Source: an uncultured Bacteroidia bacterium
GTDB taxonomy: Bacteria; Bacteroidota; Bacteroidia; Bacteroidales; UBA932
DNA length: 64,000 bases
Reading direction: 5' to 3'
NCBI GenBank assembly: GCA_902773925.1
Contig: CACYGI010000002.1
Coordinates: forward strand, 160,990-224,989
The notes under the pieces are model-generated. The model did not search any database. It was not told where the DNA came from and worked only from the letters and a program-made list of their open reading frames with translations. The position numbers and the translations under genes are program-made. This document shows positions 1 through 64,000 of the stretch, piece by piece; the stretch's first letter is position 1; each line of letters starts with the position of its first letter.

Positions 1-241
1 GCGTGGCGTTATGCAGCATTTCGACCGCGGCGGCAACCTTGAAACTGTCTGGGCCGGGTTTGCCGCAAGCCTGGGCAAAGAGCAACGAGAGAATGGGTCT
101 GACCTGCTTGCCGGGGTGTGCGAGCTGCGAGGCGTTTATTTCGTTGAGCAGTCTGACGTCTGAATGAAGCTGCTCACGAATCAGGTTGTTGTACCCCTTC
201 CAATTGTCACCAAGAAGGGTAGTAATGTTATCGAGATTCAT
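1..241 (-). CDS. polyprenyl diphosphate synthase, N-terminal fragment (gene continues past window start)
   Basis: Own translation of the reverse strand from the ATG at ~239-241: MNLDNITTLLGDNWKGYNNLIREQLHSDVRLLNEINASQLAHPGKQVRPILSLLFAQACG...AAAVEMLHNAT. This resembles the N-terminus of octaprenyl-diphosphate synthases. It is divergent from menA. Coordinates +/-1. Confidence 0.65.
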   Translation of the reverse strand, partial: MNLDNITTLLGDNWKGYNNLIREQLHSDVRLLNEINASQLAHPGKQVRPILSLLFAQACGKPGPDSFKVAAAVEMLHNAT

Positions 242-306
242 CCCGACAAATATAATAAATAATATCGCTTTTAGTATCTTTGTCGCAAATATCTAATTGC
301 AACAGG
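242..306. promoter_or_regulatory. divergent promoter region (TAnnTTTG -7 boxes on both strands)
   Basis: tatctttg (plus, ~275-282) lies ~25 nt before the menA ATG. caaatata (plus; equals TAtaTTTG on minus, ~247-254) faces the polyprenyl synthase gene. Both match the Bacteroidetes -7 consensus TAnnTTTG. Confidence 0.45.
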
Positions 307-1236
307 ATGAACATAAAAGCAGCCATCGACTGCGTACGTTTTCCGACGGTGCTGCCCAATGCCGCCGGGCTGATAAACGGAGTACTTCTGGCCGCCGCCG
401 AAGGCAGTTTAGACCCACTGACGGGCTTGTTGGTTGTCCTGACGGGTTGCCTTGTCTCCAACCTCAGCAGCGTCGCCGACGAACTGGGCGACTTTCTGCA
501 CGGCAACGACACGGCTGATTACGAGGTTAGCTCTCTGGCGCCGAAACACCCCCTTGCCAAAGGCCGCTTAACCGTACCCCAGGTGAAGGGCATCCTGCTA
601 ACGTTCCTCGTCCTTAGCTGCGCCGTCGGACTCCTTACGGTCCGGCGGGCATTCGGGACCCTTTTTGCGCCCCTGCCGCTGGCGATGATCGGCCTGGGCG
701 CCCTGTGCATCGCCGGGGCGTTGCGCTATACCCTCGGCAAAAACCCTTACGGCTACCGGGGACTCGGCGATCCGGCCGTATTCATTTTATGCGGCCCGAT
801 ACTGGTCTTCGGGGCATATTTCGCCTGCAAAGGCGGGACGCCGCCCTTCGACTGGAGAGTCATACTGCCCGCCATTTCGCACGGGATATTCATATCCGTG
901 ATGCTCAATATCAACAATATCCGCGACATTGAGAAAGACCGCGCCACGCGAAAGACCATCGCGATACGCCTTGGCGAACGCCGCGCCCGCATCTACGGCG
1001 TCACGCTCATCGCTCTGAGTATGACAGCGCCTCTGATCTACACCCTCGTATTTCCGACATTCACGCCGCTCAACCTGCTTTATCTGCTGAGCTATCCGTT
1101 CTTCATACTGGCACAGTACGGCACGCTCCGATACCGCGGAGCAAAGATCAACCTCTGCTTCGCCTTCAACGTCACGGGCGCACTGCTATTCGGCATCCTC
1201 CACGGCCTGGGATACTACCTTCCCACGGTCCTCTGA
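307..1236 (+). CDS. menA: 1,4-dihydroxy-2-naphthoate polyprenyltransferase (UbiA family)
   Basis: Multi-TM UbiA-type protein with NINNIRDIEKDRATRKTIAIRLGERRA. Start moved to the ATG at 307 because the -7 box overlaps the track start at 280. Confidence 0.8.
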   Translation: MNIKAAIDCVRFPTVLPNAAGLINGVLLAAAEGSLDPLTGLLVVLTGCLVSNLSSVADELGDFLHGNDTADYEVSSLAPKHPLAKGRLTVPQVKGILLTFLVLSCAVGLLTVRRAFGTLFAPLPLAMIGLGALCIAGALRYTLGKNPYGYRGLGDPAVFILCGPILVFGAYFACKGGTPPFDWRVILPAISHGIFISVMLNINNIRDIEKDRATRKTIAIRLGERRARIYGVTLIALSMTAPLIYTLVFPTFTPLNLLYLLSYPFFILAQYGTLRYRGAKINLCFAFNVTGALLFGILHGLGYYLPTVL

Positions 1237-1249
1237 GAAGCCCGCAGGA

Positions 1250-2926
1250 TTACTCCATCAGCTTCTTGTACTTGAAACGCTTCGGCTCGACATTGCCGAG
1301 ACGCATCTTCTTGTTCTCCTCGTACTCGGAATAAGTACCTTCGAAGAAATAGACCTTGCCATCGCCCTCGAAGGCCAGGATATGGGTGGCGATACGGTCC
1401 AGGAACCAGCGGTCGTGCGAGACCACCACGGCACAGCCGGCAAAGCTGTCCAGCGCCTCCTCAAGCGCGCGGATAGTATTGACATCCACGTCGTTGGTCG
1501 GCTCATCGAGGAACAGCACGTTGGCATTGTCCTTAAGCGTAAGGGCCAGATGCAGGCGGTTACGCTCACCGCCGGAGAGCACGCCGCACTTCTTCTCCTG
1601 GTCGGCGCCGGAGAAATTGAACCGTGAGATATATGCACGCGCATTGACCTCGCGGTTGCCGAGGCGGACGAACTCAGAATTGTCAGCGATAGTCTCATAG
1701 ACGGTCCGGTCCGGATCGATCTGCTTATGCTGCTGATCGACATAGGCGATCTTGACCGTCTCGCCCACGCTGAACGTACCGCTGTCAGGCTGCTCGTAGC
1801 CCATCATCAGGCGGAAAAGCGTCGTCTTGCCGGCGCCGTTGGGGCCGATAACGCCCACGATACCCGCCGGGGGCAGGGAGAATGTGAGATGCTCGAACAG
1901 CAGACGGTCGCCATAAGCCTTCGAGACATCGTTGCACTCGAGGACCTTGTTGCCCAGGCGGGGACCGTTGGGGATGAAAATCTCCAGCTGCTCCTCTTTC
2001 TGCTTGACATCGGCGGCGAGCATCTTCTCATACGCGCCCAGACGGGCCTTGCCCTTCGCGTGGCGGGCTTTGGGAGCCATCCTCACCCACTCCAGCTCGC
2101 GCTCGAGAGTCTTGCGGCGGCGGCTCTCCTGCTTCTCCTCCATTGCCAGACGGGCGCTCTTCTGCTCAAGCCACGAGGAATAATTGCCCTTCCAGGGAAT
2201 GCCCTCGCCGCGGTCCAGCTCAAGGATCCAGCCGGCCACATTGTCCAGGAAATAACGGTCGTGCGTAACGGCGATCACCGTCCCCTTGTACTGCTGGAGA
2301 TGGGCCTCGAGCCACTGGATACTCTCCGTATCGAGGTGGTTGGTAGGTTCGTCGAGCAGCAGCACGTCCGGCTCGCGCAGGAGCAGGCGGCAGAGCGCGA
2401 CGCGGCGCCGTTCGCCACCGCTGAGGGTAGCCACGGAAGCATCCGGATCAGGGCACTGGAGGGCATCCATCGCCCTTTCCAGCTTCGCGTCGATATCCCA
2501 TCCGCCGACGTGCTCGATAGCCTCGGTCAGTTCGCCCTGACGCTCCATAAGCTGCGTCATCGTATCGTCGTCCATCGGCTCTGCGAACTTGAGGCTTATC
2601 TCCTCATATTCGCGAAGCAGGTCCATAACCTCGCTGACGCCCTCTCGTACCACGTCGATGACCGTTTTGGAGTTGTCAAGCTGCGGCTCCTGCTCCAGAT
2701 AGCCCACGCTGTAACCGGGAGCGAAGACCACTTCGCCGCGCGTGGGATTTTCCAGGCCGGCGATAATCTTCATCAGAGTCGATTTACCGGAGCCGTTCAG
2801 ACCGATGATACCGATCTTGGCACCGTAGAAAAAAGAGAGGTAGATATCCTTGAGGATGACCTTGTTGTTGTGAGGCAATATCTTGCTCACTCCATTCATC
2901 GAGAAGATGATCTTTTCGCCTGCCAT
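1250..2926 (-). CDS. ettA: ABC-F ATPase, energy-dependent translational throttle EttA
   Basis: Two ABC cassettes (GLNGSGKST, GPNGAGKTT, LSGGERRRVAL, LSGGERNRLHL). N-terminus MAGEKIIFSMNGVSK. 558 aa from the ATG at 2926; the track ORF has an N-terminal overextension. Confidence 0.9.
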   Translation of the reverse strand: MAGEKIIFSMNGVSKILPHNNKVILKDIYLSFFYGAKIGIIGLNGSGKSTLMKIIAGLENPTRGEVVFAPGYSVGYLEQEPQLDNSKTVIDVVREGVSEVMDLLREYEEISLKFAEPMDDDTMTQLMERQGELTEAIEHVGGWDIDAKLERAMDALQCPDPDASVATLSGGERRRVALCRLLLREPDVLLLDEPTNHLDTESIQWLEAHLQQYKGTVIAVTHDRYFLDNVAGWILELDRGEGIPWKGNYSSWLEQKSARLAMEEKQESRRRKTLERELEWVRMAPKARHAKGKARLGAYEKMLAADVKQKEEQLEIFIPNGPRLGNKVLECNDVSKAYGDRLLFEHLTFSLPPAGIVGVIGPNGAGKTTLFRLMMGYEQPDSGTFSVGETVKIAYVDQQHKQIDPDRTVYETIADNSEFVRLGNREVNARAYISRFNFSGADQEKKCGVLSGGERNRLHLALTLKDNANVLFLDEPTNDVDVNTIRALEEALDSFAGCAVVVSHDRWFLDRIATHILAFEGDGKVYFFEGTYSEYEENKKMRLGNVEPKRFKYKKLME

Positions 2927-2939
2927 GATTGAAAACTTT

Positions 2940-3578
2940 TTAATCGATAAGACCGCGCCGCCGCATTGCGAAAAGGATGATTTCAGCAGTCTGCTCAAAT
3001 CCTCCGGCAGTCGAAGAATCGACGCACAGGTCATAGCTTGCCGAATCGCCCCAGCGCTTGAAAGAGAAATAATTGTAGTAGTCCGCGCGGCTCCGTTCGG
3101 CCTGCTCCACCATCCGGCGCGCAGCCGCAGGATCGATGCCCTTGTCCGCCGCAACACGCGCGACGCGTTCCTCCAGCGGGGCTGTCACGAAGACATTGAA
3201 GATCCCGGGCTCGTCGCGCAGCACGTAATCCGCACAGCGCCCGACAAAGATGCAGGAGCCTTCGGAGGCAATGCGGCGCATCACCTCGCTTTGAAGGGCG
3301 AACAGATTGTCATCTCCGAGATACGAACGGCTGGCCATCGACTCGGTGAGATGGGAAATCGCGCTCCCCGAAAGAAGCGCCGAAAGCCCGCGCTTGCGGG
3401 GCCGCTCGTCACTCGGGGCAAACACCTCGGGAGCAAGCCCGCTGGCCTTTGCAGCCTCTACGAGCAACTCCTTGTCGTACATTTTCACTCCCAACTCTTC
3501 GGATAGGATATGCGCCACGGCGAGGCCTCCCGCCCCGATGCGACGCCCGATTGTCAGGATAAAACGCTTTTGTGTCAT
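2940..3578 (-). CDS. cytidylate kinase-like family (AAA) protein
   Basis: P-loop-like IGRRIGAGG near the N-terminus, ~210 aa. 4-nt overlap with the upstream MATE gene. Confidence 0.6.
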   Translation of the reverse strand: MTQKRFILTIGRRIGAGGLAVAHILSEELGVKMYDKELLVEAAKASGLAPEVFAPSDERPRKRGLSALLSGSAISHLTESMASRSYLGDDNLFALQSEVMRRIASEGSCIFVGRCADYVLRDEPGIFNVFVTAPLEERVARVAADKGIDPAAARRMVEQAERSRADYYNYFSFKRWGDSASYDLCVDSSTAGGFEQTAEIILFAMRRRGLID

Positions 3579-4936
3579 ACAGCCTCCATTTGTGTTTCTT
3601 TTTTGAACTGCCGCTGAAGCGAATGCAGCATTATCTCGGATACGATCAGCGCGGCAAGGTCCGAAGCGGGCAAGCTGTACCAGACGCCGTCAGTGCCGAA
3701 AAATCGCGGCAGAACTATCAGGAACGGCAGCAGGAACAGCAGCTGCCGCGTCAGGGAGAGGAATATAGCCTTGCGGGCCAGGCCAAGGCTCTGGAAGAAG
3801 TAGGAGATCACCATCTGCCGGCCGATGATCAGGAACAGCATGACGTTGATGCGCATACCGTGCGCCGCCATATCTATGAGCTGAGGATCGCGGGTAAAGA
3901 TGGAAACCGCCTGCCGAGGGAAAAATTCTCCCACGATGAAGCAAACCGTGGTGACGATGCAGGCGCAGATGACAGTCAGCCGAAAAACCTGCATCACGCG
4001 GTCATACTGCCTTGCGCCATAATTGTAGCCGGCAATCGGCTGCATGCCCTGGGTAAAGCCCATCACGATCATCAGGAAGATGAATACCAGGCGGTTGGTG
4101 ATACCGAAGGCGCCGATGGCAAGGTCACCGCCGTAGTACTTGAACTGGTTGTTGATGAAAATAACCACGAAACACGAGGCGACATTCATCAGACAGGGCG
4201 CAAGGCCGATCGAGAGCGAACGGCGGGCAATCCGCCAGTCCACGCCGAAAGACGAGCGGGAGAAGTGCAGGAACTCGCGCCGGTCGCACAGGATGCGCAG
4301 GATCCAAATCAGGGCGAGGCTTTGCGAAAGGATGGTCGCGATGGCGGCGCCCTGGATGCCCATCTTGAATACGAATATGAACAGGGGATCGAGCAGCGAA
4401 TTGATGCCCACGGTAAAGATCGTGGCCAGCATCGCCTTCTGCGGATGCCCCGACACGCGCACTATCGAGTTAAGTCCGAAATAGAGATGCGTGATGATGT
4501 TGCCCGCAAGGATCGGAATCATATAGCTGCGCGCATAGGGCAGCGTCGCATCGCTGGCCCCGAACAGCCTCAGGATGGGATCGAGGAAAAGAAGCGATAT
4601 GGCGGTAAATATTACGCCGATCGCAATATTGAGGATAAACACGTTGCTCAGCACGCGCCGGGCCTGGTCATAATTCTTCTGGCCGAGCAGGACGCTGGTC
4701 AGGGTTGCTCCGCCCACGCCGACGAGCGTGCCGAAGGCTGCCGAAAGGTTCATCAGCGGGAAGGTGACCGCCAGGCCGGAAATGGCCAGCGGACCGCATC
4801 CCTGCCCGATGAAGATGCTGTCCACCATATTATATATGGAAGAAGCGGCCATCGCAATGATGGCCGGAAGTGCATACTTCTTCAGCAGACGGGAGACAGG
4901 CTCCGTGCCGAGCTCCAATGGTAGATTCTCAGCCAC
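3575..4936 (-). CDS. MATE family efflux transporter
   Basis: 12-TM-type hydrophobic protein with N-terminal LLKKYALPAIIAMAASSIYNMVDSIFIG, typical of MATE/NorM. GTG start. Confidence 0.85.
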   Translation of the reverse strand: MAENLPLELGTEPVSRLLKKYALPAIIAMAASSIYNMVDSIFIGQGCGPLAISGLAVTFPLMNLSAAFGTLVGVGGATLTSVLLGQKNYDQARRVLSNVFILNIAIGVIFTAISLLFLDPILRLFGASDATLPYARSYMIPILAGNIITHLYFGLNSIVRVSGHPQKAMLATIFTVGINSLLDPLFIFVFKMGIQGAAIATILSQSLALIWILRILCDRREFLHFSRSSFGVDWRIARRSLSIGLAPCLMNVASCFVVIFINNQFKYYGGDLAIGAFGITNRLVFIFLMIVMGFTQGMQPIAGYNYGARQYDRVMQVFRLTVICACIVTTVCFIVGEFFPRQAVSIFTRDPQLIDMAAHGMRINVMLFLIIGRQMVISYFFQSLGLARKAIFLSLTRQLLFLLPFLIVLPRFFGTDGVWYSLPASDLAALIVSEIMLHSLQRQFKKETQMEAV

Positions 4937-4939
4937 GGA

Positions 4940-5845
4940 TTAACGTGCCGTCATAGCTGCCAGGGCGATCGAGTTGAGCTTCGTGTCGATGCTGTCAGCG
5001 CGGCTCGAGAGCACGCAGGGAGCTGCTGCACCTGCCACGATGGCTGCCGTACGGACGCCCGGGCAAAGCTGTGTGTTGGTCTTGTAGAATACGTTTGCCG
5101 ACTCGATGTTGGGGAAGAGGAGGCAGTCTGCGTCGCCTGCAACTTCGCTCTTGAGCTTCTTGATGGCAACAGCCTCCTGGGAGAGCGCCACGTCGAGTGC
5201 GAGAGGGCCGTCGAGGAGGCAGCCGCCGATCTGTCCGCGGTCAGCCATCTTGGCCAGAAGTGCAGCCTCTACGCAAGCCGGCATACCGTCGAGCATCTGC
5301 TCGGTAGCGGCTACTGCAGCCACCTTCGGCTTTTCGATACCCAGAGCCTTGGCCGTATTGACGAGATACTTGATCTCTGCCTGCTTCTGCTTGAAATCAG
5401 GAGCCGGAATGACAGCCATATCGCTGACTATGATGAACTTGTGATAGTTGGGATTCTGGATCACGGAAACGTGGCTCAGGACAGCCTTGGGAGGCAGCAG
5501 GCCGGCTTCCTTGTTGAGAATGCCGCGCATATACTTGTCCGTGCTGCAGAGACCCTTCATCAGGATGTCACCTTCGCCGTTGCGGACCATCGATACTGCC
5601 TGGGCGATGCTCTTGAGCTCGTCCTTGTTGTCAACTATCGTAAAGAGAGAAATATCGAGTCCTTCTGCCTTGCAGACAGCTGCAATCTTGTCAGCGTCAC
5701 CGACAAGGGTTGCTTCAACGATACCGAGCTGGACGGCCTTGCCGGCAGCGGTTACGGTGTGGTCATCGACTGCCCATGCGGCAACCAGACGCTTTTTGGT
5801 TTTGGAACGGAGGACTTCGAAAAGTTCGTCAAAATTCTTAATCAT
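4940..5845 (-). CDS. phosphate acetyl/butyryltransferase (PTA_PTB family, short ~300 aa form)
   Basis: ILMKG, KPKVAAVAATE, LDGPLALDVALS and FPNIESANVFYK resemble phosphate butyryltransferases. The ATG at 5845 is preferred over the TTG at 5875, which would overlap ackA. Confidence 0.8.
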   Translation of the reverse strand: MIKNFDELFEVLRSKTKKRLVAAWAVDDHTVTAAGKAVQLGIVEATLVGDADKIAAVCKAEGLDISLFTIVDNKDELKSIAQAVSMVRNGEGDILMKGLCSTDKYMRGILNKEAGLLPPKAVLSHVSVIQNPNYHKFIIVSDMAVIPAPDFKQKQAEIKYLVNTAKALGIEKPKVAAVAATEQMLDGMPACVEAALLAKMADRGQIGGCLLDGPLALDVALSQEAVAIKKLKSEVAGDADCLLFPNIESANVFYKTNTQLCPGVRTAAIVAGAAAPCVLSSRADSIDTKLNSIALAAMTAR

Positions 5846-5855
5846 AGTGGTTGGG

Positions 5856-7070
5856 TTATTTTTGTGATTTGACAATATTCATTGTGTCGCGGGCGATGAC
5901 CAGCTCCTCATTGGTAGCGATGGTGACGACCTTTACGCGGGACGAAGGCTTGGAAATGACAGCGTCCTTGCCGTGGATGCCCTGGTTGACCGTATCGTCG
6001 AACTCGACGCCGAGATACTCCAGGCCCTGGCAGGTGTCGCAGCGGACAAGCGCCGAATTCTCACCGATACCGCCGGTAAATACGATCACGTCAACTCCGC
6101 CCAGAGCTGCGGCATAAGCGCCGATGATCTTCTTGATCTGGTAGCAGAGAATGTTCTGCGCGAGGGATGCGCGGACGTTGCCCGATGCTGCAGCCTGCTC
6201 GATGTCGCGGCAGTCGGAAGATACGCCCGATACGCCCAGAAGACCGCTCTTCTTGTTGAGGATGGTCTCGATCTGCTTGGGGGTAAGGCCCTCCTTCTCC
6301 GCGATGAACGGGACGATGGTAGCGTCGATGGTACCGCTGCGGGTGCCCATGGGGACACCTTCCTGCGGGGTGAAGCCCATCGAAGTATCGATGCAGCGGC
6401 CGTCCTTGACTGCTGTGATCGAACTGCCGTTGCCCAGGTGGCAAGTGATGATCCTGGAATTGCCCAGGTCGATGCCGAGGAACTCGGCTGCACGGCGGCT
6501 CACGAACTTGTGGCTGGTGCCGTGGAAACCGTAGCGGCGGATGCCGAACTTCTCATAATACTCGTACGGGATGGCGTAGGTGTATGCGTAATCGGGCATC
6601 GTCTGGTGGAACGAGGTGTCGAATACCGCGACCTGCGGAATGCCGGGCATCAGCTCCTTGACGGCGCGGACGCCGAGAAGGTTGGCGGGGTTGTGAAGGG
6701 GTGCGAGGACGCAGAGCTTTTCGATGTCAGACTCAACCTTGTCATTGATCAGTGCGCTGCCGCTGAAAAACTCGCCGCCGTGAGCCACGCGATGGCCGAC
6801 AGCCTCGATCTCTGCGAGAGAGCCCAGAACGCCGTGCTCCTTGCCCGTGAGAATCTCGAGGACAGCACGGATACCGACGGTATGGTCGGCGATAGGCTGT
6901 TCGATGACGAGCTTGTCCTGGCCGGGAACCTGATGGTTGAGTGCACCCATCTTCTCGCCGATGCGCTCCACAAGGCCCTTTGCCTTGAGTGTAAATTCGT
7001 TGTCGCTCTTCATGTCAAGTACCTGATACTTGAGGGAGGAGCTGCCGCAATTCAAAACTAAGATGATCAT
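5856..7070 (-). CDS. ackA: acetate (propionate) kinase
   Basis: MIILVLNCGSSSLKYQV N-terminus, GHRVAHGG, FDTSFH, GFHGTSH. ~400 aa. Confidence 0.92.
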   Translation of the reverse strand: MIILVLNCGSSSLKYQVLDMKSDNEFTLKAKGLVERIGEKMGALNHQVPGQDKLVIEQPIADHTVGIRAVLEILTGKEHGVLGSLAEIEAVGHRVAHGGEFFSGSALINDKVESDIEKLCVLAPLHNPANLLGVRAVKELMPGIPQVAVFDTSFHQTMPDYAYTYAIPYEYYEKFGIRRYGFHGTSHKFVSRRAAEFLGIDLGNSRIITCHLGNGSSITAVKDGRCIDTSMGFTPQEGVPMGTRSGTIDATIVPFIAEKEGLTPKQIETILNKKSGLLGVSGVSSDCRDIEQAAASGNVRASLAQNILCYQIKKIIGAYAAALGGVDVIVFTGGIGENSALVRCDTCQGLEYLGVEFDDTVNQGIHGKDAVISKPSSRVKVVTIATNEELVIARDTMNIVKSQK

Positions 7071-7092
7071 ATAGGTTATTGTTGATTGATGT

Positions 7093-7113
7093 CAAAAATA
7101 TCGGGCAAAGTTA
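7093..7113 (-). promoter_or_regulatory. candidate -7 boxes for the ackA operon
   Basis: caaaaata (7093-7100) and caaagtta (7106-7113) on plus equal TAnnTTTG on minus. They lie 23-36 nt upstream of the ackA ATG. Confidence 0.45.
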
Positions 7114-7172
7114 CTCTTTTATTGCGAACATTCAACATTTAATCGCTAACTTGCCTTTCAAATATTGACGGG

Positions 7173-8216
7173 ATGAGGCAAGGTAGGGAAATAATCCTCT
7201 GGGCTGTGGCGTTGCTGGCCGGCAACGTGCTCGGATCGTCGCTGGCCCTGCCTGCCGCAGCTTATCTGACGGCTGCCCTGGCCTCAGCGCTCATCTCGCG
7301 GCGAAGGCCTTCGACCATCCTTTTCATTCTGACATTCATCCTGCTCGGAGCGGCTTCGGTGCAGATCTGCCGCCTGCCGCCCCTGCACGGCCCCTCATAC
7401 CTGGGCATCCTCTGCAGCGGTCTCAAAGCGCGTTTTTCGGCTTACCTGGGAGGCTTTTTCCCGCCTGGAGATGAACGCGCCCTGCTCCAGGCGCTGGTGG
7501 CCGGCGACCGCAGCGGCATCACCCGGCAGATACGCGGCGCATTCGGCGAGAGCGGCGCGATGCACCTGCTGGCGCTCTCCGGCCTGCATATAGGTATAGT
7601 ATATATGTTTGCCTCGCGCGTCCTGTCCCTGGCCGGCGGGAGCATCCCCGTTAGGCGTATCCGCTCGGCGCTGATTCTCGCGCTTCTCTGGGCCTATGCC
7701 TGCATCACGGGCCTCAGCCCTTCGATTTGCCGGGCCGTGACGATGATTACCATACACGAGATAGCGCTGGCCCGCAAGGCCTCGTCCGACCCTTTGCGCT
7801 CGCTTGCCATCGCCGCGATAGTCCTCGCCCTGGCTGATCCGGAGTGTCCGCGGGAGGCGGGATTCCAGCTTTCGTTTGCAGCCTGCCTGGGCATTTTCGT
7901 GATCTATCCGAGGCTGAAAGGGCTGCTCTCCACGCGGATGCGCATCATCGGCCGTATGTGGGACGGCGCCTGCCTTGCCATTGCCTGCCAGCTGACTGCC
8001 GGGATGCTCTCGTGGCGCTTGTTCGGCATCTTCCCGAAATATTTCCTGCTTACGCAGATGCTCGCCGTCCCGGTGGCCGGTGCGCTGCTCTATATGGTGC
8101 CGGTGATGCTGGCGGCGGCTCCCCTGCCCCATCTGCAGGGATTCCTCGCGCAGATTGCGCTGCATACGACGAAGCTGCTCTACGAGATCGTGCGGCTGAT
8201 CGCAGATCTATCGTAA
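7173..8216 (+). CDS. ComEC/Rec2-family membrane protein, short form (competence core domain only)
   Basis: LVAGDRSGITRQIRGAFGESGAMHLLALSGLHIGIVY motif; polytopic. No metallo-beta-lactamase domain in the 347 aa. Confidence 0.7.
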   Translation: MRQGREIILWAVALLAGNVLGSSLALPAAAYLTAALASALISRRRPSTILFILTFILLGAASVQICRLPPLHGPSYLGILCSGLKARFSAYLGGFFPPGDERALLQALVAGDRSGITRQIRGAFGESGAMHLLALSGLHIGIVYMFASRVLSLAGGSIPVRRIRSALILALLWAYACITGLSPSICRAVTMITIHEIALARKASSDPLRSLAIAAIVLALADPECPREAGFQLSFAACLGIFVIYPRLKGLLSTRMRIIGRMWDGACLAIACQLTAGMLSWRLFGIFPKYFLLTQMLAVPVAGALLYMVPVMLAAAPLPHLQGFLAQIALHTTKLLYEIVRLIADLS

Positions 8217-8256
8217 AGCAGCTTCAGTCCGGGAGCACGAGGCCCCGCGGCCGATA

Positions 8257-8781
8257 CTATTTGCGCCTTGCGGCCTTGGCGGCTTTGGCCGCCTCCTTCT
8301 CGCGGCGGCGGGCTTCCTTTTCGGCCTGGCGGGTCTCATAAGCGGCCTTCGAGGTGATGAGGATCACGCCGTTGGAGCCGCGCATGCCGTAGGATGCCGT
8401 ACTGCCGTCCTTGATGACATCTACCGAGTGGATATCGACCGGATTGACAGTACTCGTATCGAAAACTTCCGCACCGTCAAAGAGGATCAGCGGCTTGGAA
8501 GAGCCGTTGAACGTACCCATACCGCGGATGATGATATCGCCGCCCGAACTGAGCTCGATGCCGCTCACCTTGGCCAGCAGGTAATCCTCGAGGGTCCGAT
8601 AGGTAACCTGATCCATCTGGCTCACTTCGCTGTGGTCGATGGAAGCTGTCTCGGTAGTGATATATCCGTCACTGCGACGGGAAGACTGGTCTGCTGATGC
8701 CGTGCGTACGGTCGGACCGCAGCCGGTGGCGGCCGTCATAAGCGCAAGAGCGGCCGCGATGGATATGATGCTTGTTTTCAT
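8257..8781 (-). CDS. lipoprotein carrying an isolated TonB-dependent-receptor Plug domain and a K/A/R-rich tail
   Basis: Signal plus lipobox MKTSIISIAAALALMTAATGC. Plug-like IIIRGMGTFNGSSKPLILFDGAEV...IKDGSTASYGMRGSNGVILITSK. No beta-barrel. Tail EKEARRREKEAAKAAKAARRK. Start at the ATG at 8781. Confidence 0.65.
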   Translation of the reverse strand: MKTSIISIAAALALMTAATGCGPTVRTASADQSSRRSDGYITTETASIDHSEVSQMDQVTYRTLEDYLLAKVSGIELSSGGDIIIRGMGTFNGSSKPLILFDGAEVFDTSTVNPVDIHSVDVIKDGSTASYGMRGSNGVILITSKAAYETRQAEKEARRREKEAAKAAKAARRK

Positions 8782-8815
8782 ACTGCGAATATAGTACTTT
8801 TTAGAATAAAAAAAT

Positions 8816-8839
8816 AAGGGCAGCCCAAAAGCTGCCCTT
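8816..8839 (-). terminator. rho-independent terminator of susD1
   Basis: Minus-strand reading: AAGGGCAGC-TTTTGG-GCTGCCCTT followed by ATTTTTTTATT. Confidence 0.75.
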
Positions 8840-8863
8840 TTTGTCGTTATACCGTGCAACTGA

Positions 8864-10453
8864 TCATTCGTTGCTGGTAGAGGTGATACCCTTGTTGTAG
8901 TCAGTCTCGTTGCGGGGTATGATCCAGGTCCAGTTGTTTTTCTCGTTAGGCCCGAAAGTGACGGCGTAGGAGCTCATCCAGTTGCCGCCCTCAGCATAGG
9001 TCTGACGCGAGATGCTGTCACCCCAGCGCTTGAGGTCGAACCAGTTGAAGCCTTCGGCCCAGAGTTCGATGCCGCGATAGAGCTTGATCTGCTCCAGGAG
9101 CTCCTCACCTTCTGCGGTGCAGGTGTATGCCGGATCACGCAGCGAGGTCGCGTTGAGCTCGACCAGGAGGTCCCGCGCCTCTTCCTCCTTCTGCAGACGA
9201 TACTGAGCCTCGGCTTCGATGAGCAGCATTTCCGAAGAGCGCATCAGGCAGAGGTTGCCGATACCGGGCTGGATGTTGTTGCTGATCTTGAAGTTCATAT
9301 AGGCGAAGATGCAGTGTGTGGAAAGAAGCTCGTGACCGCGCTGTACTGCATAGTTCTGGCCATACACCCAGAGGCTGTTACCGGAGTTCTGCTTGTTTGC
9401 CTTCATCGTATTGGTGTTGAAGGTGCCTTCGTAGCCTGCGGGATCCAGCCAGAATGCACGGCGGATATCGGTCGCCGGAATCTGGTCGAACAGATGGCGG
9501 CTGATCAGGAGCGGATAGTTGCGGGTCGTGCTCGTCTGCGCGTTGTAGGCAGCGTAGCAGAAGTAGTCGTAGAAGTAGAGGGTCTCATCCTCCGCGCCGT
9601 AGATGTACCATATCCATTCGTCGTTAGGGTTGCTGAAACCTTTAAGCTCGTCCTCCACGCTCATCAGGGGATACTTTTCGTGAAGCATCTGTGAATACTT
9701 CAGAGCGTTAGCCCAGTCCTCGCGGGTGAGGGCCGCGCGTGCATAGACGCCGTACGCCACGTCGAGGTCCACGATGTGGTTGGACTTGCGGCTGTTGGCC
9801 TTGCCGGAAGCGTTGAAGAGCCCGATGGCATCGTCGAGGTCCTTATAGACCTGAGCGTAAACCTGAGCTGCGGTGGAACGGTCGAGGTTGTCGGGTTCGT
9901 CACCGGTAAGGCGAAGGACACAGGAGGGCTTGTCCGGGCCGTCAGACCAGCGGCGGCCGTAGATCTGGACGAGGTTGAAGTATGCGTAAGCGCGGTATGT
10001 CAGGGCCTGGGCCTTGAGGTATGCGCGCTCCGCTTCAGTACCCTCGGCATCGTCGATAGTCTTGATGATTGCGTTGGCGTTGCCGATCAGCATATAGTAG
10101 TAGTACCACGCATAAGAGTCGAGATTACGGGTATTGTTAAGGAACATGTTACCCGTCGCATCGCTCTGGAAGCCGGTTGAGTTACCCTTCATCAGGTTGT
10201 TGCCGAGGTACTCGCCGTAATAGAGGCGGACGGTACCTTCACCGTTGTAGCCCTGTCCGTATGCGCCGTACTGGCGGTGCATCAGCTTGCCGAGGCCGTT
10301 GACGGCCACGGCTGCAGCGTCGGTCGTCCCGAGGATAATGTCCGGCGAGGTGCTGCTGGTCGGATAGGTATCCAGATAGTCCTTTGAGCAGCCGAAAGAG
10401 ACGATAACTGCAAGGGCAAGTGCTATGATTGAAAATCTTTTCATATTCGTCAT
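8864..10453 (-). CDS. SusD/RagB family nutrient-binding outer membrane lipoprotein (copy 1)
   Basis: Lipoprotein signal ...VSFGCSKDYLD. Motifs LIGNANAIIK, RAYAYFNLVQIYG, IELWAEGFNWFDLKRWG. Sits 13 nt downstream of susC1. Confidence 0.92.
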   Translation of the reverse strand: MTNMKRFSIIALALAVIVSFGCSKDYLDTYPTSSTSPDIILGTTDAAAVAVNGLGKLMHRQYGAYGQGYNGEGTVRLYYGEYLGNNLMKGNSTGFQSDATGNMFLNNTRNLDSYAWYYYYMLIGNANAIIKTIDDAEGTEAERAYLKAQALTYRAYAYFNLVQIYGRRWSDGPDKPSCVLRLTGDEPDNLDRSTAAQVYAQVYKDLDDAIGLFNASGKANSRKSNHIVDLDVAYGVYARAALTREDWANALKYSQMLHEKYPLMSVEDELKGFSNPNDEWIWYIYGAEDETLYFYDYFCYAAYNAQTSTTRNYPLLISRHLFDQIPATDIRRAFWLDPAGYEGTFNTNTMKANKQNSGNSLWVYGQNYAVQRGHELLSTHCIFAYMNFKISNNIQPGIGNLCLMRSSEMLLIEAEAQYRLQKEEEARDLLVELNATSLRDPAYTCTAEGEELLEQIKLYRGIELWAEGFNWFDLKRWGDSISRQTYAEGGNWMSSYAVTFGPNEKNNWTWIIPRNETDYNKGITSTSNE

Positions 10454-10466
10454 ATTTTAGCTTGCA

Positions 10467-13400
10467 TTAAAGATTGACCTTTACGCCGACAGTAGCGACG
10501 CGCGGAATATTGACATAAGAACCGTAGATAAGTCCGCTCCAGGCCTGCTGGGGGTTCATACCCTTCTTTGCAGTGAAGGACCAGAGGTTATCAACGGATG
10601 CGCTGAGTACCAGACCATTCAGTCCCACTCTGCTAATCGTCCGTCTGGGGAAGGTATAAGCGAAGTTGACGTTCTTGATGGTCAGGTAGTTGCCGCTTAC
10701 AAGGAAACGGGTCGAAGTAGCGTTGCTGTAGGTGTTGTAGAATCCGTCGATACGAGGGGTGCCGGTCGGGTCGATACGGTTGGGCGAATCGGCAGTCATA
10801 CCTGCGGGAGCCTCGCTCCAGGAGTTGAGGAGGTCGATGTGATAAGCGTGGGGCCCCACTCCGACGGACATCAGGTCCTGATATGCATAGTCGAGGCACT
10901 TGCTGCCAAGGGCATAGGAGAACAGTGCGGAGAGGGTGAAGTTCTTGACGCGGAGGGAGGTATTGAAGTTACCGTAAACCTTCGGAAGAGAACTGCCACC
11001 CCAGTCACGCTTGGCGTAGGTAGTGTGAGTGACATACTCCTTGCCGTCGATTACGACACGGTATTCCTCGGGGACTATGGTCTTTTCGACCTCGTCGAAG
11101 CTGGAGCTGACATCGTGGGTCTCCTCGTACTTTTGCTGATTCCAGACCTTGCCCATCTTGTTCTCGTCCAGGATGTAATAATTATCATCGTCGATAGCGT
11201 AAAGAGCGAGACCGGTCAGCTGATCGACACCCACGAACTTGTAGAGATGCCAGTCATAGATGCCGTGGCCCTCAGCCCAGAGCTTGGTGCCGCTGCGCAT
11301 AGCGTTCTGCAGGCCGTCATAGTTGTAGATGTCGGCATCGGGGAGCTTGAGGATGGTGTTCTTCATCCAGGTAGCGTTGACACCGAAATTCCAGGTAACC
11401 TCGCGGGTCTTGATGATGTCCACGTCGATGCTTGTCTCGACACCGATGTTGCGAACCGAACCGATGTTCTTGGTGGTAGCGGTGGTGACGCTGCTGCCGG
11501 AGATACCGCCGACGGAGGTCGGGTGCTCGACATCGAAGAGCAGGTCGTGGGTGGTCTTGTTGAAGAACTCGAAAGTAAAGTTCAGGCGGTCGAACATACG
11601 GCCTTCGATAGCCGTGCTGAAAGAGTTCTCCGCCTCCCAGACGAGGTCAGGAGCTTCGTTCTGAGTCTTGTAGGAAGCTGCACTTCCGCCGTACTTGGAG
11701 CCGAGTCCGTAGAGGGCCATGTAACCATAGTAACCGACGGAAGCGTCGTTACCGACCTGACCGTATGATGCGCGGATGCGCAGATTATCTATCCAGGAGA
11801 CGTTCTTCATGAACTCTTCCTTGCTGATGACCCAGGTTGCACCCGCGGACCAGAAGTTACCCCAGCGGTAATCCCTGTGGAAACGTGAGGAACCGTCGCG
11901 GCGGAAACTTCCCTCGAGGAAGTACTTGTTAATGTAGTCGTATTTGACGCGTGAAAGATAACTCTCGAGGCGGTAGCCGCTCTGGTAACCTTCCATCGAA
12001 GTCATGGAATTGAGATTGTCGAGCTCTATACCGCCCGGCAGGGTCTGGTCCTGCTTGTAGAGGTAGGTGTACTCATACTGGTAGTAGTAGTTCTCGTGGC
12101 CTGCGAGGGCTTCCAGGGTATGGTCGCCGAACTCGCGATGCCAGTTGAGCAGTTGCTGGAACGTATAGTTCGTGTAGAGGTAGTCGGTACGGCTGGTACG
12201 GCCGTTTGCGCCGCGGCCGTCACCGATGATTGCGTTGTTGTAGGTACGGGTCTTGTCAGTGCGAAGGCCGAGGTCGCCCTTGATCGAGAAGGTGAAGTCC
12301 TTCAGGAAGGTGATGTCTGCATAAGCCTGTGCATTGGTGGTGACGCGCTGGTTGTAGCGGGTATCAAGCTGTGCCTCCCAGATGGCGCAACGGGCATTGT
12401 ACTGGGGTCGGCCGTAGAGTTCGCCGACATCGTACTGCTTCTGGCCGTTATCGTCGAGCATATAGGTGCCGTCCGGGTTGTGCATGAAGACCGGATAGAT
12501 AGGAGCCATCACGTGTGCCTGATACAGAGGGTTGGCAAATGTGGTGCTGCCGGTACTGCGGTAATTCCGGCCCTGCCAGGATGCGCTGATGTTGGCGCCG
12601 GCCTTCAGCCACTTCAGGGGAGAGATGCTGACGTTTGCGCGGCCGCTCCAGCGGAAGAAGTCCGAATTGATGGTCTGGCCTTCCTCGTCGAGGTAGCCAA
12701 GTGAGAAATAGTAGTTGCTTTTGCTGGACGCTCCGCTTCCGCTCACGTTGTAGTCCTGACGGTAACCGATGCGCATCGCGTGAGCCCACCAGTCGAGATC
12801 GTCATAACCGCTGCGGATGTTGGCTGCATAGTTGAACTTGCCGTCTGCGTCGAAGAGCGCCTCGGTGGGAACGTCAAAGATGTTGTACTCACCGATGTAG
12901 GTAAGGATATTGGTGCGGACGTCCTCTATGGCCTGTTCCCTGGTCATGCCGGCGCTGCTCATCAGGTTGTTCATATAACCCGTGAAGAATACCTGCATGA
13001 AGTCCTTTGCATCGACCTTGTCGTACTCGGGGAGTGCGCGGGTATAGATACCCTGGTTGATGCTAAGGGAGAGTCCGGCCCTGTCGCTCTTGCCGCGCTT
13101 GGTGGTGATGAGGATGACGCCGTTGGATGCGCGGTTGCCGTAGAGGGCTGCGGAGGTCGCATCCTTCAGGACGGTAAGGCTTTCGATATCGTTGGGGTTG
13201 ATATCACGCATGTTGCCGCCCATCGGAACACCATCGACGACATACAGGGGAGAGTTGTCACCGGTAACCGAACCGATACCGCGGATGCGGAGGCCGGCAC
13301 TGTCGCCAGGGTCACCGCCGGGAATGGCGAGGACACCGGTAACGGTACCGTCGAGTGCTGTCGAGACGTTGCTGATGGGGCGTTTTTCGATGGCGTCGCT

Positions 13401-13781
13401 ACGGACCGTGCTGATAGCGCCGGTCACGGACTCACGCCTTGCCACACCGTATGCCACGACGATCGTCTCTTCGAGCATCTCGGAACCCGGGGCGAGGATG
13501 ACATTAATGATTGTGCGCCCCTCGACTGCAACCTCCTGGGTCGTGTAACCTACGGAGCTGACGACGAGGGTGGCATTCTTTGCTACTGCAAGGGTATAAT
13601 TACCGTCAATGTCGGTAGCGACACCTATTGAAGTACCCTTGACGACGACGGATGCGAACGGAACTGGATCACCCGTAGCGCCATCCGTGACAATACCTTT
13701 TACCGTGATGTCCTGTGCGAACGCCGTGTTTCCGAAGAACATCGTGGCAAGTAATGCCAGAATAAGTCCTGATTTCTTCAT
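10467..13781 (-). CDS. SusC/RagA family TonB-linked outer membrane protein (copy 1)
   Basis: 1104 aa. Carboxypeptidase-regulatory-like N-domain (ITVKGIVTDGATGDPVPFASVVVKG...TDIDGNYTL). Plug (SLTVLKDATSAALYGNRASNGVILITTKRGK). Long barrel. Confidence 0.95.
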   Translation of the reverse strand: MKKSGLILALLATMFFGNTAFAQDITVKGIVTDGATGDPVPFASVVVKGTSIGVATDIDGNYTLAVAKNATLVVSSVGYTTQEVAVEGRTIINVILAPGSEMLEETIVVAYGVARRESVTGAISTVRSDAIEKRPISNVSTALDGTVTGVLAIPGGDPGDSAGLRIRGIGSVTGDNSPLYVVDGVPMGGNMRDINPNDIESLTVLKDATSAALYGNRASNGVILITTKRGKSDRAGLSLSINQGIYTRALPEYDKVDAKDFMQVFFTGYMNNLMSSAGMTREQAIEDVRTNILTYIGEYNIFDVPTEALFDADGKFNYAANIRSGYDDLDWWAHAMRIGYRQDYNVSGSGASSKSNYYFSLGYLDEEGQTINSDFFRWSGRANVSISPLKWLKAGANISASWQGRNYRSTGSTTFANPLYQAHVMAPIYPVFMHNPDGTYMLDDNGQKQYDVGELYGRPQYNARCAIWEAQLDTRYNQRVTTNAQAYADITFLKDFTFSIKGDLGLRTDKTRTYNNAIIGDGRGANGRTSRTDYLYTNYTFQQLLNWHREFGDHTLEALAGHENYYYQYEYTYLYKQDQTLPGGIELDNLNSMTSMEGYQSGYRLESYLSRVKYDYINKYFLEGSFRRDGSSRFHRDYRWGNFWSAGATWVISKEEFMKNVSWIDNLRIRASYGQVGNDASVGYYGYMALYGLGSKYGGSAASYKTQNEAPDLVWEAENSFSTAIEGRMFDRLNFTFEFFNKTTHDLLFDVEHPTSVGGISGSSVTTATTKNIGSVRNIGVETSIDVDIIKTREVTWNFGVNATWMKNTILKLPDADIYNYDGLQNAMRSGTKLWAEGHGIYDWHLYKFVGVDQLTGLALYAIDDDNYYILDENKMGKVWNQQKYEETHDVSSSFDEVEKTIVPEEYRVVIDGKEYVTHTTYAKRDWGGSSLPKVYGNFNTSLRVKNFTLSALFSYALGSKCLDYAYQDLMSVGVGPHAYHIDLLNSWSEAPAGMTADSPNRIDPTGTPRIDGFYNTYSNATSTRFLVSGNYLTIKNVNFAYTFPRRTISRVGLNGLVLSASVDNLWSFTAKKGMNPQQAWSGLIYGSYVNIPRVATVGVKVNL

Positions 13782-13795
13782 AAGATGATTTTTGG

Positions 13796-14974
13796 TTAAT
13801 GGGAAAATTTATTGATGGGTGTAAGGATACTTTTGATATATTTGGCGTCAATTTTTGAAATTTCCTTTTTCTGCTCTTTGTTACTATTCTCTTTAACATT
13901 CCGGGCAAGCCTATTCTCCGAAACAACCTTTACTGACCCTGAGAACCCAGCTTTGTGATAAAAGTTAGGGTTTGTAACCGAACCGTTGCGGCCAACGGTC
14001 CAGGACTCGAAAATACCCATCAGATTGTCTTTGCTGGAGCAGCAGATATAGCGCCTGAAAGCCATGGCGCTGCGATGTCCGCTGATCGAGCGGATCTGCA
14101 TTTCGGTCAGCCTGCCTTCGAGATAGAGGTTGGTGATGAAGCTGCGGCGCGCAGTGTGCGAGGAGACGAGGTTGCACTTCGGCGCGATGCTGGTGACCTG
14201 CCGCCCGCCGATGCGCTCTTCTATTTTGACCGTCTCGCCGATGCCGGCCATACGGCAAATCAACTTGATATCGTGGTTGAGGGACGAGGCCTTCACCGCA
14301 GGAAGCCTCCCGTTCCAACGGGCGAGGATTTGCATTACCTCCGGATATAATATAGGTATATATACTTCCGCGCCTGTCTTTTTCTGCCGCAGGCGGAATG
14401 CGAACCGCAGCTGCCCGTTCACCTTGAAAGAAAGGATATCCTCGGATGAGAGGCGGCAGTAGTCGGAAAACCGCTGCCCGGTCCAGCATCCGACCAGGAA
14501 AACATCCCGCGAGCGGACGAGCCCGCTGCCGGGCGGCAGTTCCAGCGAAGCTATGCGAAGAATCTCATCTTCATTGAGATACACCTTCTTCGCTTCGGTT
14601 ATTTCCTTGACCGTAACCGAATAATCCTGCAGGCCGCGAAGCGGACTTTCCAGAATTCCGTCGCGGTAGGCCGCACTCATAGCGGCCTTGAACAGGGCGA
14701 CGATCAGCGAACGCGTGCTGTCCCGGTACCGGCGCGTATCACAATAATTCAGCAAATTGTTGAGATCCTCGAGGCGAAGAGCCGAAATTTTTTTTTCTTT
14801 TTTCACGGTCGAGCAGTAGTCGCCCCAGAGGCGGCCGAACTTCTCCCAGGAAGCAATCGCACTTTCAGAATAGGGGTAACCCCTGAAGAGAAGGCGTTGC
14901 TCTTTCATCGCCGTGATTCGTCTTTCAATAAAAAGAGAGAGGGTCAATCCCTTTTTTTTGTAAAATAATTTCAT
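13796..14974 (-). CDS. tyrosine site-specific recombinase (integrase family)
   Basis: Catalytic signature present: CWTGQRFSD (Arg I), HTARRSF (HxxR), GHRSAMAFRRY (His/Tyr). An AT-rich ~75-aa extension follows the catalytic Tyr. An alternative ATG is at 14908. Confidence 0.9.
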   Translation of the reverse strand: MKLFYKKKGLTLSLFIERRITAMKEQRLLFRGYPYSESAIASWEKFGRLWGDYCSTVKKEKKISALRLEDLNNLLNYCDTRRYRDSTRSLIVALFKAAMSAAYRDGILESPLRGLQDYSVTVKEITEAKKVYLNEDEILRIASLELPPGSGLVRSRDVFLVGCWTGQRFSDYCRLSSEDILSFKVNGQLRFAFRLRQKKTGAEVYIPILYPEVMQILARWNGRLPAVKASSLNHDIKLICRMAGIGETVKIEERIGGRQVTSIAPKCNLVSSHTARRSFITNLYLEGRLTEMQIRSISGHRSAMAFRRYICCSSKDNLMGIFESWTVGRNGSVTNPNFYHKAGFSGSVKVVSENRLARNVKENSNKEQKKEISKIDAKYIKSILTPINKFSH

Positions 14975-15248
14975 GGCTTTTCAAAGAAAAATAGTATTTC
15001 AAAAGAAAAATATCTATATTTGTAGTTAATCATAACTAGGCTAGGTATGCCGTGTGCATCCCTGGCGGTTGGGATTTTTATTTTGGTTTAACGTTATTAA
15101 TAATAATACATAGCAGGTTTGCCGCAACGACAAAACAGCAGCAGTTACAAACCCTAACGCGCAGAAAGCGCGATAAGACGTATCGAGAAGTACCGTTCCG
15201 GTAACAACTTGCTACAAAGAGCGTTCCAGACTTAGAAGAGACACTAGA
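13817..15248. other. unique central segment between the inverted arms (recombinase plus promoter region); putative invertible module
   Basis: No homology between the two sides here. Visibly lower GC than the flanks, especially 13796-13960 and 14975-15120. Confidence 0.6.
15015..15022 (+). promoter_or_regulatory. canonical Bacteroidetes -7 box (TATATTTG) facing susC2
   Basis: Exact TAnnTTTG match in AT-rich context, ~260 nt upstream of the susC2 ATG. No equivalent motif lies upstream of susC1. Confidence 0.55.
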
Positions 15249-15283
15249 ATCAACCTATATTCCTATTAACCAAAAGTCATCTT

Positions 15284-18200
15284 ATGAAGAAATCAAGACT
15301 TATTCTGGCATTCCTTGCCTTGATGCTCATCGGAAGCACGGCTTTCGCACAGAACATCACGGTCAAAGGTACTGTCACGGATGGGGCCACGGGTGATCCC
15401 GTTCCGTTCGCATCCATCGTCGTCAAGGGTACTTCTACCGGTGTCGCTACCGACATTGACGGTAATTATACCCTTGCAGTAGCAAAAAATGCTACCCTCG
15501 TCATCAGCTCCATAGGTTACACGACCCAGGAAGCTGCAGTCGAAGGTCGCACAGTCATTAACGTCATCCTCGCTCCGGATACCGAGATGCTCGATGAGAC
15601 CATCGTCGTGGCTTACGGTGTGGCAAAGCGTGAGTCCGTCACCGGTGCTATCAGCACGGTGAAGAGTGACGCCATCGAGAAGCGCCCTATCAGCAACGTC
15701 TCGAACGCACTCGACGGTACCGTTACCGGTGTCCTCGCAATTCCCGACGGTGACCCTGGCGAGAGCGCAGGCATCCGCATCCGCGGTGTCGGTTCGGTCA
15801 CTGGCGAAAACTCTCCCCTGTATGTCGTCGACGGTGTTCCGATGGGCGGCAATATGGGCGATATCAACCCCAACGATATCGAGAGCCTTACCGTCCTGAA
15901 GGATGCGACCTCCGCAGCCCTCTACGGCAACCGCGCATCCAACGGTGTCATCCTCATCACCACCAAGCGTGGCAAGAGCGACAAGGCAGGCATCTCCCTG
16001 AGCGTCAACCAGGGTATCTTCACCCGCGCACTCCCCGAGTACGACAAGGTCGATGCAAAGGACTTCATGCAGGTATTCTTCACAGGTTATATGAACAACC
16101 TGATCAGCAACGCCGGCATGACCAAGGAGCAGGCTATCAACGATGTCCGTACCAACCTCTTCACCTACATCGGTGAGTACAACATCTTCGACGCTCCCAC
16201 CGAGACCCTCTTCAATGCAGAAGGCAAGTTCAACTATGCAGCCAACATCCGCGGCGGTTATGACGACCTCGACTGGTGGAAAGTCACCATGCGTACCGGC
16301 TACCGTCAGGACTACAACGTGAGCGGCAGCGGCGCATCCGAGAAGAGCAACTACTACTTCTCCCTGGGTTACCTCGATGAGGAAGGCCAGACCGTCAATT
16401 CGGACTTCTCCCGCTGGAGCGGCCGTGCAAACGTCAGCATATCTCCCCTGAAGTGGCTGAAGGCAGGCGCCAACATCAGCGCATCCTGGCAGGGCAAGAA
16501 CTACCGCAGCACCGGTGCCACCACCTACGCCAACCCTCTGTATCAGGCACACGTGATGGCTCCTATCTATCCGGTCTATATGCACAACCCGGACGGTACC
16601 TATATGCTCGACGACAACGGCGAGAAGCAGTACGATGTCGGTGAGCTCTACGGCCGTCCCCAGTACAACGCCCGCTGCGCCATCTGGGAGGCTGCTCTCG
16701 ACACCCGCTACAACCAGCGCGTCACCACCAATGCACAGGCTTATGCCGACATCACCTTCCTGAAGGACTTCACCTTCTCGATCAAGGGCGACCTCGGCCT
16801 TCGCACTGACAAGACCCGCACCTACAACAACGCAATCATCGGTGACGGCCGCGGCGCAAACGGTCGTACCAGCCGTACCGACTACCTCTACACGAACTAC
16901 ACGTTCCAGCAGCTGCTCAACTGGCGTCACGAGTTCGGCGACCACACCCTGGAAGCCCTCGCAGGCCACGAGAACTACTACTACCAGTACGAGTACACCT
17001 ATCTGTACAAGCAGGATGAGACCCTGCCCGGCGGTATCGAGCTCGGCAACTTCAACTCCATGACCTCCATGGACGGCTACCAGAGCGGCTACCGCCTCGA
17101 GAGCTACCTCTCCCGCGTCAAGTACGACTACCTCAACAAGTACTTCATCGAAGGCAGCTTCCGTCGTGACGGTTCCTCACGTTTCCACAAGGACAACCGC
17201 TGGGGTAACTTCTGGTCCGCAGGTGCAACCTGGGTCATCAGCAAGGAAGAGTTCATGAAGAACGTTTCGTGGATCGACAACCTGCGCATCCGCGCATCCT
17301 ATGGTCAGGTCGGTAACGACGCTTCCGTCGGTTACTACGGTTATATGGCTCTCTACGGCCTCGGCTCCAAGTACGGCGCCGCAGCTGCATCCTACAAGAC
17401 TCAGAACGAAGCCGCTGACCTCGTCTGGGAGGCTGAGAACTCTTTCAGCACGGCTATCGAAGGCCGTATGTTCGACCGCTTGAACTTCACTTTCGAGTTC
17501 TTTAACAAGACCACCCACGACCTGCTCTTCGACGTCGAGCACCCGACCTCCGTCGGTGGTATCTCCAGCAGTGACATCACCACCGCTACCACCAAGAACA
17601 TCGGTTCGGTCCGCAACCTCGGTGTCGAGGCAAGCATCGACGTGGACATCGTCAAGACCCGCAATGTCACCTGGAACGTGGGCGTCAACGCTACCTGGAT
17701 GAAGAACACCATCCTCAAGCTCCCCGATGCCGACATCTACAACTATGACGGCATGCAGAACGCTATGCGTAACGGCACCAAGCTCTGGGCCGAGGGCCAC
17801 GGCATCTATGACTGGAACCTCTATCAGTTCCTCGGCGTGGACCAGCTGACCGGTCTCGCTCTCTACGCTATCGACGATGAGAAGTACTACATCCTCGACG
17901 AGAACAAGATGGGCAAGGCCTGGAATCAGGAGAAGTATGAGGAGACCCACGATGTCGACTCCAGCTTCGACGAGGTCGAGAAGACCATCGTTCCCGAAGA
18001 CTACCGCGTCGTCATCGACGGCAAGGAGTATGTCACCAATACCACCTACGCAAAACGCGACTGGGCGGGCAGTTCTCTCCCGAAGGTTTACGGTAACTTC
18101 AATACCTCCCTCCGCATCAAGAACTTCACCCTCTCCGCACTGTTCTCCTATGCACTCGGCAGCAAGTGCCTCGACTATGCATATCAGGACCTGATGTCCG

Positions 18201-18598
18201 TCAGCACGAGCCCTCACGCTTATCACGTGGACGTCCTCAACTCCTGGAGCGAGGCTCCCGCAGGTATGGATGTTGATTCGCCCAACCGTATCGACCCGAC
18301 CGGCACCCCTCGTATCGACGGCTTCTACAACACCTACAGCAACGCTACTTCGACCCGTTTCCTTGTAAGCGGCAACTACCTGACCATCAAGAACATCAAC
18401 ATTGCTTACACCTTCCCCAAGCGCCTGGTCAACAGCATCGGTCTGAACGGTCTGGTACTCAGTGCATCCGTTGATAACCTCTGGTCCTTCACCGCAAAGA
18501 GGGGCATGAACCCTCAGCAGGCTTGGAGCGGCCTTATCTACGGTTCTTATATCAATACTCCGCGCGTCGCTACTGTCGGCGTGAAGGTCAATCTTTAA
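15284..18598 (+). CDS. SusC/RagA family TonB-linked outer membrane protein (copy 2)
   Basis: 1104 aa, collinear with copy 1 without indels. Roughly 85-90% aa identity by eye. Confidence 0.95.
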   Translation: MKKSRLILAFLALMLIGSTAFAQNITVKGTVTDGATGDPVPFASIVVKGTSTGVATDIDGNYTLAVAKNATLVISSIGYTTQEAAVEGRTVINVILAPDTEMLDETIVVAYGVAKRESVTGAISTVKSDAIEKRPISNVSNALDGTVTGVLAIPDGDPGESAGIRIRGVGSVTGENSPLYVVDGVPMGGNMGDINPNDIESLTVLKDATSAALYGNRASNGVILITTKRGKSDKAGISLSVNQGIFTRALPEYDKVDAKDFMQVFFTGYMNNLISNAGMTKEQAINDVRTNLFTYIGEYNIFDAPTETLFNAEGKFNYAANIRGGYDDLDWWKVTMRTGYRQDYNVSGSGASEKSNYYFSLGYLDEEGQTVNSDFSRWSGRANVSISPLKWLKAGANISASWQGKNYRSTGATTYANPLYQAHVMAPIYPVYMHNPDGTYMLDDNGEKQYDVGELYGRPQYNARCAIWEAALDTRYNQRVTTNAQAYADITFLKDFTFSIKGDLGLRTDKTRTYNNAIIGDGRGANGRTSRTDYLYTNYTFQQLLNWRHEFGDHTLEALAGHENYYYQYEYTYLYKQDETLPGGIELGNFNSMTSMDGYQSGYRLESYLSRVKYDYLNKYFIEGSFRRDGSSRFHKDNRWGNFWSAGATWVISKEEFMKNVSWIDNLRIRASYGQVGNDASVGYYGYMALYGLGSKYGAAAASYKTQNEAADLVWEAENSFSTAIEGRMFDRLNFTFEFFNKTTHDLLFDVEHPTSVGGISSSDITTATTKNIGSVRNLGVEASIDVDIVKTRNVTWNVGVNATWMKNTILKLPDADIYNYDGMQNAMRNGTKLWAEGHGIYDWNLYQFLGVDQLTGLALYAIDDEKYYILDENKMGKAWNQEKYEETHDVDSSFDEVEKTIVPEDYRVVIDGKEYVTNTTYAKRDWAGSSLPKVYGNFNTSLRIKNFTLSALFSYALGSKCLDYAYQDLMSVSTSPHAYHVDVLNSWSEAPAGMDVDSPNRIDPTGTPRIDGFYNTYSNATSTRFLVSGNYLTIKNINIAYTFPKRLVNSIGLNGLVLSASVDNLWSFTAKRGMNPQQAWSGLIYGSYINTPRVATVGVKVNL

Positions 18599-18611
18599 TG
18601 CAAGCTAAAAT

Positions 18612-20207
18612 ATGACGAATATGAAAAGATTATCAATCATAGCACTTGCCCTTGCAGTTATCGTCTCTTTCGGCTGCTCAAAGGACTATCTGGATACCTA
18701 TCCGACCAGCAGCACCTCGCCGGGCACGATCCTCGGTACGACCGACGCTGCAGTCGTGGCTGTCAACGGCCTCGCCAAACTGATGCACCGCCAGTACACT
18801 GCCAGTGCATACGGACAGGGCTACAACGGTGAAGGTACCATCCGCCTCTACTACGGCGAGTACCTCGGCAACAACCTGATGAAGGGTAACTCTACCGGCT
18901 TCCAAAACTCGGCCAACGGTAACCTCTATGTTTCCAACTCGGCCGCCCTCGGTTCCTTTGCATGGTACTATTACTACATGCTGATCGGCAACGCCAACAC
19001 CATCATCAAGACCATCGACGATGCTGAAGGCACCGACGCGGAGCGCGCTTACATCAAGGCCCAAGCCCTGACATACCGCGCTTACGCATACTTCAACCTC
19101 GTTCAGATCTACGGCCGCCGCTGGAAGGACGGTTCCGACAAGCCGGCTTGCGTCCTGCGTCTTACCGGTGACGAACCCGACAACCTCGACCGCGCTACCG
19201 CTGGCGAAGTTTACGACCAGATCTACAAGGACCTCAACGATGCTATCGAGCTCTTCAACGCTTCGGGCAAGGCCAACAGCCGCAAGTCCAACCACATCGT
19301 TGACCTCGACGTGGCGTACGGCGTCTTTGCACGCGTAGCCCTCACCAAAGAAGACTGGGCTAACGCTCTCAAGTATTCACAGCTGCTTCACGCGAAGTAT
19401 CCTCTGATGAGCGTGGCTGAGGAGCAGGCTGGTTTCAGCAACCCGAACAACGAATGGATATGGTACATCTACGGCGCGGAGGATGAGACACTCTACTTCT
19501 ACGACTACTTCTGCTACGCTGCTTACAACGCACAGACCAGTACGACACGTAACTACCCGATCCTTATCAGCCGCCATCTGTTCGACCAGATCCCGACGAC
19601 CGATATCCGCCGTGCATTCTGGCTGGATCCCGCAGGCTACGAGGGCACCTTCAACACCAATACGATGAAGGCAAGCACACAGTCTTCCAAGAACAGGCTC
19701 TGGGCATATGGCCAGAACTACGCCGTACAGCGTGGTCACGAGCTTCTCTCCACCCACTGCATCTTCGCTTATATGAACTTCAAGATCAGCAACAACATCC
19801 AGCCCGGTATCGGACACCTCTGCCTGATGCGCTCTTCGGAAATGCTGCTTATCGAAGCTGAGGCTCAGTATAATCTGAAGAAGGAAGCTGAGGCTCGCGC
19901 TCTCCTGGTTGAGCTCAACGCAACCTCGAAGCGTGACCCGGCTTACACCTGCACCGCAAGCGGCGAGGCCCTCATGGAGCAGATCAAGCTCTATCGCGGC
20001 ATCGAGCTCTGGGGCGAAGGCTTCAACTGGTTCGACCTCAAGCGCTGGGGTGACAGCATCTCTCGTCAGACCTATGCTAACGGCGGCAACTGGATGAGTT
20101 CCTACGCTGTCAGCTTCGGCCCCAACGAGAAGAACAACTGGACCTGGTGCATTCCTCGTAACGAGACTGACTACAACAAGGGTATCACCTCTACCGCCAA
20201 CGAATAA
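18612..20207 (+). CDS. SusD/RagB family nutrient-binding outer membrane lipoprotein (copy 2)
   Basis: 531 aa, same motifs as copy 1. Same 13-nt susC-susD spacer. Confidence 0.92.
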   Translation: MTNMKRLSIIALALAVIVSFGCSKDYLDTYPTSSTSPGTILGTTDAAVVAVNGLAKLMHRQYTASAYGQGYNGEGTIRLYYGEYLGNNLMKGNSTGFQNSANGNLYVSNSAALGSFAWYYYYMLIGNANTIIKTIDDAEGTDAERAYIKAQALTYRAYAYFNLVQIYGRRWKDGSDKPACVLRLTGDEPDNLDRATAGEVYDQIYKDLNDAIELFNASGKANSRKSNHIVDLDVAYGVFARVALTKEDWANALKYSQLLHAKYPLMSVAEEQAGFSNPNNEWIWYIYGAEDETLYFYDYFCYAAYNAQTSTTRNYPILISRHLFDQIPTTDIRRAFWLDPAGYEGTFNTNTMKASTQSSKNRLWAYGQNYAVQRGHELLSTHCIFAYMNFKISNNIQPGIGHLCLMRSSEMLLIEAEAQYNLKKEAEARALLVELNATSKRDPAYTCTASGEALMEQIKLYRGIELWGEGFNWFDLKRWGDSISRQTYANGGNWMSSYAVSFGPNEKNNWTWCIPRNETDYNKGITSTANE

Positions 20208-20231
20208 TCCGTTGCACGGTATGACAATAGC

Positions 20232-20262
20232 AAGGGTGGCTTTCGGGCCACCCTTCTTTTTT
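20232..20262 (+). terminator. rho-independent terminator of susD2
   Basis: AAGGGTGGC-TTTCGG-GCCACCCTT followed by CTTTTTTTAT. Confidence 0.75.
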
Positions 20263-20287
20263 TATAGCGGTATTCGCAAGAAATGTG

Positions 20288-20295
20288 TATCTTTG
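20288..20295 (+). promoter_or_regulatory. -7 box (TATCTTTG) for mutAB
   Basis: Exact TAnnTTTG, 33 nt upstream of the ATG at 20328. This argues against the track start at 20283. Confidence 0.5.
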
Positions 20296-20327
20296 CGGAT
20301 TATTATCAACATAAACAATTGTCACGA

Positions 20328-22211
20328 ATGACTAAAAAACTCTTTACCGAATTCCCTCCCGTGACGACGGAGCAGTGGGATGAGGTGATCATCAAGGACT
20401 TGAAGGGCGGCGACTACGAGAAAAAGCTCGTCTGGCGCACCCTCGAAGGGTTCCCGGTAAGGCCTTACTATCGCGCCGAGAACCTCAAGGACATCCCTTT
20501 TACCGGCATTGCGCCGGGTGTATTCCCCTATGTCAGGGGCGTTGAAGCTGACAACAAATGGCTTACCCGCCAGGACTACTGCCTGTGCGAGGGCATCGAA
20601 GAGGCCAACGCGCTGGCTCTCGACGGCCTCTGCAAGGGTGTCGAGTCCGTCGGATTCCGCATCAACGGCAAGGAAGGTCTTGACAAGGCAGGATTCGCGA
20701 AACTGCTCAAAGACATCGTCCTTCCCGCAGTCGAAGTCAACTTCACGCACTGCATGCCCCGCACGGCCGTATCGACCGTCAAGGCATTTATCGAGTATGT
20801 AAAGGAGCAGGGCATCAAGCCCGAAGAGGTACGCGCGTCATTTGACGTAAGTCCTCTCCATATGCTCACGGTACGCGGCACACTCAACCCCGCGAAGGGT
20901 TATGAGATCCTCGCAGAGTGCATCCGCCTCACGGCAGATTACCCCCACGTCCAGGTTGTGAACGTAGCGGGCTATGATTTCAACGACGCCGGAGCAGGTA
21001 TCGTCCAGGAGCTCGCATTCGCGCTGGCCATCGGCAGCGACTATATGGCAGGCCTTACGGCACTCGGCCTCGACGCTTCGCTGATCGCCTCCAAGATGCG
21101 TTTCACCCTCGCCGTCAGCTCCAATTATTTTATGGAGATCGCCAAGTTCCGCGCAGCGCGCGTTCTCTGGGCCAACATCGCAAAGGCTTACGGTGCAAAG
21201 GAAGAAGCTTGCAAGATCTGCACTCACGCCGTCACCAGCGCCTGGAACCAGACCGTCTATGACGCGTATGTCAATATGCTCCGCGGCACGACCGAGGCAA
21301 TGAGCGCCGCCATCGCAGGCGTCCACTCGCTCACGGTCCTGCCCTTCGACAAGGCATTCCGCAAGCCGGGCGAATTCTCGAACCGCATCGCACGCAACGT
21401 GCAGTCCATCCTCAAGGAGGAATCCCGTTTCGACAAGATCGTGGATCCTGCAGCAGGTTCGTACTACATCGAGACTCTTACCAATTCCATCATAAACGCT
21501 GCCTGGACTCTCTTCAAGAGCGTCGAGGAGAAGGGCGGCTATCTGGAGGCATTCAAGGCAGGCTTCGTCCAGAGCCAGATCAAGGCTACGGCCGAGAAGC
21601 GCGATATGAACATCGCTACCCGCCGCGACACCATCCTTGGTACCAACCAGTTCCCCAACTTCCTCGAGAAGGCGTCCGACGAGATCACCGAGGACATCGT
21701 CAAGCGAGGCGCGAAGAAATGCTGCTGCGCCTGCAAGGACGAGAGCGAGAAGATCGCAGAGCCGCTCGAGAAGTATCGCGGCGCACAGGTATTCGAGGCG
21801 ATGCGCCTCGCTACCGACCGCAGCAAGCACCAGCCGGTCGTATTTATGCTGACCTTCGGCAACCTTGCGATGTGCCGCGCACGCGCTCAGTTCAGCTGCA
21901 ACTTCTTCGCAGTGGCAGGTTTCAAGGTTGTGGACAACAACCGCTTCGCAAGCGTCGAAGAGGGCATCAAGGCCGCTCTTGAGGCAAAGGCCGACATCGT
22001 CGTAGCCTGCTCGGCGGATGACGAGTACCTCGAGGCAGTTCCGCAGATCGCAAAGGGCATCGGCAATAAGGCTGTAGTGGTCGTCGCCGGTGATCCCGAG
22101 TGCCGCCCGCAGCTCGAAGAGCAGGGCATCAAGAACTTTATTCACGTCCGTTGCAACATCCTCGAGACTCTCAAGGAGTACCAGAAGATGATGGGCATCA
22201 GCGAACTTTAA
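20328..22211 (+). CDS. mutA: methylmalonyl-CoA mutase small (beta) subunit
   Basis: MTKKLFTEFPPVTTEQWDEV N-terminus, mutase fold motifs. The C-terminal Rossmann-like domain lacks the DxHxxG cobalamin motif. Confidence 0.85.
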   Translation: MTKKLFTEFPPVTTEQWDEVIIKDLKGGDYEKKLVWRTLEGFPVRPYYRAENLKDIPFTGIAPGVFPYVRGVEADNKWLTRQDYCLCEGIEEANALALDGLCKGVESVGFRINGKEGLDKAGFAKLLKDIVLPAVEVNFTHCMPRTAVSTVKAFIEYVKEQGIKPEEVRASFDVSPLHMLTVRGTLNPAKGYEILAECIRLTADYPHVQVVNVAGYDFNDAGAGIVQELAFALAIGSDYMAGLTALGLDASLIASKMRFTLAVSSNYFMEIAKFRAARVLWANIAKAYGAKEEACKICTHAVTSAWNQTVYDAYVNMLRGTTEAMSAAIAGVHSLTVLPFDKAFRKPGEFSNRIARNVQSILKEESRFDKIVDPAAGSYYIETLTNSIINAAWTLFKSVEEKGGYLEAFKAGFVQSQIKATAEKRDMNIATRRDTILGTNQFPNFLEKASDEITEDIVKRGAKKCCCACKDESEKIAEPLEKYRGAQVFEAMRLATDRSKHQPVVFMLTFGNLAMCRARAQFSCNFFAVAGFKVVDNNRFASVEEGIKAALEAKADIVVACSADDEYLEAVPQIAKGIGNKAVVVVAGDPECRPQLEEQGIKNFIHVRCNILETLKEYQKMMGISEL

Positions 22212-22220
22212 TAAGGAGGA

Positions 22221-24362
22221 ATGACTATGAGACCTGATTTCAAAAACCTCGAATACAAAGGCACGACTCCTTCCGCTTGCAACTGCAAAAACAGCGAAGC
22301 GTGGCTGGCGCCGGAAAACATCAACGTGAAGCCACTCTATACCGAGAAGGATCTCGAGGGTATGGAGCACCTCAATTACGCGGCCGGCGTTGCGCCGTTC
22401 CTCCGCGGACCGTACTCTACGATGTACGTCAACAAGCCCTGGACCATCCGTCAGTATGCCGGTTTCTCCACGGCTGAAGAATCCAATGCATTCTACCGCC
22501 GCAACCTGGCTGCAGGCCAGAAGGGTCTTTCGGTCGCATTCGACCTTGCAACCCACCGCGGTTATGACGCAGATCACCCGCGCGTAGTGGGCGACGTCGG
22601 TAAGGCCGGCGTGTCCATCTGCTCGGTGGAAGATATGAAGGTCCTCTTCGACCAGATCCCTCTGGGCAAGATGTCCGTCTCGATGACGATGAACGGCGCC
22701 GTCCTTCCCGTGATGGCATTCTACATCGTCGCCGGACTGGAGCAGGGCGTGAAGCTCGAAGAGATGGCAGGTACCATCCAGAACGATATCCTCAAGGAGT
22801 TTATGGTGCGTAACACCTATATCTATCCCCCGGAGTTCTCGATGCGTATCATCGGCGATATCTTCGCATACACCTCCAAGTATATGCCCAAGTTCAACTC
22901 GATTTCGATTTCCGGTTACCATATGCAGGAAGCAGGTGCCACCAATGATATCGAGATGGCTTATACGCTCGCCGACGGTATGGATTATATCCGCACCGGT
23001 ATCAAGGCCGGCATAGACGTGGATGCATTCGCTCCGCGCCTGTCGTTCTTCTGGGCCATCGGCATGAACCACTTTATGGAGATTGCCAAGATGCGCGCAG
23101 CGCGTATGCTCTGGGCAAAGATCGTCAATCAGTTCAACCCGAAGAACCCGAAGTCCCTCTCGCTCCGTACGCACTGCCAGACTTCCGGCTGGTCGCTTAC
23201 CGAGCAGGATCCGTTCAACAATGTCGCACGTACCTGCATCGAGGCTATGGGCGCCGCCCTGGGCCACACCCAGTCGCTGCACACCAACGCTCTTGACGAG
23301 GCTATCGCCCTGCCGACCGACTTCTCCGCACGTATCGCGCGTAACACCCAGATCTACATCCAGGAAGAGACCCAGGTCTGCCGTTCGATCGACCCGTGGG
23401 CAGGTTCGTACTATATCGAGAGCCTGACCAACGACCTTGCACACAAGGCCTGGGAGCATATCGAGGAGGTCGAGAAGCTTGGCGGTATGGCCAAGGCTAT
23501 CGAAACCGGTATTCCGAAGCTCCGCATCGAGGAGGCTGCCGCACGCAAGCAGGCCCGCATCGATTCGGGTATCGACAAGATTATCGGTATCAATGAGTAC
23601 CGCCTCGCTCACGAGGATCCCATCGAGATCCTTGACGTGGACAACACGAAGGTCCGCGAGAGCCAGATCGCACGCCTGAAGGAGCTCCGCGCTCACCGCG
23701 ACGAGGCTGCAGTCCGTGCTGCCCTGGAAGCTATCACCCACGCTGTCGAGACCAAGACGGGCAACCTGCTCGAGCTTGCAGTCGAGGCCGCAAAGGTCCG
23801 CGCTACTCTAGGCGAGATTTCCGATGCATGCGAAAAGATTGTCGGACGTTATAAAGCTACTATCCGTATGAATTCCGGTGTTTATTCTTCTGAACTTAAG
23901 AACGACCGCGAGTTTGAGACCGCCAAGAAGATGGTGGCCGAGTTCGCCAAGAAGGAAGGCCGTCAGCCCCGTATTATGGTCGCCAAGCTCGGCCAGGACG
24001 GTCACGACCGCGGTGCCAAGGTTGTCGCAACAGGCTATGCCGACTGCGGCTTCGACGTGGATATGGGCCCTCTGTTCCAGACTCCGGAGGAGGCTGCAAA
24101 GCAGGCTGTGGAGAACGACGTTCACGTCGTGGGCGTTTCTTCGCTTGCCGCAGGTCACAAGACTCTCGTTCCGCAGATCATCGCAGAGCTCAAGAAGCTT
24201 GGCCGCGAGGATATCGTGGTCATCGTGGGCGGCGTGATCCCGGCCCAGGATTACGATGAGCTGTACCGTGACGGTGCAATGGCCATCTTCGGCCCCGGCA
24301 CACCGATCGCTACGGCTGCCATCAAGATCATGGAGATCCTCAACCAGCGTTTCGAAGACTAA
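22221..24362 (+). CDS. mutB: methylmalonyl-CoA mutase large (alpha) subunit, B12-binding
   Basis: [27 protein letters not shown], and the C-terminal [12 protein letters not shown] (DxHxxG). An ATG at 22227 is an alternative start with better spacing to GGAGG. Confidence 0.93.
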
Positions 24363-24386
24363 TCTTCCACTACGCATACAAGCGAG

Positions 24387-24420
24387 ATGCCCGGCCCACC
24401 CCGGGCATCTTTCGTTTTGT
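24387..24420 (+). terminator. rho-independent terminator of mutB
   Basis: GATGCCCGG-cccacc-CCGGGCATC followed by TTTCGTTTTGTTTG. Confidence 0.75.
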
Positions 24421-24492
24421 TTGACCGCCGGCTTCCGCTGCGGCGGCAGCTTGCCTTTGACCGCCGGCTTCCGCTGCGGCGGCAGCTTGCCT
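24421..24492. repeat. perfect 36-bp tandem duplication
   Basis: ttgaccgccggcttccgctgcggcggcagcttgcct occurs twice back to back (24421-24456 and 24457-24492). Each unit contains a CCGCCG...CGGCGG hairpin. Confidence 0.9.
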
Positions 24493-24670
24493 CTCAGAGG
24501 ACTCCGCTCACTTCGTTCGCTCCGGCCCCTCCCACCGTCATCGGCGTCATCGCTGACGCGATAACTTGCTGCCGGCGGGCCCCGTCCCCCTATACTTGTC
24601 CGGGGGTGGACAGCTAAGCCGCGAGGCGTGCAAAAATATAACTTCGAGGCGCGAAGGCGAAGCCGGCGGG

Positions 24671-24761
24671 CAAAAGCGGGCACGAAAAGGGCCGTTTTTG
24701 TGTCCGGTTTGAGAAATAATCAAAAGCGGGCACGAAAATGGGGGTTTCTGTGCCCGGTTTG
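24671..24761. repeat. two hairpin-forming direct repeats with 50-nt period
   Basis: caaaagcgggcacgaaaa... at 24671-24711 and 24721-24761 (36 of 41 identical by my count). The second forms CGGGCAC...GTGCCCG. Confidence 0.8.
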
Positions 24762-24769
24762 CTACGGAG

Positions 24770-24835
24770 CTATAGATCCTTCGCTTCGCTCAGGATGACA
24801 AAACGGGAAGGCCACAGGATGACAGAAAGTGGTGG
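24770..24835. repeat. GC-rich intergenic repeat of the type that yields pseudo-peptides such as SLRMT / HPERSEGS
   Basis: gatccttcgcttcgctcaggatgacaaaacgggaaggccacaggatgaca. Track ORFs through it read ...RSFASLRMTK... and ...FCHPERSEGS.... As I recall, these are signatures of a widespread repeat, not genes. Confidence 0.5.
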
Positions 24836-24850
24836 TCGGCGAGTAAGAAA

Positions 24851-24877
24851 AAAGGTGGCCCGCAATGAGCCACCTTT
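24851..24877 (-). terminator. terminator of the 24901-26586 lipoprotein gene (potentially bidirectional)
   Basis: AAAGGTGGC-ccgcaatga-GCCACCTTT, flanked by an A-run on one side and a T-run on the other. Confidence 0.7.
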
Positions 24878-24900
24878 TGATTTGTCGGTCAATCGAGAGG

Positions 24901-26586
24901 TTAGTCGTCGATCTCTTCCTTGAACATATTGATCGGGAAACGAGCCAGGATGTCAGCCTTCTTCGTGTACCAGATATTGTACTTGCCGCTGGCGTTCTTG
25001 TCATAAGAACGATAGTAGTAGCACATCGTCTCGAATGCAGCATCAGTATAGTACTTGTAACCGGTCATAACTGCGGTCGAGCCGGACTCGTCAATCGTAC
25101 AGATGGCAATCGGGGTAAAGAGAGGGGTGTTCTGGGCCGAACTGCCGATGACGCCGAACATACCGCCACGGCACTTATATTCCAGACCGTCAGATGACGA
25201 CTTCTGAGTAGAGCTGTATGTAAGCATATGGTTGAGAATAACCATATTGCCGGTTGTCTGATCATACTCTGCCCAGTACTTGGTAGTGGTACCGGCCCAG
25301 CCGGTAAACTGGAAGACCTCATCAGGATTCTTGCTGGTAATATCAAGAGTATAGGTCACAGGCTCATTGTTGATGGTCTCGCCTACGAGAGTCCACTTGC
25401 CGATCCACTTGTTGAAACCGTCGGAAGAGGTGGTACCCTGCTTGGGAGTCCACTGGCGGATAAGATATGCTCCCGTCGGCTCCTTAGCCTCGTCAAACTG
25501 CATCACCAGGACATAGAACGTAGCCTCCGGAGGGAAGACGAATCCCATACGGTAATTCTTGTTGCCTTCGAGGAGACTCCTCTCACCGGAGAGAACCTTT
25601 GCTGCAAGGTCGTTCTTAGCGGCCTCGTAAGAAGAACCGTAATGACTGGTGAACTCGGAATACTGGAAGTATATATATGCCCAGGTGCCGGGGACACCCA
25701 TAATCTGAACGCGATCCGAACCGTCATCTGCACCACGACGGGCATAGACGATATCCCAGTCGATATTGTCGATGGTCTTGGTCAGCATCTCGCCGCGATC
25801 CACGTGAAGATTCTCATACACGCACTTGGTTTCCTCGTAATAATAGGCATATTCGTCGAGGATACCGAACTGCAGGTCGGGGTAATCACCGACAGGCAGC
25901 GGAGCATAGAAAGTGACGGGGCCCGTACCCTCAAGCTCCTCAGGAATCTCAAACCAGAGGCTGCTGTTCGTCCTTCCGGACGGAAGCGGACCTGCAGGAA
26001 TGATCAGATCCTCCTCGTCAGCGTAATCCTTGATGGTGAAGTCGCCATAGAGCTGAATGCTGTTGGAACGGACAAAGAACCAGCCCGCCCCACGCGGAAC
26101 GTGGTTGATGGTAACTGCCAGGAGACCGCTCATATGCTTGAACTGCAGGCCACCCGCATCCTCGCCGCTGAAAGTGGCGACCATCGGAGAGAAAGTACGG
26201 TCAGCCTCGAATATCCGGTTCTGCGGGATATGGATCGTCAGATCCGTACCTGCGGAAACAGCGATATCGGAAGGCATAACGGCAACCTTCTCAACCGAGA
26301 CACCGGGAACGAGGCTGGTAAACTCAGCCACCTTGGTGCCGGCGCCGTCAGTAAGGTTGAAAGGAGTAAAACCGGTCGTACCGGCAAGATTGACAGCGAT
26401 GGTATCGCCGTACTGCCAGGAGAATTCGCCGGTCGCGGAGACGGCCGAGCGTGTCTGCGGGGCGACTGTAGCGCGAAGGACGACTTTCTCGCCTTCGTCA
26501 GTAACATTGGCGGGAGCGAAAGATTCGCGTGCGCAGCCCATCACAACCGTGAGAGCAGTCGCAAAGATGATAGCAAATTTCTTCAT
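24901..26586 (-). CDS. surface lipoprotein, N-terminal fimbrillin-like region (tentative)
   Basis: Signal plus lipobox MKKFAIIFATALTVVMGC. The N-terminal pattern (TRSAVS...FSWQYGDTIAV...FKHMSGLLAV) resembles Bacteroidales fimbrillin-family proteins. The C-terminal part has a WIGKWTL motif. Family call is from memory only. Confidence 0.5.
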   Translation of the reverse strand: MKKFAIIFATALTVVMGCARESFAPANVTDEGEKVVLRATVAPQTRSAVSATGEFSWQYGDTIAVNLAGTTGFTPFNLTDGAGTKVAEFTSLVPGVSVEKVAVMPSDIAVSAGTDLTIHIPQNRIFEADRTFSPMVATFSGEDAGGLQFKHMSGLLAVTINHVPRGAGWFFVRSNSIQLYGDFTIKDYADEEDLIIPAGPLPSGRTNSSLWFEIPEELEGTGPVTFYAPLPVGDYPDLQFGILDEYAYYYEETKCVYENLHVDRGEMLTKTIDNIDWDIVYARRGADDGSDRVQIMGVPGTWAYIYFQYSEFTSHYGSSYEAAKNDLAAKVLSGERSLLEGNKNYRMGFVFPPEATFYVLVMQFDEAKEPTGAYLIRQWTPKQGTTSSDGFNKWIGKWTLVGETINNEPVTYTLDITSKNPDEVFQFTGWAGTTTKYWAEYDQTTGNMVILNHMLTYSSTQKSSSDGLEYKCRGGMFGVIGSSAQNTPLFTPIAICTIDESGSTAVMTGYKYYTDAAFETMCYYYRSYDKNASGKYNIWYTKKADILARFPINMFKEEIDD

Positions 26587-26598
26587 GACGCGTCCCTC

Positions 26599-26769
26599 CT
26601 AAAAATTAAAACCGTCGGGCAGTTCAAACCCGCCGAACATTCCACCGCCGAGCTCGAGCGGCGTAGGCTTGTAGTCCTCTCCGGTGTTACTGCTTCCGGC
26701 AATCATCCCGAAGGTGCCGATGGACAGGAACTCCGCCACCGGCGCTTGATAAGTTAATTTGGTCTTCAT
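26599..26769 (-). CDS. untracked 56-aa ORF, first gene of the lipoprotein operon (hypothetical)
   Basis: Own translation: MKTKLTYQAPVAEFLSIGTFGMIAGSSNTGEDYKPTPLELGGGMFGGFELPDGFNF*. A -7 box lies ~35 nt upstream. Its TAG stop overlaps a GGAGGG 8 nt before the next ATG. It is below the track length cutoff. Confidence 0.4.
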   Translation of the reverse strand: MKTKLTYQAPVAEFLSIGTFGMIAGSSNTGEDYKPTPLELGGGMFGGFELPDGFNF

Positions 26770-26803
26770 ATCGATATGTAATGTGATTATCAGTAACTGA
26801 CGG

Positions 26804-26811
26804 CAAATCTA
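26804..26811 (-). promoter_or_regulatory. -7 box for the small ORF / lipoprotein operon
   Basis: caaatcta on plus equals TAgaTTTG on minus. Confidence 0.45.
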
Positions 26812-26842
26812 AAAAAAATAAGTATTTATCAATGCATTTATG

Positions 26843-26850
26843 TACATTTG
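26843..26850 (+). promoter_or_regulatory. -7 box (TACATTTG) for susC3
   Basis: Exact TAnnTTTG, 36 nt upstream of the ATG at 26886. Confidence 0.5.
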
Positions 26851-26885
26851 TACCCTTAAGAAATTTCATTTAATTAACCTATTAT

Positions 26886-29800
26886 ATGCCTATGAGAAAG
26901 CAAAAATTATTGCTGACGGCTTTGCTGGCGCTTCTGACCGTGACAACGGCACTTGCGCAGACACGGTCGATAAAGGGCACCGTCACCTTCGCGGCTGACG
27001 GAGAGCCTGTGGTAGGCGGCTATATCGTGGTCGAAGGGACCAATCCGAAGATTGGTACCACCACCGACATCGACGGTAATTTCCGCCTCGACAACGTGCC
27101 GGCAAACGCCAAATTCGTCATTGCCTCCTTCGTAGGATGCAAAGACGAACGGGTCGCCATCGCGCCCGAGCTCACTATTGTCCTGCAGGACGATATGGAA
27201 GTGCTCGAGAGCGTGGTCATCACCGGTATGCAACAGGTCGACCGGCGACTCTTTACCGGTTCGACCACCAAGCTCAGCGCTGATGAGACCAAGATCAGCG
27301 GTCTTTCGGACGTAAGCCGTTCGCTTGAAGGCCGCGTAGCAGGTGTCTCCGTGCAGAACGTCTCCGGTACCTTCGGTACGGCGCCCAAGATCCGCGTCCG
27401 CGGTGCAACCTCCATCTACGGCTCGTCCAAGCCGCTGTGGGTCGTGGACGGCGTGATTATGGAGGATGTCGTCGAAGTGGATGCCGAGAGCCTTTCCTCC
27501 GGTGATGCCAACACGCTGATCTCCTCAGCCATCGCCGGCCTCAACTCCGACGATATCGAATCCTTCGACATCCTCAAGGACGGTTCGGCGACTTCGATCT
27601 ACGGTGCCCGCGCAATGGCCGGCGTCATCGTCGTCACCACCAAGAAGGGCCGCAGCGGCCACAGCAGCATCAGCTACTCCGGCGAGTACACGATGCGCCT
27701 CAAGCCGAGCTACTCCACCTTCAACATCATGAACTCCCAGGACCAGATGTCCATCTACCAGGAGCTTCAGCAGAAGGGTTACCTCTCCTATGCAGGTACC
27801 GCAAACGCTTCGAGCAGCGGTGTCTATGGCAAGATGTACCAGCTGCTTACGCTTTATGACGAGACTTCCGGACAGTTCGGTCTGGCCAATACCGCAGAGG
27901 CCAAAGCCGCTTACCTGCGTGCCGCCGAGTACCGCAACACCGACTGGTTCGACCGCCTCTTTACGTATAACGTGCAGCACAACCACTCGGTCTCAATGTC
28001 CGGCGGTACCGACAAGGGCAACTACTACGCTTCCCTTTCGGTGATGGACGACCCGGGCTGGACCCTCCAGAGCTCCGTGCAGCGTTTTACGGGCAACCTG
28101 AACGCAACCCACAAGATCACCAACAAGCTGACGCTCAATATCATCAGCAACGCCGCTTACCGTAAGCAGCGCGCGCCGGGAACCCTGAGCTCTACAATCG
28201 ATGCGGTCAACGGTGAGGTCAAGCGCGATTTCGATATCAACCCTTATTCGTACGCGCTCAACACTTCCCGCACGCTCGACCCCGATGAGTATTATACCCG
28301 CAACTACGCAGCGTTCAACATTTTCCACGAGCTGGAAAACAACTACATCGACATCGACGTGACCAACCTGCGTTTCCAGGGCGAGCTGAAATACAAGCCC
28401 ATCAGCAAGATCGAGCTGTCACTGCTCGCGGCTGCGAAGTACACCGCTTCGACGCGCCAGCACCATATCAAGGACGACTCCAACCAGGCTCTGGCATACC
28501 GCGCAGCTCCGACCACCCAGGTCCGCAACAGCAACACATTCCTCTACACCGACCCGGACGATCCGTTCGCACTGCCTGAGGTCATAATGCCTTACGGTGG
28601 TATCTTCGAGCGTACCGACAACAAGATGTTCGGATGGGATATGCGTGCTACGGCTTCGTACAATGACACTTACGCCCGCGACCACATCGTCAATTTCTAC
28701 GGCGGTATGGAGACCAACTCCATCGACCGTGAGGCGACCTGGTTCCGCGGATGGGGCCTGCAGTACGACCTGGGCGAAGAGGCCAACTACGATTACCGCA
28801 TCTTCAAGCGCGGCAAGGAGGATGGCAGCGATTATTACACGATCAACCATACCTTCGACCGCCGCGTCGCATTCTTCGGCACCGGTACCTACTCTTATAA
28901 GGGCCGCTACAGCATCAACGGTACCATCCGTTACGAGGGTTCCAACCAGCTCGGCAAGAGCCGCAAGGCACGCTGGCTGCCTACTTGGAACATTTCGGCC
29001 AAGTGGAACGTCATCGACGAGCCGTGGATGCAGCAGATGCGCGACCGCATCTCGCACCTCGCACTGAAGGCTTCCTACTCCCTGACGGCAGAACGCGGTC
29101 CGGTCAACAACTCGCTGATGATCATCCGCGCGGACACGCCCTGGAGGTATTCGACCTCCGACAGCGAGACCGTCCTCTACCTCTCCTCCCCGGCCAATCC
29201 GGACCTTACCTACGAGAAGAAGCACGAGCTCAACATCGGTCTCGAACTCGGTCTGCTTGACAACCGCATCAACTTCGCGGGTGACTGGTATATGCGTAAC
29301 AACTTCGACCTTATCGGTCCGGCATACACGACCGGCACCACGGGCGCGGTCACCAAGTACGGTAACGTCGCTTCGATGAAGTCCAACGGTTTCGAGCTTT
29401 CGCTGACCACGACCAACATCAAGACACGCGACTTCAACTGGGTGACCAACCTCATCTATTCGCATACGCAGAATATCGTTACCGAGCTGCTCTCCACGCG
29501 CCGCGTCATCGACCTGGTCTCGGGTACCGGCTTTGCATTGCAGGGCTACCCCAACCACAGTATCTTCTCCATCCCGTTTATGGGTCTTAACGAAGAAGGT
29601 CTGCCGACGTTCCTGGATCAGGACGGCAATATCACCACGACCGGCATCTATTTCCAGACTTCGGATCCCAAGAAACTCGACTTCCTCGAGTACAGCGGTA
29701 CGGCTGATCCTACCGACGTGGCATCCATCGGCAACACCCTCCAGTGGAAGGGCTTCAAGCTGAATGTCTTCGTCACCGGTTCGTTCGGCAACGTCATCCG

Positions 29801-30224
29801 TATGGATCCCGTATTCAAGGCCCGCTACAATGACCTGTCCTCGATGCCGAAGGAGTTCAACGACCGCTGGGTCATCCCCGGAGACGAGAACTACACGACC
29901 ATCCCGGTCATCGCTTCGCGCATCCAGAACCGTAACGACAGCCACCTGAGCTACGCTTACAACGCATACAACTATTCGACGGAACGTATCGCCAAGGGTG
30001 ATTTCGTACGCCTCAAGGAAGTATCCCTGAGCTATGACTTCCCCAAGACGGTCACCGAACCGCTGCGTCTGAGCACGCTTTCCCTCAAACTGCAGGCGAC
30101 CAACCTGTTCCTGCTGTATTCCGACTCCAAGTTGAACGGACAGGATCCTGAATTCTTCAACACCGGCGGTGTGGCCGTCCCGATGCCGAAGCAGTTCACC
30201 CTTTCCCTTAAAATCGGTTTATAA
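26886..30224 (+). CDS. SusC/RagA family TonB-linked outer membrane protein (third, unrelated locus)
   Basis: 1112 aa. N-terminal regulatory-like domain (IKGTVTFAADGEPVVGGYIVVEG...TDIDGNFRL). Plug (SFDILKDGSATSIYGARAMAGVIVVTTKKGR). Confidence 0.93.
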   Translation: MPMRKQKLLLTALLALLTVTTALAQTRSIKGTVTFAADGEPVVGGYIVVEGTNPKIGTTTDIDGNFRLDNVPANAKFVIASFVGCKDERVAIAPELTIVLQDDMEVLESVVITGMQQVDRRLFTGSTTKLSADETKISGLSDVSRSLEGRVAGVSVQNVSGTFGTAPKIRVRGATSIYGSSKPLWVVDGVIMEDVVEVDAESLSSGDANTLISSAIAGLNSDDIESFDILKDGSATSIYGARAMAGVIVVTTKKGRSGHSSISYSGEYTMRLKPSYSTFNIMNSQDQMSIYQELQQKGYLSYAGTANASSSGVYGKMYQLLTLYDETSGQFGLANTAEAKAAYLRAAEYRNTDWFDRLFTYNVQHNHSVSMSGGTDKGNYYASLSVMDDPGWTLQSSVQRFTGNLNATHKITNKLTLNIISNAAYRKQRAPGTLSSTIDAVNGEVKRDFDINPYSYALNTSRTLDPDEYYTRNYAAFNIFHELENNYIDIDVTNLRFQGELKYKPISKIELSLLAAAKYTASTRQHHIKDDSNQALAYRAAPTTQVRNSNTFLYTDPDDPFALPEVIMPYGGIFERTDNKMFGWDMRATASYNDTYARDHIVNFYGGMETNSIDREATWFRGWGLQYDLGEEANYDYRIFKRGKEDGSDYYTINHTFDRRVAFFGTGTYSYKGRYSINGTIRYEGSNQLGKSRKARWLPTWNISAKWNVIDEPWMQQMRDRISHLALKASYSLTAERGPVNNSLMIIRADTPWRYSTSDSETVLYLSSPANPDLTYEKKHELNIGLELGLLDNRINFAGDWYMRNNFDLIGPAYTTGTTGAVTKYGNVASMKSNGFELSLTTTNIKTRDFNWVTNLIYSHTQNIVTELLSTRRVIDLVSGTGFALQGYPNHSIFSIPFMGLNEEGLPTFLDQDGNITTTGIYFQTSDPKKLDFLEYSGTADPTDVASIGNTLQWKGFKLNVFVTGSFGNVIRMDPVFKARYNDLSSMPKEFNDRWVIPGDENYTTIPVIASRIQNRNDSHLSYAYNAYNYSTERIAKGDFVRLKEVSLSYDFPKTVTEPLRLSTLSLKLQATNLFLLYSDSKLNGQDPEFFNTGGVAVPMPKQFTLSLKIGL

Positions 30225-30230
30225 TGGAGG

Positions 30231-31826
30231 ATGATGATTATGAAAGCATTTAAATATACCCTTATCGCAGTCATCGCTGTCCTGAGCCTCAGCTCCTGCG
30301 ACAAATTCCTCGACGTAAACCCGGACAAGCGTGCCGAGGTTGACACCGTCGAAGAGATCAGCGCGCTGCTCGGCACGGCATACACGGACCACATTATGAA
30401 CATAATGGCCGAGCTGATGAGCGACAATATCGATGACTTCGGCCTGACGTCCTACAACAACTCCAGCCGTTTCCTCGAACAGGTTTACAACTTCGAAGAA
30501 ATCACCGAGTCCAACAATGAAAGCCCCGAGAACTGCTGGGCTGACTACTGGAACGCCATCGCCGTCTCCAATATCGCCCTCGAAGAGCTTGCAAAGATCG
30601 GCCCCGAGACGGACCTTTCGCTCCGCGAGATCTACGGCGAGGCCTATATGGCACGCGCATACAACCACTTCATGCTGGGCACGATGTTCTGCATGCCCTA
30701 CGATCCGGCCAACAGCAAGACCGATCCGGGCCTGCCCTACCTCACCGCCGTCGAGAACGGATTCAACGTACAGCACGACCGCGGCTCGGTTGCTGATTTC
30801 TACGCAGCAGTCGAGGCTGATATCGAGCGCGGCCTGCCGCTGGTCGGCGATTCGCGCTACCTCGTCCCGAAGTACCACTTCAACCAGGATGCGGCTTACG
30901 CATTTGCAACGCGCTTCTATCTCTACTACGGCAAATATGACAAGGCCATCGAATGCGCAAACCACGTGCTCGGCGAATCCCCGAAGACCGTCCTGAAGGA
31001 CTGGGCGTACCTGGGAAGCCTGCCGACCGGAACCAACGGCCCGCTGCTTCACGCGACCGCATATTGCGAGTCTTCCTCGCCGGCCAACCTCCTGCTGCAG
31101 GCCTGCTACTCGTCCCAGGGCTATGTCTGGGCCAACTATTCCACATACAACCGTTTCTCTCACGGTGCTTACCTGGCTTCGACCGAAGATATGCAGGCTA
31201 CGTATCCCTGGGGCAACGGTGGATTCTACGACGGCTCCAAGACTTATTCCGGAAGTATGGACAAGGTCATCTTCTGGCGCGTCCCCCGTATCTTCCAGTA
31301 CACCGACCCGGTGGCAGGTATCGGCTATCTGCGCACGATCTCCGTCGCGCTCAGCACTGACGAGACGCTGCTCAACCGCGCCGAGGCCTATATCTTGTCC
31401 GGCAATTACGAGGCCGCCTGCGACGACCTGAATCTGTGGCTGCACAATATCACCAACAAGACCTACGTGCTGACCCCGGACAATATCCGAAGCTTCTATA
31501 ACGGCGTCGCATATCACCAGTGGGACAAGGGCTCAGTCAAGAAGCACCTCCATCCCGCATTCAAGACCATCGAAGAAGGCAGCACCGAGGAGTGCATGCT
31601 CCAGTGCCTGCTCAACTGCAAGCGACTCGAGACCATCGGTTTCGGCGGCCGCTGGCAGGATATCCGCCGCTATGGCATCACCGTTCACCGCCGCCAGATG
31701 AACCTTACCTCCGCGGGCTACGTGCCGGTAAGCATTTCTGACGAGATCGGTGCACGCGATCCCCGCCTGGCCCTGCAGATCCCTTACAAGGTCATCCAGG
31801 GCGGATTTACCCCGAACCCCCGTTAA
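30231..31826 (+). CDS. SusD/RagB family lipoprotein
   Basis: Lipobox LSLSSCDKFLD; MARAYNHFMLG; NRAEAYILSGNYEAA. The ATG at 30240 (MKAFKY...) is a likely true start. Confidence 0.88.
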   Translation: MMIMKAFKYTLIAVIAVLSLSSCDKFLDVNPDKRAEVDTVEEISALLGTAYTDHIMNIMAELMSDNIDDFGLTSYNNSSRFLEQVYNFEEITESNNESPENCWADYWNAIAVSNIALEELAKIGPETDLSLREIYGEAYMARAYNHFMLGTMFCMPYDPANSKTDPGLPYLTAVENGFNVQHDRGSVADFYAAVEADIERGLPLVGDSRYLVPKYHFNQDAAYAFATRFYLYYGKYDKAIECANHVLGESPKTVLKDWAYLGSLPTGTNGPLLHATAYCESSSPANLLLQACYSSQGYVWANYSTYNRFSHGAYLASTEDMQATYPWGNGGFYDGSKTYSGSMDKVIFWRVPRIFQYTDPVAGIGYLRTISVALSTDETLLNRAEAYILSGNYEAACDDLNLWLHNITNKTYVLTPDNIRSFYNGVAYHQWDKGSVKKHLHPAFKTIEEGSTEECMLQCLLNCKRLETIGFGGRWQDIRRYGITVHRRQMNLTSAGYVPVSISDEIGARDPRLALQIPYKVIQGGFTPNPR

Positions 31827-31828
31827 AA

Positions 31829-32752
31829 ATGACAGCCATGAAAAAATATTTCTTTTTAGCACTGTCAATCATCGCGCTCCTGCCCCTGGGCACTGCCTGC
31901 AGCGAGGAGCAGCTGGATCCCGAGAGCATCATCACCGTGGATTCACGGCCCAAGAATGCTTTCGACCTCTGGCTCGACGCGAATTATGTCTATCCGTATA
32001 ACATCGAGTTCAAGTATCGTTACGAGAACAACGAGACGGACCTTAACTACTATTCGGTACCGGCTTCCTACGAGAATTCCATCGTAATGGCCCACCTGGT
32101 CAAATATCTCTGCATCGACTCTTATGACGAGGCCGCAGGCGTGACCTTTACCAGGACCTACTTCCCCAAGGAGTTCTTCCTGATGGGCGAATGGGAATAC
32201 AAGAACAACGGCGTCTATACGCTGGGTACCGCAGAGGGCGGCAAGAAGATCATCCTGATGGGCATCAATTACCTGCCCATCTATATGACGACGGCCGAGA
32301 ACCTCAACTATTACTACCTCAAGACGATCCACCACGAGTTTACCCACATCCTCAACCAGACGAAGGACTTCCCGGTAACCTTCTCTCAGGTCTCCGGCGG
32401 TTCTGCAGACGGTTATCTGGCCGACAGCTGGAATGCTTCCGACTATGCAAGCGATTATCTGCAGCGCGGTTTCATCACCCGCTACGCGCAGCATTCGGAC
32501 CGTGAGGACTTCGCGGAGTGTATGTCCGTCTATGTCACCCATACCGCCGACTGGTGGGCAGCTACCATCGAGTCCGCGACTACGGAGGAGAAGGACGGCG
32601 CAGCCAAGCTTATGACCAAGATCAGCATCGTCAAGTCCTATATGAGCGAAACGTTCGGCATCGACCTTGACAACCTGCGCGACATCATTCTGCGCCGCCA
32701 GGGCGAGGTGGTTTCCGGACAGGTCGATCTTCATTCTGTTGAAATCAAATAA
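31829..32752 (+). CDS. substrate-import-associated zinc metallohydrolase lipoprotein (putative zinc-binding metallopeptidase)
   Basis: Lipobox LPLGTACSEE and HExxH motif in KTIHHEFTHILNQ. ~300 aa directly after susD, matching the family known to follow SusC/SusD pairs. Confidence 0.75.
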   Translation: MTAMKKYFFLALSIIALLPLGTACSEEQLDPESIITVDSRPKNAFDLWLDANYVYPYNIEFKYRYENNETDLNYYSVPASYENSIVMAHLVKYLCIDSYDEAAGVTFTRTYFPKEFFLMGEWEYKNNGVYTLGTAEGGKKIILMGINYLPIYMTTAENLNYYYLKTIHHEFTHILNQTKDFPVTFSQVSGGSADGYLADSWNASDYASDYLQRGFITRYAQHSDREDFAECMSVYVTHTADWWAATIESATTEEKDGAAKLMTKISIVKSYMSETFGIDLDNLRDIILRRQGEVVSGQVDLHSVEIK

Positions 32753-32764
32753 GGAGGCGCAGAT

Positions 32765-34171
32765 ATGAAAACACGTATTTTCTCACTGATGATGATCGGC
32801 CTGCTGGCCATCACTTCCGTTTCCTGCGTCAAGGATGCAGATCCCGTATTTGACAAGAAGCCTTCCGTGCGTATGCAGGAAGCGCTCAAAAATGCACAGG
32901 ACATCCTGCGCACCGCCCCTCACGGCTGGCGTATGGACGACTTTATGAATGAAAGCAATACCACGGCTATCAAGGGCGGTTATACCATTGCCCTGAAGTT
33001 TACCGAGGACAAGGTGACCGCCTGGGGCGAAATGATGAACGACGTGAACATCTGCTACACTTCGCTCTACATTATGACCACCGACGACGGTCCGGTGCTT
33101 TCGTTCGATGACAACAATTACATCCTGCACTATTACAGCACTCCTTCGGGAACGAGCCGCAACCAGTACGGCCAGACCGGCCACTACCAGGCACTGGGCG
33201 GCGACTTCGAGTTCCTTATCCTCGAGGCTTCGGCTGACTGCGTGAAGCTCAAGGGCAAGCGCGGCGGACAGAAGATCAACCTCTACCCGCTCGACAAGGA
33301 GCCCGCAGAATTTCTCGCTGGTGTGGTAAAGGTGCGCGAGGAAATGCTCGTCACCCACTATGAGGATGCATCCAACAACCTGAGTATGGATCTGGACCGC
33401 GACAACCGCCATATCCTGATCAACTATTTCGAGCCCGCGACCGCAGAAAAGGAAGCATACGAAGAGAATATCCTCGATATCGCTTACCTCTATACGGAGA
33501 CCGGTATCCACCTGAAGCGTTCTCTCAAATCAGCGCTAAAGGGTGTTACGGCCGAAGGCCGCGAGGCTTTCATCAAGATGCTTGAGGATCACGATACCCA
33601 GGATATGACCTGGGACGGCGTCGCTCGCAGCCTCTCATTCTCCGGTATCGTCGTCGCGGGTGTCCTTCCCGAAGGCTGGCTCCCGTACAACGACTACATC
33701 GGTGATTATGTCCTGAGCTACAACAACGGCACGACCATCGATATCAAGCTGGAAAAGGATGAATATATGAAGTCATACATCCTCTCGGGCCTGAACTCCC
33801 ACTACACCCTGACGGTCAGCTACGACCTGGCCTCCGGTGCCCTGGTCCTCAACGGCCAGACCATCGGCCAGTCGGGTGAATATACCTACTGGTTCGCACC
33901 GTGGTCGCTCGTCGGCGGCGGCAGCCTCTGGTACTCCACTTCCTACGGTATGCGTTCCGTCCTGGACCAGGCATCCTATGACGCTGATCCGGCTCATTTC
34001 TCGATCAACTGGGTATCCGGCAATTCAGCCGCAGGCAAGCCGATCGATTCGTTCATCCTCTATCAGAGACACAGCAGCGGCAGCGGTAACAGCGCCATCC
34101 AGGATGCATCCTGGTATTTCCCGACGACCAACTACCGCATGGCTTATCTCTCGTCATTTACAAAGAAATAG
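32765..34171 (+). CDS. lipoprotein, DUF4302-like (tentative)
   Basis: Lipobox AITSVSCVKD. Its position after the zinc metallohydrolase matches the usual DUF4302 context. Family call is from memory, not a search. Confidence 0.5.
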   Translation: MKTRIFSLMMIGLLAITSVSCVKDADPVFDKKPSVRMQEALKNAQDILRTAPHGWRMDDFMNESNTTAIKGGYTIALKFTEDKVTAWGEMMNDVNICYTSLYIMTTDDGPVLSFDDNNYILHYYSTPSGTSRNQYGQTGHYQALGGDFEFLILEASADCVKLKGKRGGQKINLYPLDKEPAEFLAGVVKVREEMLVTHYEDASNNLSMDLDRDNRHILINYFEPATAEKEAYEENILDIAYLYTETGIHLKRSLKSALKGVTAEGREAFIKMLEDHDTQDMTWDGVARSLSFSGIVVAGVLPEGWLPYNDYIGDYVLSYNNGTTIDIKLEKDEYMKSYILSGLNSHYTLTVSYDLASGALVLNGQTIGQSGEYTYWFAPWSLVGGGSLWYSTSYGMRSVLDQASYDADPAHFSINWVSGNSAAGKPIDSFILYQRHSSGSGNSAIQDASWYFPTTNYRMAYLSSFTKK

Positions 34172-34179
34172 TTTGCACT

Positions 34180-35649
34180 ATGAAGAAATATCCTTTTATC
34201 GCGCTTTTCGTCCTGGCGGCACTCTGCTGTGCCTGCCAGGAGAAGGAGCCCGTATGGGTGGAGCCTGTACAGACAATGTTCATCGAGCAGGCAAATCTGG
34301 TTTTCACGCCCGCGGCCGGCTCTTCGAGCTTTCTGGTAAAGGCGGAAAAGTCCTTTACGGCGCAGACTGACCGCGACTGGTGCACCGCCACTGTCAGTGG
34401 CAGCGAGGTTACGGTCAACGTGACTGACAACGGCAGCAACGAGACGCGTTATGCGCGCGTCACGCTGGTCTGCGGAGATGAGACCCTTGGCATCACCGTC
34501 CATCAGGCCGGCCTGATCCTCAAGGGCTTCACTGTGACCGACCAGGTCGTAAGCTCAAAGCAGCAGGTGCTGAAATTCCCCTATTCGGCCAACGGTCCGC
34601 TGAGCGTCTCGACCAACGAGGCCTGGATCGGCGTCGCGCTGAATGATTCGCTGGTTACGATCAGCGTTGCCGAGAATACCGGCAGTATGCGTACCGGCCA
34701 GATCGAATATGCCTTCGGCGACCGCAGCGGCAGCTTCTCGATCATCCAGAATCCCTTGTTCCGCGTACTTCCCGACTGGGAGCCCGCTTATGCCGGCAAG
34801 ACCCGCGCCACGACTTATACCTGCGAGAATTTCAGTGTCAGCGTGGCAGCCGCCTCCATCGGCCAGCCCTATGCCATCACGCTTGTCCCGGAGAGCGATT
34901 TCATCGCTTCGGGTCAGACTATGTCGGATTATGTGGCTGATGTGGTTTGGAAGAAGGCACTTGCTGAGCTTGAACTTATCATCGAAGAATCCGAGGGGAC
35001 GCTGAAACTCGGCGACCTGCTCCTGACGGATTCGGCTACGGCCGAGTTCCCCGCTTCGGATATTCCTGCAGGAAGCTGGTATGTCATCGCCGTAGGTCTC
35101 AACCCCGACGCCATTCCGACCGGTTTCTACTCGGCAGCCCTGGTCCAGACCACGCCCCGGACATATGCTTCGTGGCTCGGCACCTGGACGGCTACCGATG
35201 CTCAGGGAGTTGTCTCTACGCTTGAAATCGCACAGAAGGAGTCCGGCGCATCCTATACGATCACCGGACTGAAGGGTTACAATTTCCCGGTTTCGGCCAA
35301 ATTCACCCCTGCTGACGGCACCTTTACGATCACCGGCTCTTCGACCGTCAGCCTGATCAGTTCGGATTATACCGAGGGTCAGTATGTGTTCAAGACTCTG
35401 TACCTGCTGGGCCTCTTCACAAACGGTTCGAGCTCGTATTACCGTACCGGCGCTTCGTCCGATGTCGCCCTCGGTTCGCGTATCGACGACAACAAGGCGC
35501 AGATCACTGGCTACTGGACTACCGCCTCGAGCGGTGACTGGTGCATATTCAACCAGCTGGTATTCCGCGGCCTTGCAAGCAAGAGCGGCGCAACTGCGAC
35601 CAACACCGTCCTGGCGCGCAATTATCTGCCTATAGTCCTGACCAGATAA
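34180..35649 (+). CDS. BACON domain-containing lipoprotein
   Basis: Lipobox LAALCCACQE. BACON-like block FTPAAGSSSFLVKAEKSFTAQTDRDWCTATVSGSEVTVNVTDNGSNETRYARVTLVCGDETLGITVHQ, followed by a second similar block. Confidence 0.7.
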   Translation: MKKYPFIALFVLAALCCACQEKEPVWVEPVQTMFIEQANLVFTPAAGSSSFLVKAEKSFTAQTDRDWCTATVSGSEVTVNVTDNGSNETRYARVTLVCGDETLGITVHQAGLILKGFTVTDQVVSSKQQVLKFPYSANGPLSVSTNEAWIGVALNDSLVTISVAENTGSMRTGQIEYAFGDRSGSFSIIQNPLFRVLPDWEPAYAGKTRATTYTCENFSVSVAAASIGQPYAITLVPESDFIASGQTMSDYVADVVWKKALAELELIIEESEGTLKLGDLLLTDSATAEFPASDIPAGSWYVIAVGLNPDAIPTGFYSAALVQTTPRTYASWLGTWTATDAQGVVSTLEIAQKESGASYTITGLKGYNFPVSAKFTPADGTFTITGSSTVSLISSDYTEGQYVFKTLYLLGLFTNGSSSYYRTGASSDVALGSRIDDNKAQITGYWTTASSGDWCIFNQLVFRGLASKSGATATNTVLARNYLPIVLTR

Positions 35650-35671
35650 GGGTCACGACCACTTAATTCAC

Positions 35672-35720
35672 ATTCCGCGGAAACATCCGGCCATCCGGAC
35701 TTTTCCGCGGAATTGCTTTT
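35672..35720 (+). terminator. rho-independent terminator of the susC3 operon
   Basis: 12-bp perfect stem ATTCCGCGGAAA...TTTCCGCGGAAT with an 18-nt loop, then TGCTTTTG. Confidence 0.7.
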
Positions 35721-35769
35721 GTGCTCTTCAAGAATTATTTGTAATTTTGAAGGTTAAAATCAGATTAGG

Positions 35770-36756
35770 ATGAAAAAGTTACTGTTATTGGTGTTTTTTG
35801 CTTCGTTGATGGGATTCGCTCTGCCTCTCGGTGCGCAGGATAATCATCTTGCCGCCGTAACGGAAGACGATGACAGCAATATGCCTGACCGCAGTGTAGT
35901 ATTCGCCCAGTACGATGATCAGGTCCTTGGGATGGACGTTTATATGCCTGATGACAACTCGGCGGCTCATCCGTGCATGATTTTCACCTATGGCGGCGGA
36001 TTCAAGATGAACACGCAGCGCAATCCCGCGACGCGACGCTTCTGCCGCCGCCTGGCCGACGATCTGGGCATCGTGGTGCTGGCCATAGATTACCGCCTCG
36101 GCCTGAAGGACAACCACGCCACCGGCAAGCTGTCGATGGCCAAGCCCCTCAAGAACGCCATCGATATGGGCACGGAGGACCTTTTCAAGGCCCTGAAGTG
36201 CGTCCTGGACAACGCCTTCTCGATGCGCATCAATCCCGCCAGGATTTTCCTTTGCGGCTCCAGCGCTGGAGCGATGATTTCACTCCAGGCCGATTTCGAG
36301 CTCTGCAACCGCACCGAGATGACTACGCTCATTCCGGATGATTTCCGCTTTGCGGGCGTCATATCATTTGCCGGAGCACTGTTTTCGACCAGCGGAAGGC
36401 CCTCCTACGTCATCCACTCCCCCGCCCCGACATTCCTGCTGCACGGAGATGCAGACAAGCTCGTCCCCTACGACAAGATCGCCGTCCTCAAATACTGGAT
36501 CGCAGGCTCCAACACCCTGGCAAAAATATTTGACAGCAACGGTTACGTATATCGCATCAAAAGATACAAGGGCCTGGGCCACAGCGTAGCGATGCGGCTC
36601 GAGGACGACTATGACGACGTGGTCGAATTCATCCGCAGCAGCATTCTCGGCGGAGAGAAAGTCTGCTATGACGAGACCGTCAAGATGCTTGAGATTCCCG
36701 TCGAGACGGCCAAGATTGACCGCGTAGATCTCAATTACCTGTACAACGAAATGTAA
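35770..36756 (+). CDS. alpha/beta hydrolase (esterase/lipase family), secreted
   Basis: Signal peptide. Oxyanion FTYGGGF, nucleophile elbow GSSAGA, HGDADKLVP. Confidence 0.75.
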   Translation: MKKLLLLVFFASLMGFALPLGAQDNHLAAVTEDDDSNMPDRSVVFAQYDDQVLGMDVYMPDDNSAAHPCMIFTYGGGFKMNTQRNPATRRFCRRLADDLGIVVLAIDYRLGLKDNHATGKLSMAKPLKNAIDMGTEDLFKALKCVLDNAFSMRINPARIFLCGSSAGAMISLQADFELCNRTEMTTLIPDDFRFAGVISFAGALFSTSGRPSYVIHSPAPTFLLHGDADKLVPYDKIAVLKYWIAGSNTLAKIFDSNGYVYRIKRYKGLGHSVAMRLEDDYDDVVEFIRSSILGGEKVCYDETVKMLEIPVETAKIDRVDLNYLYNEM

Positions 36757-36765
36757 TTGCCGACA

Positions 36766-38700
36766 ATGAAAGAGCCCGAAATGGAAGAATTGCAGCTGGA
36801 GCAGCCGAACAATTACGGCGACGAGTCGATGACCCACCTGGAGGATATCGAGCATATCCGCCTGCGTCCGGGAATGTATGTCGGACGACTCGGAGACGGT
36901 ACGGCCCCCAACGACGGTATGTACGTCCTGATGAAGGAGATCATCGACAATTCCATCGACGAATTTGCGATGGGCTACGGCAAGGTCATCAACATCAAGA
37001 TTGACGGAGACCGGATCTCCATCCGCGACTACGGACGCGGCATTCCCTTCGGCCACAACCCCAAGACGGGGCTCAACAACCTTGACGCCGCAGTGAGCAA
37101 GCTGCACACGGGCGCCAAGTACGACAGCGAGGTTTTCCAGAAGTCAGTGGGTATGAACGGCGTCGGCCTGAAGGCCGCAAATGCGCTTTCATCGTCATTC
37201 ATCGTCCAGTCGTTCCGCGACGGCGAGACGCTTCGCCTCGAATATGCCGCCGGCAAGCTGATCACACCGGATTTCACGCCGCAGCCGACCTCGGAGCGCA
37301 ACGGCACGCTGGTAAGTTTCATCCCCGACCAGACGCTTTTCGAGCCCTATTCGTACAATCTCGAGTACATCGAGGCGATGCTTCGCAACTATGCGTACCT
37401 CAACGTCGGCCTGAAGCTCGTTTTCAACGGGCAGGAATACAAGTCCGCCAACGGTCTGCTGGACCTGCTCAACGAGAGTATGGAGGAGGAGCCGCTCTAC
37501 GAGCCCATCCACCTGCGCAGCGGCGACATTGAGGTGGCATTTACGCACGGCAACGGCTACGGCGAGAATATCTATTCGTTCGTCAACGGCCAGAACACGA
37601 CGCTCGGCGGTACGCACCTCTCGGCATTCAAGGAGGCCGTGGCAAAGGTGCTGAAGGATTTCTTCAAGAAGGATTTCAATCCGGTGGATGTCCGCCAGTC
37701 GATCATCGGCGCGGTGAGCGTGCGCATCCAGGAGCCCGAATTCGAAGGCCAGACCAAGGTCCAGCTCGGCTCCAAATATATGTGGCAGGATAAGCAGGCC
37801 GGCACCCACGGCCCTACCATCAGCAAGGAGATGAGCGATTTCCTGATGGCCGATCTGGACAATTACCTGCACAAGCATCTGGACATCGCGGATGTGATCC
37901 TCAAGAAGATCCAGGATTCGGAACGCGAGCGCAACGCCATTTCGAGCATCAGCAAGAAGACCAAGGCCCGCCTCAAGAAGGCCAGCGTCCACAACAAGAA
38001 GCTGCGCGACTGCCGTATCCATTACGGCGACCGCAACGAGAAAGCCGAAGAGACTACCATATTCATCACCGAGGGCGACTCGGCTTCGGGTTCGATAACG
38101 AAGAGCCGCGATGCCAATACACAGGCCGTATTCAGCCTGATGGGCAAGCCTTTCAACTGCGTCAAGGCCTCCAAGAAGGACCTCTACGTGGACAAGAACG
38201 TGGAGCTCTGCCTGCTCCAATCCGCCCTCAATATCGAGGAAGGCGTCGAGGGCCTTCGCTACAACAATATCGTGATCGCGACGGATGCCGACGTGGACGG
38301 AATGCACATCCGCCTGCTGCTGCTCACGTTCTTCCTTAAGTTCTATCCGGACGTGGTGCGCTCGGGCCATCTGTACATCCTGCAGACGCCGCTTTTCCGC
38401 GTCCGCGACAAGAAGAGCAACAATATCTACTGTTACAATACCGCCGAGAAAGATGCGGCCGTCAAGGCTATCGGCAAGAACGCCGAGATCACCCGATTCA
38501 AAGGTCTGGGCGAGATTTCTCCCGAGGAATTCAAGGGATTCATCGGCAAAGATATCCGGCTCGAGGTCGTACGCCTGACCAATGAGGACAAGATAAGCGA
38601 CATCATCGAGTTCTATATGGGCAACAATACTCCCGTGCGGCAGAAATTCATCCGTACCAACCTCCGCAGCGACATCGACAACACCGAAGAGGCTCAGTAG
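36766..38700 (+). CDS. parE: type IIA topoisomerase B subunit, topoisomerase IV ParE-like
   Basis: GHKL ATPase (RLRPGMYVG, EIIDNSIDE), Toprim (ITEGDSASG, IATDADVDGMHI). The track start at 36757 is TTG; the ATG at 36766 is preferred. ParE vs GyrB is an inference. Confidence 0.75.
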   Translation: MKEPEMEELQLEQPNNYGDESMTHLEDIEHIRLRPGMYVGRLGDGTAPNDGMYVLMKEIIDNSIDEFAMGYGKVINIKIDGDRISIRDYGRGIPFGHNPKTGLNNLDAAVSKLHTGAKYDSEVFQKSVGMNGVGLKAANALSSSFIVQSFRDGETLRLEYAAGKLITPDFTPQPTSERNGTLVSFIPDQTLFEPYSYNLEYIEAMLRNYAYLNVGLKLVFNGQEYKSANGLLDLLNESMEEEPLYEPIHLRSGDIEVAFTHGNGYGENIYSFVNGQNTTLGGTHLSAFKEAVAKVLKDFFKKDFNPVDVRQSIIGAVSVRIQEPEFEGQTKVQLGSKYMWQDKQAGTHGPTISKEMSDFLMADLDNYLHKHLDIADVILKKIQDSERERNAISSISKKTKARLKKASVHNKKLRDCRIHYGDRNEKAEETTIFITEGDSASGSITKSRDANTQAVFSLMGKPFNCVKASKKDLYVDKNVELCLLQSALNIEEGVEGLRYNNIVIATDADVDGMHIRLLLLTFFLKFYPDVVRSGHLYILQTPLFRVRDKKSNNIYCYNTAEKDAAVKAIGKNAEITRFKGLGEISPEEFKGFIGKDIRLEVVRLTNEDKISDIIEFYMGNNTPVRQKFIRTNLRSDIDNTEEAQ

Positions 38701-38708
38701 GAGAAACG

Positions 38709-38737
38709 AAAAGGGTGACCGTAGCGGCCACCCTTTT
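38709..38737. terminator. bidirectional terminator between convergent parE and efp
   Basis: AAAAGGGTG...CACCCTTTT stem with A/T runs on both sides. Confidence 0.65.
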
Positions 38738-38756
38738 AATCTTGTTCTGGAAGTGA

Positions 38757-39329
38757 CTACTTCACGCGCTCGCCGTATGTACGGTCAACCGTGTTGACAC
38801 GGATCATCTCATCGTTGTTGATGAACAGGGGGACCATAATCTTGGCACCGGTCTCGAGCGTAGCCTCCTTGAGGGCATTGGTCGAAGCAGTGTCGCCCTT
38901 GACTGCGGGCTCGGTGTAGGTCACCTGAAGCTCGACATAGGTCGGAAGCTCGCAGGTAAGGCAGCGCTCTTCCTCGCCGTCCACGTGGAAAACCATCTGT
39001 ACGACCTGACCTTCCTTCATAAGGTCATTGTTGGCCACGAGGTCCTTCTGGATAGCCACCTGCTCGAAGGTCTCGGTATTCATAAAGTTGAATACGTCAT
39101 CCTCGGCATAGAGGTATTGATATTCACGGTGTTCGACGGTGATAACGTCGATCTTCTCACCTGCGTTGAAAGTTTTCTCCAGGATGCGACCGTTCTCAAG
39201 GTTGCGCAATTTGGTCTTGACGAAAGCCGGACCCTTGCCGGGCTTGACGTGCTGGAACCAGACGATCGAACAGGGCTTGCCGTTGAAGTCCAGATAAAGA
39301 CCGTTCTTGAAATCTGCTGTTGTTGCCAT
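38757..39329 (-). CDS. efp: elongation factor P
   Basis: MATTADFKNGLYLDFNGKPCSIVWFQHVKPGKGPAFVKTKLRNL; 190 aa. Confidence 0.95.
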   Translation of the reverse strand: MATTADFKNGLYLDFNGKPCSIVWFQHVKPGKGPAFVKTKLRNLENGRILEKTFNAGEKIDVITVEHREYQYLYAEDDVFNFMNTETFEQVAIQKDLVANNDLMKEGQVVQMVFHVDGEEERCLTCELPTYVELQVTYTEPAVKGDTASTNALKEATLETGAKIMVPLFINNDEMIRVNTVDRTYGERVK

Positions 39330-39361
39330 ATAGTTACTTAAAAATTGTTTCGTGCGAAGTG

Positions 39362-39369
39362 CAAAAATA
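39362..39369 (-). promoter_or_regulatory. -7 box for efp
   Basis: caaaaata on plus equals TAttTTTG on minus, 33 nt upstream of the efp ATG. Confidence 0.45.
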
Positions 39370-39384
39370 ACGATAAATCTTTTT

Positions 39385-40257
39385 TTAACAAATAGTTTGC
39401 ATCGAAGCGGTGCGGGCAGCGGCCTCTTCGAGCTGCCACTTGGGAGTGGAGGTGGCTCCGCAGATGCCTACCGTATCGCCTTCGCGGAACCACTGCGGCA
39501 CGATATCGGAGATCTGCTCGACCAGATGGCAGCGGGGATTTGCCTGGTGGCACAAATCGTAGAGCACCTTGCCGTTGGAGCTGTCGCGGCCACTCACGAA
39601 CAGCACCACGGAGTGCGAAACGGCGAACTCCTTGAGCGAATTGTAGCGCTGGGACACCCTGCGGCAGATGGTATCATATACATCCACGCTGCTGCGGGCA
39701 CGGCTGCGGATCTGCTCAGCGAGAAGGCGGTACTCCTCGGGATCCTTGGTAGTCTGGGAGAAAAGTGCTATCGGACGGTCGAAATCTATGCCTTCGATAT
39801 CTTCCACGCCACCCACGACCTTTGCCTGTCCGCCGGTCTGGCCCACCAGGCCGTTGACCTCCGCGTGTCCGCGCTTGCCGAAAATGATCACCTGTCCGCC
39901 GATGGCCTCCATCCGGGCGAAAGTCTCACGCACCTTGCCCTGCAGCTGAAGCACGGCCGGACAGGTGCAGTCGATCAGCTCAAGTCCAAGCCTGCGTGCC
40001 GTCTGGTATGTCTGCGGGGGCTCGCCGTGGGCACGGATCAGCACCACCTCCCCTGCGGGAAGCCGTTCCATATCCTCAAGGCCGATAATCTCCAGTCCGC
40101 GGGCGCGCAGACGGTCCAGCTCCAGGGAGTTGTGCACTATGGCCCCGAGCGAACGCAGGTGCTGGTGCGAAGCCAGATAATCCTCGGCCCTGCTGATGGC
40201 GCGGATCACTCCGTAGCAGAATCCGGACTCGGGGTCTATATCAACGGTAAGTCTCAT
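39385..40257 (-). CDS. ispH: 4-hydroxy-3-methylbut-2-enyl diphosphate reductase
   Basis: GFCYGVIRAI, IVHN, conserved Cys positions; 290 aa. ATGA overlap with cmk. Confidence 0.9.
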   Translation of the reverse strand: MRLTVDIDPESGFCYGVIRAISRAEDYLASHQHLRSLGAIVHNSLELDRLRARGLEIIGLEDMERLPAGEVVLIRAHGEPPQTYQTARRLGLELIDCTCPAVLQLQGKVRETFARMEAIGGQVIIFGKRGHAEVNGLVGQTGGQAKVVGGVEDIEGIDFDRPIALFSQTTKDPEEYRLLAEQIRSRARSSVDVYDTICRRVSQRYNSLKEFAVSHSVVLFVSGRDSSNGKVLYDLCHQANPRCHLVEQISDIVPQWFREGDTVGICGATSTPKWQLEEAAARTASMQTIC

Positions 40258-40955
40258 ATCGTGATCCCGAAACGCTGCTTAAGAAGGTCTGAGAGCCACG
40301 CCAGCTGCTGGTCAATGGTCATATCGCTGTTGTCGAGAACCACCGCGTCCGGAGCCTGGCGGAGCGGGTTCATCTGGCGGTGCGAATCGATATAGTCGCG
40401 CTCCAGGACATTGCGGTAAACCGCCTCGAAATCCGCCTTCTCGCCCTTCTGCTCCATCTCCAGCAGGCGGCGGCGGGCACGCACGCGCGCATCGGCGGTC
40501 ATAAACAGCTTCAGGTCGGCATCGGGGAATACGGCTGTCCCGATATCGCGCCCGTCCATAACGCAGCCCTGCGCTCCGTAGCGGTGCAGGACGCTGTCCA
40601 CGTGGCGGCGCACGCAGGGAATCTCTGCGATGCGGCTCACCGACGAGGAAATGTCCAGCATACGGATGCGGCCCTCGACACTCTTGCCATTGAGGGCGAT
40701 GACATACGTCCCGGAGTCCGTATCGCGGATAAAACCGATATCCACCTTGCCCTCCGCGATGTGGCGGTCAAGCTGCGCGGCATCCACGGTACCGTCCTCG
40801 GCTATCAATCCCGCGCCTATGGCATACAGGGTCACGGCGCGGTAAAGCGCGCCCGAATCCAGATACACCAGGTCCATCTTGCGGGCGATAATCTTTGCAA
40901 AAGTGCTTTTCCCTGTGGAAGAGTGGCCGTCAACGGCGATTATCAGTCCTGCCAT
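40254..40955 (-). CDS. cmk: (d)CMP kinase
   Basis: IIAVDGHSSTGKSTFAKIIARKMDLVYLDSGALYRAVT. Confidence 0.9.
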   Translation of the reverse strand: MAGLIIAVDGHSSTGKSTFAKIIARKMDLVYLDSGALYRAVTLYAIGAGLIAEDGTVDAAQLDRHIAEGKVDIGFIRDTDSGTYVIALNGKSVEGRIRMLDISSSVSRIAEIPCVRRHVDSVLHRYGAQGCVMDGRDIGTAVFPDADLKLFMTADARVRARRRLLEMEQKGEKADFEAVYRNVLERDYIDSHRQMNPLRQAPDAVVLDNSDMTIDQQLAWLSDLLKQRFGITI

Positions 40956-40981
40956 AACAATTACAACTGAGTGTTATACCA

Positions 40982-41010
40982 CAAAAATAGTCAAAAATTA
41001 CCTATCTTTG
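40982..41010. promoter_or_regulatory. divergent -7 boxes (cmk on minus, sigma-54 activator on plus)
   Basis: caaaaata (40982-40989; minus-strand TAnnTTTG) and tatctttg (41003-41010; plus). Confidence 0.45.
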
Positions 41011-41036
41011 TACTTCTGCATACAACTGTTGACAAA

Positions 41037-42197
41037 ATGAATATTCTTATCATTGACGACGAGCGCAGCATCCGCAACACGATGAAGGAGATCCTCGAAT
41101 ACGAGGGGCACGAGATCACGCTTGCGGAGGATGGTCGCGCCGGGCTCGACCTTGCCCTCAAGGGCAGTTACGATGCCATTTTCTGCGATATCAAGATGCC
41201 CGGGATGGACGGCACCGAAGTGCTGCATTCGCTCAATGAGGCCGGGTGCGAATCCGCCATCATAATGATTTCGGGGCACGGCAGCATCGAGACGGCCGTC
41301 GAATGCATCCGCGCAGGTGCGTTTGATTTCATCCAGAAGCCGCTCGACCTCAACCGCATCCTCATCACCCTGAAGAATGCGACGGACAAGACCTCGCTCG
41401 TCAAGGAGACGAAGATTCTCAAGAAGAAAGTCAGCAGCAAGTACGAGATCGTCGGCGCTTCGGCTGCCATCACCCATATCAAGGATATAGTGGACCGCGT
41501 CGCCCCGACCGATGCCCGCGTGCTCATTACGGGCCCCAACGGCACCGGCAAGGAGCTGGTGGCCCGCCGCCTGCACGACAAGAGCACCCGCGCTGCGATG
41601 CCTTTCATCGAGGTCAACTGCGCCGCGATCCCGGGCGAGCTCATCGAGAGTGAGCTTTTCGGCCACGAGAAAGGCGCATTTACCTCAGCCATAAAGCAGC
41701 ACAAGGGCAAGTTCGAGCAGGCAGAGGGAGGTACGCTCTTCCTCGACGAGATCGGCGATATGAGCCTCGCGGCGCAGGCCAAGGTGCTTCGCGTCCTCCA
41801 GGAGAAGAAGCTCAACCGCGTGGGCAGCGACAAGGACATCCAGGTGGACGTGCGTGTCATCGCCGCTACCAATAAGAACCTCACCGACGAGATCGCGAAG
41901 GGCCGATTCCGCGAGGACCTGTATCACCGCCTGAGCGTCATCGTGCTCAAGGTCCCCTCACTGGCCGAACGCACCGAGGATATCCCCCTGCTCGTGGAGC
42001 ACTTTATGAAGCAGGTCAGCGAAGAGACCGGCATCGCTTCCAAGAAGATTACGGCCGAGGCCATCACAGCCCTGCAGGGACTGCCCTGGACCGGCAATAT
42101 CCGCGAGCTTCGCAACGTCACCGAGCGTCTGATGATACTCTGCGGCAAAGAAATCACCAAAGAAGACGTTATCGCCTTCGCAACACCATCGATCTGA
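41037..42197 (+). CDS. sigma-54-dependent response regulator (REC + AAA+), no C-terminal HTH
   Basis: REC (ILIIDDE..., [14 protein letters not shown]). AAA+ ([14 protein letters not shown] loop, [16 protein letters not shown]). Ends ~30 aa after the AAA+ domain. Start at 41037, downstream of the -7 box. Confidence 0.85.
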
Positions 42198-42198
42198 T

Positions 42199-43509
42199 AT
42201 GAACCTGGTAGCTATAGTAGGACGCCCCAACGTGGGCAAATCGACACTTTTCAACCGCCTGGTGGGAATGCGTCAGGCCATCGTCGACGAGACCGCCGGC
42301 GTGACCCGCGACCGCCATTACGGCAAATGCGAATGGTGCGGCCGTGAATTTTCGGTAGTCGATACTGGCGGATTCACCGTCAATTCGGAGGATATCTTCG
42401 AAGAGGAGATCCGCAAGCAGGTGATGATCGCCATCGAAGAGAGCGACCTGATACTCTTTATGGTGGAAGTGGATACGGGCATAACGGATTTCGACGACGA
42501 GATAGCCCGCATCCTGCGCCGCAGCAAAAAGCCGGTCCTGACCGTGGTCAACAAGGTTGACAGCGGCGAAAAGATTTACGGCACGTACGAATTCAACGCC
42601 CTGGGCCTCGGAGAGCCTTACAGCATCTCTTCGGCCACCGGCAGCGGCACAGGCGAGCTGCTTGACGCCATCTGCGCCCTGCTGCCCAGGGAACGCGACG
42701 GAGAGGACATAGAGAGCGGCCTGCCCCGTTTTGCCATCGTCGGCAAGCCCAATGTCGGCAAATCATCGCTTACCAACGCCCTTCTGGGCGAGGAACGCAA
42801 TATCGTCACCCCGCTGGCTGGCACCACCCGCGACTCGATCACCTCGCATTACAACAAGTTCGGCCACGAATTCCTGCTCGTCGATACGGCAGGCGTACGC
42901 CGCAAGAACCGCGTCCGCGAAGATCTGGAGTTCTATTCGGTGATGCGCTCGATCCGCACCATCGAGAACAGCGACGTCTGTATCCTGATGGTGGATGCCA
43001 CTTCCGGCCTGGAGGCGCAGGACATGGCTATTTTCAACCTCATCGCCCGCAACCGCAAGGGCTGCGTGATAGTGGTCAACAAGTGGGACCTGGTGCCTGA
43101 CAAGAGCGCCAACACGATGAAGGAATACACCGAAGCCATCAAGGCCCGCATCGCCCCGTTTACCGATATTCCCATCATATTTACCTCGGTCATCAACAAG
43201 CAGCGCATCCTCGACGTGCTCAACGCGGCTACCACTGTGTATGCCAACTATTCGCGCAAGATCTCAACGTCGGAGCTCAACGACGTGATGCTGCCCGAGA
43301 TTGAGAATTACCCGCCGCCGGCCTGGAAGGGCAAGTACATCAAGATCAAGTACATCACCCAGCTGCCCACGGCATTCCCCTCGTTTGCATTCTTCTGCAA
43401 TCTGCCTCAGTACATACGCGACCCGTACAAGCGGTTCCTCGAGAACAAGCTCCGGAGCCACTTCGACTTTACGGGCTGCACGATGCAGATTTTCCTACGC
43501 AAAAAGTAA
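42199..43509 (+). CDS. der: ribosome biogenesis GTPase Der (EngA)
   Basis: Two G domains ([18 protein letters not shown]; DTGG, DTAG; NKVD, NKWD) and a KH-like C-terminus. Confidence 0.93.
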
Positions 43510-46500
43510 TACGGTAAAGCAGGCTCCGCCAAGAGTCTCGGACCGGCTGTACGACAAAGTGCCGCCGGTCTGCTCTATTATGCTGCGGCTGATGACAAGG
43601 CCCAGGCCGCTGCCGCCCGTCTTGGTCGTGAAATTGGGCGTGAAGAGCTTGACAATATTGTCCTCGGGTACGCCCGGACCGTCATCCTCGAATGTGATGC
43701 GAAGCATCCGGCGACCCTCCGCGGAGGTCTCTTCGCACAGCAGAACGCGGATACGGCCCCTGCCGCCGGCTCCTTCGATGGCCTGCACCGAATTGGTGAG
43801 CAGGTTGACAAAGACGCGCGTCATCTGCTGACGGACCAGTCGCAGGACGGTATTGCCTGCCGTGCAGCTGTAGCTGATATCGATATTCTCGCGGCCCTCG
43901 AAGAGCACCACCTGTTCGCGAAGCAGCGCATCCACATCCACCGGCCCGGCATCCTCCTGGAAGGTGCGGGCGATGGCGGAGAACTCGGAAGCCGTGTCGG
44001 AAAGCACTTCGATCTGCTCCAGAAGCGATGCTGCAAGCGGCTCGATGCGCTCCTGCCAGTCCTGTGCGCCACTCTTCTTGAGCCGGATCAGGTGCTGGAT
44101 GCTCAGGCGCATCGGGGTAAGAGGATTCTTGATCTCGTGCGCAATCTGGCGGGCCATCTCCTTCCAGGCGCGCTCACGCTCGCTCGCAGCCAGGCGGCGG
44201 GTACTCTCTTCGAGGTCATCGACCATCTTGTTGTAGGCCGAAACGAGCACGCCGATCTCATCCTTGGGATTGCGGTAGCGGATATGCTGGTTCTCGCGGC
44301 CGGCGCCGAGGGCCTGCAGGCGGTAGCGCAGCTGGTCCAGCGGCCGGAGCATCGAGTTGGACAGGAAGAGGCCGAGAATGATGGCCGCGATCAGCAGTAC
44401 CAGATAGATATTGATGATCATCGCCACGGATGACATCGCCGTCTGCTCGATGTAGTTGGAACGCGACAGGAACGGGGTGTTGATGATCGCCACCATCTCC
44501 CCGGAGCCGTTTGTCAGGGGCGCGTAGAGCGAATAGAACCTCACACCCGAGAGGCTCTCGAGAGCCGAATAGTTGAGCGCGTGCAGATGGACGATCTCTT
44601 CGAATGCATCGGCATTCATTCGCTTGCCCACCACGAAACGGTCGAAAAGCTCCGGCTTGGTGGAGCAGAGCAGCTGGCCGTGCACGTCGTACACGTGAAT
44701 CTCGCAGCCCATTATCCTCGAGAGGCTCTCCAGCGTCGAGAGGAACTGCGGCGTGCGCAGGTCGTCAAATGCAGTAGCATAGCGGCAGGCCTCCGAAAGA
44801 CCCGTCTGGAGCGAAGATATCCGCTCCTGCATCTGCCTCTGGTTTCGTTCATCGCGGATATTGCCGGTATAGAATATGGTCGCGGCGGCCAGACTTGCCA
44901 GGGCCAGCGCCATTATGCCGGTGGTCATCAAGGTTATCCTGCGTTTGAGCGAATGCGGCGGCAGGCTGAGCAGCAGTCCGCTTCGATGGCGGGCCGTCAT
45001 CAGCAGCATAAAGACCGCAAAGAAAATGAACAGGTACGAGAAGGAGATTACGAAGGTAAAGAACGGCGTGCGCGAACGCGAAATGACCGTCATCTCCGTA
45101 TCCGTCATACTATTGATGAAATGGATGAAGCGGTTCTTCTCGATGCGGATGTAACCGTTCGGATAGCCCTGCGGAATCTGGGTCGAATAGCGGTACGCAC
45201 CGTCATTCATCACGAGCATACCGTCCGAATAGCGGGCGTATGAATAGCGTGCGGGCAGGGTCGAACTGAAATCCGAGACCTGTGCGAATATGTCGAATGG
45301 ATCCTCCTTGTAGCGGGCCTTGAGCTCGAGGAACATTCGCGAGACTTCTCCGTCACTGGGCGAGAAATAGACGAACATTCCGAGGTAGGATGCGCGGCCG
45401 TCGTGATTTTTGATAAAATAGAACGACGAACCGGGCGCGATCACCGTGCCTGCGTCACGTATCAGCTCCGAGAAGAACTGGTAGCAGTTCAGAGGCTGCG
45501 AGACCGGATCGGGGGCAAGCAGGTTGCGCGGGCCGCAAACGGTGACGCTCATATCATATTTGCGGAGCATCTCGTTGGTCAGATAACGGTCCACGAGGCG
45601 GCTGCGGATTATCTCGACGGCATTGACCGAAGAGAGCATCGGGAAGAACGGATCGGCGGCTATGGATGCCTCGATCGTGCGCAGGTCGGATTCGAGACGC
45701 AGGTCGCGCTCGATGGCAAGCTTTGCCGTGCGCACGCGGTTCATCTCATATTCGCGCTCGCGCCCGAAAGCGGTCTCCGCGATCACGCAGTATGCCGAAA
45801 TCACCAGCACGTATATGAGTATGCCTCGGTATGAGAATGGCTGGCGGAGGGAATTTCGTCCGCCCATTACGCCGGAGGCCATCTGCAGCAGGCAGAGTAG
45901 CGCCAGGAAAAGCGCGGCGTAAGCCAGGTAGCACAGCAGCGTATAGATGCTCAGGTCGCCGATGCGGAACGGCTCCATCACCACCGTCGAGTTGAGAATG
46001 AGCGAGTGCAGGGTCAGGTGAATGTAAGCCACCAGAAGTGCGGCCCCAAGGCATAGCGCCACCGATATGGCTATGCGGCTGCGGCGGGAGACCTGCGAAG
46101 CCTGATTGATCCTGCCGCGCATCATGAACAGCAGTATGACCGTCAGGGCTACGAGCAGATGATTGAGCAGGAAGCTGCCGAACGAGTCAAATATCGCAAC
46201 GTCGGCATAGAGCAGCGGCGAAAACAGCTGTCCGGCCACTATCGAGTGATAGGACAGGAAAACGGCGGCCAGCCGGATGAGCACCAGGCCTGCGAAAGCA
46301 ATCCAGAAGGTACTCCAGGCGCGCCTTCGCGAGTGCATGACGAAGAGCGAAAGGACCGCGAAAAGCAGCGCGTACCACTTGATGGAGGTGCTCCAGGTAG
46401 AAAGCGCCTCCGGCGAATCGGCTACGATGGAGAACAGGGGCGCACCTTCCAGTCCATAGACTATGCCCGCGTCGTCATAATTGATGTCCACCGTCGTAAA

Positions 46501-47079
46501 TCCGGGGTCAAGATGCAGGCGCCGGTTGATCTGCGCGGGACGGTCGGCGAAAGGATGCTCCGTCTTGATGCGGATGCCCGTCACGACTTTCATATTGCGT
46601 GAGGGATTGAGCTGCATGTTGAGGATGTACCAGTCGGAGCCCAGGTTGACGTAATGCTCCCTGACGCCTATGTATGCCAGGGGCGCCGAATAGACGTTGC
46701 TGTTGCTCTGATACTGGAGGCGGTAGGTGAAGGAATATGCCTGCAGGGCGTCATTGCCGATAGGGAACTGGTGCACCCACGACTGGAGGGTATCGGCGAG
46801 ATAGCGGTATATGACTATGTCTTCGGGCAGGTCCGGCATCTTGAGCATCTCGTCCGGCGGGGTGTCGAACGCCCGCAGAACGTAGCGTTCCACGCTTTGC
46901 TGGCGGCGGTGAAGGTTGGCCTGGACGCGGCTGACCTGACGCCCGAGAAGGTAATCATATCCGGGCGTGATGAAGGACAGGCAGAAAAGCAATATGGCCA
47001 CGGAGGCCAGAGTCTCGGCGAGGTATCGCGAGATAAATTGCCAGAGGCGGCCCGGGATTGATCTGATGCTCTGCTTCAT
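43495..47079 (-). CDS. large multi-pass sensor histidine kinase (NtrY-like H-box)
   Basis: ~10 predicted TM segments in two clusters. HAMP-like linker. H-box [17 protein letters not shown]. HATPase ([22 protein letters not shown]). Confidence 0.85.
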
Positions 47080-47549
47080 TCGTGATGATACGGCTCTGAG
47101 CGCATTATCGTAAAGGCCCTGTATAGCTGCTCGGTGAAGACGGCGCGCACCAACTGGTGAGACATAGTCATCGGCGAAAGCGAAAGAAGGGCGTCCGCGC
47201 GCTCATATACTTTCGGCGAAAAGCCGTAACTGCCGCCCACCACGAAGCACCGGTCGGCCCCGCTGCGGCTCATCTCCTTCTCCAAATGTCGTGCCCATTC
47301 GATCGAGGTGAACTTCGCGCCACGCTCATCAAGCAGCGTAACATGCTCGCCCTGATGCAGTTGGCGTAGGATCAACTCTCCTTCGCGCTCTTTTATCTGC
47401 TCGCGCGTGAGAGACGCCACATTCTTCAGCTCCGGAATCTCGACTACCGTAAAGGGCGCATAGTGGGAGATCCGTCCGCCGTACAACGCAACGGCAGTGC
47501 GGAGCCAGTCTTCCACCGTTTTCCCTACTACGATCAATCTCAGCCGCAT
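47076..47549 (-). CDS. rlmH: 23S rRNA (pseudouridine1915-N3)-methyltransferase
   Basis: MRLRLIVVGK..., SPOUT C-terminus LSLSPMTMSHQLVRAVFTEQLYRAF. 157 aa from the ATG at 47549. ATGA overlap with the kinase start. Confidence 0.88.
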   Translation of the reverse strand: MRLRLIVVGKTVEDWLRTAVALYGGRISHYAPFTVVEIPELKNVASLTREQIKEREGELILRQLHQGEHVTLLDERGAKFTSIEWARHLEKEMSRSGADRCFVVGGSYGFSPKVYERADALLSLSPMTMSHQLVRAVFTEQLYRAFTIMRSEPYHHE

Positions 47550-47620
47550 ACTATTGCAGGTCTTGTTATTGCAAAAATACGAAACTTTTGGCTTGATTTT
47601 TGAAAAATACCACACCTGTC

Positions 47621-48019
47621 ATGAGAAAATTTCTTTGCATTCTGATGGCCGCACTGCTGGCCATATCCGCATCACCGGCGCAGAACAAGGATCAGGATGT
47701 ATTCATCCCGATCAGTAAGTATCTGCAGGCCGGCGACCACGTGAAGCTCTCGGCCTGGTTTGCCGACAATATGGAACTGGACCTGCTTGGCAGCGTCAAC
47801 AACTGCTCACGCAACCAGGCGCGATTGATAATGAAAGATTTCTTCGATACATATACGCCCAGGCAGTTTACAATCCTGCACAAGGGCAACAACGCCCCCG
47901 CCCGCTACGCCATAGGCACGCTCGTTGACGCCGGAGGCGAAAAGTTCCGCCTCATCATTCACGTCAAGAGCATCAACGGCAAGAGCTATATCCAGCAGCT
48001 GCGGATCGAACGGGAATAA
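47621..48019 (+). CDS. small secreted protein, DUF4783-like (tentative)
   Basis: Signal peptide MRKFLCILMAALLAISASPAQ. ~130 aa; pattern ...SRNQARLIMKDFF...FRLIIHVK...IQQLRIE. Family call is from memory. Confidence 0.5.
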   Translation: MRKFLCILMAALLAISASPAQNKDQDVFIPISKYLQAGDHVKLSAWFADNMELDLLGSVNNCSRNQARLIMKDFFDTYTPRQFTILHKGNNAPARYAIGTLVDAGGEKFRLIIHVKSINGKSYIQQLRIERE

Positions 48020-48034
48020 TGATTTAACGAAAAT

Positions 48035-48067
48035 AAAAGTGCCGCCTGAACTTCGGGCGGCACTTTT
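48035..48067. terminator. bidirectional terminator between convergent genes
   Basis: 12-bp stem AAAAGTGCCGCC...GGCGGCACTTTT. Confidence 0.7.
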
Positions 48068-48901
48068 TTATTGGATCTCAAACATTCCGACGGCTATGCC
48101 TTTCGATCCGACCTGGACGATGGGGACTATCTTGCCGTCGAGGTTCTTGACTTCGACGGGATGCTCGAGGTACGTGTGGGTGTGGCCGCCGATGATGATG
48201 TCGATATCACGCGAAGCGGCCGCCATCGCCTGGTCGTCAACGGTACCCTCCACCTCCTTGTAGAGGCCGAAATGGGAAAGCAGGATGACAAGGTCGCAAT
48301 GCTTTTTGTGGCGAAGCAGGGCTGCCCACTTGTTGACCTCCTCTATGCCGTCCAGACGCTTCATACCTTCGAGAGACGAGGCGTGGACGGTGGTCTCCAG
48401 ATAAGAGGTCGTTCCGATGATACCTATCTTCATCCCGCCGCGGCGCACGATCGTGTAAGGCTTCACCTTGCGGGCCAGGCAGGTCTTGGAGAAGTCATAA
48501 TTGCACGTTACGACCTTGTATTTGGCCTTCTTGAGACGGCGCAGCAGGTCTGCCTGACCGTCATCGAACTCGTGATTGCCGAGCGTAACCACATCATATC
48601 CGAGGGCGTTGTTGAGATCGACCTCCAGGTCGCCGTGACCCAGTGTATAATACGGAGTGCCCTGGTCATAATCGCCCGCATCCAGCAGCAGGACCCGGTT
48701 CTTGCCGTACTTGGTCCGGATGCTGTTGATAAACTGGAGACGGCGCTCCACGCCGCCAAGGCCCTTGTCGTCACCGACACGGACGGTCTCTATCTGGCTG
48801 TGGGTATCATTGGTATGCAGGATGACCAGCCTCTGGGCATCCGAACTGCTTATGGCCGCGAAAAAGAACGCTACGGCCGCAAAATATCGGAGTGTTCTCA
48901 T
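48068..48901 (-). CDS. metallophosphoesterase (5'-nucleotidase N-terminal-type domain)
   Basis: ILHTNDTHS, LLLDAGDYDQGTPYY, GNHEFD, GGHTH. Confidence 0.85.
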   Translation of the reverse strand: MRTLRYFAAVAFFFAAISSSDAQRLVILHTNDTHSQIETVRVGDDKGLGGVERRLQFINSIRTKYGKNRVLLLDAGDYDQGTPYYTLGHGDLEVDLNNALGYDVVTLGNHEFDDGQADLLRRLKKAKYKVVTCNYDFSKTCLARKVKPYTIVRRGGMKIGIIGTTSYLETTVHASSLEGMKRLDGIEEVNKWAALLRHKKHCDLVILLSHFGLYKEVEGTVDDQAMAAASRDIDIIIGGHTHTYLEHPVEVKNLDGKIVPIVQVGSKGIAVGMFEIQ

Positions 48902-48903
48902 GA

Positions 48904-49650
48904 TTACTTGCTCGTTTTGATAACTTTGACACGACCGTCAGGCTGCAGATTGATGGTCTTTCCCTCCTCGTTGATGACCCGCATGCTCTCCGTGATTGCA
49001 TCCCGGATAAGGACGCCCGAACGGACGACATTGGTGGCATAGGGCTTGACGTCAATGCCGTCGCCACCGTCGAAGAGGAAGTTGATTGTCGCAAACTTGT
49101 AAATGCGCTCGGGATCGATCGGAGCGCCCGCCACCTGCAGGAAATCGATATGTCCGTCCGTGACCTTCAGCCTGACATTGCTCAGGCACTCGATCTTGCG
49201 GGCGACCATCCTCTCGAAAAAGTCCTGAAGGTCGCTGCCCTTGATATCAAAGACATAGATGTCATTGTTGAAGGGGAAAATCGAAAGTATGTCATAGATA
49301 CGGACCGCGCCCTTTGGCATACTGGTACGGATGCCGCCGAAATTGACAAGTGCCAGATCCACCGGTCCGCCGATGATCTTTTCGGCCTTCTCGCGAATCA
49401 CGTCGGCCGTAAAGTTGGACAGGCCGCTTTCGGGAGACTTGCTCTTGTACTCGTCATCCGAATAGGCGATTATCTCCTGGCTGAACTCAATCAGGGGAGC
49501 ATACTTCATAATGATCCTGGTGGCTTTGAGATCTTTAATGTCAGCCCAGGTGGAATCCATCCGGACCGCCTTCCAGGTATAGCTGATCTGTGCCGAAGCG
49601 GGGAGCGCGGCAAGGCAGAGCAAAAGGAGTAAGAGTCTGAATCGGTGCAT
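48904..49650 (-). CDS. 5'-nucleotidase C-terminal (substrate-binding) domain protein
   Basis: Signal peptide. NFGGIRTSMPKGAVRIYDILSIFPFNNDIYVFDIKGSDL, typical of the UshA C-domain. Ends 2 nt before the metallophosphoesterase start. Confidence 0.8.
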   Translation of the reverse strand: MHRFRLLLLLLCLAALPASAQISYTWKAVRMDSTWADIKDLKATRIIMKYAPLIEFSQEIIAYSDDEYKSKSPESGLSNFTADVIREKAEKIIGGPVDLALVNFGGIRTSMPKGAVRIYDILSIFPFNNDIYVFDIKGSDLQDFFERMVARKIECLSNVRLKVTDGHIDFLQVAGAPIDPERIYKFATINFLFDGGDGIDVKPYATNVVRSGVLIRDAITESMRVINEEGKTINLQPDGRVKVIKTSK

Positions 49651-49654
49651 AATA

Positions 49655-51043
49655 TCAGTTTTTCTGTTTCAGCCAGTTGGCGATTTCTTTAAATGAGGTC
49701 TTCTTGCCATAGAGGATGATGCCGGTGCGGTAGATGCGCGCCGAAACCCACGCTATGCCGATGAAGGCCAGGATGAGCAATGCGATGGAGAGCAGAAGCT
49801 GCCAGAGGGGCACGACTCCGAAAGGAACCCGCGCCAGCATCACCATCGGTGAGGTAAACGGAATGATGGAGGCCCATACCGAAAGGGCACTGCCCGGATG
49901 CTCGAAAGTATGCAGCATTATAAACAACCCTGCGATGAGCGGGACCGTCACCACGAGCTGAAGCTGCTGCGTATCCGAATCCGTATCCCCTATGGAGCCG
50001 ATGGCCGCGAAGAGCGACGCATAGAGCAGATATCCCAGCAGGAAATATGCGCAGAAACAAATGAGGATGTACCCCCAGTTCATATTGCGGATCTGTTCGA
50101 AATATTCGCCGAACATTCCCTCATCCGCATTTTGCAGCGAAGCTGCCATCTCCTCCGCGCCATCGGGATGGATGCCGGGAGCAGAAGTTGTGGAAGATGA
50201 AATATCCTGCACCAGAGCTGCCGCATCACCCATACCGGTAGCGGAAATGCCGGCTGCGGCGCTGACTCCCGTCACGACGGCAAAAGTCAGGGCGATCCAT
50301 ATCAGGAACTGCGTCAGGGCCACCATTGCCACGCCGAAAATCTTGCCCAGCATCAGGTCCGTCGCATTGACCGAAGAGACGATCACTTCCACCACGCGGC
50401 TGTTCTTCTCCTGACGGACGCTGTTCATCACCATCGCCCCGAATATGAAGACGAACATATAGATGAAGAAGCTCATCAGGTACGAGAGGGCCATATAAAT
50501 GCCCACGGAGTCCTTTTTAGTCTCTCCGTCGCGCGTAATGGTAAGGGTCTCGACCGGCACGTCGCTCTTGATCTGATCCAGGATACGGTCCAGATCCTGC
50601 AGCGAAAGGGCCGCCAGGCGACGGTCCTCGACCGCCTTGTCAACAGACCGCTTGATATTCTCGCGAAGCGTAAGGCTGAGAGGCTCCCTGGAGTATGTGA
50701 CAACCTTCACGGCGCCGGTCTCGTCAGCCGTGGAGATGCCTACGACAGCATAAATATTCTGCGACTCGAAGTCGTCGCGGATGCTCTCGAGCGTCTCGCC
50801 CGGCGAAGGGTCCAGATAGACTGCACTTTCACCGCCCTCGAGATACTGACGGACGAATCCGGACTCATCCACGACCTTGACCATCTTGACCTCGTCTCTG
50901 CCCCAGAGCTGGATCAGGATGGGGACGCAGATGAGCAGGCCTATGAGCAGCGGACTGAGAATCGTAATGAGGATGAAGGACTTCTTCTTGACACGGGTGG
51001 TGTATTCGTAACCCGCAACTATACCTATCTTTTTGAAGTTCAT
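49655..51043 (-). CDS. ABC-2 type transporter permease
   Basis: N-terminal TM, a large extracytoplasmic loop, then 5-6 C-terminal TMs. Follows an ABC ATPase. Confidence 0.8.
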   Translation of the reverse strand: MNFKKIGIVAGYEYTTRVKKKSFILITILSPLLIGLLICVPILIQLWGRDEVKMVKVVDESGFVRQYLEGGESAVYLDPSPGETLESIRDDFESQNIYAVVGISTADETGAVKVVTYSREPLSLTLRENIKRSVDKAVEDRRLAALSLQDLDRILDQIKSDVPVETLTITRDGETKKDSVGIYMALSYLMSFFIYMFVFIFGAMVMNSVRQEKNSRVVEVIVSSVNATDLMLGKIFGVAMVALTQFLIWIALTFAVVTGVSAAAGISATGMGDAAALVQDISSSTTSAPGIHPDGAEEMAASLQNADEGMFGEYFEQIRNMNWGYILICFCAYFLLGYLLYASLFAAIGSIGDTDSDTQQLQLVVTVPLIAGLFIMLHTFEHPGSALSVWASIIPFTSPMVMLARVPFGVVPLWQLLLSIALLILAFIGIAWVSARIYRTGIILYGKKTSFKEIANWLKQKN

Positions 51044-51054
51044 GGCGCGTCCTC

Positions 51055-51972
51055 CTATTTTCCGGTTACAAGACTTATGAAAATATCATTCATCCGTGGC
51101 ACCAGCTCCCGATAGGAAGCGATGTCCACCAGAGAAATCAGAGCCCCGAGCACTGCCGATGAAGAGGCACCTTCGGCCGGAGCGATGACCGAGCGGCGCA
51201 GGGAGTGGGCCTCGCCGTCGCTGACGATGGTGAAAGGCAGCGCTCCGGCGCCCTCAACGCACTGCGTAAGGGAGCTTCCGCTGCGGTAGAGGACCTCCAC
51301 GTGGGAGGTGCCGTACTTGCGGCGGATCTCGTCGGTGGCACCTGAAGCCACTACCTTTGACTTGTTGATAAGGACTATCTCATCGCAGAGCTCCTCCACG
51401 GACTCCATGTTGTGAGTGGAGAGAATAATGCTCTTGCCCTGCTCCTTGAGCCGGAGTATCTCGCCCCGGATGACCTGGGCGTTGACCGGGTCGAAACCGG
51501 AGAAAGGCTCGTCAAGAATGAGCAGATTGGGATTGTGGAGCACGGTAGTGACGAACTGAACTTTCTGGGCCATGCCCTTGGAGAGCTCTTCGACCTTCTT
51601 GTCCCACCAGGAACCGATCTCCAGGCGGGAAAACCATTCTTTGAGTGAAGCCATTGCTTCGGCGTTGCTCATTCCGCGCAGGCGGGCCAGATAGAGAGCC
51701 TGCTCCCCTACCTTCATCTTCTTGTAAAGACCGCGTTCCTCAGGCAGATAGCCGAGATGGCGGACCATCTCGTCGGTCATCGGGGTCCCGTCAAGCAGGA
51801 CCTGGCCGGAAGTGGGAACAGTGATGCGGTTGATGATTCGGATGAGGGTCGTCTTGCCGGCTCCGTTGGGACCGAGAAGACCGAGGATCCTGCCGTCGGG
51901 GACGGTCATGCTGACACCATCGATGGCGGTAAAATCGCCGAAACGCTTGGTTACTGAGTTACATTGCAACAT
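51055..51972 (-). CDS. ABC transporter ATP-binding protein
   Basis: GPNGAGKTT, LSKGMAQKVQF, LILDEPFSGFD. The ATG at 51972 is preferred because a -7 box overlaps the track start at 51993. Confidence 0.88.
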   Translation of the reverse strand: MLQCNSVTKRFGDFTAIDGVSMTVPDGRILGLLGPNGAGKTTLIRIINRITVPTSGQVLLDGTPMTDEMVRHLGYLPEERGLYKKMKVGEQALYLARLRGMSNAEAMASLKEWFSRLEIGSWWDKKVEELSKGMAQKVQFVTTVLHNPNLLILDEPFSGFDPVNAQVIRGEILRLKEQGKSIILSTHNMESVEELCDEIVLINKSKVVASGATDEIRRKYGTSHVEVLYRSGSSLTQCVEGAGALPFTIVSDGEAHSLRRSVIAPAEGASSSAVLGALISLVDIASYRELVPRMNDIFISLVTGK

Positions 51973-51990
51973 AAGCGTAAGATTTTGACA

Positions 51991-51998
51991 CAAAAATA
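51991..51998 (-). promoter_or_regulatory. -7 box for the ABC exporter operon
   Basis: caaaaata on plus equals a minus-strand TAnnTTTG. Confidence 0.4.
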
Positions 51999-52031
51999 AT
52001 CCAAAGCCGAAACATATCCAAAAAAAGCATT

Positions 52032-52091
52032 GTGGAAAACTTTTTGATTATTTGTGGAAAATTTTGGAATAAAATGTAAGAAAGTGGAAAA
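52032..52091 (+). promoter_or_regulatory. phased GTGGAAAA direct repeats; candidate MraZ operator
   Basis: GTGGAAAA at 52032, 52054 and 52084. Degenerate copies (ttggaata, atgtaaga) at 52064 and 52074 give a 10-nt phase from 52054 to 52084. Confidence 0.5.
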
Positions 52092-52098
52092 ATTTTTC

Positions 52099-52106
52099 TA
52101 CCTTTG
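52099..52106 (+). promoter_or_regulatory. -7 box (TACCTTTG) of the dcw/mra promoter
   Basis: Exact TAnnTTTG, 25 nt upstream of the mraZ ATG at 52131. Confidence 0.5.
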
Positions 52107-52130
52107 CCATCACACATCACACAACACTAT

Positions 52131-52586
52131 ATGATAGACTTCATCGGTGAATATGGCGTAAAGGTGGACGACAAGGGAAGAATCATCTTCCCGAGCGCGT
52201 TCAAGGCGCTTATGACCAGCGGTCATGAGGAGCCTGACATGCGTTTTGTCGTCAAGGCGTCGATATTTGCCGGTTGTCTCGAAATGTACACCTACTCTGA
52301 GTGGGTGGCCCGCTCGGAAGAAGTGCGCTCCCGGTTGAATTTCTTTAATCGGGAGCACGCGCTCTTCTGGAGAGAGTACATGAGAGGGACGGCCATCGTA
52401 GAGCCTTCGGGCAACCTTGGCCGCATCACGATCCCCAAGGAACTTATGTCTTTCGCAAAGATTGGCCGTGAAGCCGTTTTCCACGGGTGTAATCACATGA
52501 TCGAAATCTGGCCCAAGGACGTGTACGAGGCTCAGAAATTGAGCAGAGACGCCTACGAGGCCCTTGCCGAGAAGATACTCGGATAA
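52131..52586 (+). CDS. mraZ: division/cell wall cluster transcriptional regulator MraZ
   Basis: MIDFIGEYGVKVDDKGRIIFPSAF and a second SpoVT/AbrB-like half (GRITIPKEL). Confidence 0.9.
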   Translation: MIDFIGEYGVKVDDKGRIIFPSAFKALMTSGHEEPDMRFVVKASIFAGCLEMYTYSEWVARSEEVRSRLNFFNREHALFWREYMRGTAIVEPSGNLGRITIPKELMSFAKIGREAVFHGCNHMIEIWPKDVYEAQKLSRDAYEALAEKILG

Positions 52587-52600
52587 GAAGGAGCCGGGCG

Positions 52601-53518
52601 ATGTCAGAGTACCATACTCCCGTGCTTCTTGGAGAAAGTATCGACTTACTTGATATCCAAGAAAATGGCGTCTATGTGGACGCCACTTTCGGTGGTGGCG
52701 GGCACAGTGCCGAAATACTGCGCCGCCTCGGACCGGAAGGAATCCTTCTGGCCTTCGACAAGGATGCCGATGCTTTCGCGCACGCGCCCGCGGACGCACG
52801 CCTGCACACCGTGCGCAACAACTTCCGCTACGTCCACAACTTCGTCCGCCAGGCAGGTTACAACGAAGTGGACGGCATTATCGCCGACCTTGGCGTATCA
52901 TCACACCAGTTCGACACCCCGGAGCGCGGATTCTCGTTCCGCTTCGACGCAGAGCTGGATATGCGTATGAACGACCGGAGCGAGCTTACTGCCGTAACGG
53001 TACTCAATACCTACACCCAGGAGAACCTGGAGAAGATTTTCCGCCTCTACGGAGAGGTCGAGGGCAGCGGCCGCGCAGCAGCGCTGATCTGCCGCGCACG
53101 CGAGAACTCCCCCATCCGCACGACGGGCGATCTTCAGGAAGCCATCCGTCCCCTTCTGCCCCGCAACGCCGAGCACAAGTTCCTGGCAAAGATTTACCAG
53201 GCCCTGCGCATCGAGGTCAACGGAGAGATGCGCGACCTGGAGGGATTTCTCAAGGGTGCCGCGAAGGCGCTCCGCTGCGGCGGCGTGCTTTCGGTCATAA
53301 CCTACCATTCGCTCGAAGACCGCATCGTGAAGAATTTCTTCCGCGCCGGCAACCGCGAAGGTATCGCAGAAAAGGACCCGATGGGACGCACCGCTGTCCC
53401 GTGGTCCGTGATTACACGCAAACCCATACTTCCGACAGAGGCTGAGATATCGGCCAACACCCGTGCCCGCAGCGCAAAGCTCCGCGCAGCACGCCGAACC
53501 GGAAGTCTTACTGCATAA
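52601..53518 (+). CDS. rsmH: 16S rRNA (cytosine1402-N4)-methyltransferase
   Basis: YHTPVLL, DATFGGGGHS, DLGVSSHQFD, SYHSLEDRIVK. Confidence 0.93.
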   Translation: MSEYHTPVLLGESIDLLDIQENGVYVDATFGGGGHSAEILRRLGPEGILLAFDKDADAFAHAPADARLHTVRNNFRYVHNFVRQAGYNEVDGIIADLGVSSHQFDTPERGFSFRFDAELDMRMNDRSELTAVTVLNTYTQENLEKIFRLYGEVEGSGRAAALICRARENSPIRTTGDLQEAIRPLLPRNAEHKFLAKIYQALRIEVNGEMRDLEGFLKGAAKALRCGGVLSVITYHSLEDRIVKNFFRAGNREGIAEKDPMGRTAVPWSVITRKPILPTEAEISANTRARSAKLRAARRTGSLTA

Positions 53519-53531
53519 AGGAGCGGAAAAG

Positions 53532-53870
53532 ATGTCGAAGGGCTGGCTCAAAAAAGGTCTCACCAGATTTATCAGGTGGTTCAGCGGTGATTTCATCCTC
53601 GAGAGGAGACTTGACCGCTACATCTGGTTCTGCCTGTTCGGATTCGCGCTTTTCTGCATCATCATCACCTGGAGCCTCTACGTGGAGGGCCGTATGGTGG
53701 CTGTCGAGCGCAACGCCAAGACTATCGAATCACTCGAGATACATCTTCACCAGAAGAGCATCGAGCTCGTCTCAATCGACGAACGGAGCCGCATCGAAAA
53801 TATGCTGCAGCAATACCATTCGCCAGTCAAACCGCCTGTCAAACCGGCCGTAAGGCTCAAAACCGATTGA
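53532..53870 (+). CDS. ftsL: FtsL-like small bitopic division protein
   Basis: 112 aa, single TM (IWFCLFGFALFCIIITWSLY) then a coiled region. Lies between rsmH and ftsI. Start at the ATG at 53532. Confidence 0.65.
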   Translation: MSKGWLKKGLTRFIRWFSGDFILERRLDRYIWFCLFGFALFCIIITWSLYVEGRMVAVERNAKTIESLEIHLHQKSIELVSIDERSRIENMLQQYHSPVKPPVKPAVRLKTD

Positions 53871-53871
53871 G

Positions 53872-55884
53872 ATGCAGATCCACAACTCCCGTGTCGCCCT
53901 AGCCTATATCCTGTTCGTAGTTCTCGGAATCGTAGCTGCGCTCAGGATCATCGACCTGCAGTTCATCCACAAGCCGGACCGCAGCACCGTGGTCAAGACC
54001 GCCTCGGAGCGTGAGATCCCCTGCGCACGCGGCAGCATCCTGGCAAACGACGGCCGCTACCTGGCATTCTCCATACCCGAATACAAGCTCTGCATGGACT
54101 GCATGCAGGCTGACTCGACCCTGTTCAACGAAGGCATCGAAGCCCTATGCGACTCTCTTTCGGTCCTCTACGGAGACCGCAAGCCGCAGCAGTACCGCCA
54201 GCTGATCGAGTCCCAGCGCAATGCAGGCCGCCGCTATACGGTCCTCAACCGCCAGCTCATCCCCTATCAGGAGATGAAGCGTGCCGAGCAGTTCCCCATT
54301 TTCTGCGCCGGCCGCCGCTACAGCGGCCTTATCGTAGAGAAATTCGAACGCCGGCAGTACCCCTATGACAAGCTGGCGTTCCGTACGCTCGGACACATCC
54401 GCAACAACGAGACGCAGGAAGTCGGCATCGAAGGCAGCTGCGACTCCATCCTTCGCGGCCGCCCGGGCCTGCAGCCGATCCGTATGACCGAGCACTACAA
54501 CTGGATCGAGGACCTCGAGCGCGAGCGCATAGAGCCCGTTGACGGCACGGACGTGCAGATTACGATTGATATCGACATCCAGGACATCGCCGAGCGCGCC
54601 CTGCTTCGCCAGATCAAGAAGAGCCCCGAGCTCGAGGCCGGCACGGTTATCATACTGGACGTACCCACGGGCGAGGTCCGTGCGATGGTCAATATGCGCA
54701 AGGACGAGAAGGGCAAATTCTCCGAGGATTACAATTACGCCATCGGCCGCTCCGGCGAGCCGGGTTCGGTATTCAAGCTGACTACCCTTACGATGCTGCT
54801 CGACGAGCACAAGCTTACGCTCGATACGGAGATTCCGGCCGTCGTCAGCTGGAAGCTCGGCAAGGCCAAGCCGTTCGTCGATGACTACCTGCGCAACTAT
54901 TCTACGATATCGATACTTCGCGGATTTGAGATTTCATCCAACAACGTGTTCCGAATGATGGCATACAAGTACTACGGCAAAAATCCCGCGTACTTTATCG
55001 ACGCCCTGAAGGACAAGCTGATGATCTGCCGCAACTACCCGTTCGACATCAAGGGCTTCGCCCGCGCAAGGGTCAAGCATCCCAATGACGGCACCTACTG
55101 GGCCGAGGCCGACCTGCCCCAGATTGCGATGGGTTATACCGTCGAGGTCACGCCTCTTCATACCGTCGCCTATTACAATGCCATCGCCAACGGTGGCGTG
55201 ATGGTCAAGCCGCACCTGATCCGCAATTACCAGAAGGACGGAGTCATCATCAAATCCTTCGGGACCGAAGAGATGGGCCGCGTCTGCTCCCCCGAGACTG
55301 TAAAGGAGCTGCACCGCGCACTTCGGGCCGTGGTGGAGAACGGTACCGGCCGCAACATCTTCAAGGACTGCCACATCCCCGTATCGGGCAAGACCGGTAC
55401 GGCGCGCGTGGTAATGCCCAACGGCAAATACCAGGATGCCTTCGGCCGTCACAAATACCAGGCGACCTTCGTAGGATTCTTCCCCAGCGACAATCCCCGC
55501 TATTCGGCTATCGCCGTAATATATTCCAATCCGACCCACGGCAGCTTCTACGGAGCGACCTGGGGCGGCCCCGTCATCTGCGAGATTGCAGACGAGATAT
55601 ACGCCAACTCCCCGCAGTGGAACGATCCTGTGGAGGCGAAGGCCAAACTCCCTGCTACCGAAGAATACCCCGTCCGCATAGTCAATGACACTATCAAGGG
55701 CGTTCCGAGCGTGATCGGGATGACCCTTCGCGACGGCATCGCCACCCTCGAGAGCAAGGGCTACAGCGTCGAATTCGAAGGCCGGGGAATCATCCGCGAG
55801 CAGAAACCCGCCCCGGGGACCGATACGAGCGGAGTCAAAGTGTACCTGAAACTTAAAGAAACCGATAAAACTGGTAAAAAATAA
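53872..55884 (+). CDS. ftsI: penicillin-binding protein (FtsI/PBP3-type transpeptidase) with C-terminal PASTA-like domain
   Basis: N-terminal TM, SVFK (SxxK), SSN, KTGT. C-terminal IGMTLRDGIATLESKGYSVEFEG. Confidence 0.88.
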   Translation: MQIHNSRVALAYILFVVLGIVAALRIIDLQFIHKPDRSTVVKTASEREIPCARGSILANDGRYLAFSIPEYKLCMDCMQADSTLFNEGIEALCDSLSVLYGDRKPQQYRQLIESQRNAGRRYTVLNRQLIPYQEMKRAEQFPIFCAGRRYSGLIVEKFERRQYPYDKLAFRTLGHIRNNETQEVGIEGSCDSILRGRPGLQPIRMTEHYNWIEDLERERIEPVDGTDVQITIDIDIQDIAERALLRQIKKSPELEAGTVIILDVPTGEVRAMVNMRKDEKGKFSEDYNYAIGRSGEPGSVFKLTTLTMLLDEHKLTLDTEIPAVVSWKLGKAKPFVDDYLRNYSTISILRGFEISSNNVFRMMAYKYYGKNPAYFIDALKDKLMICRNYPFDIKGFARARVKHPNDGTYWAEADLPQIAMGYTVEVTPLHTVAYYNAIANGGVMVKPHLIRNYQKDGVIIKSFGTEEMGRVCSPETVKELHRALRAVVENGTGRNIFKDCHIPVSGKTGTARVVMPNGKYQDAFGRHKYQATFVGFFPSDNPRYSAIAVIYSNPTHGSFYGATWGGPVICEIADEIYANSPQWNDPVEAKAKLPATEEYPVRIVNDTIKGVPSVIGMTLRDGIATLESKGYSVEFEGRGIIREQKPAPGTDTSGVKVYLKLKETDKTGKK

Positions 55885-55885
55885 T

Positions 55886-57340
55886 ATGAAACTCAAAGAC
55901 ATACTGGAAGGTATCGAAGTCATTTCGATAAACGGGGCCGACGATGTGGAGGTAAGTAGCCTCTCGTTCGATTCGCGCAAGTGCACCCCGGGATGCCTGT
56001 TCATCGCCGTCAACGGCACGGCAGTGGACGGACACAAATACATACCGGACGCTATCGCAGCCGGCGCCGTCGCCATCGTCTATCAGGACGGCGAAGTGCG
56101 GCCCGAGGGTGTTTCGGCCGCGAAGGTCCGCGACAGCCGCCTGGCGCTCGCACTGACGGCAGACAATTTCTACAGCCATCCCTCGCGCAGCCTGCAGCTG
56201 GTGGGCATCACCGGCACCAACGGCAAGAGCACGACAGTCACCCTGCTCTATCAGCTCTTCTCGTCGATGGGATACTGCTGCGGCCTGCTCTCGACCATCG
56301 CCAACTATATCGACGGCGAGGAAATTCCGGCGGACCACACCACCCCCGACCCGATCCAGCTCAACCGTCTGCTTGCGCAGATGGTCATCCGCGGCTGCCA
56401 GTATTGCTTTATGGAGATCAGCTCGCACTCGCTGGCACAGGACCGCGTTGCGGGACTGAAATTTGCCGGAGGCATCTTCTCCAACATCACCCACGACCAT
56501 CTCGACTATCACAAGACCTTCGCGGAGTACCTGCGCTGCAAGAAGCTGTTCTTCGACAATATGCCCGCCGAGGGATTTGCGCTGACCAACCTCGACGACC
56601 GCAACGGTACGGTGATGGTCCAGAATACCAGGGCCCGCGTATATACCTACTCCTGCCGCGGGATGGCAGATTTCCGCTGCAAGATCATCGAAGAAGGCCT
56701 CGACGGGATGCTGCTCGAGATGGACGGCCGCCAGATGTGGAGCAGCTTCATCGGCGCACACAATGCGCACAACCTGCTTGCAGTCTATGGCACGGCCATC
56801 CTGCTGGGCGCGGACAAGGAGGAAGTCCTGGTCAAGATGAGCGCCCTGCATACCGTTCCGGGCCGTCTCGAATACATCCGCGGCGGCGAAGACCTGACCG
56901 TGGCCGTGGACTATGCCCACTCTCCGGACGGACTGGAGAACGTGCTCAAGACCCTGCGCGAAGTCGGCCGCGAGAGGATGCTCATATGCGTTTTCGGCTG
57001 CGGCGGCAACCGCGACAAGACCAAACGCCCCGAGATGGGCGCCATTTCCGCCAAATATGCGGACCGCGTCATCGTGACGAGCGACAATCCCCGCAACGAA
57101 GATCCTGCCGCCATCATCGCAGAGATCCGTGCAGGAATGGATCCTCGCGCACGTGCGCGTGCATTATATATCGTTGACCGCAAGGAAGCCATCCGCACCG
57201 CCATAATGACGGCTCCCGAGGGCGCGGTGATACTCGTCGCCGGCAAGGGCCACGAAGACTACCAGATCATCGGCGAGCAGAAATTCCATTTCGACGACCG
57301 CGAGATCGTCCGTGCAACCCTCGACGAACTTGAATCATAA
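55886..57340 (+). CDS. murE: UDP-N-acetylmuramoyl-L-alanyl-D-glutamate--2,6-diaminopimelate ligase
   Basis: GITGTNGKST, DNPR motif (TSDNPRNEDP). dcw position. Confidence 0.9.
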   Translation: MKLKDILEGIEVISINGADDVEVSSLSFDSRKCTPGCLFIAVNGTAVDGHKYIPDAIAAGAVAIVYQDGEVRPEGVSAAKVRDSRLALALTADNFYSHPSRSLQLVGITGTNGKSTTVTLLYQLFSSMGYCCGLLSTIANYIDGEEIPADHTTPDPIQLNRLLAQMVIRGCQYCFMEISSHSLAQDRVAGLKFAGGIFSNITHDHLDYHKTFAEYLRCKKLFFDNMPAEGFALTNLDDRNGTVMVQNTRARVYTYSCRGMADFRCKIIEEGLDGMLLEMDGRQMWSSFIGAHNAHNLLAVYGTAILLGADKEEVLVKMSALHTVPGRLEYIRGGEDLTVAVDYAHSPDGLENVLKTLREVGRERMLICVFGCGGNRDKTKRPEMGAISAKYADRVIVTSDNPRNEDPAAIIAEIRAGMDPRARARALYIVDRKEAIRTAIMTAPEGAVILVAGKGHEDYQIIGEQKFHFDDREIVRATLDELES

Positions 57341-57348
57341 CCAGCGCC

Positions 57349-58644
57349 ATGCTCTACCATCTGTTTGAATATCTCAAGAATAACGGGTACGACTTCCCCG
57401 GTTCGGGCCTGCTGCAGTACATTTCGGTGCGCGGTATCGCCTGCAACGTGATCGCCATCCTGACGGCGCTCATCGCCGGACGGTGCATTATCGGCTGGCT
57501 TCGCAAACGGCAGATCGGCGAGACGATCCGCGACCTGGGACTGGCTGGCGACGAGAAGAAGGTGGGCACCCCCACGATGGGCGGCCTGATCATCATAGTC
57601 TCGACGCTTGTGCCCGTGCTGCTTTTCGGCAACTTCAATAACGTCAATACCATCCTGCTGGTGGTGGCGACCGTATGGCTCGGCCTGACCGGCTTTATGG
57701 ACGACTATATCAAGGTCTTCCGCAAGAATAAGAACGGCCTCCCGGGCAAGTTCAAGATCGTCGCGCAGGCATCCCTGGGTCTGGTTGTGGGCCTTACGAT
57801 GTGCTTCAGCAGCCAGGTCGGATTCTACTCCAAGACGCAAACAGAGAGCGAAGAGATAACTCTTTCGGAGCTGGGAGACAGCTTTACTTCCGAATCAGGC
57901 CAGGCCAAAATAGCCCCCTCGAGCATCCGCAACGAAGCCAAGACCACCATTCCGTTCGTCAAGAACAACGAATTCAGCTATCGCAGCCTCGTTCCGTTCA
58001 AGGGCCGCGCTGCCGAAATAGCGGAATGGGTGCTCTACATTCTGGTGATAATATTCATCATCACGGCCTGCTCCAACGGCACCAACCTGGCCGACGGCAT
58101 GGACGGCATGGCCACGGGCGTATCGGCCATAGTCGGAGCTACGCTCGGTATCCTGGCCTATGTCTCGGGCCACTACGGGTTTGCGGATTACCTTAATATA
58201 ATGTATATCCCCAACAGCGGTGAGATAACGGTCTTCATTCTCGCGCTGGTCGGCGCACTGGTCGGCTTCCTGTGGTACAATTCCTACCCCGCCCAGGTAT
58301 TTATGGGCGATACGGGCAGCCTCGCGCTGGGCGGCATCATCGGCGTCTGCGCCGTGCTGATCCGCAAGGAGTTCCTGCTTCCCATCCTGTGCGGCATCTT
58401 CCTGGTCGAAAGTCTCTCGGTCATTCTGCAGACCGCCTGGTTCAAGCATACCCGCAAGAAGACCGGGACTGGCGTACGCATATTCCGCATGGCCCCGCTG
58501 CACCATCATTTCCAGAAGGAAAATCCTGACGCGCTGCTTCAGTCTCCCAGGAGATTGCAGCACGAAAACAAGATAGTCGTGCGGTTCTGGATCATTTCGC
58601 TGATCCTGGCCGTGCTTACCGTAGTAACATTGAAAATCAGATAA
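57349..58644 (+). CDS. mraY: phospho-N-acetylmuramoyl-pentapeptide transferase
   Basis: TPTMGG, NLADGMDG, VFMGDTGSLALGG, APLHHHF. Confidence 0.93.
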   Translation: MLYHLFEYLKNNGYDFPGSGLLQYISVRGIACNVIAILTALIAGRCIIGWLRKRQIGETIRDLGLAGDEKKVGTPTMGGLIIIVSTLVPVLLFGNFNNVNTILLVVATVWLGLTGFMDDYIKVFRKNKNGLPGKFKIVAQASLGLVVGLTMCFSSQVGFYSKTQTESEEITLSELGDSFTSESGQAKIAPSSIRNEAKTTIPFVKNNEFSYRSLVPFKGRAAEIAEWVLYILVIIFIITACSNGTNLADGMDGMATGVSAIVGATLGILAYVSGHYGFADYLNIMYIPNSGEITVFILALVGALVGFLWYNSYPAQVFMGDTGSLALGGIIGVCAVLIRKEFLLPILCGIFLVESLSVILQTAWFKHTRKKTGTGVRIFRMAPLHHHFQKENPDALLQSPRRLQHENKIVVRFWIISLILAVLTVVTLKIR

Positions 58645-58649
58645 TAGCG

Positions 58650-59984
58650 ATGAAACGAATCGTAGTACTGGGCGGTGGCGAGAGCGGCATGGGTGCCGCT
58701 GTGCTCGCGAAAATCAAGGGATTCGAGGTTTTTCTCTCGGATAAGGGCACGCTCGGCGAAGAAGTCCGCAAGACCCTGCGCGACTATGATATTCCCTTCG
58801 AAGAAGGCGGCCACACCCCGGAAAAGATACTCAACGCCGACGAGGTCATCAAGAGCCCCGGCATCCCGGAGACCGTGCCCCTGGTAGCGGAGCTTTACCG
58901 CCGCGAAATCAGCGTCATCTCGGAAATCGAATTTGCGGGACGCTATGACACGGCCAAGAAGATCTGCATCACGGGCAGCAACGGCAAGACCACCACGACT
59001 TCGCTCATATACTATATGCTCTGCAACGCGGGCCTCAACGTCGGCCTGGGCGGCAATATCGGCAAGAGCTACGCGATGCAGGTGGCTACCGAGCAGCACG
59101 ATATCTACGTGCTGGAGCTCAGCAGCTTCCAGCTGGACGGAATGTACGACTTCAAGGCGGATATAGCGGTGCTGCTCAACATCACCCCGGACCATCTGGA
59201 CCGCTACGGATACGTGATGCAGAACTACATCAACTCCAAGTTCCGCATCACCCGCAATATGTCGCGCGAAGACTGCTTCATCTTCTGCTCGGATGACGAG
59301 ATTACGGTCAACGAACTCAATAAGATCGTCATCCAGGCCAAGAAACTGCCTTTCTCGCAGAATACGGCGGTAGATGAAGGTGCCTGGTCCGACGGGAGCC
59401 AGATGCACGTCAATGCAGGCGGCAGCACCTATGACATGATGCTCGAAGAGCTCTCCATCAAGGGCCGCCACAATATCTACAATTCGATGGCTGCTGCCAT
59501 CACCGGCAAGATAATGCAGATCGACAACGACTCGATCCGCCACTCGCTCTCTTCGTTCCAGGGCGTCGAGCACCGGATGGAGAAAGTAATGTCGGTGGGT
59601 GGCGTTCTCTACATCAACGATTCGAAGGGCACCAACGTCAACTCGACCTGGTACGCTCTGGAGAGTATCAATACGCCGATAATCCTGATTCTCGGCGGCA
59701 CGGACAAGGGCAATGATTACACGCCGATAGCGGACCTGGTGCGCGAAAAAGTGCGCCACATCGTCTGCCTGGGCGTTGACAACAAAAAGATACACGACTT
59801 CTTCGAAGGTATGGTGGACAGCATTACCGACACCCTCTCGGCCGAGGAATGCGTACGCAAGTGCGCCGAGCTGGCTGTTCCGGGCGATACGGTGCTGCTC
59901 TCGCCGTGCTGCGCAAGCTTCGACCTGTTCAAGAACTACGAAGATCGCGGAAGACAGTTCAAAGAGGCGGTAAGGAGGCTCTAG
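58650..59984 (+). CDS. murD: UDP-N-acetylmuramoylalanine--D-glutamate ligase
   Basis: GGGESG, ITGSNGKTTT, NDSKGTN. Confidence 0.9.
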   Translation: MKRIVVLGGGESGMGAAVLAKIKGFEVFLSDKGTLGEEVRKTLRDYDIPFEEGGHTPEKILNADEVIKSPGIPETVPLVAELYRREISVISEIEFAGRYDTAKKICITGSNGKTTTTSLIYYMLCNAGLNVGLGGNIGKSYAMQVATEQHDIYVLELSSFQLDGMYDFKADIAVLLNITPDHLDRYGYVMQNYINSKFRITRNMSREDCFIFCSDDEITVNELNKIVIQAKKLPFSQNTAVDEGAWSDGSQMHVNAGGSTYDMMLEELSIKGRHNIYNSMAAAITGKIMQIDNDSIRHSLSSFQGVEHRMEKVMSVGGVLYINDSKGTNVNSTWYALESINTPIILILGGTDKGNDYTPIADLVREKVRHIVCLGVDNKKIHDFFEGMVDSITDTLSAEECVRKCAELAVPGDTVLLSPCCASFDLFKNYEDRGRQFKEAVRRL

Positions 59985-59987
59985 CGA

Positions 59988-61316
59988 ATGAAAGTCAAGC
60001 TGCTCAGGCCCAAGGGGGACCAGGTGATATGGATATTGGTGCTGCTGTTCGCCATGATATCCATACTGGCCGTGTTCTCTTCGAGCACGTACCGCGCCAA
60101 TACCAATGACGTGACGAAAGTCTCCCTGTTCTTCGAGCAGATACGGTTCGTCCTGTTGGGATTCCTGACGATGTTCGTCTGCTATGCCCTGCCGACGCGC
60201 TTTTACCGCAACATAGCGTTTCTGGCATTCGCGGCATCCATCGTGTTGCTCATAATGACTTTCATCCCCCATTTCAGCCATCGCATCAACGGCGCCGTGC
60301 GCGGCGTCAAGATAGCGGGCATCCCGATCCAGGTATTCGAGCTGGCCAAAGTGGGCCTGGTGATATATCTGGCAAGGGCTCTGGAGTTCTGGAAAGACAG
60401 CCTCGACACGTTCAAGGACTTCTTCCTCAAGCTGCTGCTGCCCATTATCGCGGTCTGCGGCCTGGTTATGGCCAACAGTTTCTCGTCGGCCATCCTGTTC
60501 GGCCTGATAAGCTTCGCCCTGCTCTATTTTATGGGAGTAAAGGTCAAGTTCCTGCTGATCTCGCTTGCAGGAGCCGCGGTCGCGGTGGTACTGCTCTTCG
60601 GTGTGTACAACGTGGCCTTCGCCGGCCGCCAGCATCCGGAAGGCTACCAGCCCAACACCGTGGAGAAGCTTTTCAACCGCTTCGGCACGGTACAGAGCCG
60701 TTTCGAGAAGTTCTTTGACGACATAGGCGGGGCAGAGTCGGAGGAAGAAGAGTTTCTCACCAAAGAGGATAAAATGCGCCATCTGGACGAGATCCGCCAG
60801 AGCGAGAATGCAAAGGTCGCAATATCCGAAGGCGGCCTGCTGGGCAAGGGCCCGGGCAAGAGCACGCAGCGCTATTCGCTCTCGATGGCATTCTCGGACT
60901 TCATCTTCGCTTTCATAGTCGAAGAATACGGATTTGTAGGCGGAGCCATCATCATCCTGCTATACTGCATATTCCTGTTCCGGTGCATCCGCATCTCGCA
61001 GAAATGCCAGAGCACCTTCGCATCGTCCCTGGTGCTCGGACTTGCATTCCTGCTGGCTATTCAGGCCATGCTGCATATTTTCGTCAACGTGCGCCTCATA
61101 CCGATTACCGGACATACGCTGCCTCTGATAAGTCACGGAGGAACGGCATATATCATACTCAGCGGCGCATTCGGAATGATACTCTCGGCAAGCCGTCAGG
61201 CGGATGAGCAGATCCGCCGGCAGGAAATGCTCGCACGGGAGCAGGCCTCGGAGCTGCAGGAACCTGCAGAAGACACGCTCGTGGATACAACTGATAATAA
61301 TGAGGAGGACTTCTAA
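59988..61316 (+). CDS. ftsW: FtsW/RodA/SpoVE family peptidoglycan glycosyltransferase
   Basis: 10-TM SEDS protein with SDFIFAFIVEEYGFVGG and PLISHGGT. Acidic C-terminal tail. Confidence 0.88.
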   Translation: MKVKLLRPKGDQVIWILVLLFAMISILAVFSSSTYRANTNDVTKVSLFFEQIRFVLLGFLTMFVCYALPTRFYRNIAFLAFAASIVLLIMTFIPHFSHRINGAVRGVKIAGIPIQVFELAKVGLVIYLARALEFWKDSLDTFKDFFLKLLLPIIAVCGLVMANSFSSAILFGLISFALLYFMGVKVKFLLISLAGAAVAVVLLFGVYNVAFAGRQHPEGYQPNTVEKLFNRFGTVQSRFEKFFDDIGGAESEEEEFLTKEDKMRHLDEIRQSENAKVAISEGGLLGKGPGKSTQRYSLSMAFSDFIFAFIVEEYGFVGGAIIILLYCIFLFRCIRISQKCQSTFASSLVLGLAFLLAIQAMLHIFVNVRLIPITGHTLPLISHGGTAYIILSGAFGMILSASRQADEQIRRQEMLAREQASELQEPAEDTLVDTTDNNEEDF

Positions 61317-62428
61317 TGTCTGAGATACGCATCATAATAAGCGGCGGCGGCACAGGCGGACACATTTTTCCCGCCCTGTCGATCGCACAGTCCCTGAAGA
61401 AGATCGTGCCCGAGGCAAAATTCCTGTTCGTAGGCGCCGAGGGCCGGATGGAAATGCAGCGCGTGCCTGCTGCCGGCTTTGAGATCAAGGGTCTCCCGGT
61501 GGCCGGACTGCAGCGGAGCCTTTCGATCGAGAACCTGAAGCTTCCATTCAAGGTGATACGGAGCGTGCAGATGGCGCGCCGTATCCTTCGCGAATTCAAG
61601 CCGGACGTAGCCGTGGGCGTTGGCGGATATGCCAGCGCACCTCTGCTCTGGGCCGCTTCGCATATGGGCATCCCCACACTGATCCAGGAGCAGAACTCAT
61701 TTGCCGGGCTGACCAACCGCATTCTGGGCAAACGCGCCCGCAAGATCTGTGTGGCCTACGAAGGGATGGAACGCTTCTTCCCGGCAGACCGCATCCTGCT
61801 GACCGGCAATCCGGTGCGGAGCAATATCGCCCGTCCGACCGAAGAGCAGCGCGAAGAAGGTTATGCACATTTCGGCCTGGAGAAGGGACGCAAGACCATA
61901 CTTGTCACAGGTGGAAGCCTCGGCAGCGCGACTCTCAACCGGAGCGTACGCCAATGGGCCGCGCAAAGTGCCGACTGGTCGGATTGCCAGGTGCTCTGGC
62001 AGTGCGGCAAGACGTATTTTGCGAAGCTCTCATCGGCCGAAGAGGTGACCGGCGGGAGGCCCAACGTGCACCTGTTGCCGTTCATCGATCGGATGGACCT
62101 CGCATTTGCCGTTGCGGACGTCATAATTTCGAGGGCAGGAGCCGGTACGATTTCGGAACTTTGCATAGTCGGGAAACCGGTAATTTTCGTACCTTCGCCT
62201 AACGTGACCGAAGATCACCAGACGCACAACGCCCGCGCCCTCTCCGATCGGGATGCAGCCCTTATGGTAAGCGATGATCAGGCGCCTGAACGGGTAATGG
62301 CGATGGCCGAAGAACTGCTCTCGGACGAAACACGCTGCGCCGCAATGAGCGCCGCCATTCTGCCTCTCGCCCGCCCCGACGCAGGTGAGGTGATCGCACG
62401 TGAAGTATTGAAACTTGTCAAACAGTAA
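61316..62428 (+). CDS. murG: undecaprenyldiphospho-muramoylpentapeptide beta-N-acetylglucosaminyltransferase
   Basis: SGGGTGGHIFPAL, GGSLGS, RAGAGTISE. Confidence 0.92.
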   Translation: MSEIRIIISGGGTGGHIFPALSIAQSLKKIVPEAKFLFVGAEGRMEMQRVPAAGFEIKGLPVAGLQRSLSIENLKLPFKVIRSVQMARRILREFKPDVAVGVGGYASAPLLWAASHMGIPTLIQEQNSFAGLTNRILGKRARKICVAYEGMERFFPADRILLTGNPVRSNIARPTEEQREEGYAHFGLEKGRKTILVTGGSLGSATLNRSVRQWAAQSADWSDCQVLWQCGKTYFAKLSSAEEVTGGRPNVHLLPFIDRMDLAFAVADVIISRAGAGTISELCIVGKPVIFVPSPNVTEDHQTHNARALSDRDAALMVSDDQAPERVMAMAEELLSDETRCAAMSAAILPLARPDAGEVIAREVLKLVKQ

Positions 62429-62431
62429 ACG

Positions 62432-63787
62432 ATGGCACAATATACCCATTACTATTTCCTCGGCATCGGCGGCATCGGAATGAGCGCCATAGCACGGTAT
62501 TTCCACCGCAAGGGCGGCATCGTATCGGGTTATGACCGCACGCTGAGCCCCCTGACGCAGAGGCTTGAGCAGGAGGGTATCGCCATCCACTACCAAGCCC
62601 GCTGCCAGGATGTCCCCACGGACAGGGAGCATACGCTGGTCATCTATACCCCGGCCATCCCCGCCGACTTCGAAGAGCTCAGGTACGTGCAGGACAAGGG
62701 CTATACTCTCGTAAAGCGTTCGCGCGCCCTTGGCGAGATAGCACGGGGCCAGGAATGCCTGGCCATCGCGGGCACTCACGGCAAGACCACGACCAGCACC
62801 CTGCTCGCTCATATCCTGACATCATCCTCGGAGGGCTGCAGCGCATTCCTGGGAGGCATTTCCAAGAATTATGACTGCAACCTGCTGATTTCCGACAATC
62901 CCGTCCTGGTGGCGGAAGCCGACGAATTTGACCGTTCGTTCCTGCAGCTTTTCCCTGCCATTGCGGCCATCACATCGGCGGATGCAGATCATCTTGACAT
63001 ATACGGCGACAAGGACCACGTCAAGGAGGCATTTGCGGCATTCGCCGCGCAGACTTCCGGTTCACTGGTTATCAAAAAGGGCGTGGAGATAGATCTGAGC
63101 CAATGCAAAGCCCGGATTTACCGCTACGCCTACGATAGCCCGTGCGATTTCTACGCATCCGACATCGTGGCCCTGGACAAAGGCCTGTTTGACTTTACCC
63201 TCAACTGGCCCGGCGGACGCATACCGCACTGCAGCGTGGGCATTCCCGGCTGGATAAATGTCGAAAATGCAATCGCTGCCTCGGCAGTCGCGCTGCTGCA
63301 CGGCACTTCGGAAGAAGCCGTCAGGGAGGCCCTTGCCTCATTCCGCGGCGTAAGCCGCAGGTTCGACATCCGTCTGGAGCAAGGCGGCATAGCCTATGTC
63401 GATGATTACGCCCACCATCCCGAAGAGATCCGCTCGGCCATCAGCTCGATCCGCAACCGCTACCCGGGCAAACGCATCTGCGGCGTATTCCAGCCGCACC
63501 TCTACACCCGTACGCGTGACTTCTGCGACGGATTCGCTTCGGCGCTGGACACGCTGGACGAGTTGATTCTGCTACCCATTTATCCCGCAAGGGAACTTCC
63601 CATACCCAGGGTGAGCTCTGAGATGATATTCGAGCGGATGCATCTGGCCGACAAGTGCCTCGCCACGAAAGACCAGTTGATGGATATCCTGCGCTCCCGC
63701 AGGATAGAAGTGCTGGTAACCTTCGGAGCCGGTGATATAGACAGGTTTGTAGGACCCATAACTGAAGAGTTGCAAAAGCGATGCTGA
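62432..63787 (+). CDS. murC: UDP-N-acetylmuramate--L-alanine ligase
   Basis: FLGIGGIGMSA, GTHGKTTT, DDYAHHPEE. Confidence 0.92.
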   Translation: MAQYTHYYFLGIGGIGMSAIARYFHRKGGIVSGYDRTLSPLTQRLEQEGIAIHYQARCQDVPTDREHTLVIYTPAIPADFEELRYVQDKGYTLVKRSRALGEIARGQECLAIAGTHGKTTTSTLLAHILTSSSEGCSAFLGGISKNYDCNLLISDNPVLVAEADEFDRSFLQLFPAIAAITSADADHLDIYGDKDHVKEAFAAFAAQTSGSLVIKKGVEIDLSQCKARIYRYAYDSPCDFYASDIVALDKGLFDFTLNWPGGRIPHCSVGIPGWINVENAIAASAVALLHGTSEEAVREALASFRGVSRRFDIRLEQGGIAYVDDYAHHPEEIRSAISSIRNRYPGKRICGVFQPHLYTRTRDFCDGFASALDTLDELILLPIYPARELPIPRVSSEMIFERMHLADKCLATKDQLMDILRSRRIEVLVTFGAGDIDRFVGPITEELQKRC

Positions 63788-64000
63788 AACGGATACTTCT
63801 CACGGTACTGATAACGGCGGCCTCTGTCTCGATCGGCACGGGGTACATCCATTTTGCATCCTCGCAGGCCGAAAGGGGACTTGCATCCCTGAGATGCAAT
63901 GGAGTGGAGGTACGCATCCTCGACTCTGCGGAGAGCCGCATCGTCACCCGTGAGGACGTGATGAACGCACTTAAGGAAGCTCCACAGGCCGTGGGCCTCA
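63781..64000 (+). CDS. ftsQ: FtsQ-like division protein, N-terminal fragment (runs off window end)
   Basis: Own translation from the ATG at 63781: MLKRILLTVLITAASVSIGTGYIHFASSQAERGLASLRCNGVEVRILDSAESRIVTREDVMNAL.... Single TM then a POTRA-like start. Overlaps the murC stop; expected dcw position. Confidence 0.6.
   Translation, partial: MLKRILLTVLITAASVSIGTGYIHFASSQAERGLASLRCNGVEVRILDSAESRIVTREDVMNALKEAPQAVGL

Follow-up and report, generated by a model that had tools for sequence, protein, structure and literature searches.

The window, a 64-kb stretch of DNA, encodes two mirror-image susC/susD operons separated by a tyrosine recombinase gene and a single putative promoter. Our analysis indicates that this locus is very probably a self-contained site-specific DNA-inversion toggle, in which a 1195-bp module carrying the recombinase and the promoter lies between the two SusCD operons and can face either of them. 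The orientation seen in the window is from here on referred to as state A and the flipped orientation as state B. Both orientations are found in public data and the switch is therefore considered real. The host is an uncultured member of the Bacteroidales, and sample labels point to the ruminant gut as its source. All features of the locus are summarized in Table 1.

Table 1 Features of the invertible susCD locus in window coordinates.
Feature	Coordinates	Strand	Remarks
Cassette 1	8806-13816	-	susC1, susD1 and hairpin; downstream of the recombinase in the window orientation
Terminator hairpin, cassette 1	8816-8839	-	
susD1	8864-10453	-	ORF, 529 aa
susC1	10467-13781	-	ORF, 1104 aa
Fixed leader L	13782-13963	-	182 nt, IRL to susC1 ATG; doubles as recombinase tail-coding region in the window orientation
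Tyrosine recombinase ORF	13796-14974	-	392 aa in the window orientation; Pfam Phage_integrase (PF00589)
Invertible module	13964-15158	.	1195 bp; bounded by a perfect 15-nt inverted repeat; inverted in L037 and L026
IRL, left recombination site	13964-13978	+	GTTAGGGTTTGTAAC; GTTA, 7-nt spacer, TAAC
Putative promoter, Bacteroidetes-type -7 box	15015-15022	+	TATATTTG (TAnnTTTG); faces susC2 in the window
IRR, right recombination site	15144-15158	-	GTTACAAACCCTAAC on the + strand; exact reverse complement of IRL
Fixed leader R	15159-15283	+	125 nt, IRR to susC2 ATG; last 35 nt alone common with leader L
Cassette 2	15249-20265	+	susC2, susD2 and hairpin; downstream of the promoter in the window orientation
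susC2	15284-18598	+	ORF, 1104 aa
susD2	18612-20207	+	ORF, 531 aa
Terminator hairpin, cassette 2	20232-20255	+	

Architecture of the susCD cassettes and the central module

The two inverted cassettes are each about 5.0 kb long and share approximately 90% identity. They align in two main blocks, 10268-13816 with 15249-18797 (3549 nt, 91%) and 8806-10123 with 18948-20265 (1318 nt, 88%), and in an additional 117-nt piece located between them. Divergence is distributed fairly evenly along the arms and the longest exact run is 91 nt. Homology extends from 35 nt upstream of each susC ATG to just past each terminator hairpin, and the changes found in the hairpin stems are compensatory. Each cassette encodes a SusC/RagA-subfamily TonB-dependent transporter followed by a SusD-family lipoprotein. 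SusC is matched by TIGR04056 (728 bits, cut-off 368) as well as the signature TIGR04057 (NCBIfam), and both susD genes match SusD-like_3 and SusD_RagB (Pfam). Protein identity amounts to 90.3% for the SusC pair (dS 0.31, dN/dS 0.17) and 87.6% for the SusD pair (dS 0.36, dN/dS 0.20), and each susC gene has a complete ATG and signal peptide. Judged from these coding sequences, both cassettes are intact and under purifying selection. An earlier note on this DNA had described the mirror-image arms with their ORFs around a recombinase, had traced homology from the short leader through the hairpin and had estimated by eye that two intact, maintained copies are 85-90% identical, all of which holds in the ORF and alignment analysis.

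The genes adjoining the locus are ackA, a ComEC-like gene, a Plug fragment and methylmalonyl-CoA mutase, and no ECF-sigma/anti-sigma pair is found among them. The N-terminus of the window SusC contains CarboxypepD_reg and Plug domains only, with no extra anti-sigma-contact domain detected by Pfam. Scanning positions 8000-21000 against Rfam gave no match, so no known riboswitch or leader RNA is present in this region. A third SusCD pair (26886-31826) was considered as a third cassette and rejected, as identity is only about 32% in the N-terminal third and drops to about 21% in the C-terminal half; it is also placed in its own PUL, which further counts against such a role.

The unique centre between the arms, given as 1.43 kb in the earlier note, is indeed 1432 nt long, but it hides a perfect 15-nt inverted repeat that had gone unnoticed. 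The two inverted copies, IRL and IRR, share the 15-bp core GTTA-GGGTTTG-TAAC, and a search of the 64-kb window allowing up to two mismatches returned only these two matches with 0.08 expected. IRL is located 148 nt from the start of arm homology on the left and IRR 91 nt from it on the right. The module bounded by the repeats contains recombinase codons 1-337, the region upstream of the recombinase and the outward-facing putative promoter. Residues 338-392 (13796-13963), the final 55 codons of the recombinase ORF, are encoded beyond the IRL repeat and result from read-through into the fixed susC1 leader. The spacing of 14 nt between the recombinase stop and susC1, remarked on previously, is correct for the window orientation but is a by-product of this read-through; in the flipped orientation the ORF is 342 aa long.

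The catalytic recombinase residues R168, K199, H273, R276, H300 and Y309 do not vary among 28 homologues, in agreement with the intact tyrosine recombinase signature attributed to it from the sequence. A profile of its homologues gave weak matches to lambda Int and XerA, and a single-sequence PDB search gave no match. XerA is also the sole NCBIfam match of the window recombinase (22.7 bits, cut-off 220), and no invertase-family match was obtained at E<=0.001 for this protein or its relatives P0023 and P0007. Scanning the genome contigs with the recombinase yielded distant integrases only (24-37% identity), none with susC nearby. Based on co-location, we infer that the flip is carried out by the local recombinase and not by one encoded far away.

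Exactly one TAnnTTTG motif is present inside the module, the single box facing susC2 that had been pointed out before, and no -7 box is found on the recombinase strand. In an alignment of 5 loci (A1), the octamer does not vary and is directed away from the recombinase in each case, with its surroundings otherwise poorly conserved. Motif and conservation together suggest that it has promoter activity. Leader R does not contain a TAnnTTTG of its own and leader L has none on the susC1 strand. No terminator-like sequence was detected in the interval from the recombinase to susC1, as the earlier note had proposed for this region.

Both module orientations in public assemblies and the route of inversion

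Inversion of the module is predicted to yield a recombinase of 342 instead of 392 aa, ending in NPNAQKAR. Predicted flipped recombinases were built from seven sequences, the window allele plus six strain variants, and searched for as exact matches in a collection of approximately 15 billion proteins. The flipped form built on allele P0125 is present in the public collection (P0240), and 6 of the 7 predicted proteins are absent from it, among them the protein built on the allele of the window itself and the hypothetical flipped form of L026. P0240 is encoded on contig L037 (Logan SRR23387593) of the same species, which contains the window locus with precisely the 1195-bp segment inverted. Positions 1-383 of L037 are collinear with window 13596-13978 (99.2%), positions 369-1564 correspond to window 15158 to 13964 in inverted orientation (99.5%) and positions 1550-1875 are again collinear with window 15144-15469 (99.1%). 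Both L037 junctions are identical to the junction sequences predicted beforehand. Four other contigs, including three metagenome assemblies, carry the recombinase allele of L037 in state A, and the flank of L037 is identical to that of L041 over 383/383 positions. The two-state inversion envisaged in the earlier note, which would hand the promoter to the other cassette and place the recombinase before the first, thus has both of its states represented in same-species public assemblies. A second, independent inversion separates the window from the sister species locus L026 (recombinase 87% identical, same ackA to mutase synteny, identical inverted repeats). Relative to the conserved flanks, the L026 module is inverted compared with the window, and its promoter faces the only intact cassette of L026.

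The same note had assigned the inversion to the arms, with a whole susCD operon as the repeat unit. Such a route, either RecA-dependent or recombinase-assisted and with crossovers anywhere in the susCD repeats, would be able to draw on 5.0-kb inverted arms that are about 90% identical, share exact runs of up to 91 nt and clearly do recombine, and the sap promoter inversion of Campylobacter fetus operates in this way. It is nevertheless extremely improbable for the locus described here. The inversions of L037 (within species) and L026 (between species) both break inside the 15-nt repeat, 148 and 91 nt away from arm homology. The leader and the 5' end of susC stay with their own cassette, with leader R retained by susC2 and leader L by susC1 in L037, whose positions 1-221 are 99% identical to susC1 and 88.7% identical to susC2. 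Further, arm identity in related species is just 71-73% for the greater part of the arms, but the short site is preserved perfectly. Arm recombination as the main inversion route is thus largely refuted, and the whole operon does not behave as the repeat unit, with each cassette keeping its unique leader.

Strain-to-strain differences within the arms are overwhelmingly the bases of the other arm. In L001, a 76-nt tract is changed in susC2 only, while a few arm sites have been swapped reciprocally. Read from these differences, the arms exchange sequence mainly via short, mostly one-way patches as expected for gene conversion. The arms would represent two paralogous functional SusCD variants that swap short patches, rather than a substrate for inversion. 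It is conceivable, though we rather doubt it, that the locus is a two-layer variation engine in which the site-specific toggle picks the displayed SusCD and inter-arm gene conversion rewrites both copies into mosaics, using the unexpressed copy as donor. Such an engine would be similar to antigenic variation from silent cassettes, with a nutrient transporter as its object.

The orientations are strongly skewed in consensus assemblies, with about 43 contigs on record in state A and one in state B; the state A loci fetched number nine (window, L001-L003, L013 and L038-L041). Likewise, a single orientation is found in 8/8 contigs of the L028 species and in 6 P0023-species places among the matches listed. 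Scans of metagenome contigs in the JGI set for either junction state, or for the recombinase 3' end with the repeat, returned zero matches and the organism is apparently absent from this set. Given the skew of about 43:1, switching may be rare or strongly biased, and the observed inversions could be read as rearrangements that occur rarely over evolutionary time at a relic integrase site, next to cassettes that are regulated conventionally. We consider this highly unlikely. Consensus assemblies report the majority orientation only, so a skew is expected even for active switches, and the flip is the sole difference between near-identical strains. The recombinase has retained its catalytic residues, and all related loci examined (L026, L027, L036, L014, L028, L016 and L022) have a pair of GTTA-N7-TAAC sites on either side of the recombinase and promoter. 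Loci with a recombinase identity as low as 55% still share the site pair, its position and the promoter box, and the GTTA-N7-TAAC core is conserved down to about 40%. Between L028 and L014, the spacer has changed in both partner sites as a pair, which also argues against a relic. The bias towards state A in an active toggle might conceivably be explained by the orientation-dependent recombinase C-terminus (392 or 342 aa) feeding back on switching.

Expected expression in the two states

In the proposed mechanism, the recombinase would cut and rejoin DNA within the identical 7-bp spacers, thereby flipping the module. In state A, the promoter would read through IRR and the 125-nt leader into susC2-susD2, with the recombinase ORF exiting through IRL towards susC1-susD1. 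In state B, it would read through IRL and the 182-nt leader into susC1-susD1, with the shortened recombinase pointing at susC2. Because neither fixed leader has its own -7 box, the promoter-proximal cassette is expected to be strongly expressed and the other one to receive at most read-through from the recombinase gene. Mutually exclusive expression following the promoter, like the biological purpose of the switch, is what we infer. For this purpose the earlier note had leaned towards escape from phage, toxin or antibody, whereas nutrient choice would be the alternative, and either may apply.

Some expression may also come from the cassette that follows the recombinase, as its ATG is kept and no terminator-like site separates the two genes. 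A real switch could therefore be something other than either/or: the distal cassette might be co-transcribed with the recombinase so that inversion shifts a ratio, or the module might chiefly turn one cassette ON or OFF. The close spacing of recombinase stop and susC1 ATG in state A and the complete start codons and signal peptides of both susC genes would fit this reading. The same is true of related loci. In the L016/L022 clade (recombinase about 40% identical to that of the window), the ATG and the first 10 codons are missing from the second susC, and L026, L014 and L028 are single-cassette loci that have kept the repeats, so that the module there can act only as ON/OFF. For the window, we regard a ratio or ON/OFF switch as unlikely overall, given that the lack of a -7 box on the recombinase strand suggests a weak recombinase promoter, that the fixed leaders have no -7 boxes and that recombinase genes are generally expressed at low levels.

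Comparison with known phase-variable systems

Phase-variable SusC/SusD systems are already known in B. fragilis and B. thetaiotaomicron; both precedents named in the earlier note are real, although their detailed workings differ from those of the window locus. To our knowledge, detailed accounts of such systems are limited to a few cultured Bacteroides, where they are complex and involve global invertases, multi-operon shufflons and the swapping of coding sequence. The window locus would represent a minimal natural toggle built from a single recombinase, a single promoter, a pair of 15-bp sites and two complete operons. The recombinase clade and the core site GTTA-N7-TAAC can now be searched for in metagenomes, and the exact coordinates permit read-level quantification of orientations. 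The 90%-identical transporter pair offers a clean test of phage, bacteriocin or antibody evasion versus substrate tuning, and the compact module could serve as a genetic toggle part for Bacteroidetes.

Invertons of the Salmonella Hin and fimS types, and of the PhaseFinder type in Bacteroidetes, consist of a short promoter-containing segment bounded by inverted repeats whose orientation picks a surface protein. The window module with its putative promoter would follow this plan, and it resembles the Hin H-segment in also carrying the gene of its probable invertase. Hin, however, is a serine invertase that turns one operon ON or OFF and controls the second antigen indirectly, whereas the window module encodes a tyrosine recombinase and is located between two complete alternative operons, so that each orientation would be ON for one of them. 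The sapA locus of C. fetus, where expression is either/or, likewise has a single promoter (putative in the window) on an invertible element and oppositely oriented homologous surface-protein cassettes that also recombine with each other. There, inversion uses conserved 5' cassette regions and depends on RecA, while the window crossovers are found at a dedicated 15-bp site adjoining a dedicated recombinase.

In B. fragilis, alternative SusC/SusD (RagA/B-like) pairs are likewise expressed according to tyrosine-recombinase DNA inversion. Nakayama-Imaohji et al. reportedly described these susC/susD 'intergenic shufflons' in 2009 as being under the global invertase Tsr0667, whose repeats are said to have the consensus AGTYYYN4GDACT and to overlap susC start codons. 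Tsr0667 is a distant master invertase acting on many loci and moves large gene-pair segments behind a promoter, whereas the window recombinase is local, uses a different core and falls outside the Tsr0667 family by NCBIfam (no invertase match, E<=0.001). This consensus was tried on the window and rejected, as it is not enriched (15 matches with at most one mismatch, 11.7 expected) and does not occur at the site. The window sites do not overlap start codons but precede the ATGs by 125 and 182 nt.

Experiments have established that the susC shufflon BT1040-46 of B. thetaiotaomicron depends on a tyrosine recombinase and has a crossover core of 7 bp (Porter et al. 2020; bioRxiv 10.1101/521070). 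As in the BT1040-BT1046 PUL with its recombinase BT1041, a local tyrosine recombinase is found inside the susC/susD locus of the window, and one promoter, putative in the window, would serve alternative susC operons via site-specific recombination with a crossover core of about 7 bp. The crossover of BT1040-BT1046 is located in the 5' coding region of susC and the truncated copies are silent until linked to the expressed 5' end, a design copied in L016/L022, where the second susC is 5'-truncated and the site lies within signal-peptide codons. In contrast, the window sites are located in the 5' untranslated leaders, and therefore inversion exchanges no coding sequence and leaves each susC gene complete. 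Further, BT1040-BT1046 comprises three operons instead of two mirror-image cassettes and is controlled by ECF-sigma/anti-sigma factors via a SusC N-terminal extension that is not found in the window, where the promoter and recombinase module itself flips. Taken together, what is new at the window locus is a different recombinase clade (relative to Tsr0667 by NCBIfam, with BT1041 compared by design), a different site and a simpler toggle.

The proposed switch locus and its site pair

Two intact promoter-less SusCD operons lie on either side of a module that carries a tyrosine recombinase gene and a predicted promoter. The layout described in the earlier note (inverted arms, ORF sizes, homology limits and a central recombinase) was confirmed throughout. 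The arms are 1432 nt apart, and their homology runs from 35 nt upstream of each susC ATG to just beyond each susD terminator hairpin, the stems of the two hairpin copies differing through compensatory changes. The long ORFs were assigned to the SusC/RagA transporters by Pfam and NCBIfam searches (TIGR04056, 728 bits). Arm divergence is near-even, with 81-99% identity per 100 nt in most windows and a longest identical run of 91 nt. Both gene pairs are under purifying selection (susC: dS 0.31, dN/dS 0.17; susD: dS 0.36, dN/dS 0.20), which bears out the proposal that the two cassettes are maintained functional variants. Housekeeping genes flank the locus, with acetate kinase, a ComEC-like gene and the 174-aa ORF for a Plug domain alone on the left and both methylmalonyl-CoA mutase subunits on the right.

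Features of the locus and alignment of the flipped contig L037 to the window (all coordinates in the second column are window positions)
Feature	Coordinates	Strand or orientation	Description
Inverted arm pair	10268-13816/15249-18797		3549 nt, 91% identity; repeat search
Inverted arm pair	10148-10264/18807-18923		repeat search
Inverted arm pair	8806-10123/18948-20265		1318 nt, 88% identity; repeat search
susD1	8864-10453	-	529 aa; SusD-family lipoprotein
susC1	10467-13781	-	1104 aa; SusC/RagA transporter
Recombinase ORF	13796-14974	-	392 aa; Phage_integrase-family tyrosine recombinase (Pfam, NCBIfam)
Left site	13964-13978		GTTAGGGTTTGTAAC
-7 box	15015-15022	+	TAnnTTTG; faces susC2
Right site	15144-15158		reverse complement of left site
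susC2	15284-18598	+	1104 aa; SusC/RagA transporter
susD2	18612-20207	+	531 aa; SusD-family lipoprotein
L037 1-383	13596-13978	collinear	99.2%
L037 369-1564	15158 to 13964	inverted	99.5%
L037 1550-1875	15144-15469	collinear	99.1%

Comparison of the centre with related loci, fetched via recombinase homologues, showed that several species carry a short inverted repeat at corresponding positions, and in the window the two 15-nt copies match perfectly. No further copies with up to two mismatches are present in the 64 kb (0.08 expected). The 1195-bp segment bounded by this pair contains recombinase codons 1-337, the recombinase upstream region and the module's sole TAnnTTTG -7 box. The left site falls within the annotated recombinase ORF, whose last 55 codons (13796-13963) read through into the fixed susC1 leader, which explains why the ORF ends 14 nt from susC1. 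At 55-58% identity, homologues measure 329-330 aa and have a stop codon ahead of their site. Residues R168, K199, H273, R276, H300 and Y309, all encoded inside the module, are invariant in 28 homologues, and a profile built from the recombinase family has weak matches to lambda integrase and XerA.

Several further features of the module and its leaders were noted. The susC1 leader (13796-13963, - strand) is open in the recombinase frame for 55 codons, and the corresponding leader of the sister species (locus L026, ~8060-8266) would be open for 64 codons in a hypothetical flipped state; the two read-through tails are only loosely similar, sharing SGSVK.VS. Two extra TAnnTTTG motifs (TACTTTTG, TATATTTG) are located in the fixed susC1 leader at 13828-13844 (+), directed into the module and antisense to the recombinase tail, and would converge on the switch promoter once the module is flipped. 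They have no obvious counterpart by eye in the L026 leader and are probably chance matches. A weak terminator-like hairpin with a T-run (ATCCCTGGCGGTTGGGAT TTTTATTTTG; 15058-15085, +) begins ~36 nt past the -7 box, inside the module, and could attenuate transcription in both orientations; its conservation was not apparent by eye in L026 or the related locus L027.

The neighborhood contains additional SusC-related genes. Immediately after the susD1 terminator comes the Plug-only ORF (8257-8778, - strand), which has an ATG of its own and a signal-peptide-like start and encodes a TonB Plug domain only, with the SusC/RagA signature TIGR04057. Its length and position are kept in the strain locus L001 and in L026, and it represents either a stably kept 5' remnant of a third susC or a small protein made up of a plug alone. 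The ComEC-like ORF (7173-8216, +; 347 aa) converges on it; its Competence domain match covers profile positions 1-237 of 270, and it looks short for ComEC/Rec2, yet 333 aa were called in L026. A separate, unrelated SusC/SusD locus at 26886-35649 (+) encodes a 1112-aa SusC, ~32% identical to susC2 across the N-terminal third, and a 531-aa SusD followed by Peptidase_Mx1, DUF4302/DUF4987 and BACON-domain proteins. It is placed between the mutase and esterase/GyrB-like genes, which adjoin each other in the related locus L014. Between the mutase and this third SusC, at 24901-26757, long ORFs of 561 aa (-) and 509 aa (+) overlap on opposite strands, both without Pfam match.

Both orientations of the module occur in public assemblies

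A flip of the module at its sites was predicted to yield a 342-aa recombinase ORF ending in ...NPNAQKAR. The protein was built in this flipped state from the window allele and from six strain variants, and each version was used for exact-sequence lookup in ~15 billion public proteins. One of the seven was found: protein P0240, which is allele P0125 in flipped form and is encoded on a 1875-nt Logan contig of the same species (L037, run SRR23387593). Both junctions of L037 match the predicted sequences letter for letter. Its ends carry susC1-type and susC2-type 5' sequences at 99%, versus 88.7% and 89.1% to the alternative arm; each cassette thus kept its own leader, and crossover took place at the 15-nt sites and outside the arms. 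Logan contigs are assembled with k-mers longer than 15 nt, so that the repeat should not produce a misjoin of this type. Four further contigs, of which three are metagenome assemblies, carry the P0125 allele in window orientation, and the flank common to L037 and the fetched contig L041 is identical at 383 of 383 positions.

The two-state inversion proposed in the earlier note is therefore retained, as both orientations exist in public assemblies, while its choice of whole ~5-kb susCD arms as the inversion substrate is replaced by the 15-nt sites, at which the breakpoints of both L037 and L026 lie. Public consensus assemblies lean heavily towards the window orientation, found for example in run SRR31077519: ~43 recorded contigs and 9 loci that were fetched show it, against one contig with the flipped orientation. 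Either switching is infrequent or the window orientation is favoured.

Related loci and gene conversion between the arms

The sister species L026 encodes an 87% identical, 342-aa recombinase with the tail NPNARNGR and shows the same synteny as the window (ackA, ComEC, Plug-174, susD, susC ... mutase). Both of its 15-nt sites are identical to those of the window, and its module is inverted relative to the window with outer flanks collinear up to the sites. The second cassette is a remnant (9655-9837) in which the susC2 5' end, its ATG lost, is fused to the susD2 3' end, and the promoter is directed at the surviving cassette. In L036 and L015 (recombinase 57% identical), two intact mirror-image cassettes, which share ~71% identity across most of their length, surround a perfect site pair, GTTAGGATTCATAAC, at the same two positions. 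L014 and L028-L035 (recombinase 55-56% identical) retain the sites, one cassette and a remnant of a second (L014 7450-7600). Since remnants accompany still perfect sites in L026 and L014, two-cassette toggles appear to decay into ON/OFF switches. In every locus, matches to GTTA-N7-(T/C)AAC near the recombinase are limited to one inverted pair around recombinase and promoter. Between L028 and L014, the two partner sites have changed in step (GGATTTA/TAAATCC versus GGATTCA/TGAATCC), the pattern expected if strand exchange needs identical spacers. Five loci with poorly conserved surroundings carry the -7 box TATATTTG without change (alignment A1).

In the L016-L022 clade, whose recombinase shares ~40% identity, the same core falls within susC signal-peptide codons (GTTACTCGTGGTAAC, partner copy ...GGCAAC), and a second susC is missing its ATG and the first ten codons. 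The recombination site directly adjoins the stop codon of the recombinase gene (L016 11045-11060, L022 11739-11760), and a flip would exchange the first part of the signal peptide. In L022, the recombinase and the silent susC are in addition separated by an ~800-bp insertion that contains a small ORF on the reverse strand. No susC was found near more distant integrases (24-37% identity).

Where strains differ within either susC, the differing base is overwhelmingly that of the other arm. All 10 differences between the L001 susC (6377-9691) and susC2 fall in one 76-nt tract (window 15946-16021, susC2 nt 663-738) and equal susC1 bases, susC1 itself being 100% identical between both strains. For L038, the other-arm base is found at 37/62 susC1 and 44/117 susC2 differences, where ~2-4 matches are expected by chance (P below 1e-34). 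Exchange patches are mostly one-way, both arms ending with the same base, and swaps are reciprocal at few sites only. Arm exchange is thus mainly short-tract gene conversion rather than crossing-over, which also explains the uneven dS along the genes. Arm identity is 89.9-90.7% in four strains, and gene conversion may be what keeps it near 90%, compared with ~71% for the L036 cassettes.

Cassette content varies by species: the right and left L036 cassettes show 74-76% and 52-56% protein identity to the window type, and the sole L026 cassette ~44%. The unit that is conserved is thus the recombinase-promoter module, with the cassettes as replaceable cargo.

Proposed mechanism and known systems

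The module, with its conserved and co-varying 15-bp inverted site, occurs in both natural orientations. We hypothesize that the local tyrosine recombinase carries out strand exchange in the 7-bp spacer. Transcription from the -7 box, with a start predicted ~7 nt beyond 15022, would cross the site plus a leader of 125 or 182 nt and enter the susC that it faces. Most transcript is expected from this promoter-proximal cassette, and the opposite one would receive read-through from the recombinase gene at most; no terminator-like site was called between that gene and the cassette behind it. The window variants are of the same transporter type (90% and 88% protein identity), which fits surface or receptor variation with function retained, while the different-type cassettes of L036 would fit a choice between transporters. 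No 50-codon sliding window has dN > dS, and there is thus no sign of an arms-race hotspot.

Phase-variable SusCD per se will not surprise specialists. The precedents named in the earlier note do exist. Control of SusC/SusD by DNA inversion is established for the 'intergenic shufflons' of B. fragilis with their global invertase Tsr0667, and for the BT1040-46 shufflon, which requires a locally encoded tyrosine recombinase, BT1041, and has a 7-bp crossover core (bioRxiv 10.1101/521070). A domain-wide survey also found SusC/RagA genes enriched among programmed-inversion targets. The window system works like these two types and is a member of neither. Its recombinase has no match among NCBIfam invertase models at E<=0.001, its site is unlike the reported Tsr0667 consensus, its flip swaps no coding sequence, and ECF-sigma control is absent among the adjacent genes. 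The toggle is unusually clean and delimited throughout, both of its states have been captured, the site and recombinase clade that it defines are new, and a layer of gene conversion is superimposed on it. The L016-L022 design, with its site in signal-peptide codons and a second susC without a start, is the one described for BT1040-46. As in the Hin H-segment, the window invertase gene and promoter are carried on the flipping segment, and as in Campylobacter fetus sap, a single promoter lies between opposed homologous cassettes, to which the window locus adds a dedicated short site.
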